Assembly (NCBI GenBank): GCA_036012755.1 | Contig: DASCPX010000137.1 | Span: 32,001 to 96,000, forward strand | DNA from: Myxococcota bacterium | Lineage (GTDB): Bacteria; Myxococcota_A; UBA796; CAJQPC01 | DNA: 64,000 nucleotides | Reading direction: 5' to 3' | Shown: piece by piece, positions 1 through 64,000 of the stretch | Position numbering within the stretch: position 1 is the stretch's first letter | Layout of the letters: each line of letters begins with the position of its first letter | Program-made: the position numbers and the translations under genes | The notes under the pieces: model-generated | Told to the model about the DNA's origin: nothing | What the model saw: the letters and a program-made list of their open reading frames with translations, nothing else | Databases searched by the model: none

Positions 1-748
1 GTCGGTTGGGGTCCTCGCGCTTGCCGGTGAGCCAGGGGAGGTCCTCGGTCGTCAGCGGGGGCAGGTCGCCGAACCAGGGCATGCCGGGGACCTCGGCTCG
101 CGAGTCCAGGTCGTAGTAGCGAAGGCGCAGGTTCTTTGCGATGTTCCAGGCGAGGTCGTTGCGCCGGATCAGCTCGGCGAGCTCCTCGTCGACGTCGTCG
201 TAGTACTGACCCCAGGACCCCTCCTCACGGAGCTCCGGCAACAGATCGGCTGCCTCGTGGGTCACGGCTCTGCACTCGTTGCGCAGGCGGATGACCTCTG
301 CGAGCTCCTCGATGTCGTCCTCGGGCACGAGCGGAAGGACCCAGGGGCGCTCCTCGGCGACCGACACCAGCTCCTGGGTGCGGCCACGGATGTTCCTCTC
401 GGTGAGCTGGTGGTGGAGCAGGCCCACGAGCTCGTCGGGGTCGAGCAGGCCCTCGAGGGTCTCTGTCTGCAGCAGCTCCTCCCACCTCCTCCCAGAGTCC
501 TGGAGTCGATGGAGGATCCTCCTGCGCTCCGCATCGTCGGTCCAGCGGGTCAGCGCCGAGCGAGCAACGGCCAGGCTCTGGCGCACGTAGCTGCGTTCTC
601 TGAGTACACCCCAGAGGGCCGCGCTTCGCCGAAGTCCGGGCCGGCCGTAGGCGAACCAGCACCAGCGCTTGCGAAGGCTCGCGAGCTCTCCGAGGTCCGC
701 CAGGGCCAGGCCGAGCTGGTGCTCGTGCTTGCGCGTCAGTCGCGCCAT
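1..748 (-). CDS. Hypothetical protein (MARLTRKHEHQLGLALAD...), 3' end runs off the window; last visible gene of the sigma-like operon
   Basis: My translation: ATG at 748 with GGAGG RBS, frame open to position 1, overlaps the stop of the upstream gene; not in the ORF track because it is truncated. Confidence 0.75.
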   Translation of the reverse strand, partial: MARLTRKHEHQLGLALADLGELASLRKRWCWFAYGRPGLRRSAALWGVLRERSYVRQSLAVARSALTRWTDDAERRRILHRLQDSGRRWEELLQTETLEGLLDPDELVGLLHHQLTERNIRGRTQELVSVAEERPWVLPLVPEDDIEELAEVIRLRNECRAVTHEAADLLPELREEGSWGQYYDDVDEELAELIRRNDLAWNIAKNLRLRYYDLDSRAEVPGMPWFGDLPPLTTEDLPWLTGKREDPNR

Positions 749-1749
749 GTGTCCTCCTGGTGGTAGACCTCGACGCCGGGCTCGGGGTGTCGTCCCAGCC
801 ACTTCGCGAAGTCGTCGATGGCGGCGGTCACTGCGAGGGGGTTGTAGGTGCGGCGGCGCTCATCGGCCTCGAGCCGCTTCTCCAGGGCTCCCACCCCCTG
901 GACGGGGCGGTAGCAGGTCCGGAGCTGGAAGAGGCGTCGCTTCTCCGGTGACAGGGACAGGGTGACGCCGTCGTCGTCGATGTAGCACTCGTTCTGGAGG
1001 CGACCGCGGGATCGCAACGAGTAGACGCAGTGTCGAGGTCGGAGCCCGGCTTGTTCCGCGGCTCGCCAGATCCGGTCTTCGTAGGCGGCGATGACAGCTG
1101 TCCCCGCCAGGCGGGCCTCGATGTGATCGAGCCAGCCTTCGATCCAGAGGCCGCGAGGTGGACTCTGCATGAAGCGGAAGGCCCTGCCCAGGGAGCGCCT
1201 CGCCGACTGGGACAGGCTGCGGTCGATCCAGGCGCAGAGTTCCATGAAGCGGGGGTCAGCAGCGGCCTCCTCGGTCAGGGCTCGGTCGCGGCGCAGAGCC
1301 TCTCGCACGTGCTCCCAGAGCCCTTCCCGGCAGAGCAGTCGCGCTCGCCTGCGCGCGGCCTTCGGCAGGCCAGCGGTGTTCCCCAGGATGTGCAAGCGCG
1401 CGTCATCGTTGGGGGATTCGTCCAGGAAGGCCAGGGTCACGTCGTCGAGGTCCAGCGGATGGCGGGCCAGCAGGACCTGGTGCGTGAAGAGCAGCTCGGG
1501 CTGTTGGCTGAGGGCCACGGCGCGCTCGTGGGCCTCCAGCACGTCTTGTGTGCAGGAGGTCCAGGTTCGCATCGTGTCGACCCAGCTCCGATCCAGCGTC
1601 GGCAGGTTCATCTCCAGGACCTCGCCCCAGTCCTCGCTGTCGCGCAGGACGTGCTTCAAGACGTGTCCCAGGAGCGCGGACCGGGGCATGGGCTGGACGT
1701 GGCGGAGGCTCAGCCGACCATCAGCCGTGCGACGGGGGAAGTCCTTCAC
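736..1749 (-). CDS. Hypothetical protein (~337 aa), possible effector
   Basis: GTG at 1749 overlaps the TGA of the upstream gene (GTGA) with GGGGAG RBS; protein-like sequence from VKDFPRR onward. Confidence 0.75.
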   Translation of the reverse strand: MKDFPRRTADGRLSLRHVQPMPRSALLGHVLKHVLRDSEDWGEVLEMNLPTLDRSWVDTMRTWTSCTQDVLEAHERAVALSQQPELLFTHQVLLARHPLDLDDVTLAFLDESPNDDARLHILGNTAGLPKAARRRARLLCREGLWEHVREALRRDRALTEEAAADPRFMELCAWIDRSLSQSARRSLGRAFRFMQSPPRGLWIEGWLDHIEARLAGTAVIAAYEDRIWRAAEQAGLRPRHCVYSLRSRGRLQNECYIDDDGVTLSLSPEKRRLFQLRTCYRPVQGVGALEKRLEADERRRTYNPLAVTAAIDDFAKWLGRHPEPGVEVYHQEDTWRD

Positions 1750-2273
1750 GAGGCTCCCCACCAGGCACCCTCTGCCTTCTTCGCGGCGAGGAGTCGTGGA
1801 TGTTCCAGGTCGAAACGCCGGGCCTGCAGTCGTCGGTCGAGGTCGTGGAAGCATGGAGCCGAGGCGCCGACATTGCGCAGCGCCACCGCCAGGCTCTCGA
1901 GCTCGTCTCGGCGCAGCAGGGCAGCGGGGTCCTCTGTATCCAGGGCCTCGGCTCGCTCGCCCACCTCGGCCACGAGGGCCGCGCGTTGCCGCTGGTCGAG
2001 GCGAGCCCACCAGTCGACGAGCTCGTTTCGCGAGGGCATGCCCTGGCCGGCGAGGAGTTGTCGCAGGCGGTCTCGGCGGCCCTCGGGGCTGGTCGCCCTG
2101 TCGAAGCGCTCGGCATGGCCCAGGGCCAGCAGGCCTCCGACCATGGTGCCTTCGGATAAAGCGACCTCGAGCTCGGCGTTGAGCCAGGTGGGAGCGTCCG
2201 GACAGAGCAGGTCCGGCCCGCGGAGTCCATTGGGCTCGGCGGGCTGGGAGTGCAGGCGGTCTATGTCAGTCAT
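1746..2273 (-). CDS. Hypothetical helical protein, candidate anti-sigma factor
   Basis: Coupled directly downstream of the sigma-like gene; RRDELES and C-terminal WWG motifs; function inferred from position only. Confidence 0.65.
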   Translation of the reverse strand: MTDIDRLHSQPAEPNGLRGPDLLCPDAPTWLNAELEVALSEGTMVGGLLALGHAERFDRATSPEGRRDRLRQLLAGQGMPSRNELVDWWARLDQRQRAALVAEVGERAEALDTEDPAALLRRDELESLAVALRNVGASAPCFHDLDRRLQARRFDLEHPRLLAAKKAEGAWWGAS

Positions 2274-3438
2274 TTCGGGTCTCCAGTACCCCGGCGACCA
2301 CGGCGTGGACCGTGTCGACCGGGTCTTCGTCTTCCTGCACGGACCGAGCCCGGAACCTGGTGTGGAGGAGGTAGGTGGCCAGCAGGCGCCAGGCCTGCTC
2401 TGCGTCGCGGTCCATGACGCGCTCTCGCCAGCTCGCCAGCACGGGCACCAGCTCTGCGCCTCCGGCGATCGCGAGCACGATCCGAGCTGCTTCGGTCCAG
2501 CGGAAGCCTCGTCGGACCAGCTCCAGCAGCAGGCTGGAGGGTGCCTCGACCAGGGGGGCCATGAGCAGCTCGATGGCGCTCTCCCGTGCCCGGCGGTCCG
2601 TGCGGTTCAGCGGGTCTCCCCGGCGCACGCGCTCGGAGAGGGCGGAGAGGGCTCTCCACTGACCCCTGGCCCGGGGGCGGGTCTTGGCAGCCTCTCGGAG
2701 GAAGGGGCCGATCAGCCAGGTCTCCACTGCGTCCTCGAGCGTGGTCGAGCCGAGGCTCGCCAGGATCTCCAGCTGCGCGCGCTCGTTCCAGCGGGCCTCG
2801 AGCTCTGAGTCGGGAGAGGAGGACGATGAGCAGGTCATGGCCTCCTCGCGCTCGCGGTCGGTGTGGTCCCGGGCGGCGATCTCCAGCGAGCCGGGGCCCG
2901 ACATCCTGTCGGTCAGCTGCTCGCTTCCGCCGCCCTTGGCTCGCCAGGCTCGGCTGAGCTCCTTCTGGATCGCGGTCCGGTAGTAGGACCGCAGGCGACC
3001 CGGGGTCGCTCCGTTGTGTCCGTGGCTGGTGGGGCAGCCCGGCACGCCGTCGAGGTAGCACGACGTCAGCAGCGCCTCGTGCGGCTCGCTGTCGTGGACG
3101 CAGGCCAGCACGTCGTCCAGGGGCACCTGGCGCAGTCCAGCGGAGGCCACGTCCTCGAGCACCTTGTCGCTCGGCCAGGCTTCTCCTTCCTTCGGCGTGG
3201 CGTTGGCCAGGCGGCCCAGGACCATCTGGCGCGTTCGGAAGAGGTTCAGCTGCGCCGTCTGGACGGCGTCCTCGAGGTCCACCCCCATGCTGATCGCTTC
3301 CGCCTTCAGCGAGGCTCCCAGCCTGCGGAACTCCGTGTCGATCGTCGCCCACGCTCCCAGGCGGTCGCGGCGGGCGTCGAAGTCGGGCTTCGACACCTCT
3401 CGCAGAGCGGTGACGAGGTCCAGGGTGGTTGCGTTCAA
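2266..3438 (-). CDS. Divergent ECF sigma-70-like factor with an insertion in region 2
   Basis: TTG start with GGAGG RBS; DLEDAVQTAQLNLFR and LRSYYRTAIQKELSRAWR resemble sigma region 2; GFRWTEAARIV resembles the region 4 HTH. Confidence 0.55.
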   Translation of the reverse strand: MNATTLDLVTALREVSKPDFDARRDRLGAWATIDTEFRRLGASLKAEAISMGVDLEDAVQTAQLNLFRTRQMVLGRLANATPKEGEAWPSDKVLEDVASAGLRQVPLDDVLACVHDSEPHEALLTSCYLDGVPGCPTSHGHNGATPGRLRSYYRTAIQKELSRAWRAKGGGSEQLTDRMSGPGSLEIAARDHTDREREEAMTCSSSSSPDSELEARWNERAQLEILASLGSTTLEDAVETWLIGPFLREAAKTRPRARGQWRALSALSERVRRGDPLNRTDRRARESAIELLMAPLVEAPSSLLLELVRRGFRWTEAARIVLAIAGGAELVPVLASWRERVMDRDAEQAWRLLATYLLHTRFRARSVQEDEDPVDTVHAVVAGVLETRND

Positions 3439-3455
3439 GACACCTCCGAGAGGGA

Positions 3456-3482
3456 TGAGGGGAGCCCTTCGTCCACCGGACA
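3456..3482 (-). promoter_or_regulatory. Putative ECF-type promoter P4 (TGTCCGGTG-N14-CTCA)
   Basis: Same 14-nt spacing as three other copies in the locus; immediately upstream of the RBS of 2266..3438. Confidence 0.5.
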
Positions 3483-3515
3483 GTTCGTGGGGACGAAGGG
3501 GGAGGCGTGACCTCC
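3465..3515. other. Perfect 10-bp inverted repeat CCCTTCGTCC/GGACGAAGGG plus a small GGAGG/CCTCC hairpin
   Basis: Arms at 3465-3474 and 3491-3500; second hairpin at 3501-3515. Confidence 0.6.
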
Positions 3516-3524
3516 GACCTCTCA

Positions 3525-3564
3525 GGGGGTGTGGGCTCCAGGATCCGGATGAAAAAAACTGGAC
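3525..3564 (-). promoter_or_regulatory. Putative ECF-type promoter P3 (CATCCGGAT-N14-CCCC), overlapping copy 1 of a 32-bp repeat
   Basis: 3533-3564 is 27/32 identical to 5966-5997. Confidence 0.55.
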
Positions 3565-3581
3565 TCAGCTGTGAACCCGCC

Positions 3582-5675
3582 TCAGTAGCCGATCTGTGAG
3601 GCCATCTCGGACAGGCCGTCGGCCTCGGACTCGACCGCCTCGATCCAGGCGGCGAGGACCTCGTCGATCCTGGTTGCGAATGACGGCAGGTCCCCTCGGT
3701 AGCGCCGCGCTGCCTGGAGGAAGCCCTTCTTCTTCTTCGGGCGGCGACCCAGCAGCAGGTCCGCTCGTGGATGGTGGGCCGCGACCTCCAGCCACGCGGC
3801 GAGGCCCACGAGCTCGAGCACGGTCGTGCTCGGGAGCTTCAAGAGGGCCGTGAGCGTGCGCTCCGCAGCCGCGGGGTCTCCGGTCTCGGCCTGCAGCGCC
3901 GCCAGCTGCCGGCGGATGCCATGGGCCGGGTAGCCGAGCCCGGCCTCTGTGACCCAGGAGTCCCCGGCGCAGCGAAGGCCGAGGGGGTCCCTGGCGATGC
4001 GGGTCAGGCGCAGGAAGTGCAGCAGCGCGAAGCCCCGGGGAAAGCCTGGCAGTCCCTCGATGTGGTCCAGGATCATCTCCCGGGTCGCGGTGGGCTCCAT
4101 GCCGATGCCTCGAGCCAACCAGGCTCCGGCCTCGTCGAGGTTTCCGGCCCAGGTCTCGAGCTGGGCCCGGTACTGGCACTGGCGCTGGATCTGCGTCGGC
4201 TCGCCGAACTCGGAGAGCGCCTGCTCGGAGAGCGCCCGGGCCTTCTCGAAGCGCGAGGGGTCCCGCAGGCCAGCGTACATCTCGGCCTGCAGCTGGGTCC
4301 CCAGGGCCTTCGCCCGCTGGGCGGAGTGCTGCACGACTCCCTCGACGAGATCCGCTGCGAAGGCGGCGAGTCCCTCGTGGTGGGCCTGGAGGTTGGACAT
4401 CGCCGTCGACGCCACGTCGTGCTCCAGGCAGTCCGTGTGGTGAACGGCCTTGGCGACCAGGGCCTCGCTCACGAGCTCGAGGTGCTCCTGCCGAGCCAGG
4501 ACCGAGGGCAACAGCGCCTCCACGCGGTGGACGTGGCCCCGTGCGTCCTCGAGGCGGCCGTCGTGGTTCGCCGCCGTCAGGCGCCAGCGGCACAGTGCCA
4601 GCTCGAAGGCTGGAAGGCTCGGGCCCTCGACCCGCCCTTGGAGGCCCTCGACCAGGGTCCGACTCAGCCAGGTGGCGACTCGCTCTCCGACCACCAGGTC
4701 CCGTTGGGTCTCGATGATCGTGTCGAGCCAGTGCTCGAGCTGCTGGAGCTGCACGGCCCTGGCGGGTCCGCCCATCTGTGCGAGTCGCGCCAGGGCAGGC
4801 TCGATTCGTCTTTGCGCTGCCCTGCGGAAGCCCTCGGTCGTGCTCTCGGCCACGAGCATCGGCGTGAGGAGCTGCAGCGCTCGGGCGACGGCCCCATCGG
4901 CCAGGGCCTCGTCGGCCTGCTCCACGAGCGGTCGCACCTCCAGGCTCCAGTCGGTCTCGCCGAAGGCCCTGCGCAGGGCCTCCTCTGCCCTGGGCTGTAA
5001 GGGGGAGAAGTCGTCGTGGCTGCCGTGGCTCAGGAAGTCGGCCAGCTGTAGGCCCCGGTCCTTCACAGAGCGGAGCTGCACGCGAACCGACCAGCCAGCG
5101 GCCTCTTCCGCCAGTCCGCGTCGGATTGCCGTGAAGCCCAGGTGCTCCCGCACTCGGCGCTGGAAGTCCTCTTCCTTCATCAGCTCGGGGATGTCGAGCT
5201 CCTCGTCGACGGTTCCGATGCGCACGTTCCCGCAGATCACTCGCAGCTCGACGCGCTCGGCTCCCTTGCGCCGGTGGTGATCCAGCAGGCGCACGACGAG
5301 CTCGGCGACGGCGTTGGTCTGGTTGGCGACCCGGTCTCCCCAGCTCACTCCTTCCAGGTTCGCCAGCCGCACCGCTCTCCAGCCTCGCACCTCCAGGGCC
5401 GCCTCCAGCTTCGGGAACGCGGCCTGGTAGCGGCCAGGATCCTTCTGCTTGAGGTCCACGGCGTGCGCGATCGCCGGGAGCTGGCCGCCGAGGATCTGTC
5501 GGAGCACCTGCTCGGCGTCGCGCTTGAGCTCGCCTGCCGGGGCGCAGACCCCCGCCAGCTGCGAGGGAAAGCGCCGCCGGGACAGATCGGCGCTCAGCTT
5601 TTCTCGAGGTTCCGTCGAGGTCTCTGAGAACTGTCCGCTCTCGTCGAGGAACAGCTCCAGCTTCAAGACGGCCAC
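3582..5675 (-). CDS. RNase H-like (DUF3800-type) domain fused to a TPR-like helical region
   Basis: N-terminal LFLDESG and LQLADFLS motifs; C-terminal Ala/Leu-rich helical repeats; GTG start 7 nt after TAGTCT. Confidence 0.65.
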   Translation of the reverse strand: MAVLKLELFLDESGQFSETSTEPREKLSADLSRRRFPSQLAGVCAPAGELKRDAEQVLRQILGGQLPAIAHAVDLKQKDPGRYQAAFPKLEAALEVRGWRAVRLANLEGVSWGDRVANQTNAVAELVVRLLDHHRRKGAERVELRVICGNVRIGTVDEELDIPELMKEEDFQRRVREHLGFTAIRRGLAEEAAGWSVRVQLRSVKDRGLQLADFLSHGSHDDFSPLQPRAEEALRRAFGETDWSLEVRPLVEQADEALADGAVARALQLLTPMLVAESTTEGFRRAAQRRIEPALARLAQMGGPARAVQLQQLEHWLDTIIETQRDLVVGERVATWLSRTLVEGLQGRVEGPSLPAFELALCRWRLTAANHDGRLEDARGHVHRVEALLPSVLARQEHLELVSEALVAKAVHHTDCLEHDVASTAMSNLQAHHEGLAAFAADLVEGVVQHSAQRAKALGTQLQAEMYAGLRDPSRFEKARALSEQALSEFGEPTQIQRQCQYRAQLETWAGNLDEAGAWLARGIGMEPTATREMILDHIEGLPGFPRGFALLHFLRLTRIARDPLGLRCAGDSWVTEAGLGYPAHGIRRQLAALQAETGDPAAAERTLTALLKLPSTTVLELVGLAAWLEVAAHHPRADLLLGRRPKKKKGFLQAARRYRGDLPSFATRIDEVLAAWIEAVESEADGLSEMASQIGY

Positions 5676-5704
5676 GGGGTGGAGACTACCGCCCCGCCCT
5701 TCGC

Positions 5705-5902
5705 TCAGGGGTTCACGTCGATGTCGAAACATCCGGGCTGCTCCGGGCACTCGTCCCAGTTCTCCGTGTCCCCGTGGAGGGGGCGGAGGGCGCCGAGGAT
5801 GACTCCGTCCTCTTCCATGGCTCGCGCGGCCTCGACCAGGTCCAGCTGGCGGTAGCCGTTGGCGCGGTTGAGGCGGAGCACGATCTTGGATTCGAGGTCC
5901 AT
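5705..5902 (-). CDS. Small hypothetical protein (65 aa, MDLESKIVLRLN...)
   Basis: Strong AAGGAG RBS and an upstream promoter-like motif. Confidence 0.65.
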   Translation of the reverse strand: MDLESKIVLRLNRANGYRQLDLVEAARAMEEDGVILGALRPLHGDTENWDECPEQPGCFDIDVNP

Positions 5903-5957
5903 GTCTTCTCCTTTTGGGTGTGTCGGCAGCGGCCCATCCGTTGCTTCCACCCTTTCT

Positions 5958-5997
5958 GGAGGAGCGGGCTCCGGGATCCGGACAAAGAAATCTGGAC
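5958..5997 (-). promoter_or_regulatory. Putative ECF-type promoter P2 (TGTCCGGAT-N14-CTCC), overlapping copy 2 of a 32-bp repeat
   Basis: Motif and spacing match P1, P3 and P4. Confidence 0.55.
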
Positions 5998-6018
5998 GAC
6001 CCGTGTTTTCATTGGCCG

Positions 6019-6843
6019 GTGCCTGTCGATCTGGCCACGCTCGCGCCGCTGTTGCGGGGGACCTATGGGGGTCGAGATGCGGCCGCGGCGGTGATCTGGG
6101 AGCACGGCCTCCCCACGATCCAGCGCATCGCGAGGAGGCTGCACCAGAAGAGCCCTGGTTTCTTCTCGCGGCATGTCGGCAACGCCGAGGCCCTGGGCAT
6201 GGAAGCGGTGTCGGAGCTCATCCGCCGGGCCGAGGAGGAGCAGGGCCTGCCGCTCGACAACAACTGGGCTCGCGGCGACAGCTACCTCGCGCGCGCGACC
6301 CTGGACACCATCCGGGCCCTCGCGAAGCGGTACCGCCTCCAGGAAAAGCGGGAGTCCAGCGCGGCTGGCGAGCCCGAGCTCGAGCTCGACCGACCCTGGT
6401 TCGACCGCGTGGGCACGCACGATCGGTTGCGGTCGAGGCTGCACACCGACGAGCCCTTGAGCCGGGACCGGGCCCTGGGCCTGCTGGTCGAGGTCCTTGC
6501 CGCAGTGAAGGGCTTCAAGGCCCTGGCATACCTGCTGGACCGCTTCCCCCCTGGCGTGGATCGCCCCCTGGTCTCGCGGGCCTCGTCGGACTCCACCGCC
6601 ACCCGGGGCCTGGCCCGCCCGGAGCCCGAGACCTGGGAGCTCCTGGTGGACTGGCGCGAGCGCCATGGGCGGCTCACCGTCTTCGCCGCAAACCGAGGTG
6701 TCGCCTGGGTCCTTCGCACATCCGATCAGACGAACGCCGAGACCTTCTACCTCAAGCACCGGGCGGCCATGACCACCGCCATGGACGCGGTCCTGTGCTG
6801 GCGCAGGGACGTCGAGGCCCGGCTTGGGGAGGCGCTGTCGTGA
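6019..6843 (+). CDS. Divergent ECF sigma-70-like factor
   Basis: LPTIQRIARRL...NAEALGMEAVSELIRR...SYLARATLDTIRALAKR resembles region 2; VAWVLRTSDQTNAETFY resembles the region 4 HTH; start uncertain (GTG 6019). Confidence 0.55.
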   Translation: MPVDLATLAPLLRGTYGGRDAAAAVIWEHGLPTIQRIARRLHQKSPGFFSRHVGNAEALGMEAVSELIRRAEEEQGLPLDNNWARGDSYLARATLDTIRALAKRYRLQEKRESSAAGEPELELDRPWFDRVGTHDRLRSRLHTDEPLSRDRALGLLVEVLAAVKGFKALAYLLDRFPPGVDRPLVSRASSDSTATRGLARPEPETWELLVDWRERHGRLTVFAANRGVAWVLRTSDQTNAETFYLKHRAAMTTAMDAVLCWRRDVEARLGEALS

Positions 6844-6848
6844 TCTTC

Positions 6849-6875
6849 TGTCCGGATTCGCCGGCTCGGTGCTCC
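6849..6875 (+). promoter_or_regulatory. Putative ECF-type promoter P1 (TGTCCGGAT-N14-CTCC)
   Basis: Lies between the sigma-like gene and the candidate anti-sigma gene, upstream of an AGGAGG RBS. Confidence 0.55.
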
Positions 6876-6895
6876 TACGTCACCAGGAGGCTCCG

Positions 6896-7858
6896 ATGAT
6901 CGACCGAGCAGACCTCGTCCAGCGTCTTCGCAGCCGCGGCGCCCTGGCGCTGCAGGGCCTGCGTGGCGCGCCGACCGTCGAAGCCCTGCGCGTCGCCGGC
7001 GTGGCCGAGCTCCTCGGCGAGGCCGACTGTCCGAGCGATCTGCGCACCCTCCACGCCGAGCTCAGGGCCGCGCCCCTGCCCGACCGCCCTGCCCTGATGC
7101 CCTTGAGCTTCCAGCTTCGGGACGGGGATCTTCGTGAGGACGACCTGCTCGACTTCCTGGTGCTCAGCGCCCTCGCGCCGCGCCTGCCTCCCTGGGCAGC
7201 GGAGCGAGCCCAGGACGCGCTCGACGACGTGCTCATCGAGGCCGAGGACCACAGGGATCTGCTCGCCAGGGCAGAGGAGCTCCGCGTCCAGCTCGGGCCT
7301 GCCTCGGGCACGCCGCTGGCTGACCTGCTGCAGGACCTCGACGCCCTGCGGCGAGACACGGCGCTGGTGCCCACGGAGCTGCTCGCCGCGGCGTTCCAGC
7401 CTCGAGGTCTCGGCGCCTGGGCTGCCGTGCTGCGTGCCTCGATGGCGGACCTCGCAGAGGAGTTGCGCGAGCGGGCCGCCGAGTTCGCCGACGAGCTCGC
7501 CCAGCTCGGCGCTCAGCCCCAGCTCGTCACCGCGGACGAAGGCCTCGGTCTGCCCAGCGCTGACGTGCTCGTCTACTGCGATGGGGACAACGAGGTCTTC
7601 CTCGCGTGCTCCCGCCAGCGGCTCTACCTGGAGGTCCGGGGTCCCTGGGCTGCCGATCTCACGGTGCGGATCGGCGTGATCACCCTTGACCAGGTCCCGC
7701 CCTTGTCGCCCGACGACGAGGACGTCGTGACCTGGGCGCTGCCAGATGACCCGGGAACCCCGATGGCTCCTGACATCGGCCACGGTGGAGCTTCCACGCA
7801 CAAGCTCTTCCTCGACATCCCGGACGAGGGCAGCATCGCGCTCCCGATCCGCCTGTGA
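6896..7858 (+). CDS. Hypothetical protein, candidate anti-sigma factor or protease substrate
   Basis: ATG 6896 with AGGAGG RBS; helical N-terminus and beta-rich C-terminus; sits between the sigma-like and protease genes. Confidence 0.7.
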   Translation: MIDRADLVQRLRSRGALALQGLRGAPTVEALRVAGVAELLGEADCPSDLRTLHAELRAAPLPDRPALMPLSFQLRDGDLREDDLLDFLVLSALAPRLPPWAAERAQDALDDVLIEAEDHRDLLARAEELRVQLGPASGTPLADLLQDLDALRRDTALVPTELLAAAFQPRGLGAWAAVLRASMADLAEELRERAAEFADELAQLGAQPQLVTADEGLGLPSADVLVYCDGDNEVFLACSRQRLYLEVRGPWAADLTVRIGVITLDQVPPLSPDDEDVVTWALPDDPGTPMAPDIGHGGASTHKLFLDIPDEGSIALPIRL

Positions 7859-9423
7859 ACCCGACCGAGCTCGAGCGCTGGTGGAGACATGCCCCCGGTG
7901 CCTGTCTGCGCGTCGCCGAGAAGCTGGCCTGCGGCAACTCCAGTGAGCGCGCCCGGGGCCGGCACCTGAGCTCTCGGATCGCGCTGCTGGACCTCAGGCC
8001 TCGAGTCGGTGTGGCCTGGTTCCCGGTCGTCCACCAGCCCGGTGGGGCCGTCGAGGGCTTCCTCGTCCAGGTCGTCGTCGGCGGCGGTCGGCCGATAGAG
8101 GGCGCAGAAGCCCTGGCCGCCTGGTTCGGGGGCCTCCTCCCCGAAGCCGAGGCCGAGGTCCGCGCACTCTCCATCGGCATCGAGGGACTGCCCGAGGGCT
8201 TCGAGGTGCGAGGTCACTCCTTGCAACTCGCGGCCGCGGAGGCCCTCGTCTCCCACTTCCTGCAGCGGCCTGCTGCCTCGGCCCGAGTCAGCTCGGGCGG
8301 CCTGGGAGCTGACTTCTGCGCGCTGTCCCCCATCGACCAGGTCGCGGTGAAGCGCCGCATCTGCGCCCTGGAGGCTCCCGGAGCGGTAGCCACGGTCGTC
8401 GAGGCGTCCGCCCACCTGGAGCTCTCTTCGGCCTTCGGGAGCGCCTGGCGGGGAGAGCTCGCGGCGGCGCTCGGGGCCTCTGCGAGCGCCCTGTCTCGCG
8501 ACGCCCGTCGGGCCTACCTCGATAGGAAATACCCACGGGCCGAGAGGCTCGCGGAGCTCGCCCTGGACACGGAGGATCTACCCCTCGCCCGCTGGGTGCG
8601 CGGGGCCTGCAGGGTCCACCGGGGCGAGCAGGGACTCGAGGATCTCGAGCTGGCCTTCGAGGCGCTCCGCCACAGCGAAGAGGAGGCCTGGCTCGGCGAG
8701 GAGCTCGAGGCCTTCCTGGGCATCGCGCTGTTGGACGAGCTGCGCCCCGTCGAGGCGAGGCCCCGGCTGGAGCGGGCGCTCGCGCGCCTCGAGGACGCTC
8801 GACGAGACCGGCGCTTCAGGGAGGTCGCGGTCCAGGTCGCCGGCACCCTCCGACGAGTCCTGCAGCTCCTGGGCGAGGTCGAGGACGCCCTGCAGGTCCA
8901 CCAGACCTGGGTCCTCGGCCATGCCCACCAGGACCACGAGCACAGCCGCGCCCTGATCGAGAGCGCCGCCCTGGAGCTCGCCCTGGAGCGACCCGGTGTC
9001 GAGCGGACCCTGGAGCTGGCGGAGCGACAGCTCGCTCACTGTTCCTCTGACGAGCGAGCGGTCACCCGTCGGTACATCGAGGTGCAGCGGGTCCGAGCCG
9101 GGCTCTCCAGCTCGGCTCGCAAGGGCGAGCCGCCGGACTGGTCGGACTTCCCCCAGCCCCTGGAGGCCCTGGCCGGGCTCTGTACCGAGGAGCTGGAGAG
9201 CTGGCTCGACGACTACGTCGATCTCGCCACCCTTGGATGCGCCATGCACCTGGTATTGCTCGGCGCAGCAGCCCGATCGGGGCCCGTTCGCCAGGCTCCC
9301 GAGCTCGTGATCTGCTTCAGGGAGCGGACGGGCCCGGAGCGGCTCGGCGCAGCAGCATGGAGCGCGCTCGCTGCGCTGGAGGCCGGAGATTGCGCCCCCT
9401 GGAGGCGGCTGGCCCCCTACTGA
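7855..9423 (+). CDS. Lon-type (S16-like) protease domain fused to TPR-like repeats
   Basis: RGHSLQLAAAEALVS...SSGGL...SPIDQVAVK matches the Lon C-domain pattern; Ser122-Lys166 spacing is 44 (43 in E. coli Lon); GTGA coupling. Confidence 0.7.
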   Translation: MNPTELERWWRHAPGACLRVAEKLACGNSSERARGRHLSSRIALLDLRPRVGVAWFPVVHQPGGAVEGFLVQVVVGGGRPIEGAEALAAWFGGLLPEAEAEVRALSIGIEGLPEGFEVRGHSLQLAAAEALVSHFLQRPAASARVSSGGLGADFCALSPIDQVAVKRRICALEAPGAVATVVEASAHLELSSAFGSAWRGELAAALGASASALSRDARRAYLDRKYPRAERLAELALDTEDLPLARWVRGACRVHRGEQGLEDLELAFEALRHSEEEAWLGEELEAFLGIALLDELRPVEARPRLERALARLEDARRDRRFREVAVQVAGTLRRVLQLLGEVEDALQVHQTWVLGHAHQDHEHSRALIESAALELALERPGVERTLELAERQLAHCSSDERAVTRRYIEVQRVRAGLSSSARKGEPPDWSDFPQPLEALAGLCTEELESWLDDYVDLATLGCAMHLVLLGAAARSGPVRQAPELVICFRERTGPERLGAAAWSALAALEAGDCAPWRRLAPY

Positions 9424-11010
9424 TCAGGGCTCGAGCTCGCCCGCCTCGATGGTCCAGGAGGCCAACTCGACGCCGTCCACGTCGTGCAGGGTGGCCACCA
9501 GCTGATCGCTGGAGACGACCATGCCGATGAAGAACACGCCCTCGTCCTCGCAGACCGTCCAGCTCTCCTCCTGGCAGGGACTGTTCCAGGTCGCCAGCGG
9601 AGACGAGGTCAGCTCTGGCAGGTCGTAGCTGGCTCCGGGCAGCAGCCGGAACTCCGAGCGGTGGACGTCGCCCGAGAGCAGGACCAGCCCGGGCACATCC
9701 GCCGTGGCCTCCAGCAGCGCAGTCCAGTCCTCTGGGAAGTTGGCCCAGGAGTCCTCCGAGCCTTCCTGGGTGAACTGGCTGCCGCTGGCGACGAGCTTCC
9801 AGGTCGCGGAGCTGTCGTGGAGCGCCCCGACGAGCCAGGCGGTCTGCTCCCCGCCGAGCATGCTGTCGTCCTCGCCGCGGTGGCTGCGGTCGTCGAGGAG
9901 GAAGAACTCGACCTCTCCGACGACGTGGCGGGAGGGGATGGTGTTGGCCCAGTACTCGTCGAAGACGCGCTTGGCGACGTCGCCTCCGGGGTCGCTCGCG
10001 TCGGTGTTGTTGCCGACGTAGTCGTGGTCGTCCCAGGTCGCGACGATCGAGGTCTCGGCCAGCATCTCCCGGCGCTCGTCCCGCTCGTGGGCCCAGCGGT
10101 ACCACTGACGTAGAGCACCAAGATCGTTCGTGTTTGCGTAGTGGTTGTCCCCGATGAACAGGAAGACGTCAGGCTCGTACGCGCGAATCGCCGAGAAGAT
10201 GGGCTGGTCGTCGTCCTTGCTGCAGGAGCCGAAGGCGATGCGCAGCTGCTCCGCTGGCTCCTCCACGGTCCACGGTCCCAGCGTCTGTCCCTCGATCTCC
10301 AGGGAGTACTCGAAGGGAGGGGCGATGCCCTCGAGCACGACCTCCTCCGCGAAGTCGTCCGCGGCCAGGGGGTAGCCGATGTGTCGCAGGCGCCCGTCCA
10401 CGCTGAGCTTCACCTGTCGGGTCGCGTCCGTGCGGTACCAGATCCGCACGCCCTCCGCGGTGACCGGGCCGACCAGGGGGCCGTGGGTGAGGGGGGTCTC
10501 CCAGCAGCCCAGGCAGTCGAGCACGGCGGCCTCTGAGAGGCTGGCGACCTCGTCCTCGTCGTCGGTGCCGAGCTTCACCTCGTAGTCGCTCTTGCAGTGG
10601 ATGGGCTCGCCGTCGAAGCTCACCGCGATGCATCCGGGCCGGTACTGGTCGCCGCCGTCGTCGATCGACCAGGTGAGATCCTGGACATCCGCCCGGGACA
10701 GCCCGAAGTCCTCTTCGACGTGCACGTCGACGATGCCGTGCTCGTTGTCGTTCCAGTCGGGCTTCGCCAGCTCCAGGCAGTGCTCCTCGCCGAGGCAGAG
10801 GGTGAGCACGTCGTCGGTGCCGCTGTACTCGCTGGTGTCAGAGGGCAGCATCGTCACGTGGAGGACATCGATGACCTCTGGGAACTCGGGCATGCCGGGG
10901 TCGGGCACGCCCTCGCTGTCGGGGCTGTCGCCCTCGCTCTCGACCACGACGCTCTCGTCGGGGGGCACGCCCGAGGGGGCACAGGTGCAGGACCAGAACA
11001 ACGCGAGCAT
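9424..11010 (-). CDS. Alkaline phosphatase D (PhoD-like) lipoprotein
   Basis: FGSC, GDNHY, WDDHD, LSGDVH motifs; MLALFWSC lipobox. Confidence 0.9.
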   Translation of the reverse strand: MLALFWSCTCAPSGVPPDESVVVESEGDSPDSEGVPDPGMPEFPEVIDVLHVTMLPSDTSEYSGTDDVLTLCLGEEHCLELAKPDWNDNEHGIVDVHVEEDFGLSRADVQDLTWSIDDGGDQYRPGCIAVSFDGEPIHCKSDYEVKLGTDDEDEVASLSEAAVLDCLGCWETPLTHGPLVGPVTAEGVRIWYRTDATRQVKLSVDGRLRHIGYPLAADDFAEEVVLEGIAPPFEYSLEIEGQTLGPWTVEEPAEQLRIAFGSCSKDDDQPIFSAIRAYEPDVFLFIGDNHYANTNDLGALRQWYRWAHERDERREMLAETSIVATWDDHDYVGNNTDASDPGGDVAKRVFDEYWANTIPSRHVVGEVEFFLLDDRSHRGEDDSMLGGEQTAWLVGALHDSSATWKLVASGSQFTQEGSEDSWANFPEDWTALLEATADVPGLVLLSGDVHRSEFRLLPGASYDLPELTSSPLATWNSPCQEESWTVCEDEGVFFIGMVVSSDQLVATLHDVDGVELASWTIEAGELEP

Positions 11011-11018
11011 CCGAGTCC

Positions 11019-11786
11019 CTAACGGGCCAGGGCTGCCTCGATGGCATCGCGCACAGCGTCGGCGTTGTATTGGCGCGCCATGTAGACGATCCGCCCCTGT
11101 CGATCGACGAGGATCTGGAGCGGGAAGGGCGCGTAGCCGCCGAGCGCGCTCGTGTCGTAGGATCGGTAGACCGAGCCGTCCGCGTCGAGCAGCACGGGGG
11201 ATGTGAGCCGGTTCAGGTCCGAGTCCATGACCACGAGCCCCTCGTCCAGCGCGCCGAGCAGCACGACGCCGCCGTCGGCCGAGATGTCCTCGTGGAAGCC
11301 CTCCGTCACCCATCCGGGGAGATCGACCGGGGTCGGGGTGTCGGTCGAGACGTCCACGACCACGATCCGGTCGGCCCTGGTGGCGAAGAAGGCCCGCTGG
11401 GTGTCCCTGTCCACGGCGACGCGGTAGGTCCGCCCGGAGCTGTGCTCGGCCAGCCGCACGTGGTTCTCCAGGTCGTACCAGGCCCACCCGGAGACCCCGG
11501 CGACGATGGCCCGGGTCTTGTCGATGACGACGGCGTCCAGCCACTCGACGTATGGCTCCAGCTCTCCGTCGACGGTCTCGATGGGGTCGCCGAGGACGAG
11601 GGGGAGCTCTACCTCCGGCTCGTCCGTGTCGGGGGAGCTGTCGTATGTGGGCGACCCGCTGTCGCAGGTCGGGTCGGAGGCCACCGGGTGGCAGGCGCCG
11701 TCCGCGGCTCGAGCGAAGCCACGGAGGCAGGGCTCGCGGCAGGCGAAGCTCAGGATGCCCAGGAACACCTCTGCAGGATGCTCCAT
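11019..11786 (-). CDS. Lipoprotein: partial beta-propeller joined to the C-terminal half of a thioredoxin-like fold (possibly internally deleted)
   Basis: Propeller-like strands (RIVVVDVS, GLVVMD) followed by PVLLD...FPLQILVDRQGRIVY; no CxxC. Confidence 0.55.
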   Translation of the reverse strand: MEHPAEVFLGILSFACREPCLRGFARAADGACHPVASDPTCDSGSPTYDSSPDTDEPEVELPLVLGDPIETVDGELEPYVEWLDAVVIDKTRAIVAGVSGWAWYDLENHVRLAEHSSGRTYRVAVDRDTQRAFFATRADRIVVVDVSTDTPTPVDLPGWVTEGFHEDISADGGVVLLGALDEGLVVMDSDLNRLTSPVLLDADGSVYRSYDTSALGGYAPFPLQILVDRQGRIVYMARQYNADAVRDAIEAALAR

Positions 11787-12466
11787 GACGGCCCCGGTTT
11801 CGGCAGCTGGTCAGCGGTCGGCACGCGCAGGCAGCGCAGCACGGCGTCGAGGTCTTCGTCCGGTCGCATCCGGAGCGCGCGACGGACCGAGGCCGTGCGC
11901 AGCTTCAGGACTCCGGCCAGGAGCTCGGGGTGATCCCAGCCCTGGTGAGCAGCGGCCTGGATCGCCATGCGACGGACCATCGGCGAGGTGCCCAGCTCCT
12001 CTGGATGGGAGCGGGTGGCGGCGCAGACGGCTCGGAGCAGGTCCGCGAAGGTCGGCCTGCGGTGGCGCGCGCGGCCGACCGGCTGGACCCGAGCGGGCCC
12101 CTCGGCGGTCACCCAGGGGCGACAGACGAGGCCGGCTGCGTCTCGCCAGGAGCTGAACTCCCAGTGGAGCGGATGCGCCACGAGACCACGCTTCACCGGG
12201 ATCACGGCCAGGCTGGCCGGGCTGGTGATCGCGAGGGGGTGGGTGGGGATGCGCCAGAGGCCGGCGTGGCGCAGGGAGGCACACACGCTGGCGATGCGGC
12301 GGCGGGGCCTGTTCGAGTCTGGGGCGACCAGGACGTGCAGCTCGTGTGGGAGGAGGAGGGCGGCCCGGACGTCCCGGCCAAGGCTCTTCCGCATGCTGCG
12401 CCAGAGGGCGAGCGCTGCGGCGCGGTGTGGGAGGGGTGCTTCGTTGATGAGGTGGAGATGGAGCAC
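11750..12466 (-). CDS. Degenerate REP-associated tyrosine transposase (RAYT/Y1)-like protein with C-terminal HTH-like region
   Basis: LLLPHELHVLV (cf. CLMPNHxHLL) and IPVKRGLVAHPLHWEFSS (cf. NPVxAGLV..P..W.WSS); the protein contains no Tyr. Confidence 0.65.
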   Translation of the reverse strand: MLHLHLINEAPLPHRAAALALWRSMRKSLGRDVRAALLLPHELHVLVAPDSNRPRRRIASVCASLRHAGLWRIPTHPLAITSPASLAVIPVKRGLVAHPLHWEFSSWRDAAGLVCRPWVTAEGPARVQPVGRARHRRPTFADLLRAVCAATRSHPEELGTSPMVRRMAIQAAAHQGWDHPELLAGVLKLRTASVRRALRMRPDEDLDAVLRCLRVPTADQLPKPGPSWSILQRCSWAS

Positions 12467-12586
12467 GGCGACCTCGCGCTGGGGGTTCGCCTGTGCCCAT
12501 CGCAACGGCCGTGCCGCGCCCAAGTGGCTGAAACCCGGGGGGTCGGCAGCCAGACTGCCCGAGGCTCCGACAACCCCCTGTCGAGA

Positions 12587-13648
12587 TCACTCCACCTCGT
12601 CGGCCGTCCACTCCGCCTCGTCGGCCATCCATCCGCTCCAGCGCATCGCGAGCCCGACGAACACCCAGACCAGCACGCCGCAGACCGCGCCGACGTAGCC
12701 GTCCACGGCGTAGTGCCAGCCCAGGTGCACGCTCCCGACCAGGATGATCGCGGCGAAGCAGCCCAGCGCGACGCCCAGGACCCGGTGTCGGGCCCAGCCC
12801 AGCAGGGCGAACAGCACGCTCGTCGCCACGTGCATGCTCGGCATGGCCGAGATGCCTGCGACGGTCTCGACCGTGCCGCGCTCGTAGGCAGCCCAGAGCT
12901 GCTCCTGCACGTCGACGGCCCAGAGGTGGTGGACCTCGTGCAGCATGTGGAGCTCGGCCATGAGCCCCGCGTAGGGGTCTGGCTCGCCGGGGTAGAGCTC
13001 TGCCCAGAAGCAGGGGCCGACGCTGGAGGTCAGGGTCGCCAGGAGGGTCCCCGCCAGGATCCAGAGCAGCACGAAGCTCAGGAGGAAGCGGGCCCGCAGG
13101 CGCCGGTGCATGGAGAAGGCCTGCCAGATCAGGATGCCGAAGAACAGGAAGATCCAGGCGTTGTAGGCGACGTTGATGGCCACTGTGACCAAGGGGGCTG
13201 TCGGGTGCAGCCACTCGAAGGGCGGGCCGCCGTGCAGGGCGACGTCCCAGTCGTGGAAGAGCCGGTCGTACTCGAAGGGCACCATCCGGGGGATGGCCAC
13301 CTTCAAGCTCCCGAAGGTCGACATGAACAGGGGCAACAGCGCGTAGACGATGGCGAAGCCCGCGAGGCGGCGGGGCTGGAGCCAGCTGGTCTTGAGGTCC
13401 TCCCAGATGAAGCGGAAGGCCGAGACCCCGTCTGGCACCCGGGGCAGGCTGCGCAGGGCGTGGCCGCCGAGGAACAGCACGACGAAGAGCACGGCCACCG
13501 CCTCGACCGCCGGGTAGCGCAGGCTGAGCACCATCACGTCGCCCAGGGCCGCGTCCACCGCGTAGCCCCCGGCGAGGTAGAGCCCGACGAGGACAGCCAG
13601 TGGCGCGTGCTCGCGCCAGAGGGTCAGCGGCAGCCGCTCTGATCGCAC
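12587..13648 (-). CDS. PAP2-family membrane phosphatase/phosphotransferase
   Basis: AMPSMHVA and SVHLGWHYAVDG motifs; multiple TM segments. Confidence 0.9.
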   Translation of the reverse strand: MRSERLPLTLWREHAPLAVLVGLYLAGGYAVDAALGDVMVLSLRYPAVEAVAVLFVVLFLGGHALRSLPRVPDGVSAFRFIWEDLKTSWLQPRRLAGFAIVYALLPLFMSTFGSLKVAIPRMVPFEYDRLFHDWDVALHGGPPFEWLHPTAPLVTVAINVAYNAWIFLFFGILIWQAFSMHRRLRARFLLSFVLLWILAGTLLATLTSSVGPCFWAELYPGEPDPYAGLMAELHMLHEVHHLWAVDVQEQLWAAYERGTVETVAGISAMPSMHVATSVLFALLGWARHRVLGVALGCFAAIILVGSVHLGWHYAVDGYVGAVCGVLVWVFVGLAMRWSGWMADEAEWTADEVE

Positions 13649-14670
13649 AGGAGGCTCTCGATCTTCTCGAGGTCCGAGCGGATGCAGCCGCCGTAGAGAG
13701 AGATGTCGCAGGGGTCGTTGTCGAGGTCCTCTGCGCCGAAGTCGCTCTGCTCGATCAGCACGAGGCTGGCTGGTCCGACGGGGTAGAGCGCCAGCGCCCC
13801 CTCCCCCCCGACGTTGTCGGTGAGCTCCAGGCGACTCAGGGTGGCGCTGCCGAAGAGCGTGAGCGCGCCGGTCCAGGTGGAGCGGTGGTCGGTGATCACG
13901 AGGTCGCTGGCCTCCAGGCTCTCCGCCGCGCCCAGGGCTGGCCCGTTGGACTGGTTGGTGGCGAAGCGGGAGTCTTCGATGCTGAGGTCCTTGTAGGCCG
14001 TCATCAGCGCCCGTCCGGGTTCGTTCATCAGGACGATCGTGTCCTCGACGAGCAGCCCGGCGATGCTGGCCTCGCCGCGGAGCTCGATGTGCGCGCCGAG
14101 CACCGAGCGGCTCTCCCGGTAGTCGAGGTCCGCGATCGTGATTGTCTCGCCCTCGAGCCGCAGGGCCACGTCGTCGACCTGGATGGCGCTGACGGAGAGG
14201 CCGTCGATGACCAGCTCCTCCTCGACCTTCGCGCTCAGCGCCGGCGTCTCCTCGGCGGTGAGGGTGAAGCCGCCGAGCTCGACGTCACGCAGGGTGATGC
14301 TGTCGGCTGTGAGCTCCAACGGCAGCTCGAAGCGCAGGCCCTGGAAGACCACAGGCTGATGGGTGAGGAGCTTCAACGGCGTGGCCTCGGCCCCGGTGTC
14401 CTCGAGCACTGGCACCAGCACGACGCCCTCCTCGCCGATCCAGCTCACCTGGCCAGGCAGCGTCTCGTCGGTCTTGTCCATATCCAGGCTGGTCGAGTAG
14501 CTGCCGGCGCCCAGGCACAGGGTCACCCAGCCAGCCGTGCCCTTCATCATGAGGTCGATGTCGGTGCCGATCTCGCCGGTCTCCAGCCGAAGGATCTCCC
14601 CGTCGGCGGGGGGACACGAAGGACCGGGACTCTCCTTGGTCCCGGTGCAGGCCACGACCCACCAGAGCAT
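13624..14670 (-). CDS. Lipoprotein with beta-helix-like region
   Basis: MLWWVVAC lipobox; LCLGAGSY and F..N...G.AL repeats. Confidence 0.7.
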   Translation of the reverse strand: MLWWVVACTGTKESPGPSCPPADGEILRLETGEIGTDIDLMMKGTAGWVTLCLGAGSYSTSLDMDKTDETLPGQVSWIGEEGVVLVPVLEDTGAEATPLKLLTHQPVVFQGLRFELPLELTADSITLRDVELGGFTLTAEETPALSAKVEEELVIDGLSVSAIQVDDVALRLEGETITIADLDYRESRSVLGAHIELRGEASIAGLLVEDTIVLMNEPGRALMTAYKDLSIEDSRFATNQSNGPALGAAESLEASDLVITDHRSTWTGALTLFGSATLSRLELTDNVGGEGALALYPVGPASLVLIEQSDFGAEDLDNDPCDISLYGGCIRSDLEKIESLLCDQSGCR

Positions 14671-14714
14671 GCCGGCAGTCTACGCGACCTCTTTCTCTGT
14701 CGCTGAGTCGGCGC

Positions 14715-15677
14715 TCAGGTCGGAGCGGAGACCTTCTGCCCGAGCTCCTCGCTCAGGTGAGCGCGGATCCGCTCGTGTTCGGCGGCCTCGACCGGATCGT
14801 CGAGCAGGCGGGCCAGCGCCGCTCGGGCGAGCATCTCTCCGCGGCGTAGCTCCAGCGGATGAGCGAGGGTCAGCGCCTGGCGGTAGGCCTCGATGGCGCC
14901 CTCGGTGTTGCCGAGGTGCTCCATGCACTCACCCAGCTTCGTGTACTCCTGCATCTGGCCGTCGAGGTAGCCCATCTCGCCCATCATCCGGATGGCCGTC
15001 GCGAGCATCGGAATGCCGCGGTCTGGATCGTCCAGGAGGCAGTACAGCTTGCCGATGTTGCCCAGGTTCGTCGCGGTCCCTGCGACCGGGGTCGTGCGCT
15101 CGTACTGCATCGCGGCCAGCTCGAACCAGGCCAGCGCCTGCTCCAGGTCCCCGTCCAGCGCGTACACGACGCCGATGTTGCCGAGCACGACGGCCGCCTT
15201 TCGCGGGGGCGTCTTGCCGTCCAGCTGGTCGCGGCAGCGGTGGTAGTGGGTGAGCGCGGCCTTCCGGTCGCCCAGGGCGTTGAGCACGTTGCCGAGGTGG
15301 TTGTGGATCAGCCAGGCGCTCTCGAAGCCAGGGGGTGCGAGGTTCCTCGCCTCGCCGAAGAGGCGGCGGGCGCCGATGAGGTCTCCGCCGCGTTCGGCCA
15401 CCTATCCCAGACCCAGTCGGGCGTGGGTCGCCGCCGTGCTGTCGCCGAGCGCCTCGGCCAGCTCCAGGCTCGTCTCGTAGGCCGCCTGAGCGCTCGCGAA
15501 GTCGCTGTCGTAGAGCCGCATGTGGCCCAGGATGCGCCAGGCTCGGGTCGCGGTCTCAGGGAAGCGTCCCTCCGCCACCCCGAGCACCGTCAAGCAGAGG
15601 CCGACGCCCCGATCTCGCTCGACCTGGAGCTCCTTGGCCTCGTCGAGGAGGGCCTCCAAGAGCTCGCGCTGTTCCAT
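14715..15677 (-). pseudogene. TPR protein interrupted by an in-frame TAG at 15402-15404
   Basis: Two abutting same-frame ORFs; the stop lies inside a TPR (ARLGLG*VAERGGD). Confidence 0.75.
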
Positions 15678-15768
15678 CGGGCCGTCCTCGGAAGCGCACA
15701 GCCTCTCACGGTCGGGGCTTGCGGCCAAGCCTGGAGTGGGCGATAGGGCCGTTTCGAAGGGAGTCTCC

Positions 15769-16575
15769 ATGGTCTTGTTGCTCGCGGCGTGCAGCGTAGA
15801 GCGTGCAAACCCAGAGTTCGACGACGCTGCGGTCCTGGCCCTGCTCGAGTTCACCGCAGAGGACCCCGTGAGCCTCGCCTACGCCGTTCGCCAGATCGAG
15901 GCCGACGTGCGCACCTACCCGCTGGATGGCCAGCTCGCCGACCGCTCCTTCGAGCCCGCGGAGCTCACAGAGGCCGACGTCGCCACCTTCGAGGGCGTGC
16001 CCGACCGCGACCCGGCGCTCTGCCTCCCGGTTGCTGTCGGTCACCTCTCGCCCTTTGGAGTCGACGACCACGCTCGGGTGCAGCTCCTCGAGGACCAGAC
16101 CCCCATCGAGCCCGCGAGCCCTGACAAGTACGACCGCGTCATCATCTCGGGCGAGGACTGCTGGGCGTCGCGCGACTGCGATCTCCTGGTGACGGAGAAT
16201 CCGCTCATCAAGGAGAACACCGCGATGACCATCGACTACACCCTGTTCAAGGACCTGCGGTGGGTGGACCTCGGCCTGCCTGACCCGGCGGACGTGCCCG
16301 AGGGAGAGACCGCGGTCAACGAGGGTGACCCGCGGTGGGCCATCGTCGCCCGTAGCTGGATCTCCGAGCCCGCCATCGCCGACGAGGGCACCTCGATCAT
16401 GCAGTCCTACAGCCTAGAGGTCTGGGTGCCCGACAGCGACGGCACGGTGCGCATGATGGCGCTGTGGTCCGAGACCGACTCCTCCTTCAGCGAGGACGTC
16501 ATCGCTGGCACCACCCGCAGCGGCATCAGCGGCATCTTCGACGCGGCCGACGACTGGATCGAGGAGAACCCCTGA
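15769..16575 (+). CDS. Hypothetical lipoprotein
   Basis: GGGAG RBS; MVLLLAAC lipobox; acidic composition. Confidence 0.8.
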   Translation: MVLLLAACSVERANPEFDDAAVLALLEFTAEDPVSLAYAVRQIEADVRTYPLDGQLADRSFEPAELTEADVATFEGVPDRDPALCLPVAVGHLSPFGVDDHARVQLLEDQTPIEPASPDKYDRVIISGEDCWASRDCDLLVTENPLIKENTAMTIDYTLFKDLRWVDLGLPDPADVPEGETAVNEGDPRWAIVARSWISEPAIADEGTSIMQSYSLEVWVPDSDGTVRMMALWSETDSSFSEDVIAGTTRSGISGIFDAADDWIEENP

Positions 16576-18005
16576 TCTGGTTCCTGGCCTGCACGGGGGC
16601 TCCCGACGTCGAGCCCGCACCGGTCGGTCGGGTCGCCGAAGCCGCGGGCATGAGCGTGCTGAGCCGCGCCGCGGTCGAGCCCGTGTTCGGGGCCCCGATT
16701 CCCTACGAGGGCTACACCGTCACCCCGCTCACCCTGCAGGTCTTCGAGGACTTCAGGCTCCCAGCGGCCCTCTGGGTCCCCAGCGGCGACGGGCCTCATC
16801 CGGCGGTCATCGTCGCCCACGGCCACTTCGGTCAGGGCAAGTCCTCTGGCGAGGTCCAGGGCCCCGCCCACGCCCTCGCCGCCAACGGCTACGTGGTGCT
16901 CGCTGTCGACACCCCCGGGGTCGAGGAGGGCTATCGCAGCGACCGCTGGATCCACCTCGCCGAGGGGGCCCACAACCGCCACCTCCTCGCGGCCGCCGGG
17001 ACCTCGGCGATGGCGCTGCAGCTCCACGGCCTCCAGGCCGGGCTCGACTACCTGCAAGAGCGAGGAGACATCGAGAAGATCGGCGCCACCGGCGCCAGCG
17101 GCGGAGCGGTCCAGTCCTACTACCTCTCCTTCGTGGACCCGCGGATCGAGGCGGTGGTCCTCGCCAGCTACGTGCCCATGCCCCACGAGGCTCGGGCCGG
17201 CGGCTGCACCTGCGACGCCCTGCCCGGGTGGCCCGGCCCTGACCCGGCGCTGCTCGCGGCCTCGCCCAAGCCAGCCCTGTGGCTCTCCGAGCTGGACCAA
17301 CCCGCGCCGGGGGGCCTGCCGCGCTCGGCCTCCTTCGAGGCGATCCCAGGTCCCCACGGCTACTCCGACGCGATGGTGCAGGAGATGCTCGACTTCTTCG
17401 AGGACCACCTCGGCGGGGACGACCGGTTGGTCACGGGCGTGCACACGGGACAGGGGCCCCTCACCAGCGAGGACGTCGGCGAGGCCGGCATTGATGACCT
17501 CGTCCGTTCCTTGGAGGTCGGCGCTCTGCGCAACGCCCCCCTCGAGGCTGGGGAGTTCACGGTCTCGTGCTCCGGGCACGGGGCGACCGTGCTCCTCGCC
17601 GGCGAGGTGGACTCCAAGACGGTCCAGGCCGCCGGCTTCCGGGCCTGCGAGGTCGACGTCCCCCTCACCGAGGTCGACCTCGCGGAGACCCTCATCCGGC
17701 GCCAGCCTGCGCTGGACATCGTCGCTGGCGGGCTGTGGGCAGCCTACGAAAAGCGAGGCGCCACCTTGGTGATCGCTCATCGGACTTGGGGCTACGCCGC
17801 GGAGCGCGCCGGTCTCCCCTACCTCTGGCTGGAGCCGGTCGAGGACCTCGACGACGTCCTGTCCGAGGACCCCCTGTGGGTCCATGCGCCGGGGATGTGG
17901 TGGAACTCGCGGGGCCTGCAGGCCCAGGCTCGAGGCGGAGACCTCAGCCTGCTCCTCGACGCCACTCGGCCACATCCTCCGGAGGCCCCTCCTTCGCCAC
18001 CTTGA
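16572..18005 (+). CDS. Alpha/beta-hydrolase (acetylxylan-esterase-like) lipoprotein; probable CTG start
   Basis: PAVIVAHGH and GATGASGGA nucleophile elbow; (L)IWFLAC lipobox. Confidence 0.8.
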   Translation: MIWFLACTGAPDVEPAPVGRVAEAAGMSVLSRAAVEPVFGAPIPYEGYTVTPLTLQVFEDFRLPAALWVPSGDGPHPAVIVAHGHFGQGKSSGEVQGPAHALAANGYVVLAVDTPGVEEGYRSDRWIHLAEGAHNRHLLAAAGTSAMALQLHGLQAGLDYLQERGDIEKIGATGASGGAVQSYYLSFVDPRIEAVVLASYVPMPHEARAGGCTCDALPGWPGPDPALLAASPKPALWLSELDQPAPGGLPRSASFEAIPGPHGYSDAMVQEMLDFFEDHLGGDDRLVTGVHTGQGPLTSEDVGEAGIDDLVRSLEVGALRNAPLEAGEFTVSCSGHGATVLLAGEVDSKTVQAAGFRACEVDVPLTEVDLAETLIRRQPALDIVAGGLWAAYEKRGATLVIAHRTWGYAAERAGLPYLWLEPVEDLDDVLSEDPLWVHAPGMWWNSRGLQAQARGGDLSLLLDATRPHPPEAPPSPP

Positions 18006-18771
18006 CCCCCCAGGCGATGTAGACCAGCGCGATCACGAAGCAGATGAGCCCCCAGCCCGGTACGTCGATGGGCAGCAGGTCCTCGACCATGTCCAGCCAG
18101 AGCACTGTCGTGATGGCCATCGCAGCGATGCGCATGCCAGCGCCGAAGGGGACCTTGCCGAAGCCACCCATGCCCCAGCCGATGGCGCCGTAGCCGACCG
18201 CCTGCAGGCACCTCCAGGTCACCGATACGAGGAAGGCGCACAGGTAGAACAGGATCGGGAAGTAGAGCCGGGCGTCCTGCAGCATCAAGAGCAGGAGGTG
18301 CTCGTCCATCACGAAGAAGGGCACGGCGCCCAGCGGGGTCTCCCTCTCCATGCCGCCGGCGTTGCGGACGAAGAGCGTGTCGCGGGTCAACAGGAAGCGC
18401 TCGGCTCGCCCGTCCAGGCTGGTCACCTGCCCGGTCGTGTCGACCACGAACAGCGGCTGGCCCGTGTCGGGGTCGTTCCACGTGTAGGGCTGGCTGCGCA
18501 CGTCGGTGTAGACGGTGCCAGCCTCGATGTAGAAGCCCGGGAAGCCCTCTACCCACTCGGCGGCGTCGTCCTCCACGAAGCGCATGAGCCTCCACTCGAG
18601 CTCGGCGGTGATCGGGAGCCAGACGATGACGACCACGAGGTGGAGGTAGAGGATCCCCCACCCTCGCCAGCGAAAGATGACGTCTTGCCAGAAGGGGCGC
18701 TGCAGCAAGGGTGCCCGCCAGAGCGCCACCCAGATGGAGAAGTGCGGCTCTGGGGGCGGCTTCGTCTGCAT
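17944..18771 (-). CDS. DUF1189-like membrane protein
   Basis: N-terminal TM, P.F.I..G / QPY / VVDTTG periplasmic segment, C-terminal TMs. Confidence 0.65.
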   Translation of the reverse strand: MQTKPPPEPHFSIWVALWRAPLLQRPFWQDVIFRWRGWGILYLHLVVVIVWLPITAELEWRLMRFVEDDAAEWVEGFPGFYIEAGTVYTDVRSQPYTWNDPDTGQPLFVVDTTGQVTSLDGRAERFLLTRDTLFVRNAGGMERETPLGAVPFFVMDEHLLLLMLQDARLYFPILFYLCAFLVSVTWRCLQAVGYGAIGWGMGGFGKVPFGAGMRIAAMAITTVLWLDMVEDLLPIDVPGWGLICFVIALVYIAWGVKVAKEGPPEDVAEWRRGAG

Positions 18772-18815
18772 GCGGTGGATTCAAGCACAGAGCGGACGAA
18801 GCGACGCTCCAGGCC

Positions 18816-19490
18816 CTACTTCACCATCGTGATGCAGATCCCGGTGCCGTAGTAGTGGACGGAGTTGACGTTGCTGGAGTCGCACTGGGCTTCGCCTTCG
18901 ATGTGGAAGGTCGGGCAGTTTCCGGAGCGGTACAGCGGGCAGTAGTGGTGCATGACCAGGTCGTTGTCGCCCTCGTCCAGCCAGAAGGTGCCGATGTAGA
19001 TACGCGATCCGCCCGGGAAGCCGTCGTTGTCGGCGTCCTGGACGATCCACTCGTAGCCGCAGTTCGCCCAGCGCGGCACGCCGCTGGGGTTGGAGGCGTT
19101 CTCCACCCGGAAGAAAGCGGACTCGTTGCGCTGAGAGCCGCCGGACTCGGCGATGGAGTCGCTGTAGATGTGGTACCAGCCCTCCGCCGGGGCGGTGATG
19201 CTGCCCTCCATCTCCGTGGGGTCCCAGGACAGGACGTAGATCGTGTCCTCGCTGACCGACTCGATGCCCTCGTCGCAGTCGCCGAAGCGGTCCGGCGGGT
19301 CCCCGTCCGGTGGGTCGTCGTAGTCGTCCCAGGGGTCGGGGCTGGGATCGCCTCCGCCGCCGCCCGAGTCGTCGCCGCCCGAGTCGTCGCCGACACCGGG
19401 ATTGCCGCCGGAGTCCCACGGCTCGGTGGCGTCGTTCTTGTTGAAGTAGGAGTAATCGCTACAGGAGAGCGAAAGACCGAGGATCAGCAT
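18816..19490 (-). CDS. Hypothetical lipoprotein
   Basis: MLILGLSLSC lipobox, D/G-rich linker, Cys-containing domain. Confidence 0.8.
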   Translation of the reverse strand: MLILGLSLSCSDYSYFNKNDATEPWDSGGNPGVGDDSGGDDSGGGGGDPSPDPWDDYDDPPDGDPPDRFGDCDEGIESVSEDTIYVLSWDPTEMEGSITAPAEGWYHIYSDSIAESGGSQRNESAFFRVENASNPSGVPRWANCGYEWIVQDADNDGFPGGSRIYIGTFWLDEGDNDLVMHHYCPLYRSGNCPTFHIEGEAQCDSSNVNSVHYYGTGICITMVK

Positions 19491-19527
19491 GGTCCGGACT
19501 TTCAGTGCCGCGGGGACCTTAACGCAA

Positions 19528-21009
19528 CTACAGGATGAAGGGGTAGTAGTACGTCGCCGCTTCGCTCCCTTCCCACGGTGGGAAGGTGATCTGCGTGATG
19601 GCGCTTCCGAGGCAGGAATCCAGCGAGGTGCCCGAATACTGGCCGCCGTCGATGCGGGCGCTCGACGCCCGACCGCTGGGCTGGATCGCCAGCTTCACGG
19701 TGATCCTGCCACTCGGCAGGCTTCCTGTCTCCTGGCGGTAGAGGCCGAAGCAGCGCTTCACGCCCTTGTTCGACTTGAGCATGGTGTCCAGCACCGTGAC
19801 CGGCACGCCGACATTGCCGGAGCTTGCAGCCGAGGTGCTCTTCGTGCTCGAGCCAGACGACTTGGTGGAGCCCGAAGACGACTTGGTCGAGCCCGAGGAC
19901 GACCTGGTCGAGCCCGAGGACGACTTGGTCGAGCCAGAGGACTTCGATGAGCTCTTCGGCGCCACGTCCGCGGCGGTCTTGCGCTTGACCGTGGTCTTGG
20001 GAGCGGTGACCGTCGGAGCGTCCTCCTCCGGCTCGTCGAGCTCGGTTATGCCGTCGGCGCTGTCCTGGTCCTCTGCCTTCTCCATCTCCGCCAGCGCGGC
20101 GGCGAGGGCGTCGGCCCGATCCTCGATGGTCGGCTCGTCGGCTTCGTCCGCTGCGACGGCGTCGTTGAAGGCGCCCTCGGGGATCTCGGTCCCGCCGAGG
20201 GTCACCTTCTCCTCTGGCCCCTCCGTGAGCTGCACTTCTCCGGCCTCGAAACCGATGCCGGTGAACTTGACCGCGGCGGCTGCTCCGCCGGCGAGGAAGA
20301 GGCCCAGGAACATCGACAGGACGATGCTGGCTTCCTTGCGACCGCGGCTGCCAGTGGCGAGCACGAGCAAGGATGTGATGCTGCTGGCGAGCGCGATGGC
20401 GAGGCCGATGACCTCGAGGGCGTGGTCGCTGGTGACCGCCATCAGCGAGGCACCGGCCATCGCACCGAGGCTGCACATCATGACCAGCGCCATGTCGCCG
20501 GAGGGGTCGTGCCCTTGTGGAGCGAGCTCCTTGATCGGCACTCCGCTGGGGCCGGCAGAGGCCGTCGTCGGCGGGGGGGCCTTGGTCGTCGGCTTCGGAG
20601 CCGGCAGCGGAGGAGGGGGGGGCGGGGGCGGGGCCAGCGTCGGGTTCGCCGGGGGTTTCTGGTGCTTCTCGGCCAGGCCCGGCCGCGGCACGGTCTCGTC
20701 TCCAGGAGGGTCGATCACCGTGGGCGGGATGTCCTCCGAGTGCTCCTCCTCGTCGAAGCCGAAGGTGCTGTAGCTGCCGGAGGCGTGGGCCTGTGCCTGG
20801 GCGCGGGCCCGAGCCTCGATCTCCTCCTGAGAGGTGATCTGCGTGCTCTCTGCGTCAGGGGAGGGGGCGACGCTCTGGTAGCCGGCCCCCGACTTGCGGA
20901 TGATGATCCCGTGGCCGCAGCGTCGGCAGGTCGCCTTGTTGACCTCCCGAACGAGCTTGTGCTCGGGGATCTTGTAGGTGGCGGCGCAGTTGTCGCAGAC
21001 GACTCGCAT
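19528..21009 (-). CDS. Zinc-ribbon, TM and AgmX/PglI (TonB-C-like) C-terminal domain protein
   Basis: MRVVCDNCAATYKIP...CRRC; Pro-rich linker; TMs; C-terminal VKRCF...GRITVKLAI...CL...ITFP...YYYPFIL. Confidence 0.8.
   Translation of the reverse strand: MRVVCDNCAATYKIPEHKLVREVNKATCRRCGHGIIIRKSGAGYQSVAPSPDAESTQITSQEEIEARARAQAQAHASGSYSTFGFDEEEHSEDIPPTVIDPPGDETVPRPGLAEKHQKPPANPTLAPPPPPPPPLPAPKPTTKAPPPTTASAGPSGVPIKELAPQGHDPSGDMALVMMCSLGAMAGASLMAVTSDHALEVIGLAIALASSITSLLVLATGSRGRKEASIVLSMFLGLFLAGGAAAAVKFTGIGFEAGEVQLTEGPEEKVTLGGTEIPEGAFNDAVAADEADEPTIEDRADALAAALAEMEKAEDQDSADGITELDEPEEDAPTVTAPKTTVKRKTAADVAPKSSSKSSGSTKSSSGSTRSSSGSTKSSSGSTKSSGSSTKSTSAASSGNVGVPVTVLDTMLKSNKGVKRCFGLYRQETGSLPSGRITVKLAIQPSGRASSARIDGGQYSGTSLDSCLGSAITQITFPPWEGSEAATYYYPFIL
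19845..19945 (-). repeat. 21-nt tandem repeat encoding SSGSTKS (about 4-5 copies)
   Basis: Visible periodicity within the CDS linker. Confidence 0.75.
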
Positions 21010-21094
21010 CTGGGTCCTCAGACCGGAAAGCGCTGAAACATGGCTTGTTCCGGCCAACACGTCAAGCCATGCCCGGCGGTCTCACAAATCGCTG

Positions 21095-22171
21095 TCAAGG
21101 GCCCTCCACCACGACGGTGTAGGTGGCCACACTGCCCTGGACACTGTCCGGCTCCTCTGTGTTCCCGTCCGAGGTGTTCCAATAGACGAGTCCGGCGACC
21201 CCTCCAGCGATCGCGACGCCGCCCATTGTCCAGAACCACCACTCCTCGGTGATGCGCTTGTCCCGCTGCCTTCCGCGAGGGGCTCGGCTCTTCGTCCCGG
21301 AGATCGTGCCGACCTCCTCCTCGTCTGGCTCGCGGGAGAAGATCGTCTTCTTCGAGGTCCCGATCGGGCCCGAGCCGGCGATGGAGAAGAACTCCTCTTC
21401 CGGCTCGACAACGGGCTCCGATCCGAGCTCGAGGGCTCCGCCCATCATCTCCTCGACCATCTCGAGGTAGATCGGCTCTCCCGGGTAGGGCGGCACCACC
21501 ATCATCGAGCGGCTGGACTCCCCGACGACCTCTCCGCCCTGGGTCATGCGAGCGAAGAGCGTGCCGTCGAGATCGACGTAGCCGGTGACCAGGAACTCGG
21601 CGTCGAGGGCCACGGAGAGGCGCTCGAGGTCGCCGCTGAGCGTCATGCGTGGCTCGCTCTCGTCCAGGAAGTGTGCGGCCTCGGAGAGCGCGCTCTCGAT
21701 GGCTGGGGTCATTGTCGGGGCGCGGGTCTCGCCATAGCCAGGGAAGAGGTAGAGGGCCTCGACGAAGCTGGCGATAGCCTCTGTCCTGCGCCCCTTCTTG
21801 ATCAGCGCCGCGCCGATGAAGTAGTGGACATCGGCCAGCTCGGATCGACGCGCCCAGGCCGAGTCGGCGTCCTCGTGCAGCTCGAGGGCCTGGTTCAGCA
21901 GGGACAGCGCCGAGCTGGGCTCCCCCTTGTCGAGCGATGTCCGGGCCTGCGCGACCAGGCGGCGGGCCTCTGCGATGTCGTCTTGCCGGCCGGTCGAGAG
22001 CCGGTTCGTGACGTCGTACTCGGACAGCGGGAAGTAGCCGCCCTCCTCCAACAGCGCGTCCCGGAAGCCCTGGGGCGCCATCTGGACCTCGTCGTAGGGC
22101 ACGCCGTAGCCGTCGAAGGGCAACACGGCGACGTCCTGGGCAGAGGCCATGGAGAGGAACAACAGCGTCAT
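21095..22171 (-). CDS. Exported protein with TPR-like helices and C-terminal TM
   Basis: Short signal peptide, VAVLPF strand, TPR-like segment, WWFWT..GGVA tail. Confidence 0.75.
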   Translation of the reverse strand: MTLLFLSMASAQDVAVLPFDGYGVPYDEVQMAPQGFRDALLEEGGYFPLSEYDVTNRLSTGRQDDIAEARRLVAQARTSLDKGEPSSALSLLNQALELHEDADSAWARRSELADVHYFIGAALIKKGRRTEAIASFVEALYLFPGYGETRAPTMTPAIESALSEAAHFLDESEPRMTLSGDLERLSVALDAEFLVTGYVDLDGTLFARMTQGGEVVGESSRSMMVVPPYPGEPIYLEMVEEMMGGALELGSEPVVEPEEEFFSIAGSGPIGTSKKTIFSREPDEEEVGTISGTKSRAPRGRQRDKRITEEWWFWTMGGVAIAGGVAGLVYWNTSDGNTEEPDSVQGSVATYTVVVEGP

Positions 22172-22205
22172 GTCTAGAGGCTACCGGAGGATTCGCGGCT
22201 GTGTT

Positions 22206-25139
22206 TCAGGGGGCTTCCACGATCCAGAAGCGGCCGTAGTAGTGGTCGTAGGCCGGCGCCGCGAGGATCAGGTCGTCGTTGCCGTCGCCGCTCCAGTCGT
22301 AGCTCGACATCGCAATCCCGAGGAGGTCGCCGGTGGCGGTCCCGTCGAAGCTAGCGTTGGCGTCGGTGTCGGTGTAGCTGCCGGTTGTGCCGAGATCGGC
22401 CCCGCTGAAGAGGAACACCGTGCCGGCGTCGTCCGCGTAGTAGTAGCTGTAGTAGGTGCTCGTGTAGTCCGGGGCGGCGATGGCGAGGTCGCTGTAGCCG
22501 TCGCCGTCGTAGTCGCCGGCGGTGAGGTTGATGCCGAAGTAGTCCGGGGCCGAGGCGCTGATCGTGATGTCCGCGGAGTCCGCCCTGATCTTGCCGGAGA
22601 GCGCGCTCACGTCGAGGAAGACATAGGCCGTCTGGTCCGTGTACGAGGCGGCGGCGACATCCACCGTTCCGTCGTCGTCGAAGTCGCCGATCACCGGATC
22701 GGTCACGTGGCTGAAGTAGGAGGAGATCCCCTCGCCATAGAGCGTGAGGCTGGCGGCGCTGTCGGCCGTGCCCGCTGCCGAGACGGTCGCGGCGCCGTAG
22801 ATCAGGTAGAGCGAGCCGGAGTTGGTCGTGCCCTGGTCTCCGTACCCGGCTGACATGAAGAGGTCGTCGTAGCCGTCGCCGTCGACGTCCCCGCCCGAGA
22901 GCCCGCTGCCCATGTAGTCCTTGCCGTCGTCGCCGTACCAGTAGGTGTCGGCGTCCGTGAGCAGGTCGTACTCGCTGCCGCTGGCGATCGACGCGCCCAG
23001 GAAGAGGTAGACGTAGCCTTCGTAGGTGTTGTAGTTGCCGTAGTCTCCGTGGACCACGTCGTCCTGGCCGTCCCCGTCGAAGTCGACGCTGGAGAGCACC
23101 TCTGTGTAGCCATAGGACTGGCTGCCAGACCAGAGGACGTCCGCGTCGGCGATGTCGTAGGTCCCGCCCATGGAGCCGCCGTAGAACAGGGCCGCGGCGT
23201 AGTTCCCGCTCCCGTCGCCGTAGTAGTAGTCGTTGGCGCCGACGTAGAGGTCGTCCGAGCCGTCCCCGTCCTGGTCCCCGCTGACCGGGTCCATGTGGCC
23301 GAAGTAGTTGTAGTAGGTGCCGCCGTCGATGTAGGCGTAGTCGTTGTCGGAGACCTGGCCTGCGTAGCCGGCGTAGGGGGCGCCATCGACGAGGTAGAGC
23401 CCGCCCTGGTAGTCGCTGTTGCCCGTGTAGAGGCCACCGAGGGCCATGTCGTCCTGGCCGTCCCCGTCCCAGTCTCCCACGCTGATGCCTTCGGGCCAGG
23501 CGATGTAGTCGCCATAGTCGCCCGTGAGGTGGGCGGTCGCGGCGTCGCTGACGCTCATGTTGTCGACGTAGTCGTCGCAGTCGTTGTCGACCTCGTCCCA
23601 CACCTCTTCGCCGTCCGGGCTGATGCTGCTGTCGGTCTCGTCGCAGTCCCCGTCGTCGCGGGAGTAGCCGTCGCCGTCGTAGTCGTTGCCGGTGCACTCG
23701 ATGTTCGCGTCGCCCGGGGTGCCGGCGTCGCCGTCGCCGAAGACGTCCTCTGAGCTGCACCAGTAGTCGGGCTCGTTCGTGTACGCGGCCTCGAGGTAGT
23801 CGGCGTCGAGGTTCAGGCTGGCGCCCTCCGGGACCGTCCAGTCGGAGGTGACGCGGGCCCGGTTCAGCCAGTTCTCGCCGAGGTAGAGGAAGATGCTGTC
23901 GGTGCCCTGGTCGAAGCTGAAGTCGGCGAAGTCGTACTCGTAGTCCAGGCTGAGCCCGCCGTTTTGGGTGGCGTCGGAGTTCACTCCGAAGACCGCGTAG
24001 TCCCCAGCCGCGACGACGAGGCTGGAGTCCACCTCGAACTCGTCTCCGTCGTTGGCCTTGATCTCCCAGCCGACCATGTCGATGTCGTTGCTGGTCGTGT
24101 TGTAGACCTCGAACCACTCGCCGTCGGTGTCGTCGACGGTCGACGAGTCGATCATCAGCTCGCTGAGGATGATGGCGCCGAAGATGATGTAGTCCTCGTC
24201 GACGAGGCCATCGCAGTCGTCGTCGGCGAGGTCCTGGGCGGTCTCTCCGGAGTCGTAGTAGACGCTCGCGTCGGTGTCGTCGCAGTCGTCGCCGCCGTGG
24301 TCATCGCTGTCCGCGCCGTCACCGTCCTGGTCGTAGTCGGACAGCTCGTCGCAGTTTTGATCGACACCGTCGTACCAGGTCTCCTCTGCGCTGGGTGAGA
24401 TCGACGCGTCGGTGTCGTCGCAGTCGTCGCCGCCGTAGTCGGGGTGATCGTGGCCGTCTCCGTCCGCGTCGTAGTCGGAGAGCCTGTCACAGTCGGTGTC
24501 CTCGCCGTCGTAGGGCGTGTCCTCCGCGCCCGGGTTGATGTCCGCGTCCTCGTCGTCGCAGTCGAGGCCCCCGCCGTCGGGGTGGGTGTAGCCGTCACCG
24601 TCCTGGTCGTAGTCGTCCTCGCCGTCACAGTTGCTGTCGATGCCGTCGTACCAGTCGTCTTCGGCTCCCGGGTAGACGGAGGCGTCGGTGTCGTCGCAGT
24701 CCTCTCCGCCGGCCTCCTCCGAGTCGAAGCTGTCGCCGTCAGCGTCCGCAACGGCGTTGCCGGAGAGCGCCGTGAGGCCATCGCCGCCGTCGCTGGTCCA
24801 CGCGATCTCCGCGGTCTGGGGATCGAAGTCGCTGGGGTTGAAGGTGACCTCGAGGGTGTGGGTGCTGCCTGGCTCGAGGACCGGTATGGAGAGTTCGGCG
24901 TCGAAGGCGCTCGAGCCGGAGATGGCACCGTTGGTCGTGAGGCTGGCGCTCCCCACGCAGAGGTTCGTGACCGTGATCTCGCCGGTCTGGGTCGAGTAGG
25001 GCACGTCCGTGAAGCTGAGCTCGCTGTCCACGTGGAGGACGGGGCAGGCGTCCGGGGCGGCGCTGTCGTCGGTGACGCTGCTGTCGATGGGCAGCTTGTC
25101 CTTGTCGCGGCAGGCGAGGGCGAGGATGAACCAGATCAT
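22206..25139 (-). CDS. Lipoprotein with MopE-type repeats, lamin-tail-like domain and FG-GAP repeats
   Basis: DCDDxDxxxxPGAxDxxYDGxDxNCD repeats; ILSELM...GEWFEVYN; GDxDGDGxDD repeats. Confidence 0.9.
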   Translation of the reverse strand: MIWFILALACRDKDKLPIDSSVTDDSAAPDACPVLHVDSELSFTDVPYSTQTGEITVTNLCVGSASLTTNGAISGSSAFDAELSIPVLEPGSTHTLEVTFNPSDFDPQTAEIAWTSDGGDGLTALSGNAVADADGDSFDSEEAGGEDCDDTDASVYPGAEDDWYDGIDSNCDGEDDYDQDGDGYTHPDGGGLDCDDEDADINPGAEDTPYDGEDTDCDRLSDYDADGDGHDHPDYGGDDCDDTDASISPSAEETWYDGVDQNCDELSDYDQDGDGADSDDHGGDDCDDTDASVYYDSGETAQDLADDDCDGLVDEDYIIFGAIILSELMIDSSTVDDTDGEWFEVYNTTSNDIDMVGWEIKANDGDEFEVDSSLVVAAGDYAVFGVNSDATQNGGLSLDYEYDFADFSFDQGTDSIFLYLGENWLNRARVTSDWTVPEGASLNLDADYLEAAYTNEPDYWCSSEDVFGDGDAGTPGDANIECTGNDYDGDGYSRDDGDCDETDSSISPDGEEVWDEVDNDCDDYVDNMSVSDAATAHLTGDYGDYIAWPEGISVGDWDGDGQDDMALGGLYTGNSDYQGGLYLVDGAPYAGYAGQVSDNDYAYIDGGTYYNYFGHMDPVSGDQDGDGSDDLYVGANDYYYGDGSGNYAAALFYGGSMGGTYDIADADVLWSGSQSYGYTEVLSSVDFDGDGQDDVVHGDYGNYNTYEGYVYLFLGASIASGSEYDLLTDADTYWYGDDGKDYMGSGLSGGDVDGDGYDDLFMSAGYGDQGTTNSGSLYLIYGAATVSAAGTADSAASLTLYGEGISSYFSHVTDPVIGDFDDDGTVDVAAASYTDQTAYVFLDVSALSGKIRADSADITISASAPDYFGINLTAGDYDGDGYSDLAIAAPDYTSTYYSYYYADDAGTVFLFSGADLGTTGSYTDTDANASFDGTATGDLLGIAMSSYDWSGDGNDDLILAAPAYDHYYGRFWIVEAP

Positions 25140-25262
25140 GGGAATCTCCGAGCGAAGGGCGAGAGCATAGTCAAGCTGTCGCCCAGAGCGCGACTTTCAG
25201 GCTTTTCCTGGCAGATTGGCGGTTTCCAGCCGCGTTCTGGTTCGGCTCGACCTGGGCCTGAG

Positions 25263-26222
25263 TCAGGGCTCGGGGCGTGCCTTGGACCGGATGGCCGCCA
25301 GGCGCCGGGCCTCCTGGCGCGCTGCGTCGACCTCGTCCGCGGAGGCCCCGTGGCGGTCGTCGACCGCGAGCAGGTAGTCGCACAGCCACTCGAGGTCCTC
25401 GTCCGGGTGATCGCCGGCGGCGACGCTGAAGCGCGTCGAGCCGATGAAGGCGAGGTGGAGCTCTGTGCCGCGGACGACCTCGACGGCCTTCAGCTCGTCC
25501 CAGCTGAGCCGCTCGGTGCCGACAGCCAGCCCGTGGACATCGACCTCGAGCACGGTCACGCCGTCCTCTCCGAAGAGCTCGAAGCGCGCGGACTGCTCGG
25601 AGACCTGCGCGCGGAAGCTGCCGGGGGCTCCGGTCTCTGCGCCGATCTCGTGGGGGTCTGCGAGGCTCAGCGGGATGTGCTCGTCCAACTCGTAGTCGGT
25701 GCCACCGACCGCGAGGCGCAGGGCCCTCCGAGCGCCGACCAGCGCATGCGAGAAGGCCGCGACCCCCAGGAACCAGGCGAAGCCCAGGAAGAAGGGGGCG
25801 TGGATGGCGGTGAAGAGCTTGACGAACCCGTGCACGGAGGCGTCCACCTCGATGAGCGTCCCGCCTCCGGCGCCGCGCAGCTTGCCGCTCAGCACCGGCC
25901 GCCAGCTGTTCCTTCCGCGTGTCGGGTGGTGCAAGGTGAAGGTGTGCCCCTCGATGGTGCCTTTCAGATCGCCCGATTCCACGGACCTGGAGCTTCTCGC
26001 TTCGGTCCACAGGTGCCCCTCGATGGTGCCCTTCAGATCGCCCGATTTCAGCGCCGAGTGCAGCGCGTCTTTGGTGGCCTCGGGCTCCGCGGGTGTCCAG
26101 CAACGGTAGCGGTGTCGCAGTCGCCAGCGCAGGGGCGTTCCCCGGACGTGGAGGACGAGCAGGGCGACGAGCATCCCTGCCGGGAAGAGGAAGAAGAGGA
26201 GGACCACTGCGGGCTCGTCCAT
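25263..26222 (-). CDS. Hypothetical membrane protein with an internal 69-nt duplication
   Basis: Hydrophobic segments; SGDLKGTIEGH occurs twice. Confidence 0.7.
   Translation of the reverse strand: MDEPAVVLLFFLFPAGMLVALLVLHVRGTPLRWRLRHRYRCWTPAEPEATKDALHSALKSGDLKGTIEGHLWTEARSSRSVESGDLKGTIEGHTFTLHHPTRGRNSWRPVLSGKLRGAGGGTLIEVDASVHGFVKLFTAIHAPFFLGFAWFLGVAAFSHALVGARRALRLAVGGTDYELDEHIPLSLADPHEIGAETGAPGSFRAQVSEQSARFELFGEDGVTVLEVDVHGLAVGTERLSWDELKAVEVVRGTELHLAFIGSTRFSVAAGDHPDEDLEWLCDYLLAVDDRHGASADEVDAARQEARRLAAIRSKARPEP
25944..26047. repeat. 35-nt direct repeat (1 mismatch) separated by a 34-nt hairpin spacer
   Basis: Copies at 25944-25978 and 26013-26047. Confidence 0.9.
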
Positions 26223-26226
26223 CGAT

Positions 26227-27362
26227 CTACAGGCAGTCGCCGTCGAGGTACTCGAAGCTGACGGTGCCGGCCATGTCCTCGCAGCCGTGGATGAGCCCGA
26301 CGTCGTTGTCGCTCGCCTCAAGGTCCTCGACGACGAGGTGGGCGTCGTAGGTTAGCACGATGGCCGTCCCGAACTCCAAGCCGTCGGGGGAGCGGCTGCC
26401 CGTCACGGAGCCGCCGGAGATCGCCATCTCCCCGCCCTCGCGCGCGGCGAGCTCGTAGGTCGCGCCGAATGACGCCGTGTTGTCTTCGGCGTCGACGTCC
26501 TCGAGCCGCACGACGCCCTCCCCGTCGGTGACGTACAGCCAGATGGCGCCGCCAGAGCTGGCCTCGTTGCCGACGAAGCTCGAGCGCACCAGCTCGACGG
26601 TGAAGTCTCGAGCGAGGTCGAAGAGCGCGAGCCCACCCCCGGTGCCGCCCTGGTTGCCCTCGAAGCGGCTGTCTTCGATGAGCACGCGCTCTGCGTCCTC
26701 GACGCGCAGGCCTCCGCCCTGGGTGGACCCCTCCCCGCTGTCGAGGAAGGCCGAGCTGCGCACGGTCACCTCTCCGGGGGTCTCGATGGACAGCCCGCTG
26801 GCGTCGCCCTGCTGGCCCGGGCCCGGCCGGAAGGTGCAGCCCTCCACCAGCACGACGGCGTCGCCGTGGGTGGCCGCGATCGTGGCCCCCTGGTCGCTCT
26901 CCACGACGAGGTTGCGCAGGGTCACACCGTCCTCGCCCCGCTGGGCATCGAGGGGGGACTCGCCCGCCTCCGCGCCGAGCGTGACGTCCGGCAGGCCGGT
27001 CACCGTCTCGATCACCAGGTCGCCGTCGTGGCGCGTCCCGAAGGAGATGGGCTCCGAGTAGCTGCCCGTGCAGATGCGCAGTCGCCCCCCAGCAGCACGG
27101 CCTCGGCGGCCTCTGTGAGCGAGTCGTACTGGACGTCGCCGACCCAGGCCACGCCGCCGGGGAGGTCCTCGTCCCCCGAGCAGTCGTCATCGATCCCGTT
27201 GCAGCCGATCTCCGCCTGGCCCGGGTTGACCCCTGCGTCCTCGTCGTCGCAGTCGCAGGGTTGTTCTGCCTCCTCGCAGGGGGCGTAGCCGTCGCCGTCG
27301 GCGTCGGTGATCGGGTCCTCGCCGAGGGGTCCGCCAGAGCACCCGAGCAGGATCATGAACAC
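26227..27362 (-). pseudogene. MopE-repeat plus beta-helix lipoprotein, frameshifted at a G6 run (27085-27090)
   Basis: Adding one G joins ...EAVLLGG to RLRICTGSYSEPI...IETVTG in a single frame. Confidence 0.75.
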
Positions 27363-27411
27363 TGGAGCTCTCCTTTGGCGGGCCACATCGTAGCGAAGCC
27401 AGGAGATCGGC

Positions 27412-28020
27412 TCAGAGGAAGCGCTCGATCTCGCGGCGGAACTCGACCTGGTCCACCAGGTTCGTCAGGTAGTCGAGGCGTCCACCCTCCCAGACGAGCA
27501 CCGGCGAGGCCGTGTAGCCGGCGATCCACTCCTCGTAGAGGTCGTTGAGGCGGCGGATGTAGCGGGTCGGGATCTTCTGCTCGCTGGGGCGCCCCCGCTT
27601 CTTGATGCGCTTCTTGATGCCGCGAACGTCGCACTGCAGGTAGATCAAGAGGTCCGGGGGTTGCAGCGCCGCCCGCATGGAGTCGTAGAGCTCCATGTAG
27701 GTGCCGTAGTCGCGCTTGTTGATGAAGCGGCCGCGGTGGAGGTTGGTCGCGAAGATCTCTGCGTCCTCGTAGATCGTGCGGTCCATCACGAAGGCGCCGC
27801 CCTTGTCCGAGAGCTCCAGGTGCAGGCGGAACTTGTGGGTCAGGAAGTAGAGCTGGCTGTGGAAGGCCCAGGACTTCATGTCGGCGTAGAAGTCGTCGAG
27901 GTATGGGTTCGTGGCGAAGGGCTCGTAGACCGGATCGAACTCGTACCTGGAGCAGAGGAACTGGGTCAGCGAGGTCTTTCCGGCGCCGATGTTGCCGGCG
28001 ATCGCCAGGAACTTCTTCAT
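27412..28020 (-). CDS. Deoxynucleoside kinase
   Basis: IAGNIGAGKTS, EP, DRTIYED, PDLLIYL, RGR motifs. Confidence 0.95.
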   Translation of the reverse strand: MKKFLAIAGNIGAGKTSLTQFLCSRYEFDPVYEPFATNPYLDDFYADMKSWAFHSQLYFLTHKFRLHLELSDKGGAFVMDRTIYEDAEIFATNLHRGRFINKRDYGTYMELYDSMRAALQPPDLLIYLQCDVRGIKKRIKKRGRPSEQKIPTRYIRRLNDLYEEWIAGYTASPVLVWEGGRLDYLTNLVDQVEFRREIERFL

Positions 28021-30500
28021 TCCAGGGAGCGCTGCCCGAGGTTCCCGTAGCTGTCGGTGAGCGTCACGGTCGTGGCGCCGCCGGGCACATCTGCCGGGAT
28101 CCAGGCCTTGCCGCCGCTGACCGTGTCGACCTCGACCGTGCTGCTGTCGCCTGTGTCGAAGCTGACCTCGACCTCTCCGCCGAGCGGGTTCGCGCCGGTG
28201 CTCGTGCCATCGATGTCCACCAGGCGCCAGCCCTCCGCGGGGCCATCGATCCAGGCCCAGAAGCCGCCGTCCGCCTCCTCGATCTGGATCTCGGCCACGG
28301 TGACCTCGAAGACGTCGCTGGTCATCTCGTAGGGGCCCGAGCTCCACGGCCAGCGCTCCTCCATGCCGGTCCAGACCTCGCCCTCGACGGCCAGCCGATA
28401 GTCCCCGGCTTCGAGGCCCATGCGGTCATGGTAGTGGCCGACAGCCTGCCAGGCGGCCCACCACATGTGGTCCTGGTCGACGTCCACCGGGTAGAGCGGG
28501 TCCGGGGTCCAGGCCAGGAGGATGTCGTGGCCGGACTCGTCGATGAGGCGGCCCGACAGGGAGGTCACGTCGACCCAGTCGCTGCCTTCCAGTCGCTGGA
28601 GCCGCACGCTGGGAAGGTCCACCGCGGGGTCGCCGCCCTGCCAGGCGAGCTGGACGACGCAGCTCACGCGCGGGCAGCGCTCTGGCACGTCGAGGTCGAG
28701 CTCGAAGCCCGGAGGCAGCCAGAAGTCCTCTGGCACCTCGGTGAGCAGGGTGCCGGCCGAGGGGGTCGTGTCAGGAGTGAACTCGGCGAGCGCCTTGTCC
28801 TCGTACTCGGTGGGCGCCCACCAGCCGAGGGGGTCCGGATCCTCGCGCTCTGGAGTCAGGAGCACGTCCTCGGCCAGCTGCAGCGCCCCCTCCATCACGT
28901 GCTCGCCCTGGAGCGGGCCCCAGAGGTTGATGTTGGGCTCGTAGCCGCCGACGAGCCAGTCCTCTGGGATGAGGAAGTAGCCCTCGTGGTCCTGGGCGTA
29001 GCCGATGAGGCCGGGGATCTCGATTCCGAGCTCGTCGACGGCGCGTCTCCGCCACTGCTCGGTGAACATGCTGGCGGGCTCGGCGGGGAAGGTGCCGATG
29101 AGCAGCGTCGTGTCGCTGACGGCGCCGCTGGTCCCCCGCACGGGCATGCCGTCGATGGCGATGCCGGTCGTGCCGGCCTTCATGGACTCGACCATCGGGA
29201 GCTCGAACTCCTCGACGATCATGCCGAAGGTGCCGCTGATCAAGCCGGACAGGAGCCCGATGTCCATGCAGGAGGTGTAGGGGTAGACGTCCGCTTGGGT
29301 CTCGACCTTGAGCAGCGGGTCCTCCGAGCCGCAGAAGGCCGCGCCGAACTCGAAGACCGCGAACTCGTCGAAGGGGGAGCTGAGGCTGCCGTCGTCTGCG
29401 TAGATCTCGTCGTCGGCCTGGTAGCCCTCCTCGAAGGGCGGGTAGTACCAGTCGACCGTGCCGTCCCGGGTGACGCGGATGTCGTCCCGGTGGCTGGGGA
29501 TGTGGCGGGAGGCGACCTCCAGGTCGATGTCGTCGCTGGTGGTCGGCGTCTCCTCCCAGCCGTCCATCAGCGCATCGACCGCGTAGACGCCGATGGTCTC
29601 GGTCCTGGCGAGGTCGTCGTCCGAGCCGGCAGGGCTGGCATCTCCGCCCGCGCCCTGGAGATGCATGACGACCACGTCCGGGTCGTCGAACTGCTCCTCC
29701 AGCGCCACCTCGACGCCGCCGGTGGAGTCGTGCGACCACATCGAGCTGTCGCCGCCGAGGATGGTGCCGTGCATGCCGAAGACCACCGCCATGGCCAGCG
29801 GGTCCCCCGCGGCGTTGTCGACCCGCAGGATGAGCGCGTGCTGGTCCTTGCTGCGGCCGATCTCCTGGTCCTCCCACACCTGGAGCGTGTCGTTCTCTTC
29901 GCGCCGGTCCCGATAGACCCGGTCGTCGGGGTCCCACTCGTAGAGCCAGTTGGCCCCGATGGCCGCTGGCTCCTTGCGATCGTGAGCCAACAGCGCCGCC
30001 TCGGTCATGCCGGCGGCGTAGCGCTCGAAGACCTCGCGGTTGTACATGTCTCCGCCCAGGTAGAAGTGGACCTGGTCGGAGAAGTTCGCCGGCATCGCGT
30101 GGGAGTGGGAGGCCGCGAGCACGACCTTGCCGGAGAGATTCCGCCCGAGCTCTTCGGAGAGCCTCCGCTCGATCTCGCTCACGAGCCCGTCGTAGCTGTA
30201 GATGGCGTCGAACTTGAGCAGGACGAGAACGTCGTCGCCGTTGTCGAGCCAGATGGCCTTGACCTTGGGTCGCGTGTGGAGCCCGGCGGACTGGGCGAAG
30301 GCGACCGTGTAGGGCGACAGGCGCTTGTCGGGCTTGGACTCGTGGCCGAGGATCTTGCAGCGGCTCGAGTAGCCACCCATCGGGGCGCCCATCGGGGCGT
30401 CGAGCACCACCTCGGCGGCTCCTGCCTCCGGCGGTCCGGGCACCTTGTCGGGATGGTTGTACGTGGGCTTGCCACACGCGAGCGACAGGGCGAGCAGCAT
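28017..30500 (-). CDS. Neutral/alkaline ceramidase-like lipoprotein
   Basis: GAPMGGY, ASHSHA, FGMHGT, QGAGGDASP, GYAQDHEGY motifs. Confidence 0.85.
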   Translation of the reverse strand: MLLALSLACGKPTYNHPDKVPGPPEAGAAEVVLDAPMGAPMGGYSSRCKILGHESKPDKRLSPYTVAFAQSAGLHTRPKVKAIWLDNGDDVLVLLKFDAIYSYDGLVSEIERRLSEELGRNLSGKVVLAASHSHAMPANFSDQVHFYLGGDMYNREVFERYAAGMTEAALLAHDRKEPAAIGANWLYEWDPDDRVYRDRREENDTLQVWEDQEIGRSKDQHALILRVDNAAGDPLAMAVVFGMHGTILGGDSSMWSHDSTGGVEVALEEQFDDPDVVVMHLQGAGGDASPAGSDDDLARTETIGVYAVDALMDGWEETPTTSDDIDLEVASRHIPSHRDDIRVTRDGTVDWYYPPFEEGYQADDEIYADDGSLSSPFDEFAVFEFGAAFCGSEDPLLKVETQADVYPYTSCMDIGLLSGLISGTFGMIVEEFELPMVESMKAGTTGIAIDGMPVRGTSGAVSDTTLLIGTFPAEPASMFTEQWRRRAVDELGIEIPGLIGYAQDHEGYFLIPEDWLVGGYEPNINLWGPLQGEHVMEGALQLAEDVLLTPEREDPDPLGWWAPTEYEDKALAEFTPDTTPSAGTLLTEVPEDFWLPPGFELDLDVPERCPRVSCVVQLAWQGGDPAVDLPSVRLQRLEGSDWVDVTSLSGRLIDESGHDILLAWTPDPLYPVDVDQDHMWWAAWQAVGHYHDRMGLEAGDYRLAVEGEVWTGMEERWPWSSGPYEMTSDVFEVTVAEIQIEEADGGFWAWIDGPAEGWRLVDIDGTSTGANPLGGEVEVSFDTGDSSTVEVDTVSGGKAWIPADVPGGATTVTLTDSYGNLGQRSLE

Positions 30501-30577
30501 GGGACCTCCGGGCCGTGGAAGATAACGGCTCTCGGCGCTACCTCGTCGGTGGCAATGATGATGGGAGGAGCAGCACC

Positions 30578-30649
30578 ATGCGAACTGCCCTCAACGCTGC
30601 CCTCCTGCGCTCGAAGCCCGGCAACGCGCGGGAGCGGGTGATCCGTTGA
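30578..30649 (+). CDS. Putative 23-aa leader peptide (MRTALNAALLRSKPGNARERVIR)
   Basis: GGAGGA RBS; TGA overlaps the TTG start of the DTW gene. Confidence 0.4.
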   Translation: MRTALNAALLRSKPGNARERVIR

Positions 30650-31206
30650 GCGGAAGGCACACCACCGGCGTCGACTCTCGCTGCAGCGGCTGTGGCCTCG
30701 TCCCGCGTCTTTGCCTGTGCGCGGAGGTGCGGTCGGTCCACAACGAACTGCCGGTCATCGTCGTCCGCCACGTCCGTGAGCGCACCCGCGGCTCGAACAC
30801 CGGGCGGCTGGTGCTGCTCACCCTGGAAAACGCCGAGCTCGTCGAGATCGGCGCTCCAGACGCTCCCCCGGTGGACCCCACCCGCTTCGAGGGCATGGGG
30901 GTCCTGTGGCCCGACGGCCCGGCCTCTGTCGAGGACGTCTCGGGGCTGGTGGTCGTCGATGCCACCTGGCGCCAAGCCTACAAGATGCGCTTGCGCGTCC
31001 CCGGCCTTGCCGCCTTGCCGCGGGTAGGGCTCGTCGGTGGAGAGCGCCCCCGCATGCGCAGGCAGAACGCTCCCGGACGCATGGCCACCGCAGAGGCCGT
31101 CGCCATGGCCCTGGGCTGCGAGGAGCTCGAGCGGGTCTTCGCCATGCACGTCGAGCGCATGGCGCGCTCCCGGGGGAAGGGCGGTCGCGGGGCGACCGAG
31201 CGCTGA
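30646..31206 (+). CDS. DTW-domain protein (tRNA-uridine aminocarboxypropyltransferase family)
   Basis: CxxC...CLC, HxxE..R.SNTG, DATW, TAEA motifs. Confidence 0.9.
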   Translation: MSGRHTTGVDSRCSGCGLVPRLCLCAEVRSVHNELPVIVVRHVRERTRGSNTGRLVLLTLENAELVEIGAPDAPPVDPTRFEGMGVLWPDGPASVEDVSGLVVVDATWRQAYKMRLRVPGLAALPRVGLVGGERPRMRRQNAPGRMATAEAVAMALGCEELERVFAMHVERMARSRGKGGRGATER

Positions 31207-31208
31207 CT

Positions 31209-31318
31209 CTCGCGTCGCGGGCTGTCGTGCCTGTGGCACTCTCTGGGCAGGAGGCGGGATGCTCCAGTCGCCGTGCAGAACCCTCCGCTGAAGAGGGACT
31301 GAGCCGCAGCGACGCGAG
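31209..31318. ncRNA. Candidate structured RNA or palindromic element of unknown family
   Basis: 10-bp terminal stem enclosing three hairpins, in an intergenic region. Confidence 0.35.
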
Positions 31319-31364
31319 CCCGCTGCGTTCGTGCCTTGGCGGTAGTCTGGGGACGGAGGTCCCC

Positions 31365-34300
31365 GTCCTCGCTCTCTTCGCCCTCGCCTTTGCCGAGCCC
31401 GCTCCCAGCGTGGAGCGAGGGCTCTACGACGAGCCGTTTCCCGTCGAAGCCGAGGGCGACCTGCTCTACAGCACGGACGGCTCGACGCCGAGCCTGACCT
31501 GGCCGGGCTCGCTGGAGGTCGAGGGCACAACCACCCTGAGGCTCCAGGATCCAGCCGAGGACCTCGTCGTCACCCACACCTACCTCTTCATCGAGGACAT
31601 CCTCCCCACCCTGGACGCCGGCGTCGTCGACGACGCGGAGTACGGCCCGGCCATCGAGCGCACCCTCCGCGAGCTGCCGACCATCGTCCTGACCCACTCC
31701 TCGGCCCTGTCGCTGACCGAGCAGGAGGCGGCGTTCGAGTGGATCGACGGCGTCGAGGACACCCAGATCGACTGCGGCCTGCGCATCGTCGGTGGCCACT
31801 CGATCTACTACGAGAAGAACAGCTTCCGGCTGAACTTCCGCTCCGAGTACGGCAGCTCCAGGCTGCGCCTCGACCTGTACCAGGACTTCGCCACCGGCGT
31901 GCCCCCTGCGGACGACTTCGACGCGCTCACCCTGCGCTCCGGCAGCCACGACTCGGTCTTCTACCTCGGCGCCAGGGGCCAGTACCTGCGCAACCGCTGG
32001 ATGGACGAGAGCCAGCTCGAGATGGGCCACATCGCCCCCCACGGCCGCTACGCCCACCTCTACACCAACGGGGCCTACCACGGGCTCTACCACGTACGGG
32101 AGCGCTTCAGCGCCGCCATGCTCGCCGAGTACCTCGGCGGCGACGAGGACGACTACGAAGCGGTCAACTCCGGCACGGTGATCGACGGCTCGGGGGAGGC
32201 CTGGGCCCAGGCTCTTGCCAACGGCTACGACTTCGAGGCCATCGGGCAGTGGGTCAACCTCGAGAACTTCCTCGACTACATGATCCTCAACTTCTACGCC
32301 GGCAACGCCTGGGACTGGTCGGCCTGGCACAACTGGATGGCCGCCGGCCACAGCCAGACCGGGGGCTACCTCTTCCACAGCTCCGACTCGGACATCTGCC
32401 TCGTCTACGACCACACCATCGACATCCTCAGCAATCCAGGTCCCGGCAACCTCTTCTCCACGCTCATGAGCCAGGGCGACGAGGACTTCCTCGTCCTGCT
32501 GTCCGACCGGCTCCATTCCCACCTCGTCGCCGAGGACGGCGTCCTGCTCCCCGACGCAGCCGCCGAGCGCTACAGCCGCCTGGCCGTGCAGATCGAGGAC
32601 GCCGTCGTCGCCGAGTCCGCCCGCTGGGGTGCCGGCTGGTGGACCCGGGACGACTACTGGGTCATCGAGCGGGACGCCCTGCTGTCCGACTACTTCCCAC
32701 AGCGCACCGACTCCCTGCTGGACCAGGTCCGCACCGCGGGCTGGCTGAGGCTCCCGGCTCCGGTCTTCACGATCACAGGAGACCACGTGCTCGTCGAACC
32801 CGTCGACGAAGCGGAGCTCTGGGTCACCCTCGACGGCAGCGATCCGCGCCTGTCCGATGACGCCCTCGGCCCGGACGTCTTCGAGGCCACCGTGGAGTAC
32901 ACGACCCTGGTCTCCGGGCGGCTCTACGACGGGAGCTGGGGGCCGATCGAGACCCGGCTCGTCGAGGTCGACACCGCCCCGCCGGTGCTGCTCAACGAGT
33001 GGAACACGGTCGAGGTGGACGAGTGGCTGGAGGGAGGCGACAGCAGCCTGGGGGAGCTCGAGGGCAACGGCGGGGACTGGCTCGAGTTGCTCGTGGTCCA
33101 GGACCTCGACATGAGGGGCTGGCGGCTGGAGCTCGAGGACCGCTCCGGGACGCTCAGCCCCATCGAGCTCGATCACGCGGTGCTCGCGGATGTGCGCGCC
33201 GGCACGCTCATCACCATCGCAGAGGGCCTCCCAGAGGACCTCTCCTATGCCCCCGAGGTTGGCGACTGGCGCTTCCACGTCCAGGACGAGGAGCTCGACG
33301 TCAGCCACCGTGAGTGGACCCTGACTGCCTGGGACGACCAGGGCCGCGTCCGCCTGGGACCGGTGGGCGAGGGCATCACGCTGGACGGTCTAGGCTCCGA
33401 CGAGGTCGGCCTGTACGCAGACGGCGAGCACATCACCGCCAGGGCTTCGAGCTACGGCGCGCCGAATGTCTGGGAAGGCGGCAGCCAGGATCTCTCTGCG
33501 CTCCGCGGCGAAGAGGGTCGGGTCGGGCCCGAGCGCGAGGTCTCGGAGCGGGTTCCTCCGGAGCCGGTGGGCTGTGCGGGGGGGCTCTTGCCGGTCCTGC
33601 TGTTGTTGGCCTGCGCAGGTGAGACCGCCCGCCGGGACAGCGCCCCGGCCTGCTTCGAGGACGAAGACGGGGACGGCTACGGCTCCGGCGTGCCGACGGC
33701 CTGCCCGACCGGGGTGCCCAACGAGCTCGACTGTGACGACCAGGACGCCCGGATCCACCCCTCCGCCTACGAGGTCTGCAACGGCGTCGACGACGACTGC
33801 GACGAGCTCGTGGACGACGACGACGAGGTCGTCGACGGCCTGCCCTTCTACGCCGATGGTGACGGTGACGGCTACGGCGGCGAGGAGATCCTGACCCTCT
33901 GCTCCGCCGAGGCCGGAGGAGCCCTGAGTCCAGAGGACTGCGACGACGACGACCCCACGGTCCACCCGGGCGCAGAGGAGTTCTGCGACGGCGTCGACCG
34001 TGACTGCGACGGCGAGGCTGGGGACAAGCCCGGCGCCACGGCCAGCTGCGCGGCCGAGAGCTGCCTGGCGCTGTTGACCGCCGAGCCAGATCTGCCAGAT
34101 GGCGCCTGGTGGATCGCCCTGGAGTCAGAGCCGACGGAGCTCTACTGCGACATGACCGGTGGGGGCTGGACGCTGGGCTTCCTGCGCAGCTCCGCGGCGA
34201 CCGGCAGCCACGGGGGCTTCGGCGGCTCGGACGACAACGCCGATCAGCTCGACCTCTCTCCGGCCGAGGCCAGCTCCTCGAGCGGTGGTCGGCGCGGCTG

Positions 34301-34700
34301 GATCGACCTCAACGCCCTTGCGTGGACCGAGCTGCAGGTCACGGCCTACCTCTCCGGCGCCGAGAGCTACCGCTCGGAGACCATCCTGCGCGAGGACCTC
34401 CGCATCGACTTCGGCGAGGATGGCTACCTGCTCTACGGGGATCCCTACTACTGGTGCGGAGGCGCGGCCTCCTACACGGACTCCGGCGTCGGCGCCGTCA
34501 ACAACCCAGAGGGCGCCTACGCCGACTGCAAGGGCCACGGCTCCCTGGGCTCCGGCTGGGACTTCTCGGAGACCGACTACGGCAACACCGGGCTCACGCT
34601 CTGCGGCTCGGACGGCTCGAACTTCATGGCGGGGACATGGGGTGGCAGCTGGACCTACTACGGCACAGCCGGCGCCGCTCAGGCCCTCTGGGTGCGCTGA
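31365..34700 (+). CDS. CotH kinase-family protein with lamin-tail-like, MopE-repeat and fibrinogen-like (YCDMxxGGW) domains; start uncertain
   Basis: KNSFRLNF, NGAYHGLY..RER, NLENFLDY, D.D motifs; LLNEW; YCDMTGGGWTL. Confidence 0.85.
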   Translation, partial: VLALFALAFAEPAPSVERGLYDEPFPVEAEGDLLYSTDGSTPSLTWPGSLEVEGTTTLRLQDPAEDLVVTHTYLFIEDILPTLDAGVVDDAEYGPAIERTLRELPTIVLTHSSALSLTEQEAAFEWIDGVEDTQIDCGLRIVGGHSIYYEKNSFRLNFRSEYGSSRLRLDLYQDFATGVPPADDFDALTLRSGSHDSVFYLGARGQYLRNRWMDESQLEMGHIAPHGRYAHLYTNGAYHGLYHVRERFSAAMLAEYLGGDEDDYEAVNSGTVIDGSGEAWAQALANGYDFEAIGQWVNLENFLDYMILNFYAGNAWDWSAWHNWMAAGHSQTGGYLFHSSDSDICLVYDHTIDILSNPGPGNLFSTLMSQGDEDFLVLLSDRLHSHLVAEDGVLLPDAAAERYSRLAVQIEDAVVAESARWGAGWWTRDDYWVIERDALLSDYFPQRTDSLLDQVRTAGWLRLPAPVFTITGDHVLVEPVDEAELWVTLDGSDPRLSDDALGPDVFEATVEYTTLVSGRLYDGSWGPIETRLVEVDTAPPVLLNEWNTVEVDEWLEGGDSSLGELEGNGGDWLELLVVQDLDMRGWRLELEDRSGTLSPIELDHAVLADVRAGTLITIAEGLPEDLSYAPEVGDWRFHVQDEELDVSHREWTLTAWDDQGRVRLGPVGEGITLDGLGSDEVGLYADGEHITARASSYGAPNVWEGGSQDLSALRGEEGRVGPEREVSERVPPEPVGCAGGLLPVLLLLACAGETARRDSAPACFEDEDGDGYGSGVPTACPTGVPNELDCDDQDARIHPSAYEVCNGVDDDCDELVDDDDEVVDGLPFYADGDGDGYGGEEILTLCSAEAGGALSPEDCDDDDPTVHPGAEEFCDGVDRDCDGEAGDKPGATASCAAESCLALLTAEPDLPDGAWWIALESEPTELYCDMTGGGWTLGFLRSSAATGSHGGFGGSDDNADQLDLSPAEASSSSGGRRGWIDLNALAWTELQVTAYLSGAESYRSETILREDLRIDFGEDGYLLYGDPYYWCGGAASYTDSGVGAVNNPEGAYADCKGHGSLGSGWDFSETDYGNTGLTLCGSDGSNFMAGTWGGSWTYYGTAGAAQALWVR

Positions 34701-35392
34701 AGCTCCTGACGCCAGCCGGTGGCGAGGTCCTCTACCCAAGCGAACTCGAGGTCCTCGACGAAGCCGACGCGGGGTGAGCCCCAGGGCTCGCCGAGGCCTC
34801 CGGCGTTGAGACAGAGGCACTCCTCCAGCATCACGACGCCGGGGGACTCGTGGATGTGGCCGCAGACGAGCACGCCACGGTGGCGCTCGGCCAGCTCACG
34901 GATCGCCCAGGATCCAACGTGCTCGTTGCGATGTGGCACCAGATCAAGCGGGGTGTTCGCGGGGGGCGCGTGACAGAGGAGCACGTCACAGTCGGGGATC
35001 ACGCGCTGGCGGATGTGGTTGTCCTCCCACTCGTAGGGGAAGCCGAAGCGGTCCGGTCCGGCGCCGCCGATGCCCGCGATGCGCAGGCCGCCGATCTCGC
35101 CGAGACCGGTCTCGACGTTTCCTCGTCCAGCCACCCCCCTGACGTCGTGGTTGCCGGGCACCCAAAAAAGCGGCACGCCGAGCTTGCGGATCTCGTCGAG
35201 GACCGCATCGACGCTCCGCTGGTACTCGGCGACCAGCTCCGGGTGGCGGTCTGGAGAGCGCCTCCCGAGGGCGTATCCGCCGATGTCGCCGACCTGCAGG
35301 ACGCCATCGCAGCCGAGGGCGTCGATGTGCGCCAGAACCCGGCGCAGCCGCTCCATGTGGTGATGCACGTCACCGATGACGGCCAGCCTCAT
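34679..35392 (-). CDS. Metallophosphoesterase
   Basis: GDVH, GD, GNHD, HAPP, CGHIHE motifs. Confidence 0.92.
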   Translation of the reverse strand: MRLAVIGDVHHHMERLRRVLAHIDALGCDGVLQVGDIGGYALGRRSPDRHPELVAEYQRSVDAVLDEIRKLGVPLFWVPGNHDVRGVAGRGNVETGLGEIGGLRIAGIGGAGPDRFGFPYEWEDNHIRQRVIPDCDVLLCHAPPANTPLDLVPHRNEHVGSWAIRELAERHRGVLVCGHIHESPGVVMLEECLCLNAGGLGEPWGSPRVGFVEDLEFAWVEDLATGWRQELQRTQRA

Positions 35393-35396
35393 GCGC

Positions 35397-37169
35397 TCAC
35401 TCCAGCGCCAGCTCGGGCATCGGCTTGAGCTCGTCGAGCAGACCCTCGGCGACGGGCCAGCCGACATCGGGCAGGATGACCTGGGAGCCGGCGACCCGCA
35501 CGGCGAGCCTGCCGAGGCCGTGCCAGCGCATGAAGGGACCCTGCACGAGGTGGACCGACTGGATCTTGTCGCGGGCCAGGACCCAGGTCCTGCGGCGCCA
35601 GAAGCCCCGTCGCGCGACGATGACCCCGGGGGTGACGAGCCAGCCCTGGTAGCGCCAGTCGAGCACGTTCGCGAAGATCGACAGCACAGGAAGAACCAGG
35701 GCGAAGGCGCCCCAGGGCTGCCAGAGCAGCGCCACCGGGATCGACAGCGCCGACCACTTCACGAGGCCAGCCACCAGCATGCGCCACAGGGCCCGACGAT
35801 GAGCCGGCGCGAGGCGGTCTCGCCAGGGATCGACCTCCGTCGCCGGGATGGCCGCGCGCACCACCGAGGCGAGCTCCACCCGGTCGACCATGGGCACGAC
35901 GAGCTCTGCGGCCTTTACGCCCTCTTGCACGGAGCCGAGGCCGGCGGTCTCCACCGAGAGCGTCCCGAAGCCCATCAGGCGTCGCACGATGGGCTCGTCG
36001 GCCATCACCAGCTGGACCTTCCCCAGCGGGATCTCGACTCGGCGCTCGGTGAGCAGGCCCTCGCGGGACCACAGGCGTCCAGGCTCGCGCACCAGGCGGA
36101 AGCCGTGGTGGCGCAGCACGGCGAGCAGCGCGGAGCCACCCCAGGACAGGGCGAAGGCCAGCAGCACCAGCCCGGCGACGAAGCCCGGGCGCGCCGTGTC
36201 GAAGGTCTGCTCGGTCTGCTCGGGGGTGAGGAAGGGGAGCAGCTCGAAGGCCACCGCGAAGAGCACCACCACCAGCCCTGCTCGAGCCCGGGACAGCCCG
36301 AACGCGAGCAGCTCGCCGGGGCCCAGCGTGAGCAGCGGCTCCAGCTCTTCCTCGTTCGGAGGGGGCGCGCCCGAGCCGCGGAGCTCGCCGAGCACCTCCA
36401 TCAGGCGCTCGGCGTCGTCCTCGTGCAGCGCCGAGAGCAAGCCCTCCGTGCGGGTGTCACCGGCGGTCTCGATGCGGACCTCGACCAGCCCGCTCATGCG
36501 GTGGAAGACGTTGCGGACGAGCTCCACGTTCTGGATGCGGGCCGGGTCGATGATGCGGGCCTGCTTGTTGAGCAGCCCCTGGCGGATCTCGAGCTTGCCG
36601 CCCTGGACCCGGTAGCGCAGCGTGACGTAGTGGATCAGCGTCGAGATGGCGCCGGAGCCCAGGAACAGCAGCACCCAGCCGAGGGTGTCGACGCCGATGC
36701 CGCTGAAGCTGCCGGCGCCGATGAGCACGGCGAGGAACAGGGGCCAGAAGCCGGCGAGCACCTTCCAGGTGCGGGGGATCAGGTTCACGACGATCGAGGC
36801 GGCGTGCAGGCCCTGCCAGGGCACCTCGAGGGCCTCTGGTTCGTCCAGCTCGATCTCGGCGATCTCCTCCGTGATGGGCTCGTCCAGCTCGACGGACGCG
36901 GGCTGCACCAGCATGTCGAAGACCTCTGTCGTGACGTCGGGCTTCCTCGTGATGACCACGACCTCCGGGTCGGAGAATTCCTCGAGGTGGACCTCGTCGT
37001 AGAGCTCCGTGGCCTCGTCGTCGACGGACTCCTCGGACTGGAGCTCCGCGGCGACCTCAGCGGCGAGGGCCTCCCACTCGGCGTCGTCGGGCCGCTTCGG
37101 CTTGCGGCCTTCCTTCCAGGTGACGGGACCCGGATCCGACGGGGTCTTCTCGTCGCGATCAGACCCCAT
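35397..37169 (-). CDS. Bacterial PH-domain membrane protein (YdbT-like)
   Basis: Three bPH_2-like units (RIQNV, KVQLV, KIQSV) separated by TM pairs. Confidence 0.85.
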   Translation of the reverse strand: MGSDRDEKTPSDPGPVTWKEGRKPKRPDDAEWEALAAEVAAELQSEESVDDEATELYDEVHLEEFSDPEVVVITRKPDVTTEVFDMLVQPASVELDEPITEEIAEIELDEPEALEVPWQGLHAASIVVNLIPRTWKVLAGFWPLFLAVLIGAGSFSGIGVDTLGWVLLFLGSGAISTLIHYVTLRYRVQGGKLEIRQGLLNKQARIIDPARIQNVELVRNVFHRMSGLVEVRIETAGDTRTEGLLSALHEDDAERLMEVLGELRGSGAPPPNEEELEPLLTLGPGELLAFGLSRARAGLVVVLFAVAFELLPFLTPEQTEQTFDTARPGFVAGLVLLAFALSWGGSALLAVLRHHGFRLVREPGRLWSREGLLTERRVEIPLGKVQLVMADEPIVRRLMGFGTLSVETAGLGSVQEGVKAAELVVPMVDRVELASVVRAAIPATEVDPWRDRLAPAHRRALWRMLVAGLVKWSALSIPVALLWQPWGAFALVLPVLSIFANVLDWRYQGWLVTPGVIVARRGFWRRRTWVLARDKIQSVHLVQGPFMRWHGLGRLAVRVAGSQVILPDVGWPVAEGLLDELKPMPELALE

Positions 37170-37626
37170 CGTCGCCCCCGCGTCGGGCGAGCTCGTCGCG
37201 GATGGCTTCTGCCATGTCGGTCGCGAGCCCCGGGATGGAGCCGTCAGCGGACATCCCCGCGGCGGTGAAGACGGCCACGCGGGACAGGCCGAAGAAGCGC
37301 TCGATGGGCCCCTGGCGCGTGTCGACGTGCTGGATGCGGTTGTGGGGAATCGACGAGCGCCGGCGGAAGAGCACCCCGCGCTGGACCAACAGGTCGTGCT
37401 CCCGGATGTCGTAGCGGTAGTGCTCGTACTGCAGCGTCGGCCACACGAGCGCGAGCACCACGAAGAAGGCGAGCAGCGCGCAGGAGACGACCACTCCCAC
37501 GGCGGCGCTGCTGATGGTCGCGACGCCGATCCCTGCCCCCACAGCCACCGGCGTCCAGAACAGCGCGAGCCGCACGACGGCCTGGGCGCGCCACAGCCAG
37601 GTGACCTTGGGATCGAGCGACTTCAC
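37159..37626 (-). CDS. Bacterial PH-domain membrane protein (YdbS-like)
   Basis: IPHNRIQHVDTRQGPIERFFGL...TAAG...IPGL. Confidence 0.88.
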   Translation of the reverse strand: MKSLDPKVTWLWRAQAVVRLALFWTPVAVGAGIGVATISSAAVGVVVSCALLAFFVVLALVWPTLQYEHYRYDIREHDLLVQRGVLFRRRSSIPHNRIQHVDTRQGPIERFFGLSRVAVFTAAGMSADGSIPGLATDMAEAIRDELARRGGDDGV

Positions 37627-37638
37627 CGAGGGCGCCTA

Positions 37639-38961
37639 TCACGGGCCCTTGCGCGAGGCTCCGAGGATGGGCTTGCCTTCTCCATCCACGTAGCCCAGCG
37701 CCTCGAGCTGGTGCATGAGCTGGGGGTTCGCCGCGGTGCTGGCCTCGATCGCGCGCTGAGCCCTGTCTTCGAGGACCCAGGTGGTGACTGGCTCGACGTC
37801 GGTCGAGAACAAGAGCGGCTCACCGGGCCAGTCCTCTGCGGCTGGCAGGTCGAGGACGGCGTAGATGGTGGGTGCGATGTCGAGCACGCTGCCGCCAGGC
37901 AGCTCGCCTGGCTGGACTCCAGCGCCGACGAGGAGCACGGCGGCCTCGCGGCTGTGGCCGCCGCCGATGAGCGGGTACCTGGCGGCCGGCTTGAAGCCGT
38001 GGTCGCTGCAGACCAGCAGGGTCGTGGTCTCCAGGTCGACGACGTCCAGTACCCGCCCGAGCATGTCGTCGACGGCCCGGTAGTAGTCGGGCACGAAGCG
38101 CGAGCCGAGCTCGATGTCCGCGCCCGTGATCGGGGCTTCGCTGAAGGGCACGGCGCGGCGGGGGCTGCCGGCCATCTCCGCGAGGGCCTGCTCGGCGTGG
38201 AGCTGGGGCTCCAGCTCCAGCATCTTCTGGATCTCGGGATCCGAGTAGGGCCAGTAGAGGTGGCTCACCTGGTCGATGCCGTTGACGTAGAGCATGCCGA
38301 GGTCGGCGTCGCTCTCCGGCCACTGGTCCTCGAAGACCCGCATGTGCAGCTCGTCGCGCAGCAGGGGGTGGAAGGGCGCTCCATACTCGGCGACCTGGTA
38401 GGCGAGCTCGTGGGCCTCCAGCCAGTCGTCGGTGGGGAGGAGCTCCGCGGCCCTCGCCTCCAGCGCTGGCGGCGTCGCGAGGCCGACGAGATCCTCGTGC
38501 CGGTCCTTGCTGAAGCCCAGCAAGGGGTCGCCCGGGTCCTTGTTCATCGGGAATGACCAGACGAAGCGCTCGCTGAGCATCGCGCCCTCGATCGGCGAGG
38601 CGGGGAAGCTCATGAGCCAGCCGACGACCAGGCTCTTCTTGTCGTGGAGGGTGGCGACGTCCCAGATGCGCATGACGCGGACGTCGCTGGCGTCGTAGGC
38701 GTGGGTCCGTCCGTCCGTCCAGCCGCCGATTCCGTGGACCTCGCCCTCATACCCGCTGGCGATGCTGGTCCAGATGATCGGACTCATCACCGGCACCGTG
38801 GTCTCGACGGTGCCGCTGACCCCCTCTTCGCGCAGCCGCTGGAAGTTCGGGAGCTCGAGGCCCTCGACCATCGACCACTCGAGGCCGTCGATCCCGAAGA
38901 CGACCAGGCGACGATCCGGGCTCGAAGAGCAGCCGATCAGCGCGTAGAGGAGCGTGCCCAC
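37639..38961 (-). CDS. Alkaline phosphatase superfamily (phosphodiesterase-like) lipoprotein
   Basis: GIDG, SPIIWTSIASG, DQVSH, SDHGF, LEALGY motifs. Confidence 0.9.
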   Translation of the reverse strand: MGTLLYALIGCSSSPDRRLVVFGIDGLEWSMVEGLELPNFQRLREEGVSGTVETTVPVMSPIIWTSIASGYEGEVHGIGGWTDGRTHAYDASDVRVMRIWDVATLHDKKSLVVGWLMSFPASPIEGAMLSERFVWSFPMNKDPGDPLLGFSKDRHEDLVGLATPPALEARAAELLPTDDWLEAHELAYQVAEYGAPFHPLLRDELHMRVFEDQWPESDADLGMLYVNGIDQVSHLYWPYSDPEIQKMLELEPQLHAEQALAEMAGSPRRAVPFSEAPITGADIELGSRFVPDYYRAVDDMLGRVLDVVDLETTTLLVCSDHGFKPAARYPLIGGGHSREAAVLLVGAGVQPGELPGGSVLDIAPTIYAVLDLPAAEDWPGEPLLFSTDVEPVTTWVLEDRAQRAIEASTAANPQLMHQLEALGYVDGEGKPILGASRKGP

Positions 38962-38974
38962 GAAGGCGGGAGTA

Positions 38975-39196
38975 TCACCGGCAGCGTGCGGGTCGCTTGT
39001 GGGGAGGCAGGTTCTTGAGCTCGCCGCAGTGCACCGCGTGCTTGTGGAGGTGAGGATGCTTGTGGAGGTGGGGGTGCTTGTGACCGACGGTGACGACCAC
39101 CTTCGGCGCTGGCGCGACGATGGAGGCGGTGTGGTGATGCACGACGATCTGGGCGGCGTCGGCGTTGGAGCTGATCAAGGCGGCGAGGAGGAACAT
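38975..39196 (-). CDS. Small secreted His-rich protein (73 aa)
   Basis: GGAG RBS, signal-like start, HKHPHL tandem repeat. Confidence 0.6.
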   Translation of the reverse strand: MFLLAALISSNADAAQIVVHHHTASIVAPAPKVVVTVGHKHPHLHKHPHLHKHAVHCGELKNLPPHKRPARCR

Positions 39197-39246
39197 AGCG
39201 ACTCCGTCAGGAAGTGTTCGTGGCCTCAGACGGACGCCGGCGCGGT

Positions 39247-40053
39247 CTATTCGGTGATCGCGATCGTGTTCAGGAGCGGGAGCAGCTCGTCGCTGGTGCC
39301 CCAGCCGTCCGCGACGGTGAGCGTGCCCGCGGGCTCCCACCGGCTCGTGTACTCCTCGACGTCGTAGTGCATGACCCAGACCTGGTAGGGCCCCTCGCCC
39401 GGGAGGCTGTCCGCCTCGATCCGGAAGGCGAAGCCCTCGCTCTCTACGGGGAAGGTGTCGTAGGGGTCCAGGTACCAGAGCGCGGCGAGGTCTCCATCGA
39501 GGGTGTCGATCGGCGGCCAGAGCGCCTCGTCGACGAAGGTGGCCCGAGCGGGGCTCGCGTCGATGCCGAAGGGGGGCTTCATGTCGTCGGTGCCGAGGCT
39601 CACGTGCATGCCGCCGCCCAGGGCGACCTCCGCGGTCGTGGCGCCGATGTCGGCCCAGACCTTGTTGTCGGGGACGCTGACGTCGAGCTCCGCGTCGGCG
39701 GCGAAGGAGATGGGGAACAGCACGGTCGCGTAGTCATCGTCAGTGGGAAAGACGTCGAAGGAGTGGACGACGGGGGCGACCTCGGCTTGCGCGAAGGCGT
39801 AGCTCCCGTTGTTCTCGGTGTTGCCCGTGCGGCAGGAGGTCGCGCAGAGCTGCAGCCTGGCCTCCAGCGCTGCTCCGTCAGGTCCGGAGATGATCCCCGA
39901 GAGCTCCGCGGTCTGGACGTCTGTGTCTGTGTCGGTGTCGGTGTCGGCGTCGGTGTCCGCGTCGCCGTCGCCGTCGCCGTCGGTGTCACCTCCGCTGGAG
40001 TCGGTGTGGACATCGGTGCCGGCGCAACAGATGGCCAAGAGCAGGCTGGTCAT
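39247..40053 (-). CDS. Hypothetical lipoprotein with DT/DG linker
   Basis: AGGAG RBS, MTSLLLAIC, DTDADTD repeat. Confidence 0.8.
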   Translation of the reverse strand: MTSLLLAICCAGTDVHTDSSGGDTDGDGDGDADTDADTDTDTDTDVQTAELSGIISGPDGAALEARLQLCATSCRTGNTENNGSYAFAQAEVAPVVHSFDVFPTDDDYATVLFPISFAADAELDVSVPDNKVWADIGATTAEVALGGGMHVSLGTDDMKPPFGIDASPARATFVDEALWPPIDTLDGDLAALWYLDPYDTFPVESEGFAFRIEADSLPGEGPYQVWVMHYDVEEYTSRWEPAGTLTVADGWGTSDELLPLLNTIAITE

Positions 40054-40151
40054 CGGGCTCCTCCGTCCTGTTGATGCCAGTGGACGGCGATGGTCTTGGA
40101 ACATGATGCACCTTGCTGGCACCGGGCTGCTGCGCCGGCCCTTCTGCGTGC

Positions 40152-40859
40152 TCAGGGCCCCCACTCTGGCTCGTCGAGGTCGTCGATGCGGCGGAAGTCG
40201 CCGTCGCCGATCACGAGGTGGTCCAGGAGCCGGACACCGAGCACCTCCGCGGCGGCCCTCAGCCGCCTGGTGACGTCCAGGTCCGCGTCCGACGGCTCGG
40301 GATCTCCGCTGGGATGATTGTGAGCCACGATGACCGAGGCCGCGCCCAGCTGGATCGCGGGCCGCAGCACCTGGCGTGGATCCACGATGGTCGAGGCGTC
40401 GTTGCCGACACTTATTCGTCGACGCGCCAGCGGCCGCCCGCGGCGATCCAGGTAGAGGGCGTGGAGCTCCTCGACGTCGAGGTGTTCGAGCCCCTCGCGT
40501 AGGTGGAGCCAGGCGTCGTCGGGACTCGTGACGGTGCGATCCGGGCGGATCCGCGCTCGTGGCCTGGCCGCCAGCGCGCAGGCCGCGTGGATACGGATCG
40601 CGCGCGCCTCTCCGATGCCGTGGACCTCCGTCAGCGCGACCACCGGTGTCGTGGCGATGCCGCGGACGCCGCCGAAGCGATCGATCAGCTCGCCGGCGAC
40701 CTCTCGCGTTCCACGCCCACCGGCCATGGTCCCGAGGACCAGGGCCAACAGCTCCACGTCTCCGCAGTGGCTTCCGAGGATGTAGCGCTCGCGTGCTCCG
40801 AACATGGGCGGCCGCCGGTGCACGCTGCGTGCCAACGGGATCTCGCGCACTTGGGTCAT
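40152..40859 (-). CDS. radC: RadC family JAB-domain protein
   Basis: ELLALVLGT, HhH (GIGEARA), HNHPSGDPEPSDAD, LLDHLVIG. Confidence 0.95.
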   Translation of the reverse strand: MTQVREIPLARSVHRRPPMFGARERYILGSHCGDVELLALVLGTMAGGRGTREVAGELIDRFGGVRGIATTPVVALTEVHGIGEARAIRIHAACALAARPRARIRPDRTVTSPDDAWLHLREGLEHLDVEELHALYLDRRGRPLARRRISVGNDASTIVDPRQVLRPAIQLGAASVIVAHNHPSGDPEPSDADLDVTRRLRAAAEVLGVRLLDHLVIGDGDFRRIDDLDEPEWGP

Positions 40860-40934
40860 GGGGAGAGGGAATTCGACACCCCTGCCTTGGAACTCGACCC
40901 CCTCTCGTTCGCTACGCCCCCACCGCGGATTCCC

Positions 40935-41933
40935 TCACTTCTTGGAAACGGGCGCGATGACCTCGACGTAGACCCCGACCTTCTGTTCGGCGGAGTACAG
41001 CATCTTGTCGTTGTAGGAGGTCGAGTGGACCTCGCCCAGCTGCTGCAGCGCCATCGCGAAGCGCGTGACGTTCTCTTGCGGGAGCAGGATGCGCAGGCCG
41101 ATCTTGCTGGCGCCGTTGATGAGGGCGTCTTCGTCGACCTGTCGCCCGTTGGCGTCGGTGACGGTGCCGTCGAAGCGGTAGACGATGTTCAGCAGCTGGC
41201 GCAGGGAGTCCGGGTCCGTGACGTGGAGCTGCATCGACTGGCCGGCCTCGAGCTCGGTGTGGCGCTCGGGGTCCAGGGCCACGTCCTTCGCTTCGGCCGC
41301 CGGTGCGCTGGAGGTGGTGTCCAGCTGCACGATGCCGTCATCTGGGGCCACCTTGGTCGTGCCGACGCTGGCGGCTCGATCGTCCTTGGGCGCTTCGCCA
41401 CCGAGCACCACACCGGCCATCTCTTCGGCCCACCCCGACGGAGCGTCCTTCTTCGAGGTGGTGATCGGCTTGGTCTTCGTGGCCGCGACGACCTCTGGTT
41501 CCGGCGTGATCTCGGCGGTCCTCTCCGGCGCCTCTTCCGGCTCGGCGACCTCTGCGATCTGCACCGGCTCGGACACTGGGACCGGCGGCGGGTCGTCCAT
41601 CTTGCGGCCGACCAGGACCGCCACGAGGATGGCTGCCACGGCCACCGCGAGGCTCTCCATCGGCAGCGCCGTGAAGAAGCCACGGATCTTGAGCCAGAGG
41701 CCCCCTGGCATCGGCTCGTCAGCGACCTGTGCCATCAGCCTCGCGTGGAAGCCTGGCGGGGCCTGGGCCGGACCGTGCTCCCGCACGAAGTCGACGGTCG
41801 TCAACAGCCGCTCGTACTCCTCGCGCAGCTCGGGGCTCCGCTTCAGCGCAGCGTCGACCTCGCCTCGCTCGGAGGCAGAGAGCTCCCCGTCGATGTAGGC
41901 GGAGAGTCGTTCGCGGGCGAAGAATTCGTTCAT
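40935..41933 (-). CDS. Transmembrane anti-sigma factor (zf-HC2-like N-terminus lacking the metal ligands)
   Basis: ERLSAYIDGEL; single TM; directly downstream of an ECF sigma. Confidence 0.85.
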   Translation of the reverse strand: MNEFFARERLSAYIDGELSASERGEVDAALKRSPELREEYERLLTTVDFVREHGPAQAPPGFHARLMAQVADEPMPGGLWLKIRGFFTALPMESLAVAVAAILVAVLVGRKMDDPPPVPVSEPVQIAEVAEPEEAPERTAEITPEPEVVAATKTKPITTSKKDAPSGWAEEMAGVVLGGEAPKDDRAASVGTTKVAPDDGIVQLDTTSSAPAAEAKDVALDPERHTELEAGQSMQLHVTDPDSLRQLLNIVYRFDGTVTDANGRQVDEDALINGASKIGLRILLPQENVTRFAMALQQLGEVHSTSYNDKMLYSAEQKVGVYVEVIAPVSKK

Positions 41934-41936
41934 GGT

Positions 41937-42557
41937 TCAGACGACGTCTGCGATCGAGATTCGGCGGCCGAGTTTCCGCGCCAGCTCATGGCGAGCGCGA
42001 TGGAGCCTCGACTTCACAGTACCCTTCGGCAGTTCGAGGATGTTGGCGATCTCGTCGTAGCTCAGGTCCTCTACGTCGCGAAGCACGATGATCCTCCGCT
42101 GATCCTCATCGAGCGCTTCGAGCGCATCTTGAAGGAGCTTGGATGCTTCGGACTGGTTGGTGCGGGATTCCGTGCCCGGCCCTTCGTCGGCGTACTGACG
42201 CGCTGGACCGTCGTCGTTGTCGCGGGATCCATCGATCGAGTCGTGGCGGCCATGAGCTCGGCGACGACGGTAGAGATCGCGGTTCTTGCAGTGGTTCACC
42301 GTCACGCGGTAGACCCAGGTCGACAGCTGGGCGTCCCCGCGGAAGCGGGGCAGCGCCTTGAAGAGCGCCAGGAAGATGTCCTGAGCGACCTCTTCAGCGA
42401 TGGAACGAGAGCCCATCCACCGCAGGCACATGCTGAAGACCCGGTTCTGGTAGCGGCGCACCAGCTCCGAGTATGCGTCTCTGTCGCCTTCCTTGAACCT
42501 CCTGACGAGCTCCGCGTCCGATGGTCGAGAGACCATGCCGAAGAGCAGGGCGAGCAT
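41937..42557 (-). CDS. ECF RNA polymerase sigma-70 factor (RpoE/SigW-like)
   Basis: AEEVAQDIF, LSTWVYRVTVN, LSYDEIANIL..GTVKSRLHRAR. Confidence 0.95.
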   Translation of the reverse strand: MLALLFGMVSRPSDAELVRRFKEGDRDAYSELVRRYQNRVFSMCLRWMGSRSIAEEVAQDIFLALFKALPRFRGDAQLSTWVYRVTVNHCKNRDLYRRRRAHGRHDSIDGSRDNDDGPARQYADEGPGTESRTNQSEASKLLQDALEALDEDQRRIIVLRDVEDLSYDEIANILELPKGTVKSRLHRARHELARKLGRRISIADVV

Positions 42558-42581
42558 GGGTGGAGAGTGCCTCCGGTTGCC

Positions 42582-42609
42582 TCAGACTACGCCGCGGTCA
42601 GGAAGTTCC
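42582..42609 (-). promoter_or_regulatory. Sigma-E-type autoregulatory promoter GGAACTT-N16-TCTGA
   Basis: Canonical ECF -35/-10 elements upstream of the ECF gene; overlaps a TAGTCT box. Confidence 0.7.
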
Positions 42610-42627
42610 AGGGTTTCGGTCGAGGAC

Positions 42628-43086
42628 TCAGTCTCCGAGACTGGCGTCCTCTTCGTTCGATTCGCCCTCGCGTGCCAGGACGACGGGGGTGCCAGCCACG
42701 ATGCTCTCTTCGATCATCGAGATGGCGAGACGGGCGTTCGGGAAGATCGTCTTCTTGATACGAGCGCCCCGGAAGGTGCAGCCATCGATGTTCGCCTCGT
42801 CGAGGTCAGCGAAGTCGAGGATGCTCCTGTCGAAGGCGCAGTTCTTCAGGTTGGCGTGCCACATCGAGGCGCCCGAGAGGTTGGCCCCGACGAAGCTGCA
42901 CTGGCTCAGATCCGAGTCCGCCAGCTTCGTGTACGCGAGGTCCACGCCGTCGAAGTTGATGCCTGACAGATTCGTCCCACGGAGGTCCGCGTCGATCAGG
43001 GAGCGTCCACGCCTCAGGGCATCCAGCACCTGCTTCCGCGACATGCTCTGAGGAGCGAGGTCGTCCTCGCTCTTACGCCGCCGCAT
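42628..43086 (-). CDS. Pentapeptide repeat protein
   Basis: ADLRG/ANLSG/ADLDE repeats. Confidence 0.9.
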   Translation of the reverse strand: MRRRKSEDDLAPQSMSRKQVLDALRRGRSLIDADLRGTNLSGINFDGVDLAYTKLADSDLSQCSFVGANLSGASMWHANLKNCAFDRSILDFADLDEANIDGCTFRGARIKKTIFPNARLAISMIEESIVAGTPVVLAREGESNEEDASLGD

Positions 43087-43097
43087 TGCATTCGATC

Positions 43098-44084
43098 TCA
43101 TCTGCTCAGCTCCTTCCTGCCTGCTTGTACTCGCGCCTCGAGCGCAGTGACCAGCGGGCCGGAAAAGTCCAGACCCGAGAACTCCTGGATCAGGTGGAGA
43201 CCGCCAGGGTTCAAGGTGTTGATCTCGGAGACGCGTCCTCCGATGACGTCGATGCCCGCGAACCAGACACCCGCCGCTCGGAGATGGGGGTTCAACGCCT
43301 CGATCAGTCTGAAGTCCTCCGGTCCGGGTTCGTGGGGCTCTGGAACGCCGCCGCGCTTTAGGTTGTGGCGGAACTCCCCGGGAGCCCGTTGGCGAACGTA
43401 ACTACCGAGGATCTCCCCGTCCAACCACACCAGTCGCGTCTCTCCGAACTCGGCCTCGGGCAGGTATTCCTGCACGACCAGGTAGCCGTCGCCGATCCCG
43501 CGAGCGTGGTCCAGGGCGAGGTCGAGCTCTGCTGGCCGCTCCTTCGGGACGTAGGCGATCCCTCGTCCGCCTGAGGATCGGCCTGGCTTGACGACGGCGC
43601 CGCCGGGGAGCTCTCCGGCGAAGGCGTGGATGGTCGCCCGGCTGCGCGTGACCAGCGTCCGCGGGCGGGGCACCCCCTTCAGTGACGCCAGCCAGGCCTT
43701 GTGGGAGGTCCAGGTCACCATCTTCGGGGCGTTGAGGACGACCACGCCACCCTCTTCGGCGGCCATCGCGAACGAGAGCACCGCGGCGTCGATCGGGTTG
43801 ATCCGGACCAGCAAGGCGTCGAGACGGCAGACCTCGACGAAGCGCCGGCGCGCTTCTCGGGCGTGGAGCATGCGACAGAGCCGCGCCGGATCGATGTCTC
43901 CGTCCTGGTCCGTGTCGAAGGCGTGGGCCCGAGCGACGATGCGCCCGATCGGGTCGACCTCGAAGTCCCAGGGCTCGATGAAGCGCACCGAGTGCCCGCG
44001 TGCCAGCGCCGCATGGGCGATGTGCGCGGTCGTCCAGGTGGGCTCGACGTTCCGGGCTCGAGTGATGGCGATGCCGATTCGCGT
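43098..44084 (-). CDS. gshB: Glutathione synthetase-like ATP-grasp ligase; apparent ACG start
   Basis: RIGIAI...TT..IA..A..RGH N-domain; VQEYLP, GEFRHN, GIDVIG..EIN..NPGG. Confidence 0.7.
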   Translation of the reverse strand, partial: TRIGIAITRARNVEPTWTTAHIAHAALARGHSVRFIEPWDFEVDPIGRIVARAHAFDTDQDGDIDPARLCRMLHAREARRRFVEVCRLDALLVRINPIDAAVLSFAMAAEEGGVVVLNAPKMVTWTSHKAWLASLKGVPRPRTLVTRSRATIHAFAGELPGGAVVKPGRSSGGRGIAYVPKERPAELDLALDHARGIGDGYLVVQEYLPEAEFGETRLVWLDGEILGSYVRQRAPGEFRHNLKRGGVPEPHEPGPEDFRLIEALNPHLRAAGVWFAGIDVIGGRVSEINTLNPGGLHLIQEFSGLDFSGPLVTALEARVQAGRKELSR

Positions 44085-44098
44085 TGTAGTCTCCGACC

Positions 44099-45583
44099 AT
44101 GAAGGCCTTGCTCGAGCGCGTCCGGGATCTGGTCCAGGCCCGCTACCCGCTGCTCTATCTCCTCACCTACGAGGAGCAGCGCGTCGAGCGACATGTGCGC
44201 AGGCTCGGCAAGGACGAGGGCGTCCCGGTGCATCTCTGGCGAGCAACGAAGGGCCTCGAGAAGGGCTCGAAGGTCGCCTCTGGCACCGAAGACGCGCGAG
44301 GGCTCCTGCAACACGTCGCCGCCAGCCGTGAAAAGGGCCTGTTCCTGTTGCTCGACTTCCACGAAGAGCTCGGTGATCCCTGGGTGATCCGGCGGCTGAG
44401 GGACCTGGAGCCGCAGCTCGGCGCTCGGGGCCAGGCGCTCCTGGTGGTCAGTCCCCAGCTGGTCGTCCCGCGTGACCTCGACAAGGACATCATCGTCCTG
44501 GACGTCCCCCTCCCGTCTCGCGAAGAGGTCGGGAAGCTCCTGGCCGCGCTCTTGAGGAAGCGCAAGCAGAAGATGGACTCGGATCTCTTCGAGCGCTTCG
44601 TTGCGGCTTCGCTCGGGCTGACGGAGAAGGAGATCAAGCGAACCTACGCCCACATCTCTCTCTCCGGCGGCGAGTTCACAGCGGACCGCCTGTCCGACCT
44701 CGTCGAAGCCAAGCGACAGGCGATCCGCAAGTCGCGCTTCCTCGAGTTCTGGGACGAACCGGCCGGCATGGAGGCCGTCGGCGGGCTCGACAACCTCAAG
44801 GAGTGGCTCGGCCGGCGGGGCATGGCCTTCTCCGAGAGCGCTAGGGAGTTTGGCCTCCCCGAGCCCAAGGGCGTCTTCTTGCTCGGCGTGCAGGGCTGCG
44901 GCAAGTCGCTGACCGCGAAGTCGGTCGCCGGCATGTTCCACATCCCGCTTCTGCGCCTGGACGTCGCTGCGCTGTTCTCCGGTGGTGGCGCCTACGAGGA
45001 GTCCCTCCGCGACACGATCCGCGTCGCCGAGTCCATCGCCCCCGCGGTGCTCTGGATCGACGAGCTCGAGAAGGGCTTCCTCGGAGACCAGGGCTCCGCC
45101 GGGAGCGCTTTCGGGACCTTCCTCACCTGGCTGCAGGAGAAGACCAAGCCCGTCTTCGTGGTCGCCACCGCCAACGAGGTGCGCGCCTTGCCACCCGAGC
45201 TCCTCCGCAAGGGACGCTTCGACGAGGTCTTCTTCATCGACCTGCCCGATGTGCACGAGCGCCTGAGCATCTTCGACATCCACCTCGCCAATCGCGGACG
45301 TGACCCTGGCGAGTACGAACTCTTCCAGTGCGCCGAGGAGACCGAGAAGTACTCTGGCGCGGAGATCGAGCAGATCGTGGTCGAGGGCCTCTTCAACGCC
45401 TTCGCCGAGGAGCGCGAGGTCACCGCCCGAGATCTGCTGAAGGTCATCCGGGACACCGTGCCGCTCGCCATCACCATGGACGACAGGCTCAAGGAGCTCC
45501 GCGAGTGGGCGCGTCCTCGTACCCGCCCGGCCTCGTTGGATCGTCGCCGGATCGACTTCTTCGAAGACTTCCAGGAGGGCTGA
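44099..45583 (+). CDS. Ycf46-family AAA+ ATPase
   Basis: ARYPLLYLLTYEE.R; VGGLDNLKEW; GVQGCGKS; WIDELEK; LLRKGRFDE. Confidence 0.92.
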   Translation: MKALLERVRDLVQARYPLLYLLTYEEQRVERHVRRLGKDEGVPVHLWRATKGLEKGSKVASGTEDARGLLQHVAASREKGLFLLLDFHEELGDPWVIRRLRDLEPQLGARGQALLVVSPQLVVPRDLDKDIIVLDVPLPSREEVGKLLAALLRKRKQKMDSDLFERFVAASLGLTEKEIKRTYAHISLSGGEFTADRLSDLVEAKRQAIRKSRFLEFWDEPAGMEAVGGLDNLKEWLGRRGMAFSESAREFGLPEPKGVFLLGVQGCGKSLTAKSVAGMFHIPLLRLDVAALFSGGGAYEESLRDTIRVAESIAPAVLWIDELEKGFLGDQGSAGSAFGTFLTWLQEKTKPVFVVATANEVRALPPELLRKGRFDEVFFIDLPDVHERLSIFDIHLANRGRDPGEYELFQCAEETEKYSGAEIEQIVVEGLFNAFAEEREVTARDLLKVIRDTVPLAITMDDRLKELREWARPRTRPASLDRRRIDFFEDFQEG

Positions 45584-46585
45584 GTGGAGTGTGCCGTTGT
45601 CGGCGCCGGTTCTTTCGGGACCTGCCTCGCCATCCAGCTCGGGCGCCTCGACCACCGGGTGACGCTCTGGGATCACCGCGAGGACCGAGCCGCGGAGACC
45701 CAGCAGAAGCGCGAGAACCGCCAGTACCTGCCCGGCATCGTCCTGCCAGAGAGCGTCGAGGTCAGCCATCGCATCGACCATGTCCTCGCGGGCAAGCGCC
45801 TCGTCGTCGCGGTCGTGCCCTCCCAGTCGATGCGCGAGGTCTTCACGCAGGCGGCGCCCCACCTCGATGCGCACGCCATCGTCTGCTCCGCGGCGAAGGG
45901 CATCGAGAACAAGACCTACGACACGATGAGCGACGTGCTCACCGAAGTGCTCCCGGAGCGCCTCCACGATCGCATCTGCGCCCTGTCCGGTCCCAGCTTC
46001 GCGGCGGAGGTCGCCCGGGACATGCCCACCGCGGTCGTCGTGGCCGGGCGCGACGAGATCGCCACCCACCGCGTCGCGAGCGCCTTCCACGGCTCGAAGT
46101 TCCGCGTCTACCACTCAGAGGACCTCGTCGGGGTCCAGATCGGCGGTGCGCTGAAGAACATCATGGCCATCGCCTGTGGCATCTCGGACGGCATGGGGCT
46201 GGGCGACAACGCTCGCGCCGGCATCATCACGCGGGGCCTCGCCGAGATCACCCGGGTCGGTGTGGCCAAGGGCGCGAACCCGCTGACCTTCTCCGGGCTC
46301 GCCGGGCTGGGGGACCTCGTGCTCACCTGCACCGGCGATCTCTCGCGGAACCGGCGGGTGGGGTTGGCGCTGGGCGGGGGCAAGACCCTGACCCAGATCC
46401 TCGACGAGCTCGGGCAGGTCGCAGAGGGCGTCAAGACCGCTCGCAGCGCCTTCAACCTGGCGGGCAGGCTCGACGTCGAGCTGCCGATCACCGAGCAGAT
46501 CTACCGAATTCTCTACGAGGACAAGCCCGCCGCAGAGGCGATGATGGACCTGCTGGCCCGGCGCAGGAAGGCCGAGAGGGACTGA
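45584..46585 (+). CDS. gpsA: NAD(P)H-dependent glycerol-3-phosphate dehydrogenase
   Basis: GAGSFGT, KGIE, SGPSFA.EV, GGALKN, GLGDLVLTC..SRN. Confidence 0.97.
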   Translation: MECAVVGAGSFGTCLAIQLGRLDHRVTLWDHREDRAAETQQKRENRQYLPGIVLPESVEVSHRIDHVLAGKRLVVAVVPSQSMREVFTQAAPHLDAHAIVCSAAKGIENKTYDTMSDVLTEVLPERLHDRICALSGPSFAAEVARDMPTAVVVAGRDEIATHRVASAFHGSKFRVYHSEDLVGVQIGGALKNIMAIACGISDGMGLGDNARAGIITRGLAEITRVGVAKGANPLTFSGLAGLGDLVLTCTGDLSRNRRVGLALGGGKTLTQILDELGQVAEGVKTARSAFNLAGRLDVELPITEQIYRILYEDKPAAEAMMDLLARRRKAERD

Positions 46586-46586
46586 G

Positions 46587-47084
46587 ATGGTGATGGAGAT
46601 CCTGAAGGAGACCCGGATCTTCCAGGGGCTCTCGGAAGCGGACGCCATCACGCTCTTCGATGCCGGGAGGGTCTCTGGCCTGATGGCAGGGACCCAGCTC
46701 GTCCGGGCCGGTGAGCCTCCGGACGGCTTCTACGTGGTCGTGAGCGGGCGCTTCCACGTGCTCTCGCCACTGCATGGCGCCGCGATCGGCGACATCGGCG
46801 CCGGCGAGACCATCGGCGAGATGGGTCTCGTCACCCTGGCTCCTCGGAACGCAGACGTGGTCGCGGTCGAGCCCGCCACCGTCTGGCACCTCTCCGGGCG
46901 TGGCTTCGAGGGCTTGCTCGCGGTCGGAGATCCGCTGGCCTCGGCGATCCTGCTCGGCGTCAGCCAGGACCTCTGTCGCCGGTTTCGCGATGCCATCCTC
47001 GACGGCGCGGCGATGGTGCCGAAGATCGCGCGCTACCCGGAGGGCGTGGATCTCCTCGAGTCCCTCGGCTGGGGAGCGGATTGA
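46587..47084 (+). CDS. Cyclic-nucleotide-binding domain protein
   Basis: G..FYVVVSG; IGEMGL...PRNADV. Confidence 0.9.
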   Translation: MVMEILKETRIFQGLSEADAITLFDAGRVSGLMAGTQLVRAGEPPDGFYVVVSGRFHVLSPLHGAAIGDIGAGETIGEMGLVTLAPRNADVVAVEPATVWHLSGRGFEGLLAVGDPLASAILLGVSQDLCRRFRDAILDGAAMVPKIARYPEGVDLLESLGWGAD

Positions 47085-47103
47085 ACACCATGGGCTCAAG
47101 GCT

Positions 47104-47568
47104 GTGATCGAGCTCGCTCGCATCGAGTCCGCCGATGCGCTGGTCGTGCTCTCGGCCAAGGACATGGTCGCGCTCGCCGCGGTCCTGAGCCCCGTGTCCT
47201 TCGCCTCTGGCCAGGCTCTCGTCACCCAGGGGCGCCCGAGCGCCTCGGTCTACCTGCACCTGGAGGGCACGCTGAACGTGCGGCGCGAGGTCGCTGACGG
47301 CCTCGCCCTGCAGGGGAACATCCCGCGCGGTGAGTGGTTCGGCGTGCTCTCGGTCCTCGACGGGCAGGACGCCACCGCGAGCGTCTTCGCGTTGACCGAC
47401 GTCGAGGTCGCTGCGCTCGGGCGCGCCGACTTCGATAGGCTCCTGCAGAGGGAGGACGGCCTCCACCCCCGCCTGTTACGCGCATGGCTCCGCTCGCTCG
47501 GGATGCAGCTCGGGCGCGTGAACCGCGGGAACGAGGAGATCCTGAAGTTGGCTGCGAGTCTTCGATGA
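47104..47568 (+). CDS. Cyclic-nucleotide-binding domain protein
   Basis: QG..S.Y....G; GEWFG.LSV.DG..ATASV; start uncertain. Confidence 0.85.
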   Translation: MIELARIESADALVVLSAKDMVALAAVLSPVSFASGQALVTQGRPSASVYLHLEGTLNVRREVADGLALQGNIPRGEWFGVLSVLDGQDATASVFALTDVEVAALGRADFDRLLQREDGLHPRLLRAWLRSLGMQLGRVNRGNEEILKLAASLR

Positions 47569-48422
47569 GGGTCGAGCGCGAGCTGGGTGAGCAGATCGTC
47601 GCCTTCGGTCGGCTCTGCTACGAGCGCCACCTGCTCGTGGCGATGGACGGGAACCTCTCCGCGCGCCTGCCGGACGGCAACATCCTCTGCACCCAGGCGG
47701 GCTGTCACAAGGGCTTCCTCAACGAGGAACACCTCGTGGTCATCGACCCCAGCGGCAAGAAGCTCCGCGGCAAGGGGCGCCCGACCAGCGAGATGGCGAT
47801 GCACCTCGCCTGCTACCAGGAGCGGCCCGACATCTCGGCGGTCATCCACGCCCACCCGCCGATCTCCATCGCTTTCACCATCGCGGACCAGTCGCTGGCC
47901 CAGTGCATCCTGCCAGAGGTCGTGCTCACCCTCGGGACCGTGCCGACCGTCGACTACGAGACCACCGGGACCCAGGATCTCGCTGAGAAGATCCGGCCCT
48001 ACATCCGCACCCGCGACGCGATCCTGATGGACCGGCACGGGGCGGTCTCCCTCGGCCGCGATCTGCTAGAGGCCTTCTGCCGGCTGGAGACCTTGGAGCA
48101 CACCGCCTTCATCACCAAGACCGCCCGCGACCTGGGGCGGGTGAAGGAGCTCCCGAGAGACGAGGCCGTGAAGCTCCGCTCGATGGGCCTCAAGCGCTAC
48201 GGCGGTCCTCCGGAGGCGGTGGCGAAGGCCGACGAGCCCGGCGCCGACCTGCCAGAAGCCTGCGTGGGCTGCACGGGCTGCAGCCTCCCCACCCCGCGCG
48301 GCATCGGTCCCAAGGCCGACTTCGAGATCATCCGGGTGCTCTCGGAGGTCGGTCCGCCGCCAGTCGACAAGGGCGTCGAGAGCATCGTGATCGAGGAAGT
48401 GTTGAAGGCCCTGAAGAACTGA
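47565..48422 (+). CDS. Class II aldolase/adducin-family protein with C-terminal extension
   Basis: DGNLS, PTSEMAMH, VIHAHPP, HG motifs; tail CxxCxxC and VESIVIEEVLKAL. Confidence 0.93.
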   Translation: MRVERELGEQIVAFGRLCYERHLLVAMDGNLSARLPDGNILCTQAGCHKGFLNEEHLVVIDPSGKKLRGKGRPTSEMAMHLACYQERPDISAVIHAHPPISIAFTIADQSLAQCILPEVVLTLGTVPTVDYETTGTQDLAEKIRPYIRTRDAILMDRHGAVSLGRDLLEAFCRLETLEHTAFITKTARDLGRVKELPRDEAVKLRSMGLKRYGGPPEAVAKADEPGADLPEACVGCTGCSLPTPRGIGPKADFEIIRVLSEVGPPPVDKGVESIVIEEVLKALKN

Positions 48423-48448
48423 GTCCCACCTGCGAGACCTCCTCGAAC

Positions 48449-48485
48449 AGTAACGCGTGACGACAGTATCGCGTGGCGTTACTAT
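48449..48485 (+). promoter_or_regulatory. Operator palindrome AGTAACGC-N19-GCGTTACT overlapping a promoter (GTGACG-N17-TACTAT)
   Basis: Perfect 8-bp arms; the -10 box lies 6 nt before the ATG. Confidence 0.7.
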
Positions 48486-48491
48486 CGGGGC

Positions 48492-48971
48492 ATGGAACAC
48501 CCCGGCATCACCCTCAAGGAGAAGTTCTTCCAGCCCCTGGGGCTCACGAACTACGCGGTCGCCAAGGCGATCCACGTTCCCCAGACGCGCCTGTCCCAGA
48601 TCACGCGCGGCAAGCGGCGGATCTCAGCGGACACGGCTCGACGGCTGGGCGTGTTCTTCGGGGTGCCGGCTCGCTGGTTCCTGCAGCTCCAGCTCGAGTA
48701 CGACCTGCACGTCCTGGGCGAGTTGGTGATCGACGAGCCGATCGCGCTCTTCCAGCACCCCGACGCACTGATCATGCCGTCCGGGGTGCGGCTGCTGGAG
48801 CCCGAACGACGTCGAAGGCCTCCTGGTCCTCGACTCGTCGAGGTACCAAGGCGACTCGCCGCTCAGCTCGAAGCCGAGTCAGAGGCCATTGGCCCGCGAA
48901 AGCGCCGCGAAGTCCACGAGGTCCGGTATCCAAACGGCATGAGAGGACTGGTCGGGGTGGACGATGTCTGA
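48492..48971 (+). CDS. HigA-family HTH antitoxin/regulator with C-terminal extension
   Basis: HPG..L...F..PLGL; RISADTARRL..FFG...W..LQ..YDL. Confidence 0.88.
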   Translation: MEHPGITLKEKFFQPLGLTNYAVAKAIHVPQTRLSQITRGKRRISADTARRLGVFFGVPARWFLQLQLEYDLHVLGELVIDEPIALFQHPDALIMPSGVRLLEPERRRRPPGPRLVEVPRRLAAQLEAESEAIGPRKRREVHEVRYPNGMRGLVGVDDV

Positions 48972-49476
48972 GTTTCAAGCGCTCCGGGAGAGTGTGTCTC
49001 CCCGCGTTCTCTCTGATGCCGCGCGAGTCGGGCGCCTGCTTCGAGAGCTCCGAGTGCCACATGTCCTGATCGGAGGACTCGCGGTGGGTCTCAACGGCTT
49101 CCCGCGTGCGACGAAGGACGTCGACTACATGGTCGGGCCCGAGGCCTTCGCCACGACGTCGCCCTTCCTTGTCTACCGAGAGGAGCTCGCGGGTGAGGTG
49201 ACCATGGGCGTGGTCGACCTGCTCGCCGTTCCGGAGGCGTACCCCGGTCTCGCGGCCTTCCTCGTCTTGCCGCAGGAAGACCGGGTTCCCGTGTTGCCGG
49301 TGGAAGCGCTCATTCTGATGAAGCTCGATGCCAACCGACCGCACGATCGCGCGGACGTCTCCCGGCTCCTGAGAGCAGGCGCGTCGGTCGCCGCTGTCAC
49401 CCGGTTCCTTCGCGCCCAGGCTCCGGCGTTGCTGGCATCTTTCGGCGAGATCGTCGAGCAAACACCAGGAGTGTGA
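48964..49476 (+). CDS. Pol-beta-superfamily nucleotidyltransferase (putative toxin)
   Basis: IGGLAV...PRATKDVD; LILMKL..NR.HD.ADV. Confidence 0.8.
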   Translation: MSEFQALRESVSPRVLSDAARVGRLLRELRVPHVLIGGLAVGLNGFPRATKDVDYMVGPEAFATTSPFLVYREELAGEVTMGVVDLLAVPEAYPGLAAFLVLPQEDRVPVLPVEALILMKLDANRPHDRADVSRLLRAGASVAAVTRFLRAQAPALLASFGEIVEQTPGV

Positions 49477-50734
49477 GCAGCCAGGGCGCCGTCGCCCCGA
49501 GCCCACTCGAGCAGCCGCAGCCTCCGGGGTCTTCACCTCCAGGCGGGTCCGGGCGGCTGTCGATCCCGGTGTCGCCGGTGTCGCCGGTGTCGCCGGTGTC
49601 ACCTGACTCGGCCAGGGAGATCGTGATGCTGCGCTGAGCTGGGGTGTCGTCCCCGTCGAACTCCGGCGGCCCGAAGTTGAAGACCAGGATGGTCTCGCCC
49701 GCGTGGACCTCTGTCGGGGTGACGAGCTCCAGCTCGCGGCCCACGCTGACCACCGCCCACTCGACGCCGTCCTCGCCGTCGATAGCCAGGGTGCCGTCCG
49801 CTTCGATGTCCACGGCCACGAAGCCCCAGTCGTAGACGCCGTAGGCGGGATCCAGCGACTCGCCGACCGCCAGGGCGCCCTCGATGCCAAGGGGCGCGTC
49901 CGGGTAGGTCTCCTGGGCCCACTCGGGGGCCTCGGAGGTGCCCATCTTCGCCCGCCGGACGCCAAAGTCGATCCAGTACTGCTTCGCGTCCCCCGTGAGC
50001 TCCTCGAGGGCGTCGAGGGCGTCGGGCTCGTTCTTGGGGGTGGCGTTCACCATCGCCCACCAGAAGTCCGAGGCGGTGATGCCGTGTTCCTCGCGCAGAT
50101 CGTCGAAGAAGAGCACGCTGCCGTACTCGTAGTACGACCAGATCTTGTACTCGTCCCAGAGCCACCAGCCGTCCAGCAAGAAGCCCACCCAGGGGGTCTT
50201 GTTGTAGTCCGGAGCCACCGTTGGTCCGCTGCCGTTGCCCGGGTAGGTCAGCTCCTCGGCCCGGGTCGCGGCGCCCTCCCACGCCGGCAGCGTCGGCTCG
50301 GTGAAGTCGGTCGCGAACTGCAGGACGTGGTTGAACTCGTGGGCGACGTAGTCGGCGTACTCGTCCGGGTCGATGCCCGGGTCCAGCACCATGTGGGACC
50401 AGGCCCCGCGGCGATCGTCGTCCGGGTCCGCGTCGACGTAGGTGGAGTCGACATAGGCGCCGCCCTCGGCGTCCTTGCTGATGTAGACATCGAGCCCGTC
50501 GGTGCCGCCCTCGCCCTCGTCGGAGAAGGGCTCTGGCCAGCCGGAGCCGACCTGGGCATCCCAGCTGACGCCAAGGACCTCGAAGACCTTCGCGCAGCGG
50601 TCGGCGTGAGCCTCTCGGTTGTAGTGGCAGCGGGCTCCCGTGACCGCGTCGTCCTCGTAGCCGATGCTGTCGGGGCGCGGCTCTGGAGCCAGGAAGATGC
50701 CCTGCGCGATAAGCAGGGTCTTGCAGTCGACCAC
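49397..50734 (-). CDS. Zinc metalloprotease with MYXO-CTERM-like sorting tail
   Basis: AHEFNH and WEGAA; C-terminal GGCGC-hydrophobic-RRSRR. Confidence 0.8.
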   Translation of the reverse strand: MVDCKTLLIAQGIFLAPEPRPDSIGYEDDAVTGARCHYNREAHADRCAKVFEVLGVSWDAQVGSGWPEPFSDEGEGGTDGLDVYISKDAEGGAYVDSTYVDADPDDDRRGAWSHMVLDPGIDPDEYADYVAHEFNHVLQFATDFTEPTLPAWEGAATRAEELTYPGNGSGPTVAPDYNKTPWVGFLLDGWWLWDEYKIWSYYEYGSVLFFDDLREEHGITASDFWWAMVNATPKNEPDALDALEELTGDAKQYWIDFGVRRAKMGTSEAPEWAQETYPDAPLGIEGALAVGESLDPAYGVYDWGFVAVDIEADGTLAIDGEDGVEWAVVSVGRELELVTPTEVHAGETILVFNFGPPEFDGDDTPAQRSITISLAESGDTGDTGDTGDTGIDSRPDPPGGEDPGGCGCSSGLGATAPWLLTLLVFARRSRRKMPATPEPGREGTG

Positions 50735-50748
50735 TTTGGACCTCCACC

Positions 50749-51129
50749 ATGCTCTGGCTCATCATCGCCTGCCGCGGGCTCGCGGTGAACGACGTCACCA
50801 GCGGCGAGAGCGAGGCCTATCCGGAACTCCGGTCACTCTATCCGACCGTCTCCGTTTCGGCGGCCATGAAGAGGGCACGCGCGGTCGCCGCCGAGATGCC
50901 GGGCTGGACCTGCGAGGAGCCCGAGCCCTTCGAGCTCCACTGCGAGGTCACGACGCCCACCCTGGGCTTCGTCGATGACGTGTGGATCACCGTCGAGGAG
51001 TACGGGCCGAAGGTGAGCCGCGTGAAGGTGCGCTCCGCGTCGCGGGTCGGGCGAGGGGATCTCGGCGCCAACGCGGCGCGGATCAGGGCCTTCCAGGAGG
51101 CCTACCTGAGCTACTCGCTGGAGGAGTAG
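50749..51129 (+). CDS. DUF1499-like lipoprotein
   Basis: GFVDDV, VRSASRVGRGDLGANAARI. Confidence 0.9.
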   Translation: MLWLIIACRGLAVNDVTSGESEAYPELRSLYPTVSVSAAMKRARAVAAEMPGWTCEEPEPFELHCEVTTPTLGFVDDVWITVEEYGPKVSRVKVRSASRVGRGDLGANAARIRAFQEAYLSYSLEE

Positions 51130-51866
51130 CTCGTGTCGCGGCTGACGCGGACCACGTCGAGCTCACCAGCGAAGCTCCCCATCCCCATCATGTCGCCGTC
51201 GAAGACGCCGAAGAACTGGCCGTCTTCCGTGACGTCGCCGCTGAAGTCCATCGGCAGCACGTAGCCGTAGATCTCGACCGCGATGGTGCCGTAGAGAACG
51301 CCGCGGTCGTTCTCCACGTCGAGGACGAAGGCGCTGTCGAGGTCGTAGCCCTGGAAGCTCAAGAGGCAGCTGGCGTCGCCGTCGACCTGGTCGCCGTAGG
51401 CATCGATGATGATCGTCGAGGCTCCAGCGCAGCCCACCGTGTAGGTGTCGTAGGTCATGTCGACGCTCATGGTGCCGGCGTAGGTCCCCGCGTAGACGCT
51501 CTGGATGAGCACCCCACCGACCGTGTAGGCCAGGCGGTCGCCGTTGGGCAGGGTCGTCATCGCCGTGATGGCATGGGTGCCGACGTCCATCGTGTCGTCG
51601 TCGAAGCTCGCGCCGATGTTCTCCCAGCCGCCGATGTCAGAGGACCACTGGATGTCCTCGAACTCCAGGCTGTTGCCTTCTGCGTCGACGACGCGGGCCT
51701 CGAAGTGACCGCCGTCCTCCCATGAGATGAAGCTGCCCGGGGTCGGCGAGTCGACCATCAAGGTGGCGCTGTCCCAGGCTTCGTCGACGACTTCGTCCTC
51801 GAAGCCGCCGTCCTCGACGACCAGGTAGTCACTGCTGCAGGCGATGAGTGAAGTGAGTGCGAGCAT
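51111..51866 (-). CDS. Hypothetical lipoprotein
   Basis: MLALTSLIAC; Ig-like WSSD segment. Confidence 0.8.
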   Translation of the reverse strand: MLALTSLIACSSDYLVVEDGGFEDEVVDEAWDSATLMVDSPTPGSFISWEDGGHFEARVVDAEGNSLEFEDIQWSSDIGGWENIGASFDDDTMDVGTHAITAMTTLPNGDRLAYTVGGVLIQSVYAGTYAGTMSVDMTYDTYTVGCAGASTIIIDAYGDQVDGDASCLLSFQGYDLDSAFVLDVENDRGVLYGTIAVEIYGYVLPMDFSGDVTEDGQFFGVFDGDMMGMGSFAGELDVVRVSRDTSYSSSE

Positions 51867-51918
51867 CGGAGCCTTCCGTGCAGTGCGCAAACGTACCCCG
51901 GCCCATGTCCGGGTGTCG

Positions 51919-53508
51919 TCAAGTCTCTCCGAGCTCCCCGCGTATCCGTGCCCGCAGCATTTCCGGGGCGATCGGCTTCTCCAGCACCCGCTCAGCGTGC
52001 TCCTCGGAGAAGCGTCGGGTGCGCTCGGTGAAGGCTCCGCCGGTGATGAAGAGCATGCGGTCGGCGAGCTCGGGGTAGTCGGCGGAGAGCGCCTCGAAGA
52101 GGTCCACCCCCGAGATGTCGGACATCATCAGGTCGCAGAGGATGAGGTCCGGGCGCTCTCCCGCCTGGATCTGCTCCAGGGCCACGCGTCCGGAGGAGGC
52201 CGCCGAGAAGGAGCGGACCTGGCGAAGCACCCGGCGGAGGCTGTTGATCAACGAGGGCTCGTCGTCCACCACCAGGATGGAGGCCTCGCCCAGCACGTCA
52301 CATCCCTCCTCGTCGGGCAGGAGCGCGAAGCTCGTGTTCACCACCGGCGCGATGGCCGGGAGCCGGACGACCACCGTCGTTCCGGCCTCGCTGACGATGT
52401 CGATCTCGCCTTCGTGGCGCCGCAGGATCTCGCGGCAGACGGCGAGGCCCAGGCCCGTGCGGGCGCCGGTCGGGCGTTCGTTCTCGAGGACGGGGTCCCA
52501 GATGCGGGTCAGGGTCTCCTCGTCGAGCTGTGAGCTCGTGTCACTGAACCGCACGACCACCCACTCGCCTTCGCCGCGGCAGTTCACGAGGAAGACACGG
52601 TCCGAGTTGGTGTCGTTGCCGAGGTGGAGGAGGAAGCTCAGGACGTGGATGAAGACCTGCGAGATCCGGCCAGGAGCACACAGGACCGGGGGCACCCGCT
52701 CGATGGTGGTCTCGACCCGGCCGCGGTAGCGCATCTCGTTCTGGACCAGGCCGAGGGAGCGCTCGAGCAGCCGGCGCACGTCGGAGGGGACCTGGTCGTC
52801 GTCGTCCGTGCGCGAGAAGCCCTTGAGGTCCTGCATGATGTTCCGGATGCGCGCCATGCCCGCCAGGCTCTCGTGCATCATCATGAGCGACTCTGGGATG
52901 ACCTCCGGGTAGTTGGCCTGGTCGGAGAGCCGCTGGATCCTGAAGAGCTGCTCTTCGGTCCCGCTGGTGACCGCGGCCTCCATGCATGCCTTCAGGAGCT
53001 CTCGCAGATCGCGGATGCTTGCCTTGAGCTCCTCCAGGTTCGCGACGACGAAGGCGCTCGGGTTGTTGATCTCGTGGGCCACGCCGGCCGCCAGCTGTCC
53101 GACGATCGCGAGGCGCTCCCGCTCCACCAGGGCGGCCTGGGTGGCCGCGAGGCGCATTCGGACCTCGTCCGCGGTGGCGGCGTCGGGGCCCTTCCGCTTG
53201 ACCGCTCCGAGGCAGGCCTCTTCGGCGGCTGTCGGTGGCACGTAGTCCGCGGCCCCCGCCTTCATCACGGCGACCGCCTCGGCCACGCTCGGTCGATCCG
53301 AGCAGACCACCACCGGCACGTCGCCGGCCTTCTCTATGAGCCCAGCGAGGTCGTCGCTGCGGCTGTGTACGAGCACGACATCGACGATGCCCGTGTCCAG
53401 CAGGCGAACTACATCTTTCATCCGCGTCAGCTGAGTCGCGTCCGCGAGCGTCCAGTTGATGCGAGGTGCCCCGTCCGGGTGGACCTCGAGAATTCGCTTC
53501 CTGGCCAA
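51919..53508 (-). CDS. Hybrid histidine kinase/response regulator with degenerate ATPase boxes
   Basis: H-box AGVAHEINNP; intact C-terminal receiver (VVDDE, CDLMM, KP). Confidence 0.9.
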   Translation of the reverse strand: MARKRILEVHPDGAPRINWTLADATQLTRMKDVVRLLDTGIVDVVLVHSRSDDLAGLIEKAGDVPVVVCSDRPSVAEAVAVMKAGAADYVPPTAAEEACLGAVKRKGPDAATADEVRMRLAATQAALVERERLAIVGQLAAGVAHEINNPSAFVVANLEELKASIRDLRELLKACMEAAVTSGTEEQLFRIQRLSDQANYPEVIPESLMMMHESLAGMARIRNIMQDLKGFSRTDDDDQVPSDVRRLLERSLGLVQNEMRYRGRVETTIERVPPVLCAPGRISQVFIHVLSFLLHLGNDTNSDRVFLVNCRGEGEWVVVRFSDTSSQLDEETLTRIWDPVLENERPTGARTGLGLAVCREILRRHEGEIDIVSEAGTTVVVRLPAIAPVVNTSFALLPDEEGCDVLGEASILVVDDEPSLINSLRRVLRQVRSFSAASSGRVALEQIQAGERPDLILCDLMMSDISGVDLFEALSADYPELADRMLFITGGAFTERTRRFSEEHAERVLEKPIAPEMLRARIRGELGET

Positions 53509-53577
53509 TTGTCGGGCCTCGTGCCTGCGCCAGCGTACCGGATTGCCCCGCTTCGAAGCCGAAGTTAGCCGCTCCAG

Positions 53578-54555
53578 ATGGCGATGATCGCAGTCCAGTA
53601 CCTACAGAAACGCTTCGGAGCGCACGTCGCCCTGGCAGGGATCGACTTCTCCATCTCGAGGGGTGAGGTAGTGGGCTTCCTCGGGCCAAATGGCGCGGGC
53701 AAGTCCACGGCGATGAAGATCCTGACGGGCTTTCTGTCCCCGAGCGCCGGCCAGGCACGGGTCTGTGGCATCGACGTCGTCGAGGACCCCGTCGGGGCCC
53801 GACGGCACCTCGGCTACCTGCCGGAGGCCTCGCCCGTGTACCCGGACATGCGGGTCGAGGACTACCTCGACTTCGCAGGGCAGGTGCGGGGTCTTCCGCG
53901 GAGCGAGCGAGCCAACGCCATCGAGCGGGCGCTCGATCGTTGCGGGCTCATGGATCGGCGACGCCAGGTCGTGGGCACCTTGTCGAAGGGCTACAAGCAG
54001 CGCGTGGGCCTGGCCCAGGCCATGCTCCACCAGCCTGACATCCTGATGCTCGACGAGCCCACCAGCGGCCTGGATCCCAACCAGATCGTCGACATCCGCA
54101 AGCTCATCCGCGAGATCGGCGAGAGCCGCACGGTCATCCTCTCCACCCACATCCTCAGCGAGGTCCAGGCCTCCTGCGATCGCGTCATCATCATCAACAA
54201 GGGTCTCCTCGTCGCAGACGGACCCACCGACGAGGTCACGGCGGTCAGCACGGGCGAGGTCGTGCGCGCATCCCTGGTGCCCGGCGACGTGCGGCAAGAG
54301 CCCGAGGTCGTCGTGAGGGCCCTCGAGGCGCTGCCCGGGGTCACGGCGGTCCGCGTCGTTCCGGGCACCACGACGGTCGACGGCGAGCTCATCCTGCGCA
54401 TCCACGCCGACCGGGACGTCAGGGAGCGGGTCTTCCGAGCTGCCGTGAAGCTCGGTGTCGTCGTCCTGGAGCTCGGCCGAGAGCGGTCGAACCTCGAGGA
54501 CGTCTTCCGGCGCTTGACCACCGGCAACGTCACAGCGTCACCACCATCCAGATGA
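53578..54555 (+). CDS. ABC-2 type transporter ATP-binding protein (GldA-like)
   Basis: GPNGAGKST, LSKGYKQRVG, LDEPTSGLDP. Confidence 0.95.
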   Translation: MAMIAVQYLQKRFGAHVALAGIDFSISRGEVVGFLGPNGAGKSTAMKILTGFLSPSAGQARVCGIDVVEDPVGARRHLGYLPEASPVYPDMRVEDYLDFAGQVRGLPRSERANAIERALDRCGLMDRRRQVVGTLSKGYKQRVGLAQAMLHQPDILMLDEPTSGLDPNQIVDIRKLIREIGESRTVILSTHILSEVQASCDRVIIINKGLLVADGPTDEVTAVSTGEVVRASLVPGDVRQEPEVVVRALEALPGVTAVRVVPGTTTVDGELILRIHADRDVRERVFRAAVKLGVVVLELGRERSNLEDVFRRLTTGNVTASPPSR

Positions 54556-55093
54556 TCGCGCAGGCGGCGATGAGCAGCGCGCCGCCGATGAACCAGACGA
54601 AGGTCTTGCGCTCCCCCTCGCTCTCTTCTCTCTGGATCCGCTGCACCGCCTTGTCGTGCTTTTCCTGCTGGTCGCTCGTGCGCGCGGCGGCCAGGTGGCG
54701 TGCCTTGGCGGTCTCCGCCGTGCCAGGCACGAGCACAGCCTTCTTCTGCCAGCCACGCTCGGCGCTCACCAGGTGGACGATCGCCTCCACGTCGACCCCG
54801 ACGAGGCGGAGGACCTCTTCGAAGAGTGGCCAGCCCGTGATGGGAACCCAGAGGCCATCCCGGATGCGCACGTGCTCCCGGCCCTTGTAGACGCCGAGGT
54901 AGCAGCGCTCCCGGATCAGGTCCGCGTCCACCGGCCCGTCCACCTCGCCGTCGACCCGCTGGACATAGAGCCTCAGGAGCTGCACGCACTCCGGCTCCAA
55001 GGGGAACTCGTGGTGGCAGGTCGGGCAGGTCTGGGTCCCCATGGGGGCCGCGTCGTCCCAGATGTGGGCACAGTGGATGCAGGTGACGTGCAC
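54530..55093 (-). CDS. Zinc-ribbon, GYF-like and C-terminal TM protein
   Basis: CxxC...CPxC; GP...W.PI segment; TM tail. Confidence 0.7.
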   Translation of the reverse strand: MHVTCIHCAHIWDDAAPMGTQTCPTCHHEFPLEPECVQLLRLYVQRVDGEVDGPVDADLIRERCYLGVYKGREHVRIRDGLWVPITGWPLFEEVLRLVGVDVEAIVHLVSAERGWQKKAVLVPGTAETAKARHLAAARTSDQQEKHDKAVQRIQREESEGERKTFVWFIGGALLIAACAIIWMVVTL

Positions 55094-55116
55094 TGCGGCG
55101 GATCATAGACAACGCC

Positions 55117-56922
55117 ATGGAGCTCCCCACCGCATTCGTGGTCGGCACAGCCGGTCACATCGATCATGGCAAGACCAGCCTGGTGCGTGCGCTCACGGGC
55201 GTGGACCTCGACGCCCTCCCCGAAGAGAAGCGTCGCGGCATCACCATCGCGTTGGGCTTCACCCCTCTGAGCCTGCCGAGCGGTCGCGTCGCCTCCTTTG
55301 TGGACGTGCCGGGCCACGAGCGCCTCGTCCGCACCATGATCGCCGGCGCCACAGGCATAGACGCCGTGCTGCTCTGTGTCTCCGCGGTCGAGGGCGTCAT
55401 GCCCCAGACACGCGAGCACCTCGACATCCTGCGCCTGCTCGAGGTCGAGGTAGGCGCGATCGCGCTGACGATGGCCGACCTCGTCGACGATGAGATGGTC
55501 GAGCTGGCCATCGAAGACGTGCGCGAGCTCGTCGAGGGCAGCTTCCTCGACGGAGCGCCGGTAGTGGTCACCTCCGCAGAACAGCGGCGCGGTGTCGATG
55601 CGCTCATCGAGGTCCTCGATGGTCTCCCCTGCGAGGAGCGAGACCAGCGCGGTCCCTTCCGGCTGCCGGTGGACCGGACCTTCGTGCAGCGAGGCTTCGG
55701 CGCGATCGTCACCGGGACGGCGCTGTCTGGCTCTGTCTCGGACGGCGATGAGCTGGTCGTGCTGCCGCAGGGCGACAAGGTGCGGGTGCGGGGTGTGCAG
55801 GTCCACGGGCAGAAGTGCGGCGGCTCACGCGCTGGGCTGCGCACGGCCCTGAACCTCGCAGGCGCTGCTCGGGAGGAGCTCCCTAGAGGCACTGTCGTTG
55901 CATCCAAGGGGGTGCCGGTGACCTCCATGCTCGACGCCCGGGTGCAGCTGTTGCCCACTGCGCCGCGCCTCGACAGCGGCTCCAGGGTGCGCTTGCTGGT
56001 TGGCACTGCAGAGGTCCTGGCGGTGGCGCACGTGCTCGACGGGGACCTCGATCCTGGCAGCTGTCGCCTGGTCCAACTCCGCACTGGCGAGCCCGTGGTC
56101 TGCCTGCCCGGGGACCGCTTCGTCCTCCGACGGGAGTCCCCCATGACCACCCTCGGCGGCGGCGTGGTGCTCGATCCCTGGGCGCCGAAGCTCCGCCCCC
56201 GGGATCACGCCCGCGGGGTCGACGAGCTGACCCGACTGGAGGGCGGAGACAGGGGAGTCCTCCTCGAGCGGGCAGGGCTCGCGGGGCTTGCCGCGGAAGA
56301 GGCCCGACGACGCGGTGTCGAGGGCGACGCTCTCGCCGGAGTCGTCTTGTCCCCCACTGCGGTCGCGAGGCTGCGCGGCGCCCTGATCGAAGACCTCCAG
56401 CGCTTCCACGCCGAGCACCCGCTGAGCCCCGGCGCTCCCCGGCGCGCCCTGCACCGTGGCTCGCTCGCGGCCCTCGGACCGGCCTCCTTCGACGCGCTCT
56501 TGTCCACCATCGACGAGGTCGTCGCCGAGGGGCCCCGCCTGCGGCTCGAGGGCTTCTCGGTGGCGCTCACCCCGGAGCAGTCGAGGTGCCGGGAGCGCCT
56601 GCTCGACCGGGTGATCGTGGCCCGCTGGGAGGGCTCCAAGCGCGACGACCTCCTCTCCGAGATCGAGGAAGGTGCGGCACTTCTCGCCCTCCTCATGGAC
56701 GAGGACGAGGTCCAGCTCGTCGCCGGTCGGCTCTACGCCAAGGGAGCGCTCGACGATCTGATCGCCGCAGTCGAGGCGCTGCTGGAGGCCGAAGGGGAGC
56801 TCTCTCCGGGGCGCTTCAAGGCGCTCACCGGACTGGCGCGAAAGGGCGCGATCCCGCTCCTGGAGTGGCTGGATACGCGCAGGGTCACGCGTCGGGAGGG
56901 CGACGTCCGCGTCCGGTGGTAG
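55117..56922 (+). CDS. selB: Selenocysteine-specific elongation factor
   Basis: GTAGHIDHGKT, EKRRGITI.LGF, DVPGHE, MPQTREH; C-terminal RK.AIPLLE.LD. Confidence 0.93.
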   Translation: MELPTAFVVGTAGHIDHGKTSLVRALTGVDLDALPEEKRRGITIALGFTPLSLPSGRVASFVDVPGHERLVRTMIAGATGIDAVLLCVSAVEGVMPQTREHLDILRLLEVEVGAIALTMADLVDDEMVELAIEDVRELVEGSFLDGAPVVVTSAEQRRGVDALIEVLDGLPCEERDQRGPFRLPVDRTFVQRGFGAIVTGTALSGSVSDGDELVVLPQGDKVRVRGVQVHGQKCGGSRAGLRTALNLAGAAREELPRGTVVASKGVPVTSMLDARVQLLPTAPRLDSGSRVRLLVGTAEVLAVAHVLDGDLDPGSCRLVQLRTGEPVVCLPGDRFVLRRESPMTTLGGGVVLDPWAPKLRPRDHARGVDELTRLEGGDRGVLLERAGLAGLAAEEARRRGVEGDALAGVVLSPTAVARLRGALIEDLQRFHAEHPLSPGAPRRALHRGSLAALGPASFDALLSTIDEVVAEGPRLRLEGFSVALTPEQSRCRERLLDRVIVARWEGSKRDDLLSEIEEGAALLALLMDEDEVQLVAGRLYAKGALDDLIAAVEALLEAEGELSPGRFKALTGLARKGAIPLLEWLDTRRVTRREGDVRVRW

Positions 56923-56935
56923 AGTCGCGCGTCGG

Positions 56936-58009
56936 ATGCTGCACGTCGCCCTGTTGCTGATCTCCTGGCTCCTCTCTGGGGTGGCTCTGGCCGAGGAGGA
57001 TCCGGGGATCCTCAAGATCAACGCGAACGTCGTCGGGGCGGAGATCCGCATCGATCACGAGCCTGTAGGAGAGACTCCGCTCACCCGCTACATGCCCCCC
57101 GGGCACTACTCGGTTCGCGTCGCCGCGGACGGCTACAACCCCTTCGTCCAGCGGGTCACCGTCTATCCGGGCAGGCGTACCGATCTCGGTGCCACGCTGA
57201 TTCGCGGTGGGAGCACCGTCGAGTTCGTCGTCGAGCCCGGAGGCGCCAACATCGAGCTCAACGGCCAGGACACGGGCTTCCGGACCCCTACCCGCATCCC
57301 GAAGGTGTCGGCTGGGACATATCAGTACAAGGTCACCAAGCCTGGCTACGAGCCGGTCGAGGGGACCTTCTCCCTCTCCGACGGTGGCAACGCCGTGGTG
57401 GTGGGCTCGCTGGAGTCTTCGGCTGGCCGCTTCTCGATCGCCTCGCGACCCGAGGGCGCGAGCGTCTACCTTGACGGCGAGATGGTTGGAGTGACCCCCG
57501 TCGACCTCACCGGCATCCACCCTGGCACCCACCAGGTGGGGCTGGCGCATCCGGACCACCCCCTGGTCGTTCGCGAGGTCGACACCTCTGACGGCAGCAA
57601 GGGTGTGGTGGACGCCAAGCTCAAGGACGGTGGCGGCAAGCTCGTCGTCGTGACCGGCTCGCCCAGCGGCACGGTCTCCCTGGATGGCGTACCCGTGGGC
57701 ACTGGCAAGAAGGTGAAGGCCCGCGCCGCTCGGGGCTCCTACGAGGTCGTCGTGGGTGGTACCGGCGCCGAGCCGGTGTCGCTGGAGGTCACCGTCCCCC
57801 TGTCGGGCTCCCTCTACTACGAAGCCGCGCTCGCTCCGAGCGGAGGAATCTCCACGCTCACGGAGAAGACGCCACCTCTGAAGCGTCCCCTCACCTGGGT
57901 CGCCATCGGCGGAGGTGCGGCCCTCGTCGGCGGGGGTGCCGTCGTCACCGCGGTGGTGCTGTCCCCCGAACCCGATCCCGTGGGCGACGTCGTCCTCCAG
58001 CTCCCCTGA
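56936..58009 (+). CDS. PEGA domain protein
   Basis: Repeated P.GA.V.LDG..VG.TP motifs; signal peptide and C-terminal TM. Confidence 0.9.
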   Translation: MLHVALLLISWLLSGVALAEEDPGILKINANVVGAEIRIDHEPVGETPLTRYMPPGHYSVRVAADGYNPFVQRVTVYPGRRTDLGATLIRGGSTVEFVVEPGGANIELNGQDTGFRTPTRIPKVSAGTYQYKVTKPGYEPVEGTFSLSDGGNAVVVGSLESSAGRFSIASRPEGASVYLDGEMVGVTPVDLTGIHPGTHQVGLAHPDHPLVVREVDTSDGSKGVVDAKLKDGGGKLVVVTGSPSGTVSLDGVPVGTGKKVKARAARGSYEVVVGGTGAEPVSLEVTVPLSGSLYYEAALAPSGGISTLTEKTPPLKRPLTWVAIGGGAALVGGGAVVTAVVLSPEPDPVGDVVLQLP

Positions 58010-58011
58010 TC

Positions 58012-61000
58012 ATGCTCCTCCTGCTCGCCTGTACCGGCAACCAGCCAGAGAAGACCTCGATCCTCGTGACCGTGGTCGGCCCTGATCTCGCGAGCGTCGC
58101 GACGGAAGCGGAGAGCCTGGTCCTCGTGGGCGACCCTGACGTGCCCTTCGTCGACGGGGACGGCTACGCCATCGAGGGCGAGTTCGGGAGCTTCGTCTTC
58201 GTAGACGCCATCGATGACGACGAGGAGCTCGAGCTCACCCACACGCGCGGGTTCAGCGCGGACCTCCCGACCATCGAGCTGCTCGCGGGGGCCAACCGCC
58301 CGGAGCTCTCCTTCACTGCCTGGGCGGAGACCGAGGGTGTCGGCATCGTGGCCATGGCCGACACGGTCGGCCCGGTCTCCTTCGTCGACGACGAGGTCGT
58401 CGAGGTCACAGTGACCGGGCTGGTGCTGCTCGACGTGCCCCTTTCCGGTTGCACCGACGAGCTCGACAACGACGATGACGGCTGGGTCGACGCGGACGAC
58501 TCCGACTGCGACGAGGGGATCACGGAGGAAGGACACGGCACCACCGAGTGCAACGACGACAAGGACAACGACGCCGACGGCGCCGTCGACTCAGAGGACG
58601 TCGACTGCGACGACGCAGGCGATGACACGGAGGCCAACGGCTGCACCGACGAGCTCGACAACGACGGCGACGGCTGGATCGACGACGAGGACTGGGAGTG
58701 CCTCGACGGCACCGAAGAAGACGGCGTCTACAGCGACGAGTACGGCTGCTCCAACGGCGAAGACGACGACCTCGACGGGGACACCGACTTCAACGACACG
58801 GACTGCTCCGACGGCTTCGACGACGAGTACCCGGAGCTGTGCGACAACGGCGAGGACGACGACGGCGACGGCTGGTTCGACGCGGACGACCCGGACTGCG
58901 ACACCTCCGACGAGGAGTCCGGCTTCGGCACGTGGCTCTGCAACGACGGCGAGGACAACGACCTCGACGATCTCATCGACGCGGACGACCCGAGCTGCCG
59001 CAACGCCTTCGACATGACCGAGCTCGACCAGTGCGAGGACGGCATCGACAACGACGGGGACCTCTGGACGGACACGGACGACCTCGGCTGCGACGGGGAC
59101 GAGCACGGGGAGTCCGAGGGGTCGGGCTTCGAGGACGAGGCGGAGTGCTCCGACGGCATCGACAACGACGGGGACGGCTACATCGACGGCCTCGACGAGG
59201 AGTGCAACTCTCCCCTGGACGACGCAGAGGACTCCGACTGCGCGGACGAGCTCGACAACGACGGCGACGGCTGGACCGACGCTGACGACCCGGACTGCGA
59301 CACCGACGGCGCCGAGCTCGGCTTCACGGACGCTGCCTGCAACGATTTTTCCGACAACGACGGCGACGGGGACACCGACTCCGACGACGACGACTGCACC
59401 TCGGCCACGGACGACGACGAGACCGACCACTGTGACGACGAGCTCGACAACGACGGCGACGGGTGGGAGGACGGCGACGACCCGGACTGCGCGAGCGGGA
59501 CCGAGGAGAGCGGCTTCGGCTCGAACGACTGCAACGACGGCGCCGACAACGACGGGGACCTCCTCATCGACGTCGAGGACAGCTACTGCACGGCAGCGAG
59601 CGGCACCGCGGAGGCGGCGGAGTGCGACAACGGCGACGACGACGACGGTGACGGCTGGACCGACGACGACGATCCGGACTGCACCAGCGGCTCGACCGAG
59701 GCCGGCTACGGCTCCACCGAGTGCAACGACAGCGCCGACAACGACTCCGACGGCTACTTCGACGCCGACGACCCCGACTGCGCCTCCGCAGAGGACGACT
59801 ACGAGGAGGAGTACGACTGCTCCGACGGCGAGGACAACGACGGCGACGGCTGGACCGACACAGACGATCCCGCCTGCGGCTCCAGTGACACCGGCACCTC
59901 CGAGTCCCCCGCGAGCTCGGCCTACGACTGCAACGACGGCGACGACAACGACAGCGACGGCTACACCGACGCCGACGACCTGGGCTGCGCCGACGGCTTC
60001 GACACCGACGAGTCCGACGAGCCGATCACCCACTGCAACGACGAGCTCGACAACGACTCGGATGGCTACACCGACGCCGACGATCCCGACTGCTACGACC
60101 GGAGCGCGACGAGCGAGAGCGGCTACGGCAGCACCGAGTGCAACGACGGCTCGGACAACGACTCGGATGGCTACACCGACGCCGACGACGACGACTGCGA
60201 GGCGGCTGACGACGACAACGAGGACACCGCGAGCGACGACTGCAGCGACGGCTACGACGACGACGGCGACGGCTGGGTGGACGACGACGACCCGGACTGC
60301 TCGATCGGCACGAGCGAGTCCGGCACGGGCTCGGCGGCCTGCAACGACGGCACCGACAACGACGGCGACGGCGACACCGACGCGGACGACGGCGAGTGCT
60401 CCTCTGCGACTGACACCGCCGAGTCGGGTGACTGCAACGACGGGAGCGACAACGACGGCGACGGCTGGACCGACTCGGCGGATCCGGAGTGCTCCTCTGG
60501 CCTGAGCGAAGACGGCGTGGTGGGCTCCACCGAGTGCTCGGACCTCGCCGACAACGACGGGGACCTCCTCGTCGACTACGAGGACGGCGGCTGCGCGGAC
60601 GCCTACGACGACGTCGAGGACGACGCGGCGGGTGACTGCGAGGACTCGGCGGACGGTGACGGCGACGGCTGGGTCGACGCCGACGACCTCGACTGCCTGA
60701 CCGATGGCAGCGAGCTGAGCACCACCTCGTATGCCTGCAACGATGGCAGCGACAACGACGGTGACGGCGACACGGACGCCGCCGACAGCGACTGCCTCGT
60801 CGCCTGGCAGGACTTCGAAGAGATCGACGCCTCCTGCGAGGACGGCGAGGACGACGACGGTGACGGCTGGGTGGACGATGACGACCCGGACTGCTCCGTG
60901 GACGGCGAGGAGATCGGCTACCTGCCGCTGGACTGCAACGACGGAGCTGACGGCGACGGCGACGGCGACACCGACAGCGACGACAGCGACTGCGACGATG

Positions 61001-62262
61001 GCTTCGACGACGACGAGGAGCGCCCCTCGGCCACCTGCCGAAACAGCTCTGACGACGACGGCGACGGCTGGTTCGACGAGGACGACCCGGACTGCTTCGA
61101 CGGCGGCGACGAGACCGCGGGTGTCACCGGCGTGGCCGAGTGCAACGACGGCTCCGACAACGACGGCGACAACGACGTCGACGCAGATGACACGACCGGC
61201 TGCACCGATGCCTGGGACAACCGGGAGCTCGACGGGCACACCGGCTCGTGCAGCAGCGGCACCGACAGCGACGGCGACGGCTGGGCAGACGACGAGGACC
61301 CGGACTGCGGGCTCTTCGGAAAGGAGATCGGCTTTTCGACGCTCACCTGCAACAACGGCGAGGACGACGAGGGCGACGGCGACGCCGACGCGGACGACGC
61401 TGGCTGTGTGGACGGCTGGGACACGGTCGAGAACGACCCGGCGTCGACCTGCTCGGACTCCACCGACAATGACGGTGACGGCTGGGAGGACATGTACGAC
61501 CCCGACTGCATCGATGGCACGAGCGAGTCCGGCACCGGGAGCGCTGCCGAGTGCCACGACGGCGTGGACAACGACAGCGACGGTGACACCGACGGCGACG
61601 ACGGCGACTGTCTGGACGCCTGGGACAACAGCGAGCACGTCGACGGCTACGGGGCGGACTGCACGGACGGGAGCGACAACGACGGCGACGGCTGGGCTGA
61701 CGAAGACGACCCGGACTGCGACTGGGGTGACGTCGAGGAGGACGTGCAGGACTGGGAGTGCTCCAACGGGACCGACGACGACAGCGACGGCGACAGCGAC
61801 AGCGACGACCTGGGCTGCGACTCGGCCTTCGACGACAACGAGACCGGTGACGGCTGCACCAACGAGACCGACGACGACGGCGATGGCTGGGTCGACGACG
61901 ACGACCCGGACTGCGCCAGCGGCTACTCAGAGGTCAGCACCTCGTCCGCGGCCTGCAACGACGGCTTCGACAACGACGGCGACAGCGACATCGACGCAGA
62001 CGACATCGGCTGCGAGGACGGCTCGGACACCGACGAGACGGATCCGGTGACGGAGTGCAACGACGAGGCGGACAACGACTCCGACGGCTGGATCGACCTG
62101 GACGACCCGGACTGTGACGACGACCCGCTGACGGAAGAGGAGATCGACTTCGACACCCGCTACGACTGCAACGACTCGGTCGACAACGACGGCGACGGCG
62201 ACGGCACGGATGCCGATGACCCCGACTGCCGGGACGGCTACGACAACAACGAAGGCGCCTAG
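58012..62262 (+). CDS. Giant Asp/Cys-rich repeat lipoprotein (about 38 CxDxxDNDGDxxxDxxDxxC units)
   Basis: MLLLLAC lipobox; N-terminal globular region followed by tandem repeats. Confidence 0.9.
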   Translation: MLLLLACTGNQPEKTSILVTVVGPDLASVATEAESLVLVGDPDVPFVDGDGYAIEGEFGSFVFVDAIDDDEELELTHTRGFSADLPTIELLAGANRPELSFTAWAETEGVGIVAMADTVGPVSFVDDEVVEVTVTGLVLLDVPLSGCTDELDNDDDGWVDADDSDCDEGITEEGHGTTECNDDKDNDADGAVDSEDVDCDDAGDDTEANGCTDELDNDGDGWIDDEDWECLDGTEEDGVYSDEYGCSNGEDDDLDGDTDFNDTDCSDGFDDEYPELCDNGEDDDGDGWFDADDPDCDTSDEESGFGTWLCNDGEDNDLDDLIDADDPSCRNAFDMTELDQCEDGIDNDGDLWTDTDDLGCDGDEHGESEGSGFEDEAECSDGIDNDGDGYIDGLDEECNSPLDDAEDSDCADELDNDGDGWTDADDPDCDTDGAELGFTDAACNDFSDNDGDGDTDSDDDDCTSATDDDETDHCDDELDNDGDGWEDGDDPDCASGTEESGFGSNDCNDGADNDGDLLIDVEDSYCTAASGTAEAAECDNGDDDDGDGWTDDDDPDCTSGSTEAGYGSTECNDSADNDSDGYFDADDPDCASAEDDYEEEYDCSDGEDNDGDGWTDTDDPACGSSDTGTSESPASSAYDCNDGDDNDSDGYTDADDLGCADGFDTDESDEPITHCNDELDNDSDGYTDADDPDCYDRSATSESGYGSTECNDGSDNDSDGYTDADDDDCEAADDDNEDTASDDCSDGYDDDGDGWVDDDDPDCSIGTSESGTGSAACNDGTDNDGDGDTDADDGECSSATDTAESGDCNDGSDNDGDGWTDSADPECSSGLSEDGVVGSTECSDLADNDGDLLVDYEDGGCADAYDDVEDDAAGDCEDSADGDGDGWVDADDLDCLTDGSELSTTSYACNDGSDNDGDGDTDAADSDCLVAWQDFEEIDASCEDGEDDDGDGWVDDDDPDCSVDGEEIGYLPLDCNDGADGDGDGDTDSDDSDCDDGFDDDEERPSATCRNSSDDDGDGWFDEDDPDCFDGGDETAGVTGVAECNDGSDNDGDNDVDADDTTGCTDAWDNRELDGHTGSCSSGTDSDGDGWADDEDPDCGLFGKEIGFSTLTCNNGEDDEGDGDADADDAGCVDGWDTVENDPASTCSDSTDNDGDGWEDMYDPDCIDGTSESGTGSAAECHDGVDNDSDGDTDGDDGDCLDAWDNSEHVDGYGADCTDGSDNDGDGWADEDDPDCDWGDVEEDVQDWECSNGTDDDSDGDSDSDDLGCDSAFDDNETGDGCTNETDDDGDGWVDDDDPDCASGYSEVSTSSAACNDGFDNDGDSDIDADDIGCEDGSDTDETDPVTECNDEADNDSDGWIDLDDPDCDDDPLTEEEIDFDTRYDCNDSVDNDGDGDGTDADDPDCRDGYDNNEGA

Positions 62263-62484
62263 CGGGACCTCGCCGCGCGGAGGTGGTCGCCCTGGGCGCG
62301 GAGTACATCAACCACCGGCCCGGGCTCATCCGCTCCCAGGACGGCAAGCGAGACGTGGCGCGCGGTGTCCGGCTCGACCTGCACCTCATCAAGGCGCCTT
62401 CGGGACGACGCTGTGACCCCCTCGTTCCAAGCCCCACCGTCCTGGTGCTCCGAAGCCTCAGCGTGCCACGACTGCGACTGTCCA

Positions 62485-62903
62485 TCACAGGGTGCCCGCT
62501 TGGAGCCGGTCGTGGTCGGTCGGGAGCAGGAAGCCGGGGTTGCTGCGAAGCGCGCGTCCGAGCAGCGGAGCGTCCTCGTCCACGAGCTCAATGGACCGAT
62601 GGCCCTCCTGGTACTGGCGCAAGTACCGGCGTCGGACCTTCATCACCCGCTCATCACGCCGCACGCGCTCGAGGACGTTGGCTACAGCGTCTCGCTGGTC
62701 GGGCGGGACACGCGCTGTGGACCGTAGTTCCATCGAGGGAAGGTCCAGCTCGAACCAATCGCGTCGCGGTACTGGAGCCAGAACGGGCTGGGGCGCTCGG
62801 CATTGCGGTGATCCGCTGGGCCGTGGTTCAACGACGCTCGCCCCTTCTTCAAGACGTGGGTCTGCCAGCCCCAGGGGCGATCCGGCGGGTCAACGTGCCT
62901 CAT
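62485..62903 (-). pseudogene. Partner of the ATPase (HNH-type family), internally deleted and frameshifted near 62760
   Basis: N-part MRHVDPP...PFW.QYRDA jumps to DWFELDLPS...DERV..R...Y..G...APLL in another frame. Confidence 0.6.
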
Positions 62904-63830
62904 CGTTCCCCCGACCGGCCCGACGCCCGGGGCGATAGGCCAGGGTCCACTGTGGCCAGAAATCGTCGTGGCCTGGCAGGGTGTGCTTCAGAGCATCGTG
63001 GACTCGCTCGACCAGCGGGCGACGGAGGTAGGCGTCGTCTGCGATGGCTTCCAGCCAGCCCATCTCGGGCAGCGCTGGCGCGGCGTCGGAGGGCAGTTCG
63101 TCGAGGCGCAGGTACAGCGCGCCGAGGTTGTCTTCGGCATCGCCAGGGCGGTCCGCCATGAAGTCCATCGCGGCGGCGATCGCCAGATCTGCCTCGCGCG
63201 AGCGGCCCCCCACGTGCCCGAAGACCTCTGAGGCGAGCCAGTTGGACACATCGCCCTCCTTGCCGAACGGAAGCTCGTTTACGCGGACCAGCCGGCCGTC
63301 GCGCTCCAACACGAACAGGTCGTCGCGGTCCTCACGGAACACGCTTTCCAGGGAGGCGAGGACCATTGGCGAGTGGGTGGTCACGAAGAATTGGGCCGAG
63401 ACCTTCGAGGCGATGACGCTGACGGCCTTGTGGACCGCAGGCAGGAGCATCCGCTGCCACTTGGGGTGGAGGTGGAGCTCGACTTCGTCTATCAACACCA
63501 CCATGTCGGTGGTGGGCGGGCGGTTTGTGAGCTTCGCGGCGTTCGTATGCTCGGTCCAGGCCCACACCAACAGGTAGGCCAGGCCGAGTATGCGCTTCGT
63601 TCCCGCAGACGCGAGGGTGACCGGGACCTCGCCGTAGGGGAGCGCGAGCGTGGGGATGTCCACGCGGTCATCGACTCGCACCCTGGTCGGGCCTCCCGGC
63701 ACGAGCGGCTCGCCGGGCTCCGACAGATGTTCCAACACCCGACATAGGGACTGGAACTCCGGGGCGCCTGTGCCCTGCCAGCTCACCCAGTCCTCGAGGA
63801 GCCCTCGGCTCAGCGTTCGAGGACGACCAG
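62890..63830 (-). pseudogene. ABC/AAA_21-type ATPase, N-terminally truncated
   Basis: ASAG..RI signature, LIDEVELHLHPKWQR, TTHSP; no Walker A; abuts a MopE gene fragment. Confidence 0.75.
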
Positions 63831-64000
63831 CTCGATGTAGCCGTCGGGGGGCGTCGAGCAGACCACCACGTCGATCTCGGGATCCGCGAAGTTGTCGCTG
63901 TCGCCGTCGCGGTGGTAGGTGGCGCCGATTCCCTCGTCCGTCTCTCCGTCGCAGTCGTCATCCAGCCCGTTGCAGCTCTCTGACGCCGTCGGGGACATGT
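63810..64000 (-). CDS. 3' end of a MopE-repeat protein, apparently truncated; begins outside the window
   Basis: P.A.E.CNGLDDDCDGETDEG...Y.D.D.D.F...C..P.GY. Confidence 0.75.
   Translation of the reverse strand, partial: MSPTASESCNGLDDDCDGETDEGIGATYHRDGDSDNFADPEIDVVVCSTPPDGYIELVVLER

Follow-up and report, generated by a model that had tools for sequence, protein, structure and literature searches.

A candidate protease-gated sigma factor switch heading a bacterial defence island

Three adjacent genes on the + strand look like a CRISPR-independent alarm switch: sigma-1 (6019..6843), an ECF-type sigma factor of 274 amino acids; X (6896..7858), a 320-residue putative anti-sigma factor; and a Lon (S16)-TPR protease of 522 amino acids without an AAA+ ATPase (7855..9423). 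They lie near the left end of the window (the whole 64,000-nucleotide stretch analysed), and head a 28.6-kb island that includes a 22-kb operon. In the explanation that I favour with moderate confidence, they encode a soluble protease/anti-sigma/sigma switch controlling this defence island, on a mobile cassette that joins differing defence cargo, the cargo here being local. A sequence-only reading of the locus had proposed a proteolytic cascade; the sigma-1 and Lon folds, the co-occurrence of the three genes, the promoter motif and the absence of CRISPR stood up to analysis, but the nine-gene unit and the stand-alone circuit that it envisaged did not.

All nine open reading frames of that proposal are present. 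On the - strand, these are a 65-amino acid gene (5705..5902) with a good codon score and a ribosome-binding site, an RNase H-like (DUF3800-like)-TPR gene (3582..5675, with an alternative start up to 5750; 697 amino acids), and four genes with mutual overlaps of 4–13 nt: a possible second, divergent sigma-like gene (2266..3438, 390 amino acids), a gene for a helical protein of 175 amino acids (1746..2273), a Y-like gene (736..1749, 337 amino acids) and a 255-amino acid gene (1..748) whose end lies 20 bases beyond the left edge of the window. The - strand operon continues for 19 kb past that edge. Positions 1–9792 also occur, gap-free and differing at 13 bases, on a contig from a run of another study, and the locus is therefore not an assembly artefact. 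Scanned singly against Pfam, NCBIfam, PHROGs and PADLOC, none of the nine proteins had a match above cut-off; PADLOC, a check suggested beforehand, returned no match for any of them.

Profile, AlphaFold2 model and structure alignments agree on a sigma fold for sigma-1. A profile of 80 sequences matches ECF sigma factors in the PDB (best E 3.7e-6), and in the model (pLDDT 90.5) the sigma2 domain (residues ∼1–116) and the sigma4 domain (residues 149–274, carrying a ∼60-residue insertion) align with sigma2 and sigma4 structures, at middling Z-scores of 5–6.7. Foldseek alone gave no match at E ≤ 0.001. With sigma2 and sigma4 as its only domains, sigma-1 falls within the ECF (group 4) definition, and its family comprises 108 clusters at E ≤ 1e-10. 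The W, N and D of region 2.4, found in 59, 46 and 65 of the 80 family sequences respectively, are absent from sigma-1, which may account for an altered -10 element or may signal decay of the protein. At two other loci (L101, L102) region 2.4 is also unusual, and CGTC sites are nonetheless present.

In the protease, a Lon (S16) domain precedes TPR-like helices, and a conserved PY forms the C-terminus; S122 and K166, the catalytic dyad, are invariant in all 11 aligned proteases, as are P521 and Y522. In profile searches the protease domain matches only Lon protease domains (E 1.8e-6), the C-terminal part matches TPR proteins, and one homologue is named an S16 family serine protease at NCBI. A pattern scan of genome contigs and an alignment scan of viral contigs, both sensitive to close relatives only, found no relatives of the protease.

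X is modelled (pLDDT 70.7) as an all-helical N-terminal domain (residues 1–153), a low-confidence linker (155–222) and an Ig-like beta-sandwich (223–320), the last with structural matches no better than Z ≤ 6.2. An alanine-rich linker motif could be aligned across 19 X proteins; at this locus it reads QLVTAD, including A213, with T-A-D where most relatives have A-A. No transmembrane segment was found (highest 19-residue hydropathy 1.18), DUF1822, CHAT and zf-HC2 gave no match, and there was no significant sequence or fold match to solved anti-sigma factors. Beta-sandwiches and helical proteins of a generic kind were all that fold searches returned; neither CalpT nor Csx30 was among the matches listed, and a link to them, for CalpT through the C-domain, is conceivable. 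X and the protease are fused at three loci (L071, L073, L101). X is probably a soluble anti-sigma factor and the substrate of the protease.

The sigma-(Y)-X-Lon cassette, where Y is an optional fourth gene, is complete in 16 of the 32 related loci examined, often with Y. The remaining genes are not part of a conserved system: apart from one remote RNase H-like-TPR look-alike, found beside the cassette in a single locus, the divergent genes were not found next to other copies. In seven loci (L074, L076-L078, L080-L082), some of them close to the end of a contig, the sigma family occurs with no X or Lon found nearby, and in two (L025, L027) the protease has neither sigma nor X beside it. Neighbours of defence type elsewhere include cmr/cas10/Csx1, CARF-HEPN, HEPN-like-domain kinase, NACHT/Avs2-like, HipA and NYN genes, and five complete cassettes (L026, L028, L070, L072, L073) have no defence-looking neighbours.

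Some of these neighbourhoods would suit an orphaned type III CRISPR accessory module, needing a cyclic-oligoadenylate signal or a Cas complex. Type III CRISPR genes adjoin 2 of the 16 complete cassettes; complete cassettes lie beside cmr/cas10/Csx1 (L020) and beside a CARF-HEPN gene with its own promoter-like site (L099), and a lone sigma gene beside a CARF gene (L077). This origin is nonetheless highly improbable for the locus described here. Neither Pfam nor PADLOC detects a SAVED or CARF domain in the protease, no cas1 was found in this genome (96% complete), and the genome's only Cas10-palm match proved to be a GGEEF diguanylate cyclase. Likewise, no Cas10 palm was detected at E ≤ 1e-10 in four of the five cassette genomes tested, one a single-contig genome. 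No CRISPR or CBASS genes were found beside the locus, and none of the seven candidates from a crude repeat scan had CRISPR-like regular spacing.

In 13 related loci the gene between sigma and X is Y, whose H19 and H23 are invariant; its signatures are an HxxxH helix and a C-terminal GVxL...T[AC]YRP. At this locus, the 337-amino acid protein is the top match among 67,868 open reading frames of a Y profile built without it (E 0.15), and it ranks top of 8662 in a Y block test, with 0 of 5000 shuffles as high. Judged by sequence, it is probably a distant, enlarged member of the Y family, and a candidate toxin or RNase, the latter suggested by motifs that I take to be of BECR type. A pattern scan of genome contigs, sensitive to close relatives only, found no relatives of it, and the atlas gave no usable match. 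The 65-amino acid gene was compared with Y as a possible fragment, and the comparison failed.

The placement of Y raises another explanation, namely a toxin-release (abortive infection) module in which X, cut by the protease, acts chiefly as antitoxin or scaffold to Y, sigma resets the system, and Y has moved to the second operon at this locus. Its conserved position, invariant histidines and 337-residue counterpart here all fit. Moreover, with the X promoter placed within the end of Y, sigma would raise X and the protease but not Y, as expected for an antidote. I consider this unlikely as the main function: Y is missing from six related cassettes (L026, L028, L070, L072, L075, L079) and from the triad here, it has no Pfam, PADLOC, PHROG or PDB match, and the promoter sites ahead of many island modules suggest that the regulon is broader. 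It is compatible with the favoured switch, as a second arm.

The repeated bipartite motif reported upstream of these units is real, and promoter-like. In related loci it takes the form of an ECF-like promoter, TGTCCG-N17-CGTC, and here its -10 part is CTC(N). TGTCCG-N17-CTC[CA] occurs four times in positions 1–9500, against 0.09 expected from the genome-wide rate, an enrichment that is optimistic because the letters CTC were picked after the sites had been seen. Independent support comes from the 17-nt spacing in relatives, and from the position of the sites ahead of gene starts. On the + strand, TGTCCG-N17-CTCC is found at 5632..5658, 387 nt before sigma-1 and antisense within the start of the RNase H-like gene, and at 6849..6875, 47 nt before X, where it is orthologous to a site kept in relatives. 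The former suggests possible autoregulation of sigma-1, and exact sites upstream of sigma are also present in L071, L073 and L075. On the - strand, TGTCCG-N17-CTCC (5958..5984) lies 82 nt before the 65-amino acid and RNase H-like-TPR genes, and TGTCCG-N17-CTCA (3456..3482) heads the 22-kb operon, 44 nt ahead of the second sigma-like gene. A degenerate copy, CATCCG-N17-CCCC (3525..3551, - strand), is contained in a 59-nt stretch with 75% identity to 5939–5997.

Across 26 related loci, CGTC follows TGTCCG after 17 nt in 25 of 235 cases, and 16 of 20 loci have a site no more than 200 nt from X (13 of them exact), compared to 27 of 2400 random windows. The island as a whole contains six exact TGTCCG-N17-CTC sites against 0.72 expected, five of them within 120 nt of a gene start, and the gap preceding the SMC-like gene holds a seventh, which carries one mismatch; exact sites continue to the left of the window, ahead of modules of the 22-kb operon. 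At another locus (G013), the same promoter precedes a MoxR-DUF2201 operon whose last gene belongs to this sigma family. From these patterns I infer that sigma-1 recognises the TGTCCG-N17-CTC(N) sites.

The altered -10 could instead belong to a decaying copy: sigma-1 would no longer recognise DNA, leaving the CTC promoters to the second sigma-like protein or without any reader. The lost region-2.4 residues and A-A linker would agree with this, as would a triad devoid of Y, and differences from other strains that are mostly residue-changing (10 of 11 coding differences, four of these within sigma-1). Decay is however very unlikely: all reading frames are intact in the independent contig, the protease dyad is preserved, and the orthologous site before X has switched to CTC together with six other island sites, a concerted change that argues for selection on a working sigma factor.

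The motif also bears on a general-stress switch, responding to DNA or protein damage rather than infection, which the island would use merely by location. In this genome a palindrome of which TGTCCG is one half, CGGWCA-N5-TGWCCG, precedes recA-, ssb- and recC-like genes, and at ssb and recC it is followed by CTC after 17 nt; the several cassettes without defence neighbours would also be accommodated. The island sites, however, do not form a palindrome; by count the palindrome shows no enrichment (10 copies at spacer 5, 0–16 at other spacers), it was not seen in the 220 nt before lexA, and neighbours at other loci are often of defence type. I regard a general-stress role as quite unlikely.

For the genes divergent from the triad, the proposed roles stood in part. 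A nuclease-like effector is suggested by acidic motifs in the 697-amino acid protein, LDESG and QLxD (D11, E12, D213), invariant in all three homologues, and by DUF3800 matches (E 0.31 and 0.16); these family matches are below cut-off. There is a match to TPR_19 (E 2e-4) and none in the PDB, and a scan of metagenome contigs with one homologue as query, which detects close relatives only, found no relatives. On sequence grounds, an RNase H-like sensor-nuclease is plausible. The 390-amino acid protein may well be the second, divergent sigma-like protein that had been proposed, an assignment to which I lean: a three-block sigma test places it third of 6017 open reading frames (2 of 1500 shuffles as high), and its nearest named atlas cluster is Sigma70_r2, at 31%. 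These leads are suggestive, but no significant profile or PDB match was obtained and no relatives were found; its assignment to a long (380–430 residue) sigma subfamily failed. No family was found for the 175-amino acid protein, which does not match X, no family or homologue for the 65-amino acid protein, and the 255-amino acid query had no homologue in 181 other genomes of the class.

Left of the 255-amino acid gene, the operon carries HExxH peptidase-like, MoxR-vWA, MoxR-DUF2201 and LRV genes, as well as two BrxD-like ATPases, a BrxHI-like helicase and an SMC-like ATPase, the island matches being to MoxR, vWA, DUF2201, BrxD, BrxHI and LmuB/SMC. Because motif copies also precede the modules of this left-hand operon, the cassette is best read as standing at the head of, and controlling, a larger defence island that was inserted here, in place of the stand-alone circuit first envisaged. 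The island flanks are ∼2.7 kb apart in a same-genus genome, compared to ∼32 kb here; no direct repeat of 12 nt was found at the island ends, and a comparison with the flanks in genome G134 was dropped, the second match lying on the wrong side of phoD. The BREX type 2 core consists of BrxC, the PglX methyltransferase and PglZ (PMC12839542). None of these is among the 14 island proteins scanned, where BREX-type matches are limited to the two BrxD-like proteins and the BrxHI-like one.

In the favoured mechanism, the helical domain of X would hold sigma-1 at rest, with the Ig-like domain docked on the Lon-TPR protease. The TPR region would read a signal, probably a sign of infection, and activate the Ser122-Lys166 dyad, upon which the protease would cut X within the observed alanine-rich linker motif. 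By analogy with CalpT, the new C-terminus would mark the remainder of X for housekeeping proteases, freeing sigma-1 to fire the TGTCCG-N17-CTC(N) promoters at the observed positions. Acting on its own promoter, sigma-1 would provide amplification, and on that before X and the protease, a reset. It would also fire the promoter of the RNase H-like-TPR gene, and, through the 22-kb operon, the second sigma-like and Y-like genes, MoxR-vWA, MoxR-DUF2201 with the BrxD/helicase genes, and the SMC-like ATPase.

A more ambitious version, possible but doubtful, would make Lon-TPR a stand-alone cytoplasmic pattern-recognition protease, and the master switch of whole defence islands without a nucleotide messenger. 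Sigma and promoter would co-evolve (CGTC to CTC) as a private channel for each island, and would drive a nested second cassette with the same gene order (second sigma, Y-like toxin, anti-sigma-like gene, HExxH peptidase), forming a two-tier proteolytic cascade.

How costly multi-system defence islands are kept silent until attack is largely an open question, and the sigma-releasing proteases known so far depend either on signals from type III CRISPR (CalpL, Csx29) or, as with DdvA, on a receptor in the membrane. The cassette would be a soluble, CRISPR-independent counterpart of these switches. It offers a catalytic dyad together with a predicted cut site, and a consensus promoter from multiple genomes together with a natural variant of its -10 and a predicted regulon. 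It would also provide a first regulatory handle on MoxR-vWA and BrxD-helicase modules, as well as an orthogonal protease-gated sigma/promoter pair. A literature search, mainly of freely accessible main texts, found no Lon-TPR/anti-sigma/sigma cassette described.

Among other sigma factors, those of the ECF41 group have a similar promoter, TGTCACA-n16-CGTC, close to TGTCCG-N17-CGTC, but are controlled by a fused C-terminal extension, without anti-sigma or protease (PMC3426412), and the insertion inside sigma4 is a feature of sigma-1. EACC2-caspase with an ECF sigma and DUF1822 is likewise a CRISPR-independent protease/sigma/partner set in conflict neighbourhoods, known by bioinformatic prediction; its protease is caspase-like and its partner DUF1822 (PMC8195603), whereas the present cassette has a Lon-type protease and an X that does not match DUF1822. 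The type III-E system Csx29-Csx30-Csx31-CASP-sigma shares a TPR-bearing protease, a cleavable anti-sigma, sigma sites within its own locus and a conserved fourth gene, Csx31 there and Y here. Csx29 is, however, a CHAT protease activated by Cas7-11 (PMC10028731), and PADLOC found no sequence link to Csx29, Csx30, Csx31 or CASP-sigma.

The closest parallels are functional. In DdvS-DdvA of Myxococcus xanthus, an ECF sigma released by proteolysis drives several defence-island promoters, with TPR as presumed sensor, comparable to the seven sites predicted from sequence at module starts here. DdvA is however a single-chain membrane anti-sigma that unites a zinc domain with a periplasmic TPR-CHAT, while in the present cassette the putative anti-sigma and the protease are soluble and usually separate, and the protease is Lon-type; that island holds CBASS and CRISPR, and this one MoxR-vWA, BrxD-helicase and SMC modules (PMC11506125). 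CalpL-CalpT-CalpS is the Lon-SAVED protease, anti-sigma and ECF sigma of type III CRISPR (PMC11417357; 10.1101/2024.05.08.593097). Both systems have a Lon protease domain without ATPase and with a Ser-Lys dyad (PMC11417357), and an ECF-like sigma encoded next door. CalpT, like X, is a soluble two-domain partner of 33–36 kDa with an alanine-rich linker, and its LAA/A site and degron resemble the X linker motif (10.1101/2024.05.08.593097). CalpL itself is a weak match of the protease profile (E 0.14). In contrast, CalpL carries SAVED in place of TPR helices, CalpT, whose C-domain is DUF2080, has a MazF-like N-domain where that of X is modelled as all-helical, and the sigma4 insertion sets sigma-1 apart from CalpS. 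The CalpL system is tied to type III CRISPR, whereas the cassettes described here mostly lack cas neighbours, and this one has its own promoter and a predicted island regulon. The cassette would function like CalpL-CalpT-CalpS or DdvS-DdvA, yet belongs to neither.

The nine open reading frames that the sequence-only reading had placed at window 1–9423 are all present. Compared singly with Pfam, PADLOC, NCBIfam and PHROGs, none of the nine proteins gave a match above cut-off, and the assignments below therefore all rest on alignments of relatives. For the 274-aa protein (6019–6843, + strand; hereafter sigma-1), the profile matches SigL, SigE, CnrH and SigK (best E 3.7e-6), and in a structural model with a pLDDT of 90.5 residues 1–124 align to sigma2 and residues 149–274 to sigma4, with an insertion (Z 5–6.7); a Foldseek search with this model gave no match at E ≤ 0.001. 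Profile and model both uphold the proposed sigma fold, and judged from these the protein is an ECF-type sigma factor, and in a set of 1.84 billion representatives its family numbers 108 clusters at E ≤ 1e-10. The Lon-like-TPR gene (7855–9423, +) is likewise as described: in its 522-aa product a Lon protease domain, in which S122 and K166 are invariant, precedes TPR-like helices, and there is no ATPase. The 320-aa protein encoded between these (X; 6896–7858, +) is modeled as a helical domain joined to an Ig-like domain by a linker of low model confidence, and no membrane segment was found in it. An alanine-rich motif (LAFAAS, PLFAAS, PMAAAA and similar) recurs in this linker across 19 aligned proteins; it reads QLVTAD here and deviates in locus L023 too. 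According to the available part of its description, CalpT is cleaved inside LAAA, exposing an LAA degron required for sigma release (10.1101/2024.05.08.593097). I infer that X would be an anti-sigma factor, bound to the sigma factor and cut at its alanine-rich linker with a degron exposed, in a circuit with a trigger, promoter recognition and a role in defence.

Protease matches were found in 14 of 182 genomes of the class, including the source genome. Eight of the 13 others have the full sigma-X-protease order, two retain X but run into a contig end, and three have neither partner, one of these being a weak TPR match only. Searches with the sigma and Y alignments (Y being a fourth gene family of these cassettes) added 18 further loci. 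The co-occurrence of sigma, X and Lon-TPR is borne out by this neighbourhood survey, with 16 of 32 fetched loci complete (L018–L023, L026, L028, L070–L073, L075, L083, L099 and L101; the L026 protease is cut by a contig end); since these genomes are related to each other and were found through the very features counted, the counts express conservation, not frequency. X in L083, L099, L100 and L101 was assigned from position and alignment, without a significant profile match. X and protease are fused in L071, L073 and L101. In L083 and L099 the protease domain is joined to a C-terminal region of another kind, so the sensor part can be exchanged. None of the other six window genes turned up next to the cassettes of the fetched loci, save a remote look-alike of the 697-aa protein in L099 (a 715-aa LDESG-TPR protein directly before sigma, pairwise E 0.017), and the proposal that all nine genes form one system is not sustained as far as conservation goes.

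Type III CRISPR genes adjoin two of the 16 complete cassettes (cmr/cas10/Csx1 in L020, CARF-HEPN in L099), kinase, NACHT, HipA or NYN genes lie near others, and five have no defence-looking neighbours. Kinase or FHA proteins recur beside cassettes (L018:4534–6276, L019:10795–12987, L022:13000–15249, L101:5702–8458, L024:283–2124), with an N-terminal helical domain that I take, from its motif, to be HEPN-like. The L099 CARF-HEPN protein (8738–10387) has a C-terminal STIV B116-like domain; its gene lies in the cassette's operon strand and is preceded at 54 nt by an exact sigma site. Lon-TPR also occurs where both sigma and X are absent, next to PLD-helicase or DUF4011 helicase-nuclease genes (L025:9216–10844, L027:9323–10594), and L079:1297–4934 holds a tandem pair of long (380–390 aa) family sigmas, then an X-like gene with the promoter and no adjoining protease.

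In 26 related loci, CGTC lies exactly 17 nt after TGTCCG in 25 of 235 cases, the runner-up 4-mer reaching 6. When up to one mismatch is allowed, 16 of 20 loci have a site no more than 200 nt from X (13 of them an exact one; distance taken from the Y end in L102), versus 27 of 2400 random windows, and three of the four loci without one (L071, L073, L075) carry an exact match ahead of sigma. In loci that have Y, the X-proximal site sits within the 3′ end of Y, which accounts for the conserved CPP...SV peptide of Y. The motif shares its ECF promoter form with the ECF41 promoter, given in the available text as TGTCACA-n16-CGTC (PMC3426412). The orthologous site in the source genome is TGTCCG-N17-CTCC, and the island containing the locus holds six TGTCCG-N17-CTC sites, versus 0.72 expected and 0–3 at other spacings. 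Four stand within the window, before sigma-1, X, the 65-aa gene (5705–5902, −) and the second sigma-like gene; left of the window, one precedes the 491-aa/MoxR-vWA genes and one the MoxR-DUF2201 genes, and a seventh, with one mismatch, occupies the gap ahead of the SMC-like gene. Five of the six island gaps of at least 29 nt contain a site. Sigma-1 has lost the W, N and D of the family's region 2.4, which fits the altered −10, although CGTC sites coexist with an unusual region 2.4 in L101 and L102. Decay of sigma-1 is possible: nearly all strain differences in coding sequence (10 of 11) alter the residue. Window 1–9792 is also spanned, gap-free and with 13 differences, by a contig that another study produced.

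Elsewhere, L074 (G013:C72 19500–36873) has a family sigma at the end of a MoxR-DUF2201-SAM-synthetase-like operon with TGTCCG-N17-CGTC in front; no X or Lon was found near it. An unannotated 140–160 aa gene (W...HPELxWAW) accompanies lone family sigmas (L076:8830–9276; L077:537–1016 and 5839–6258; L078:2002–2439); with the promoter on three copies, it is possibly a second kind of target or regulator. In the source genome a palindrome, CGGWCA-N5-TGWCCG, directly precedes genes judged by eye, from their N-termini, to be recA-, ssb- and recC-like, as well as a few unknown ones (G000:C149:32839, C18:582, C31:12054, C19:26930, C18:30536, C85:30537, C176:1207, C14:51963), and is a candidate for this lineage's SOS box. 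The palindrome is not enriched by count in this genome and was not seen before lexA; the ssb and recC sites also match TGTCCG-N17-CTC.

The divergent 697-aa RNase H-like-TPR protein (3582–5675, −) is a likely nuclease: its DUF3800 and TPR matches are weak, and its LDESG and QLxD motifs are kept in three of three homologues. Its two homologues in other genomes sit without a cassette. The cyanobacterial homologue (L103:7231–11884) has a Csx3-domain gene at a distance of 1.5 kb. For the 390-aa protein (2266–3438, −), no relatives were found in the searched data and profile searches gave no significant match. Three sigma-family blocks, picked after the likeness was noticed, rank it third of 6017 ORFs (equalled by 2 of 1500 shuffles), the RNase H-like protein scoring almost equally, and its nearest named atlas cluster is Sigma70_r2 at 31%; on balance it is probably a second, divergent sigma-like protein. 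Sigma and X are separated in 13 loci by Y (∼185 aa, with H19 and H23 invariant), whose HxxxH and C-terminal TAY motifs may resemble those of BECR-type RNase toxins. When 67,868 ORFs were scanned with an independent Y profile, the 337-aa protein (736–1749, −) came out on top (E 0.15), and it ranks first in a block test. The operon order, second sigma, 175 aa (1746–2273), Y-like, 255 aa (from 748) and an HExxH gene, mirrors sigma-Y-X-protease, and solely from this echo comes the reading of a nested second tier.

This operon, starting at 3438, extends to ∼19.1 kb left of the window, nearly all genes overlapping. Beyond the window, on the same strand, lie an HExxH peptidase-like gene (recognized by eye from its motif and without a Pfam match), an unknown of 491 aa, MoxR accompanied by a vWA-like protein of 1520 aa, another MoxR with DUF2201, a protein with LRV repeats, two ATPases resembling BrxD (E 4e-29 and 2e-18), a helicase resembling BrxHI (E 8e-74) and an SMC-like ATPase that matches LmuB (E 9e-20). 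Since the flanks are ∼2.7 kb apart in a same-genus genome versus ∼32 kb here, the locus is not the stand-alone circuit first proposed; it forms the rightmost 9.4 kb of an insertion, an island of ∼28.6 kb. The right border is a PhoD-like phosphatase gene (9424–11010, −), whose stop abuts that of the protease. The BrxD, BrxHI and SMC genes stand behind two MoxR modules, without BREX core genes (L001:226–18990; G000:C137 12867–31993), and this stretch may constitute a separate, undescribed defence system; a homologue of its 264-aa gene is present in the L019 island. Outside the source genome, the best holders of the locus are marine metagenomes. At window ∼58000–63000, a strong positive AT skew (0.23–0.38) probably marks a repetitive gene.

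That no CRISPR is visible agrees with the genome, 96% complete, in which no cas1 was found; its single Cas10-palm match was rejected as a GGEEF cyclase. A search of the literature (main texts, mostly of non-subscription papers) found no published description of the cassette, and the available portions of PMC12642450, PMC11229360, PMC8195603 and PMC12839542 do not describe it. As far as their accessible texts go, three known systems differ from it, CalpL-T-S by a SAVED domain and cas linkage (PMC11417357), Csx29-Csx30-sigma by CHAT and cas linkage (PMC10028731) and DdvS-DdvA by a membrane anti-sigma (PMC11506125), all missing here, but each works in a way that resembles the one suggested for the Lon-TPR cassette.
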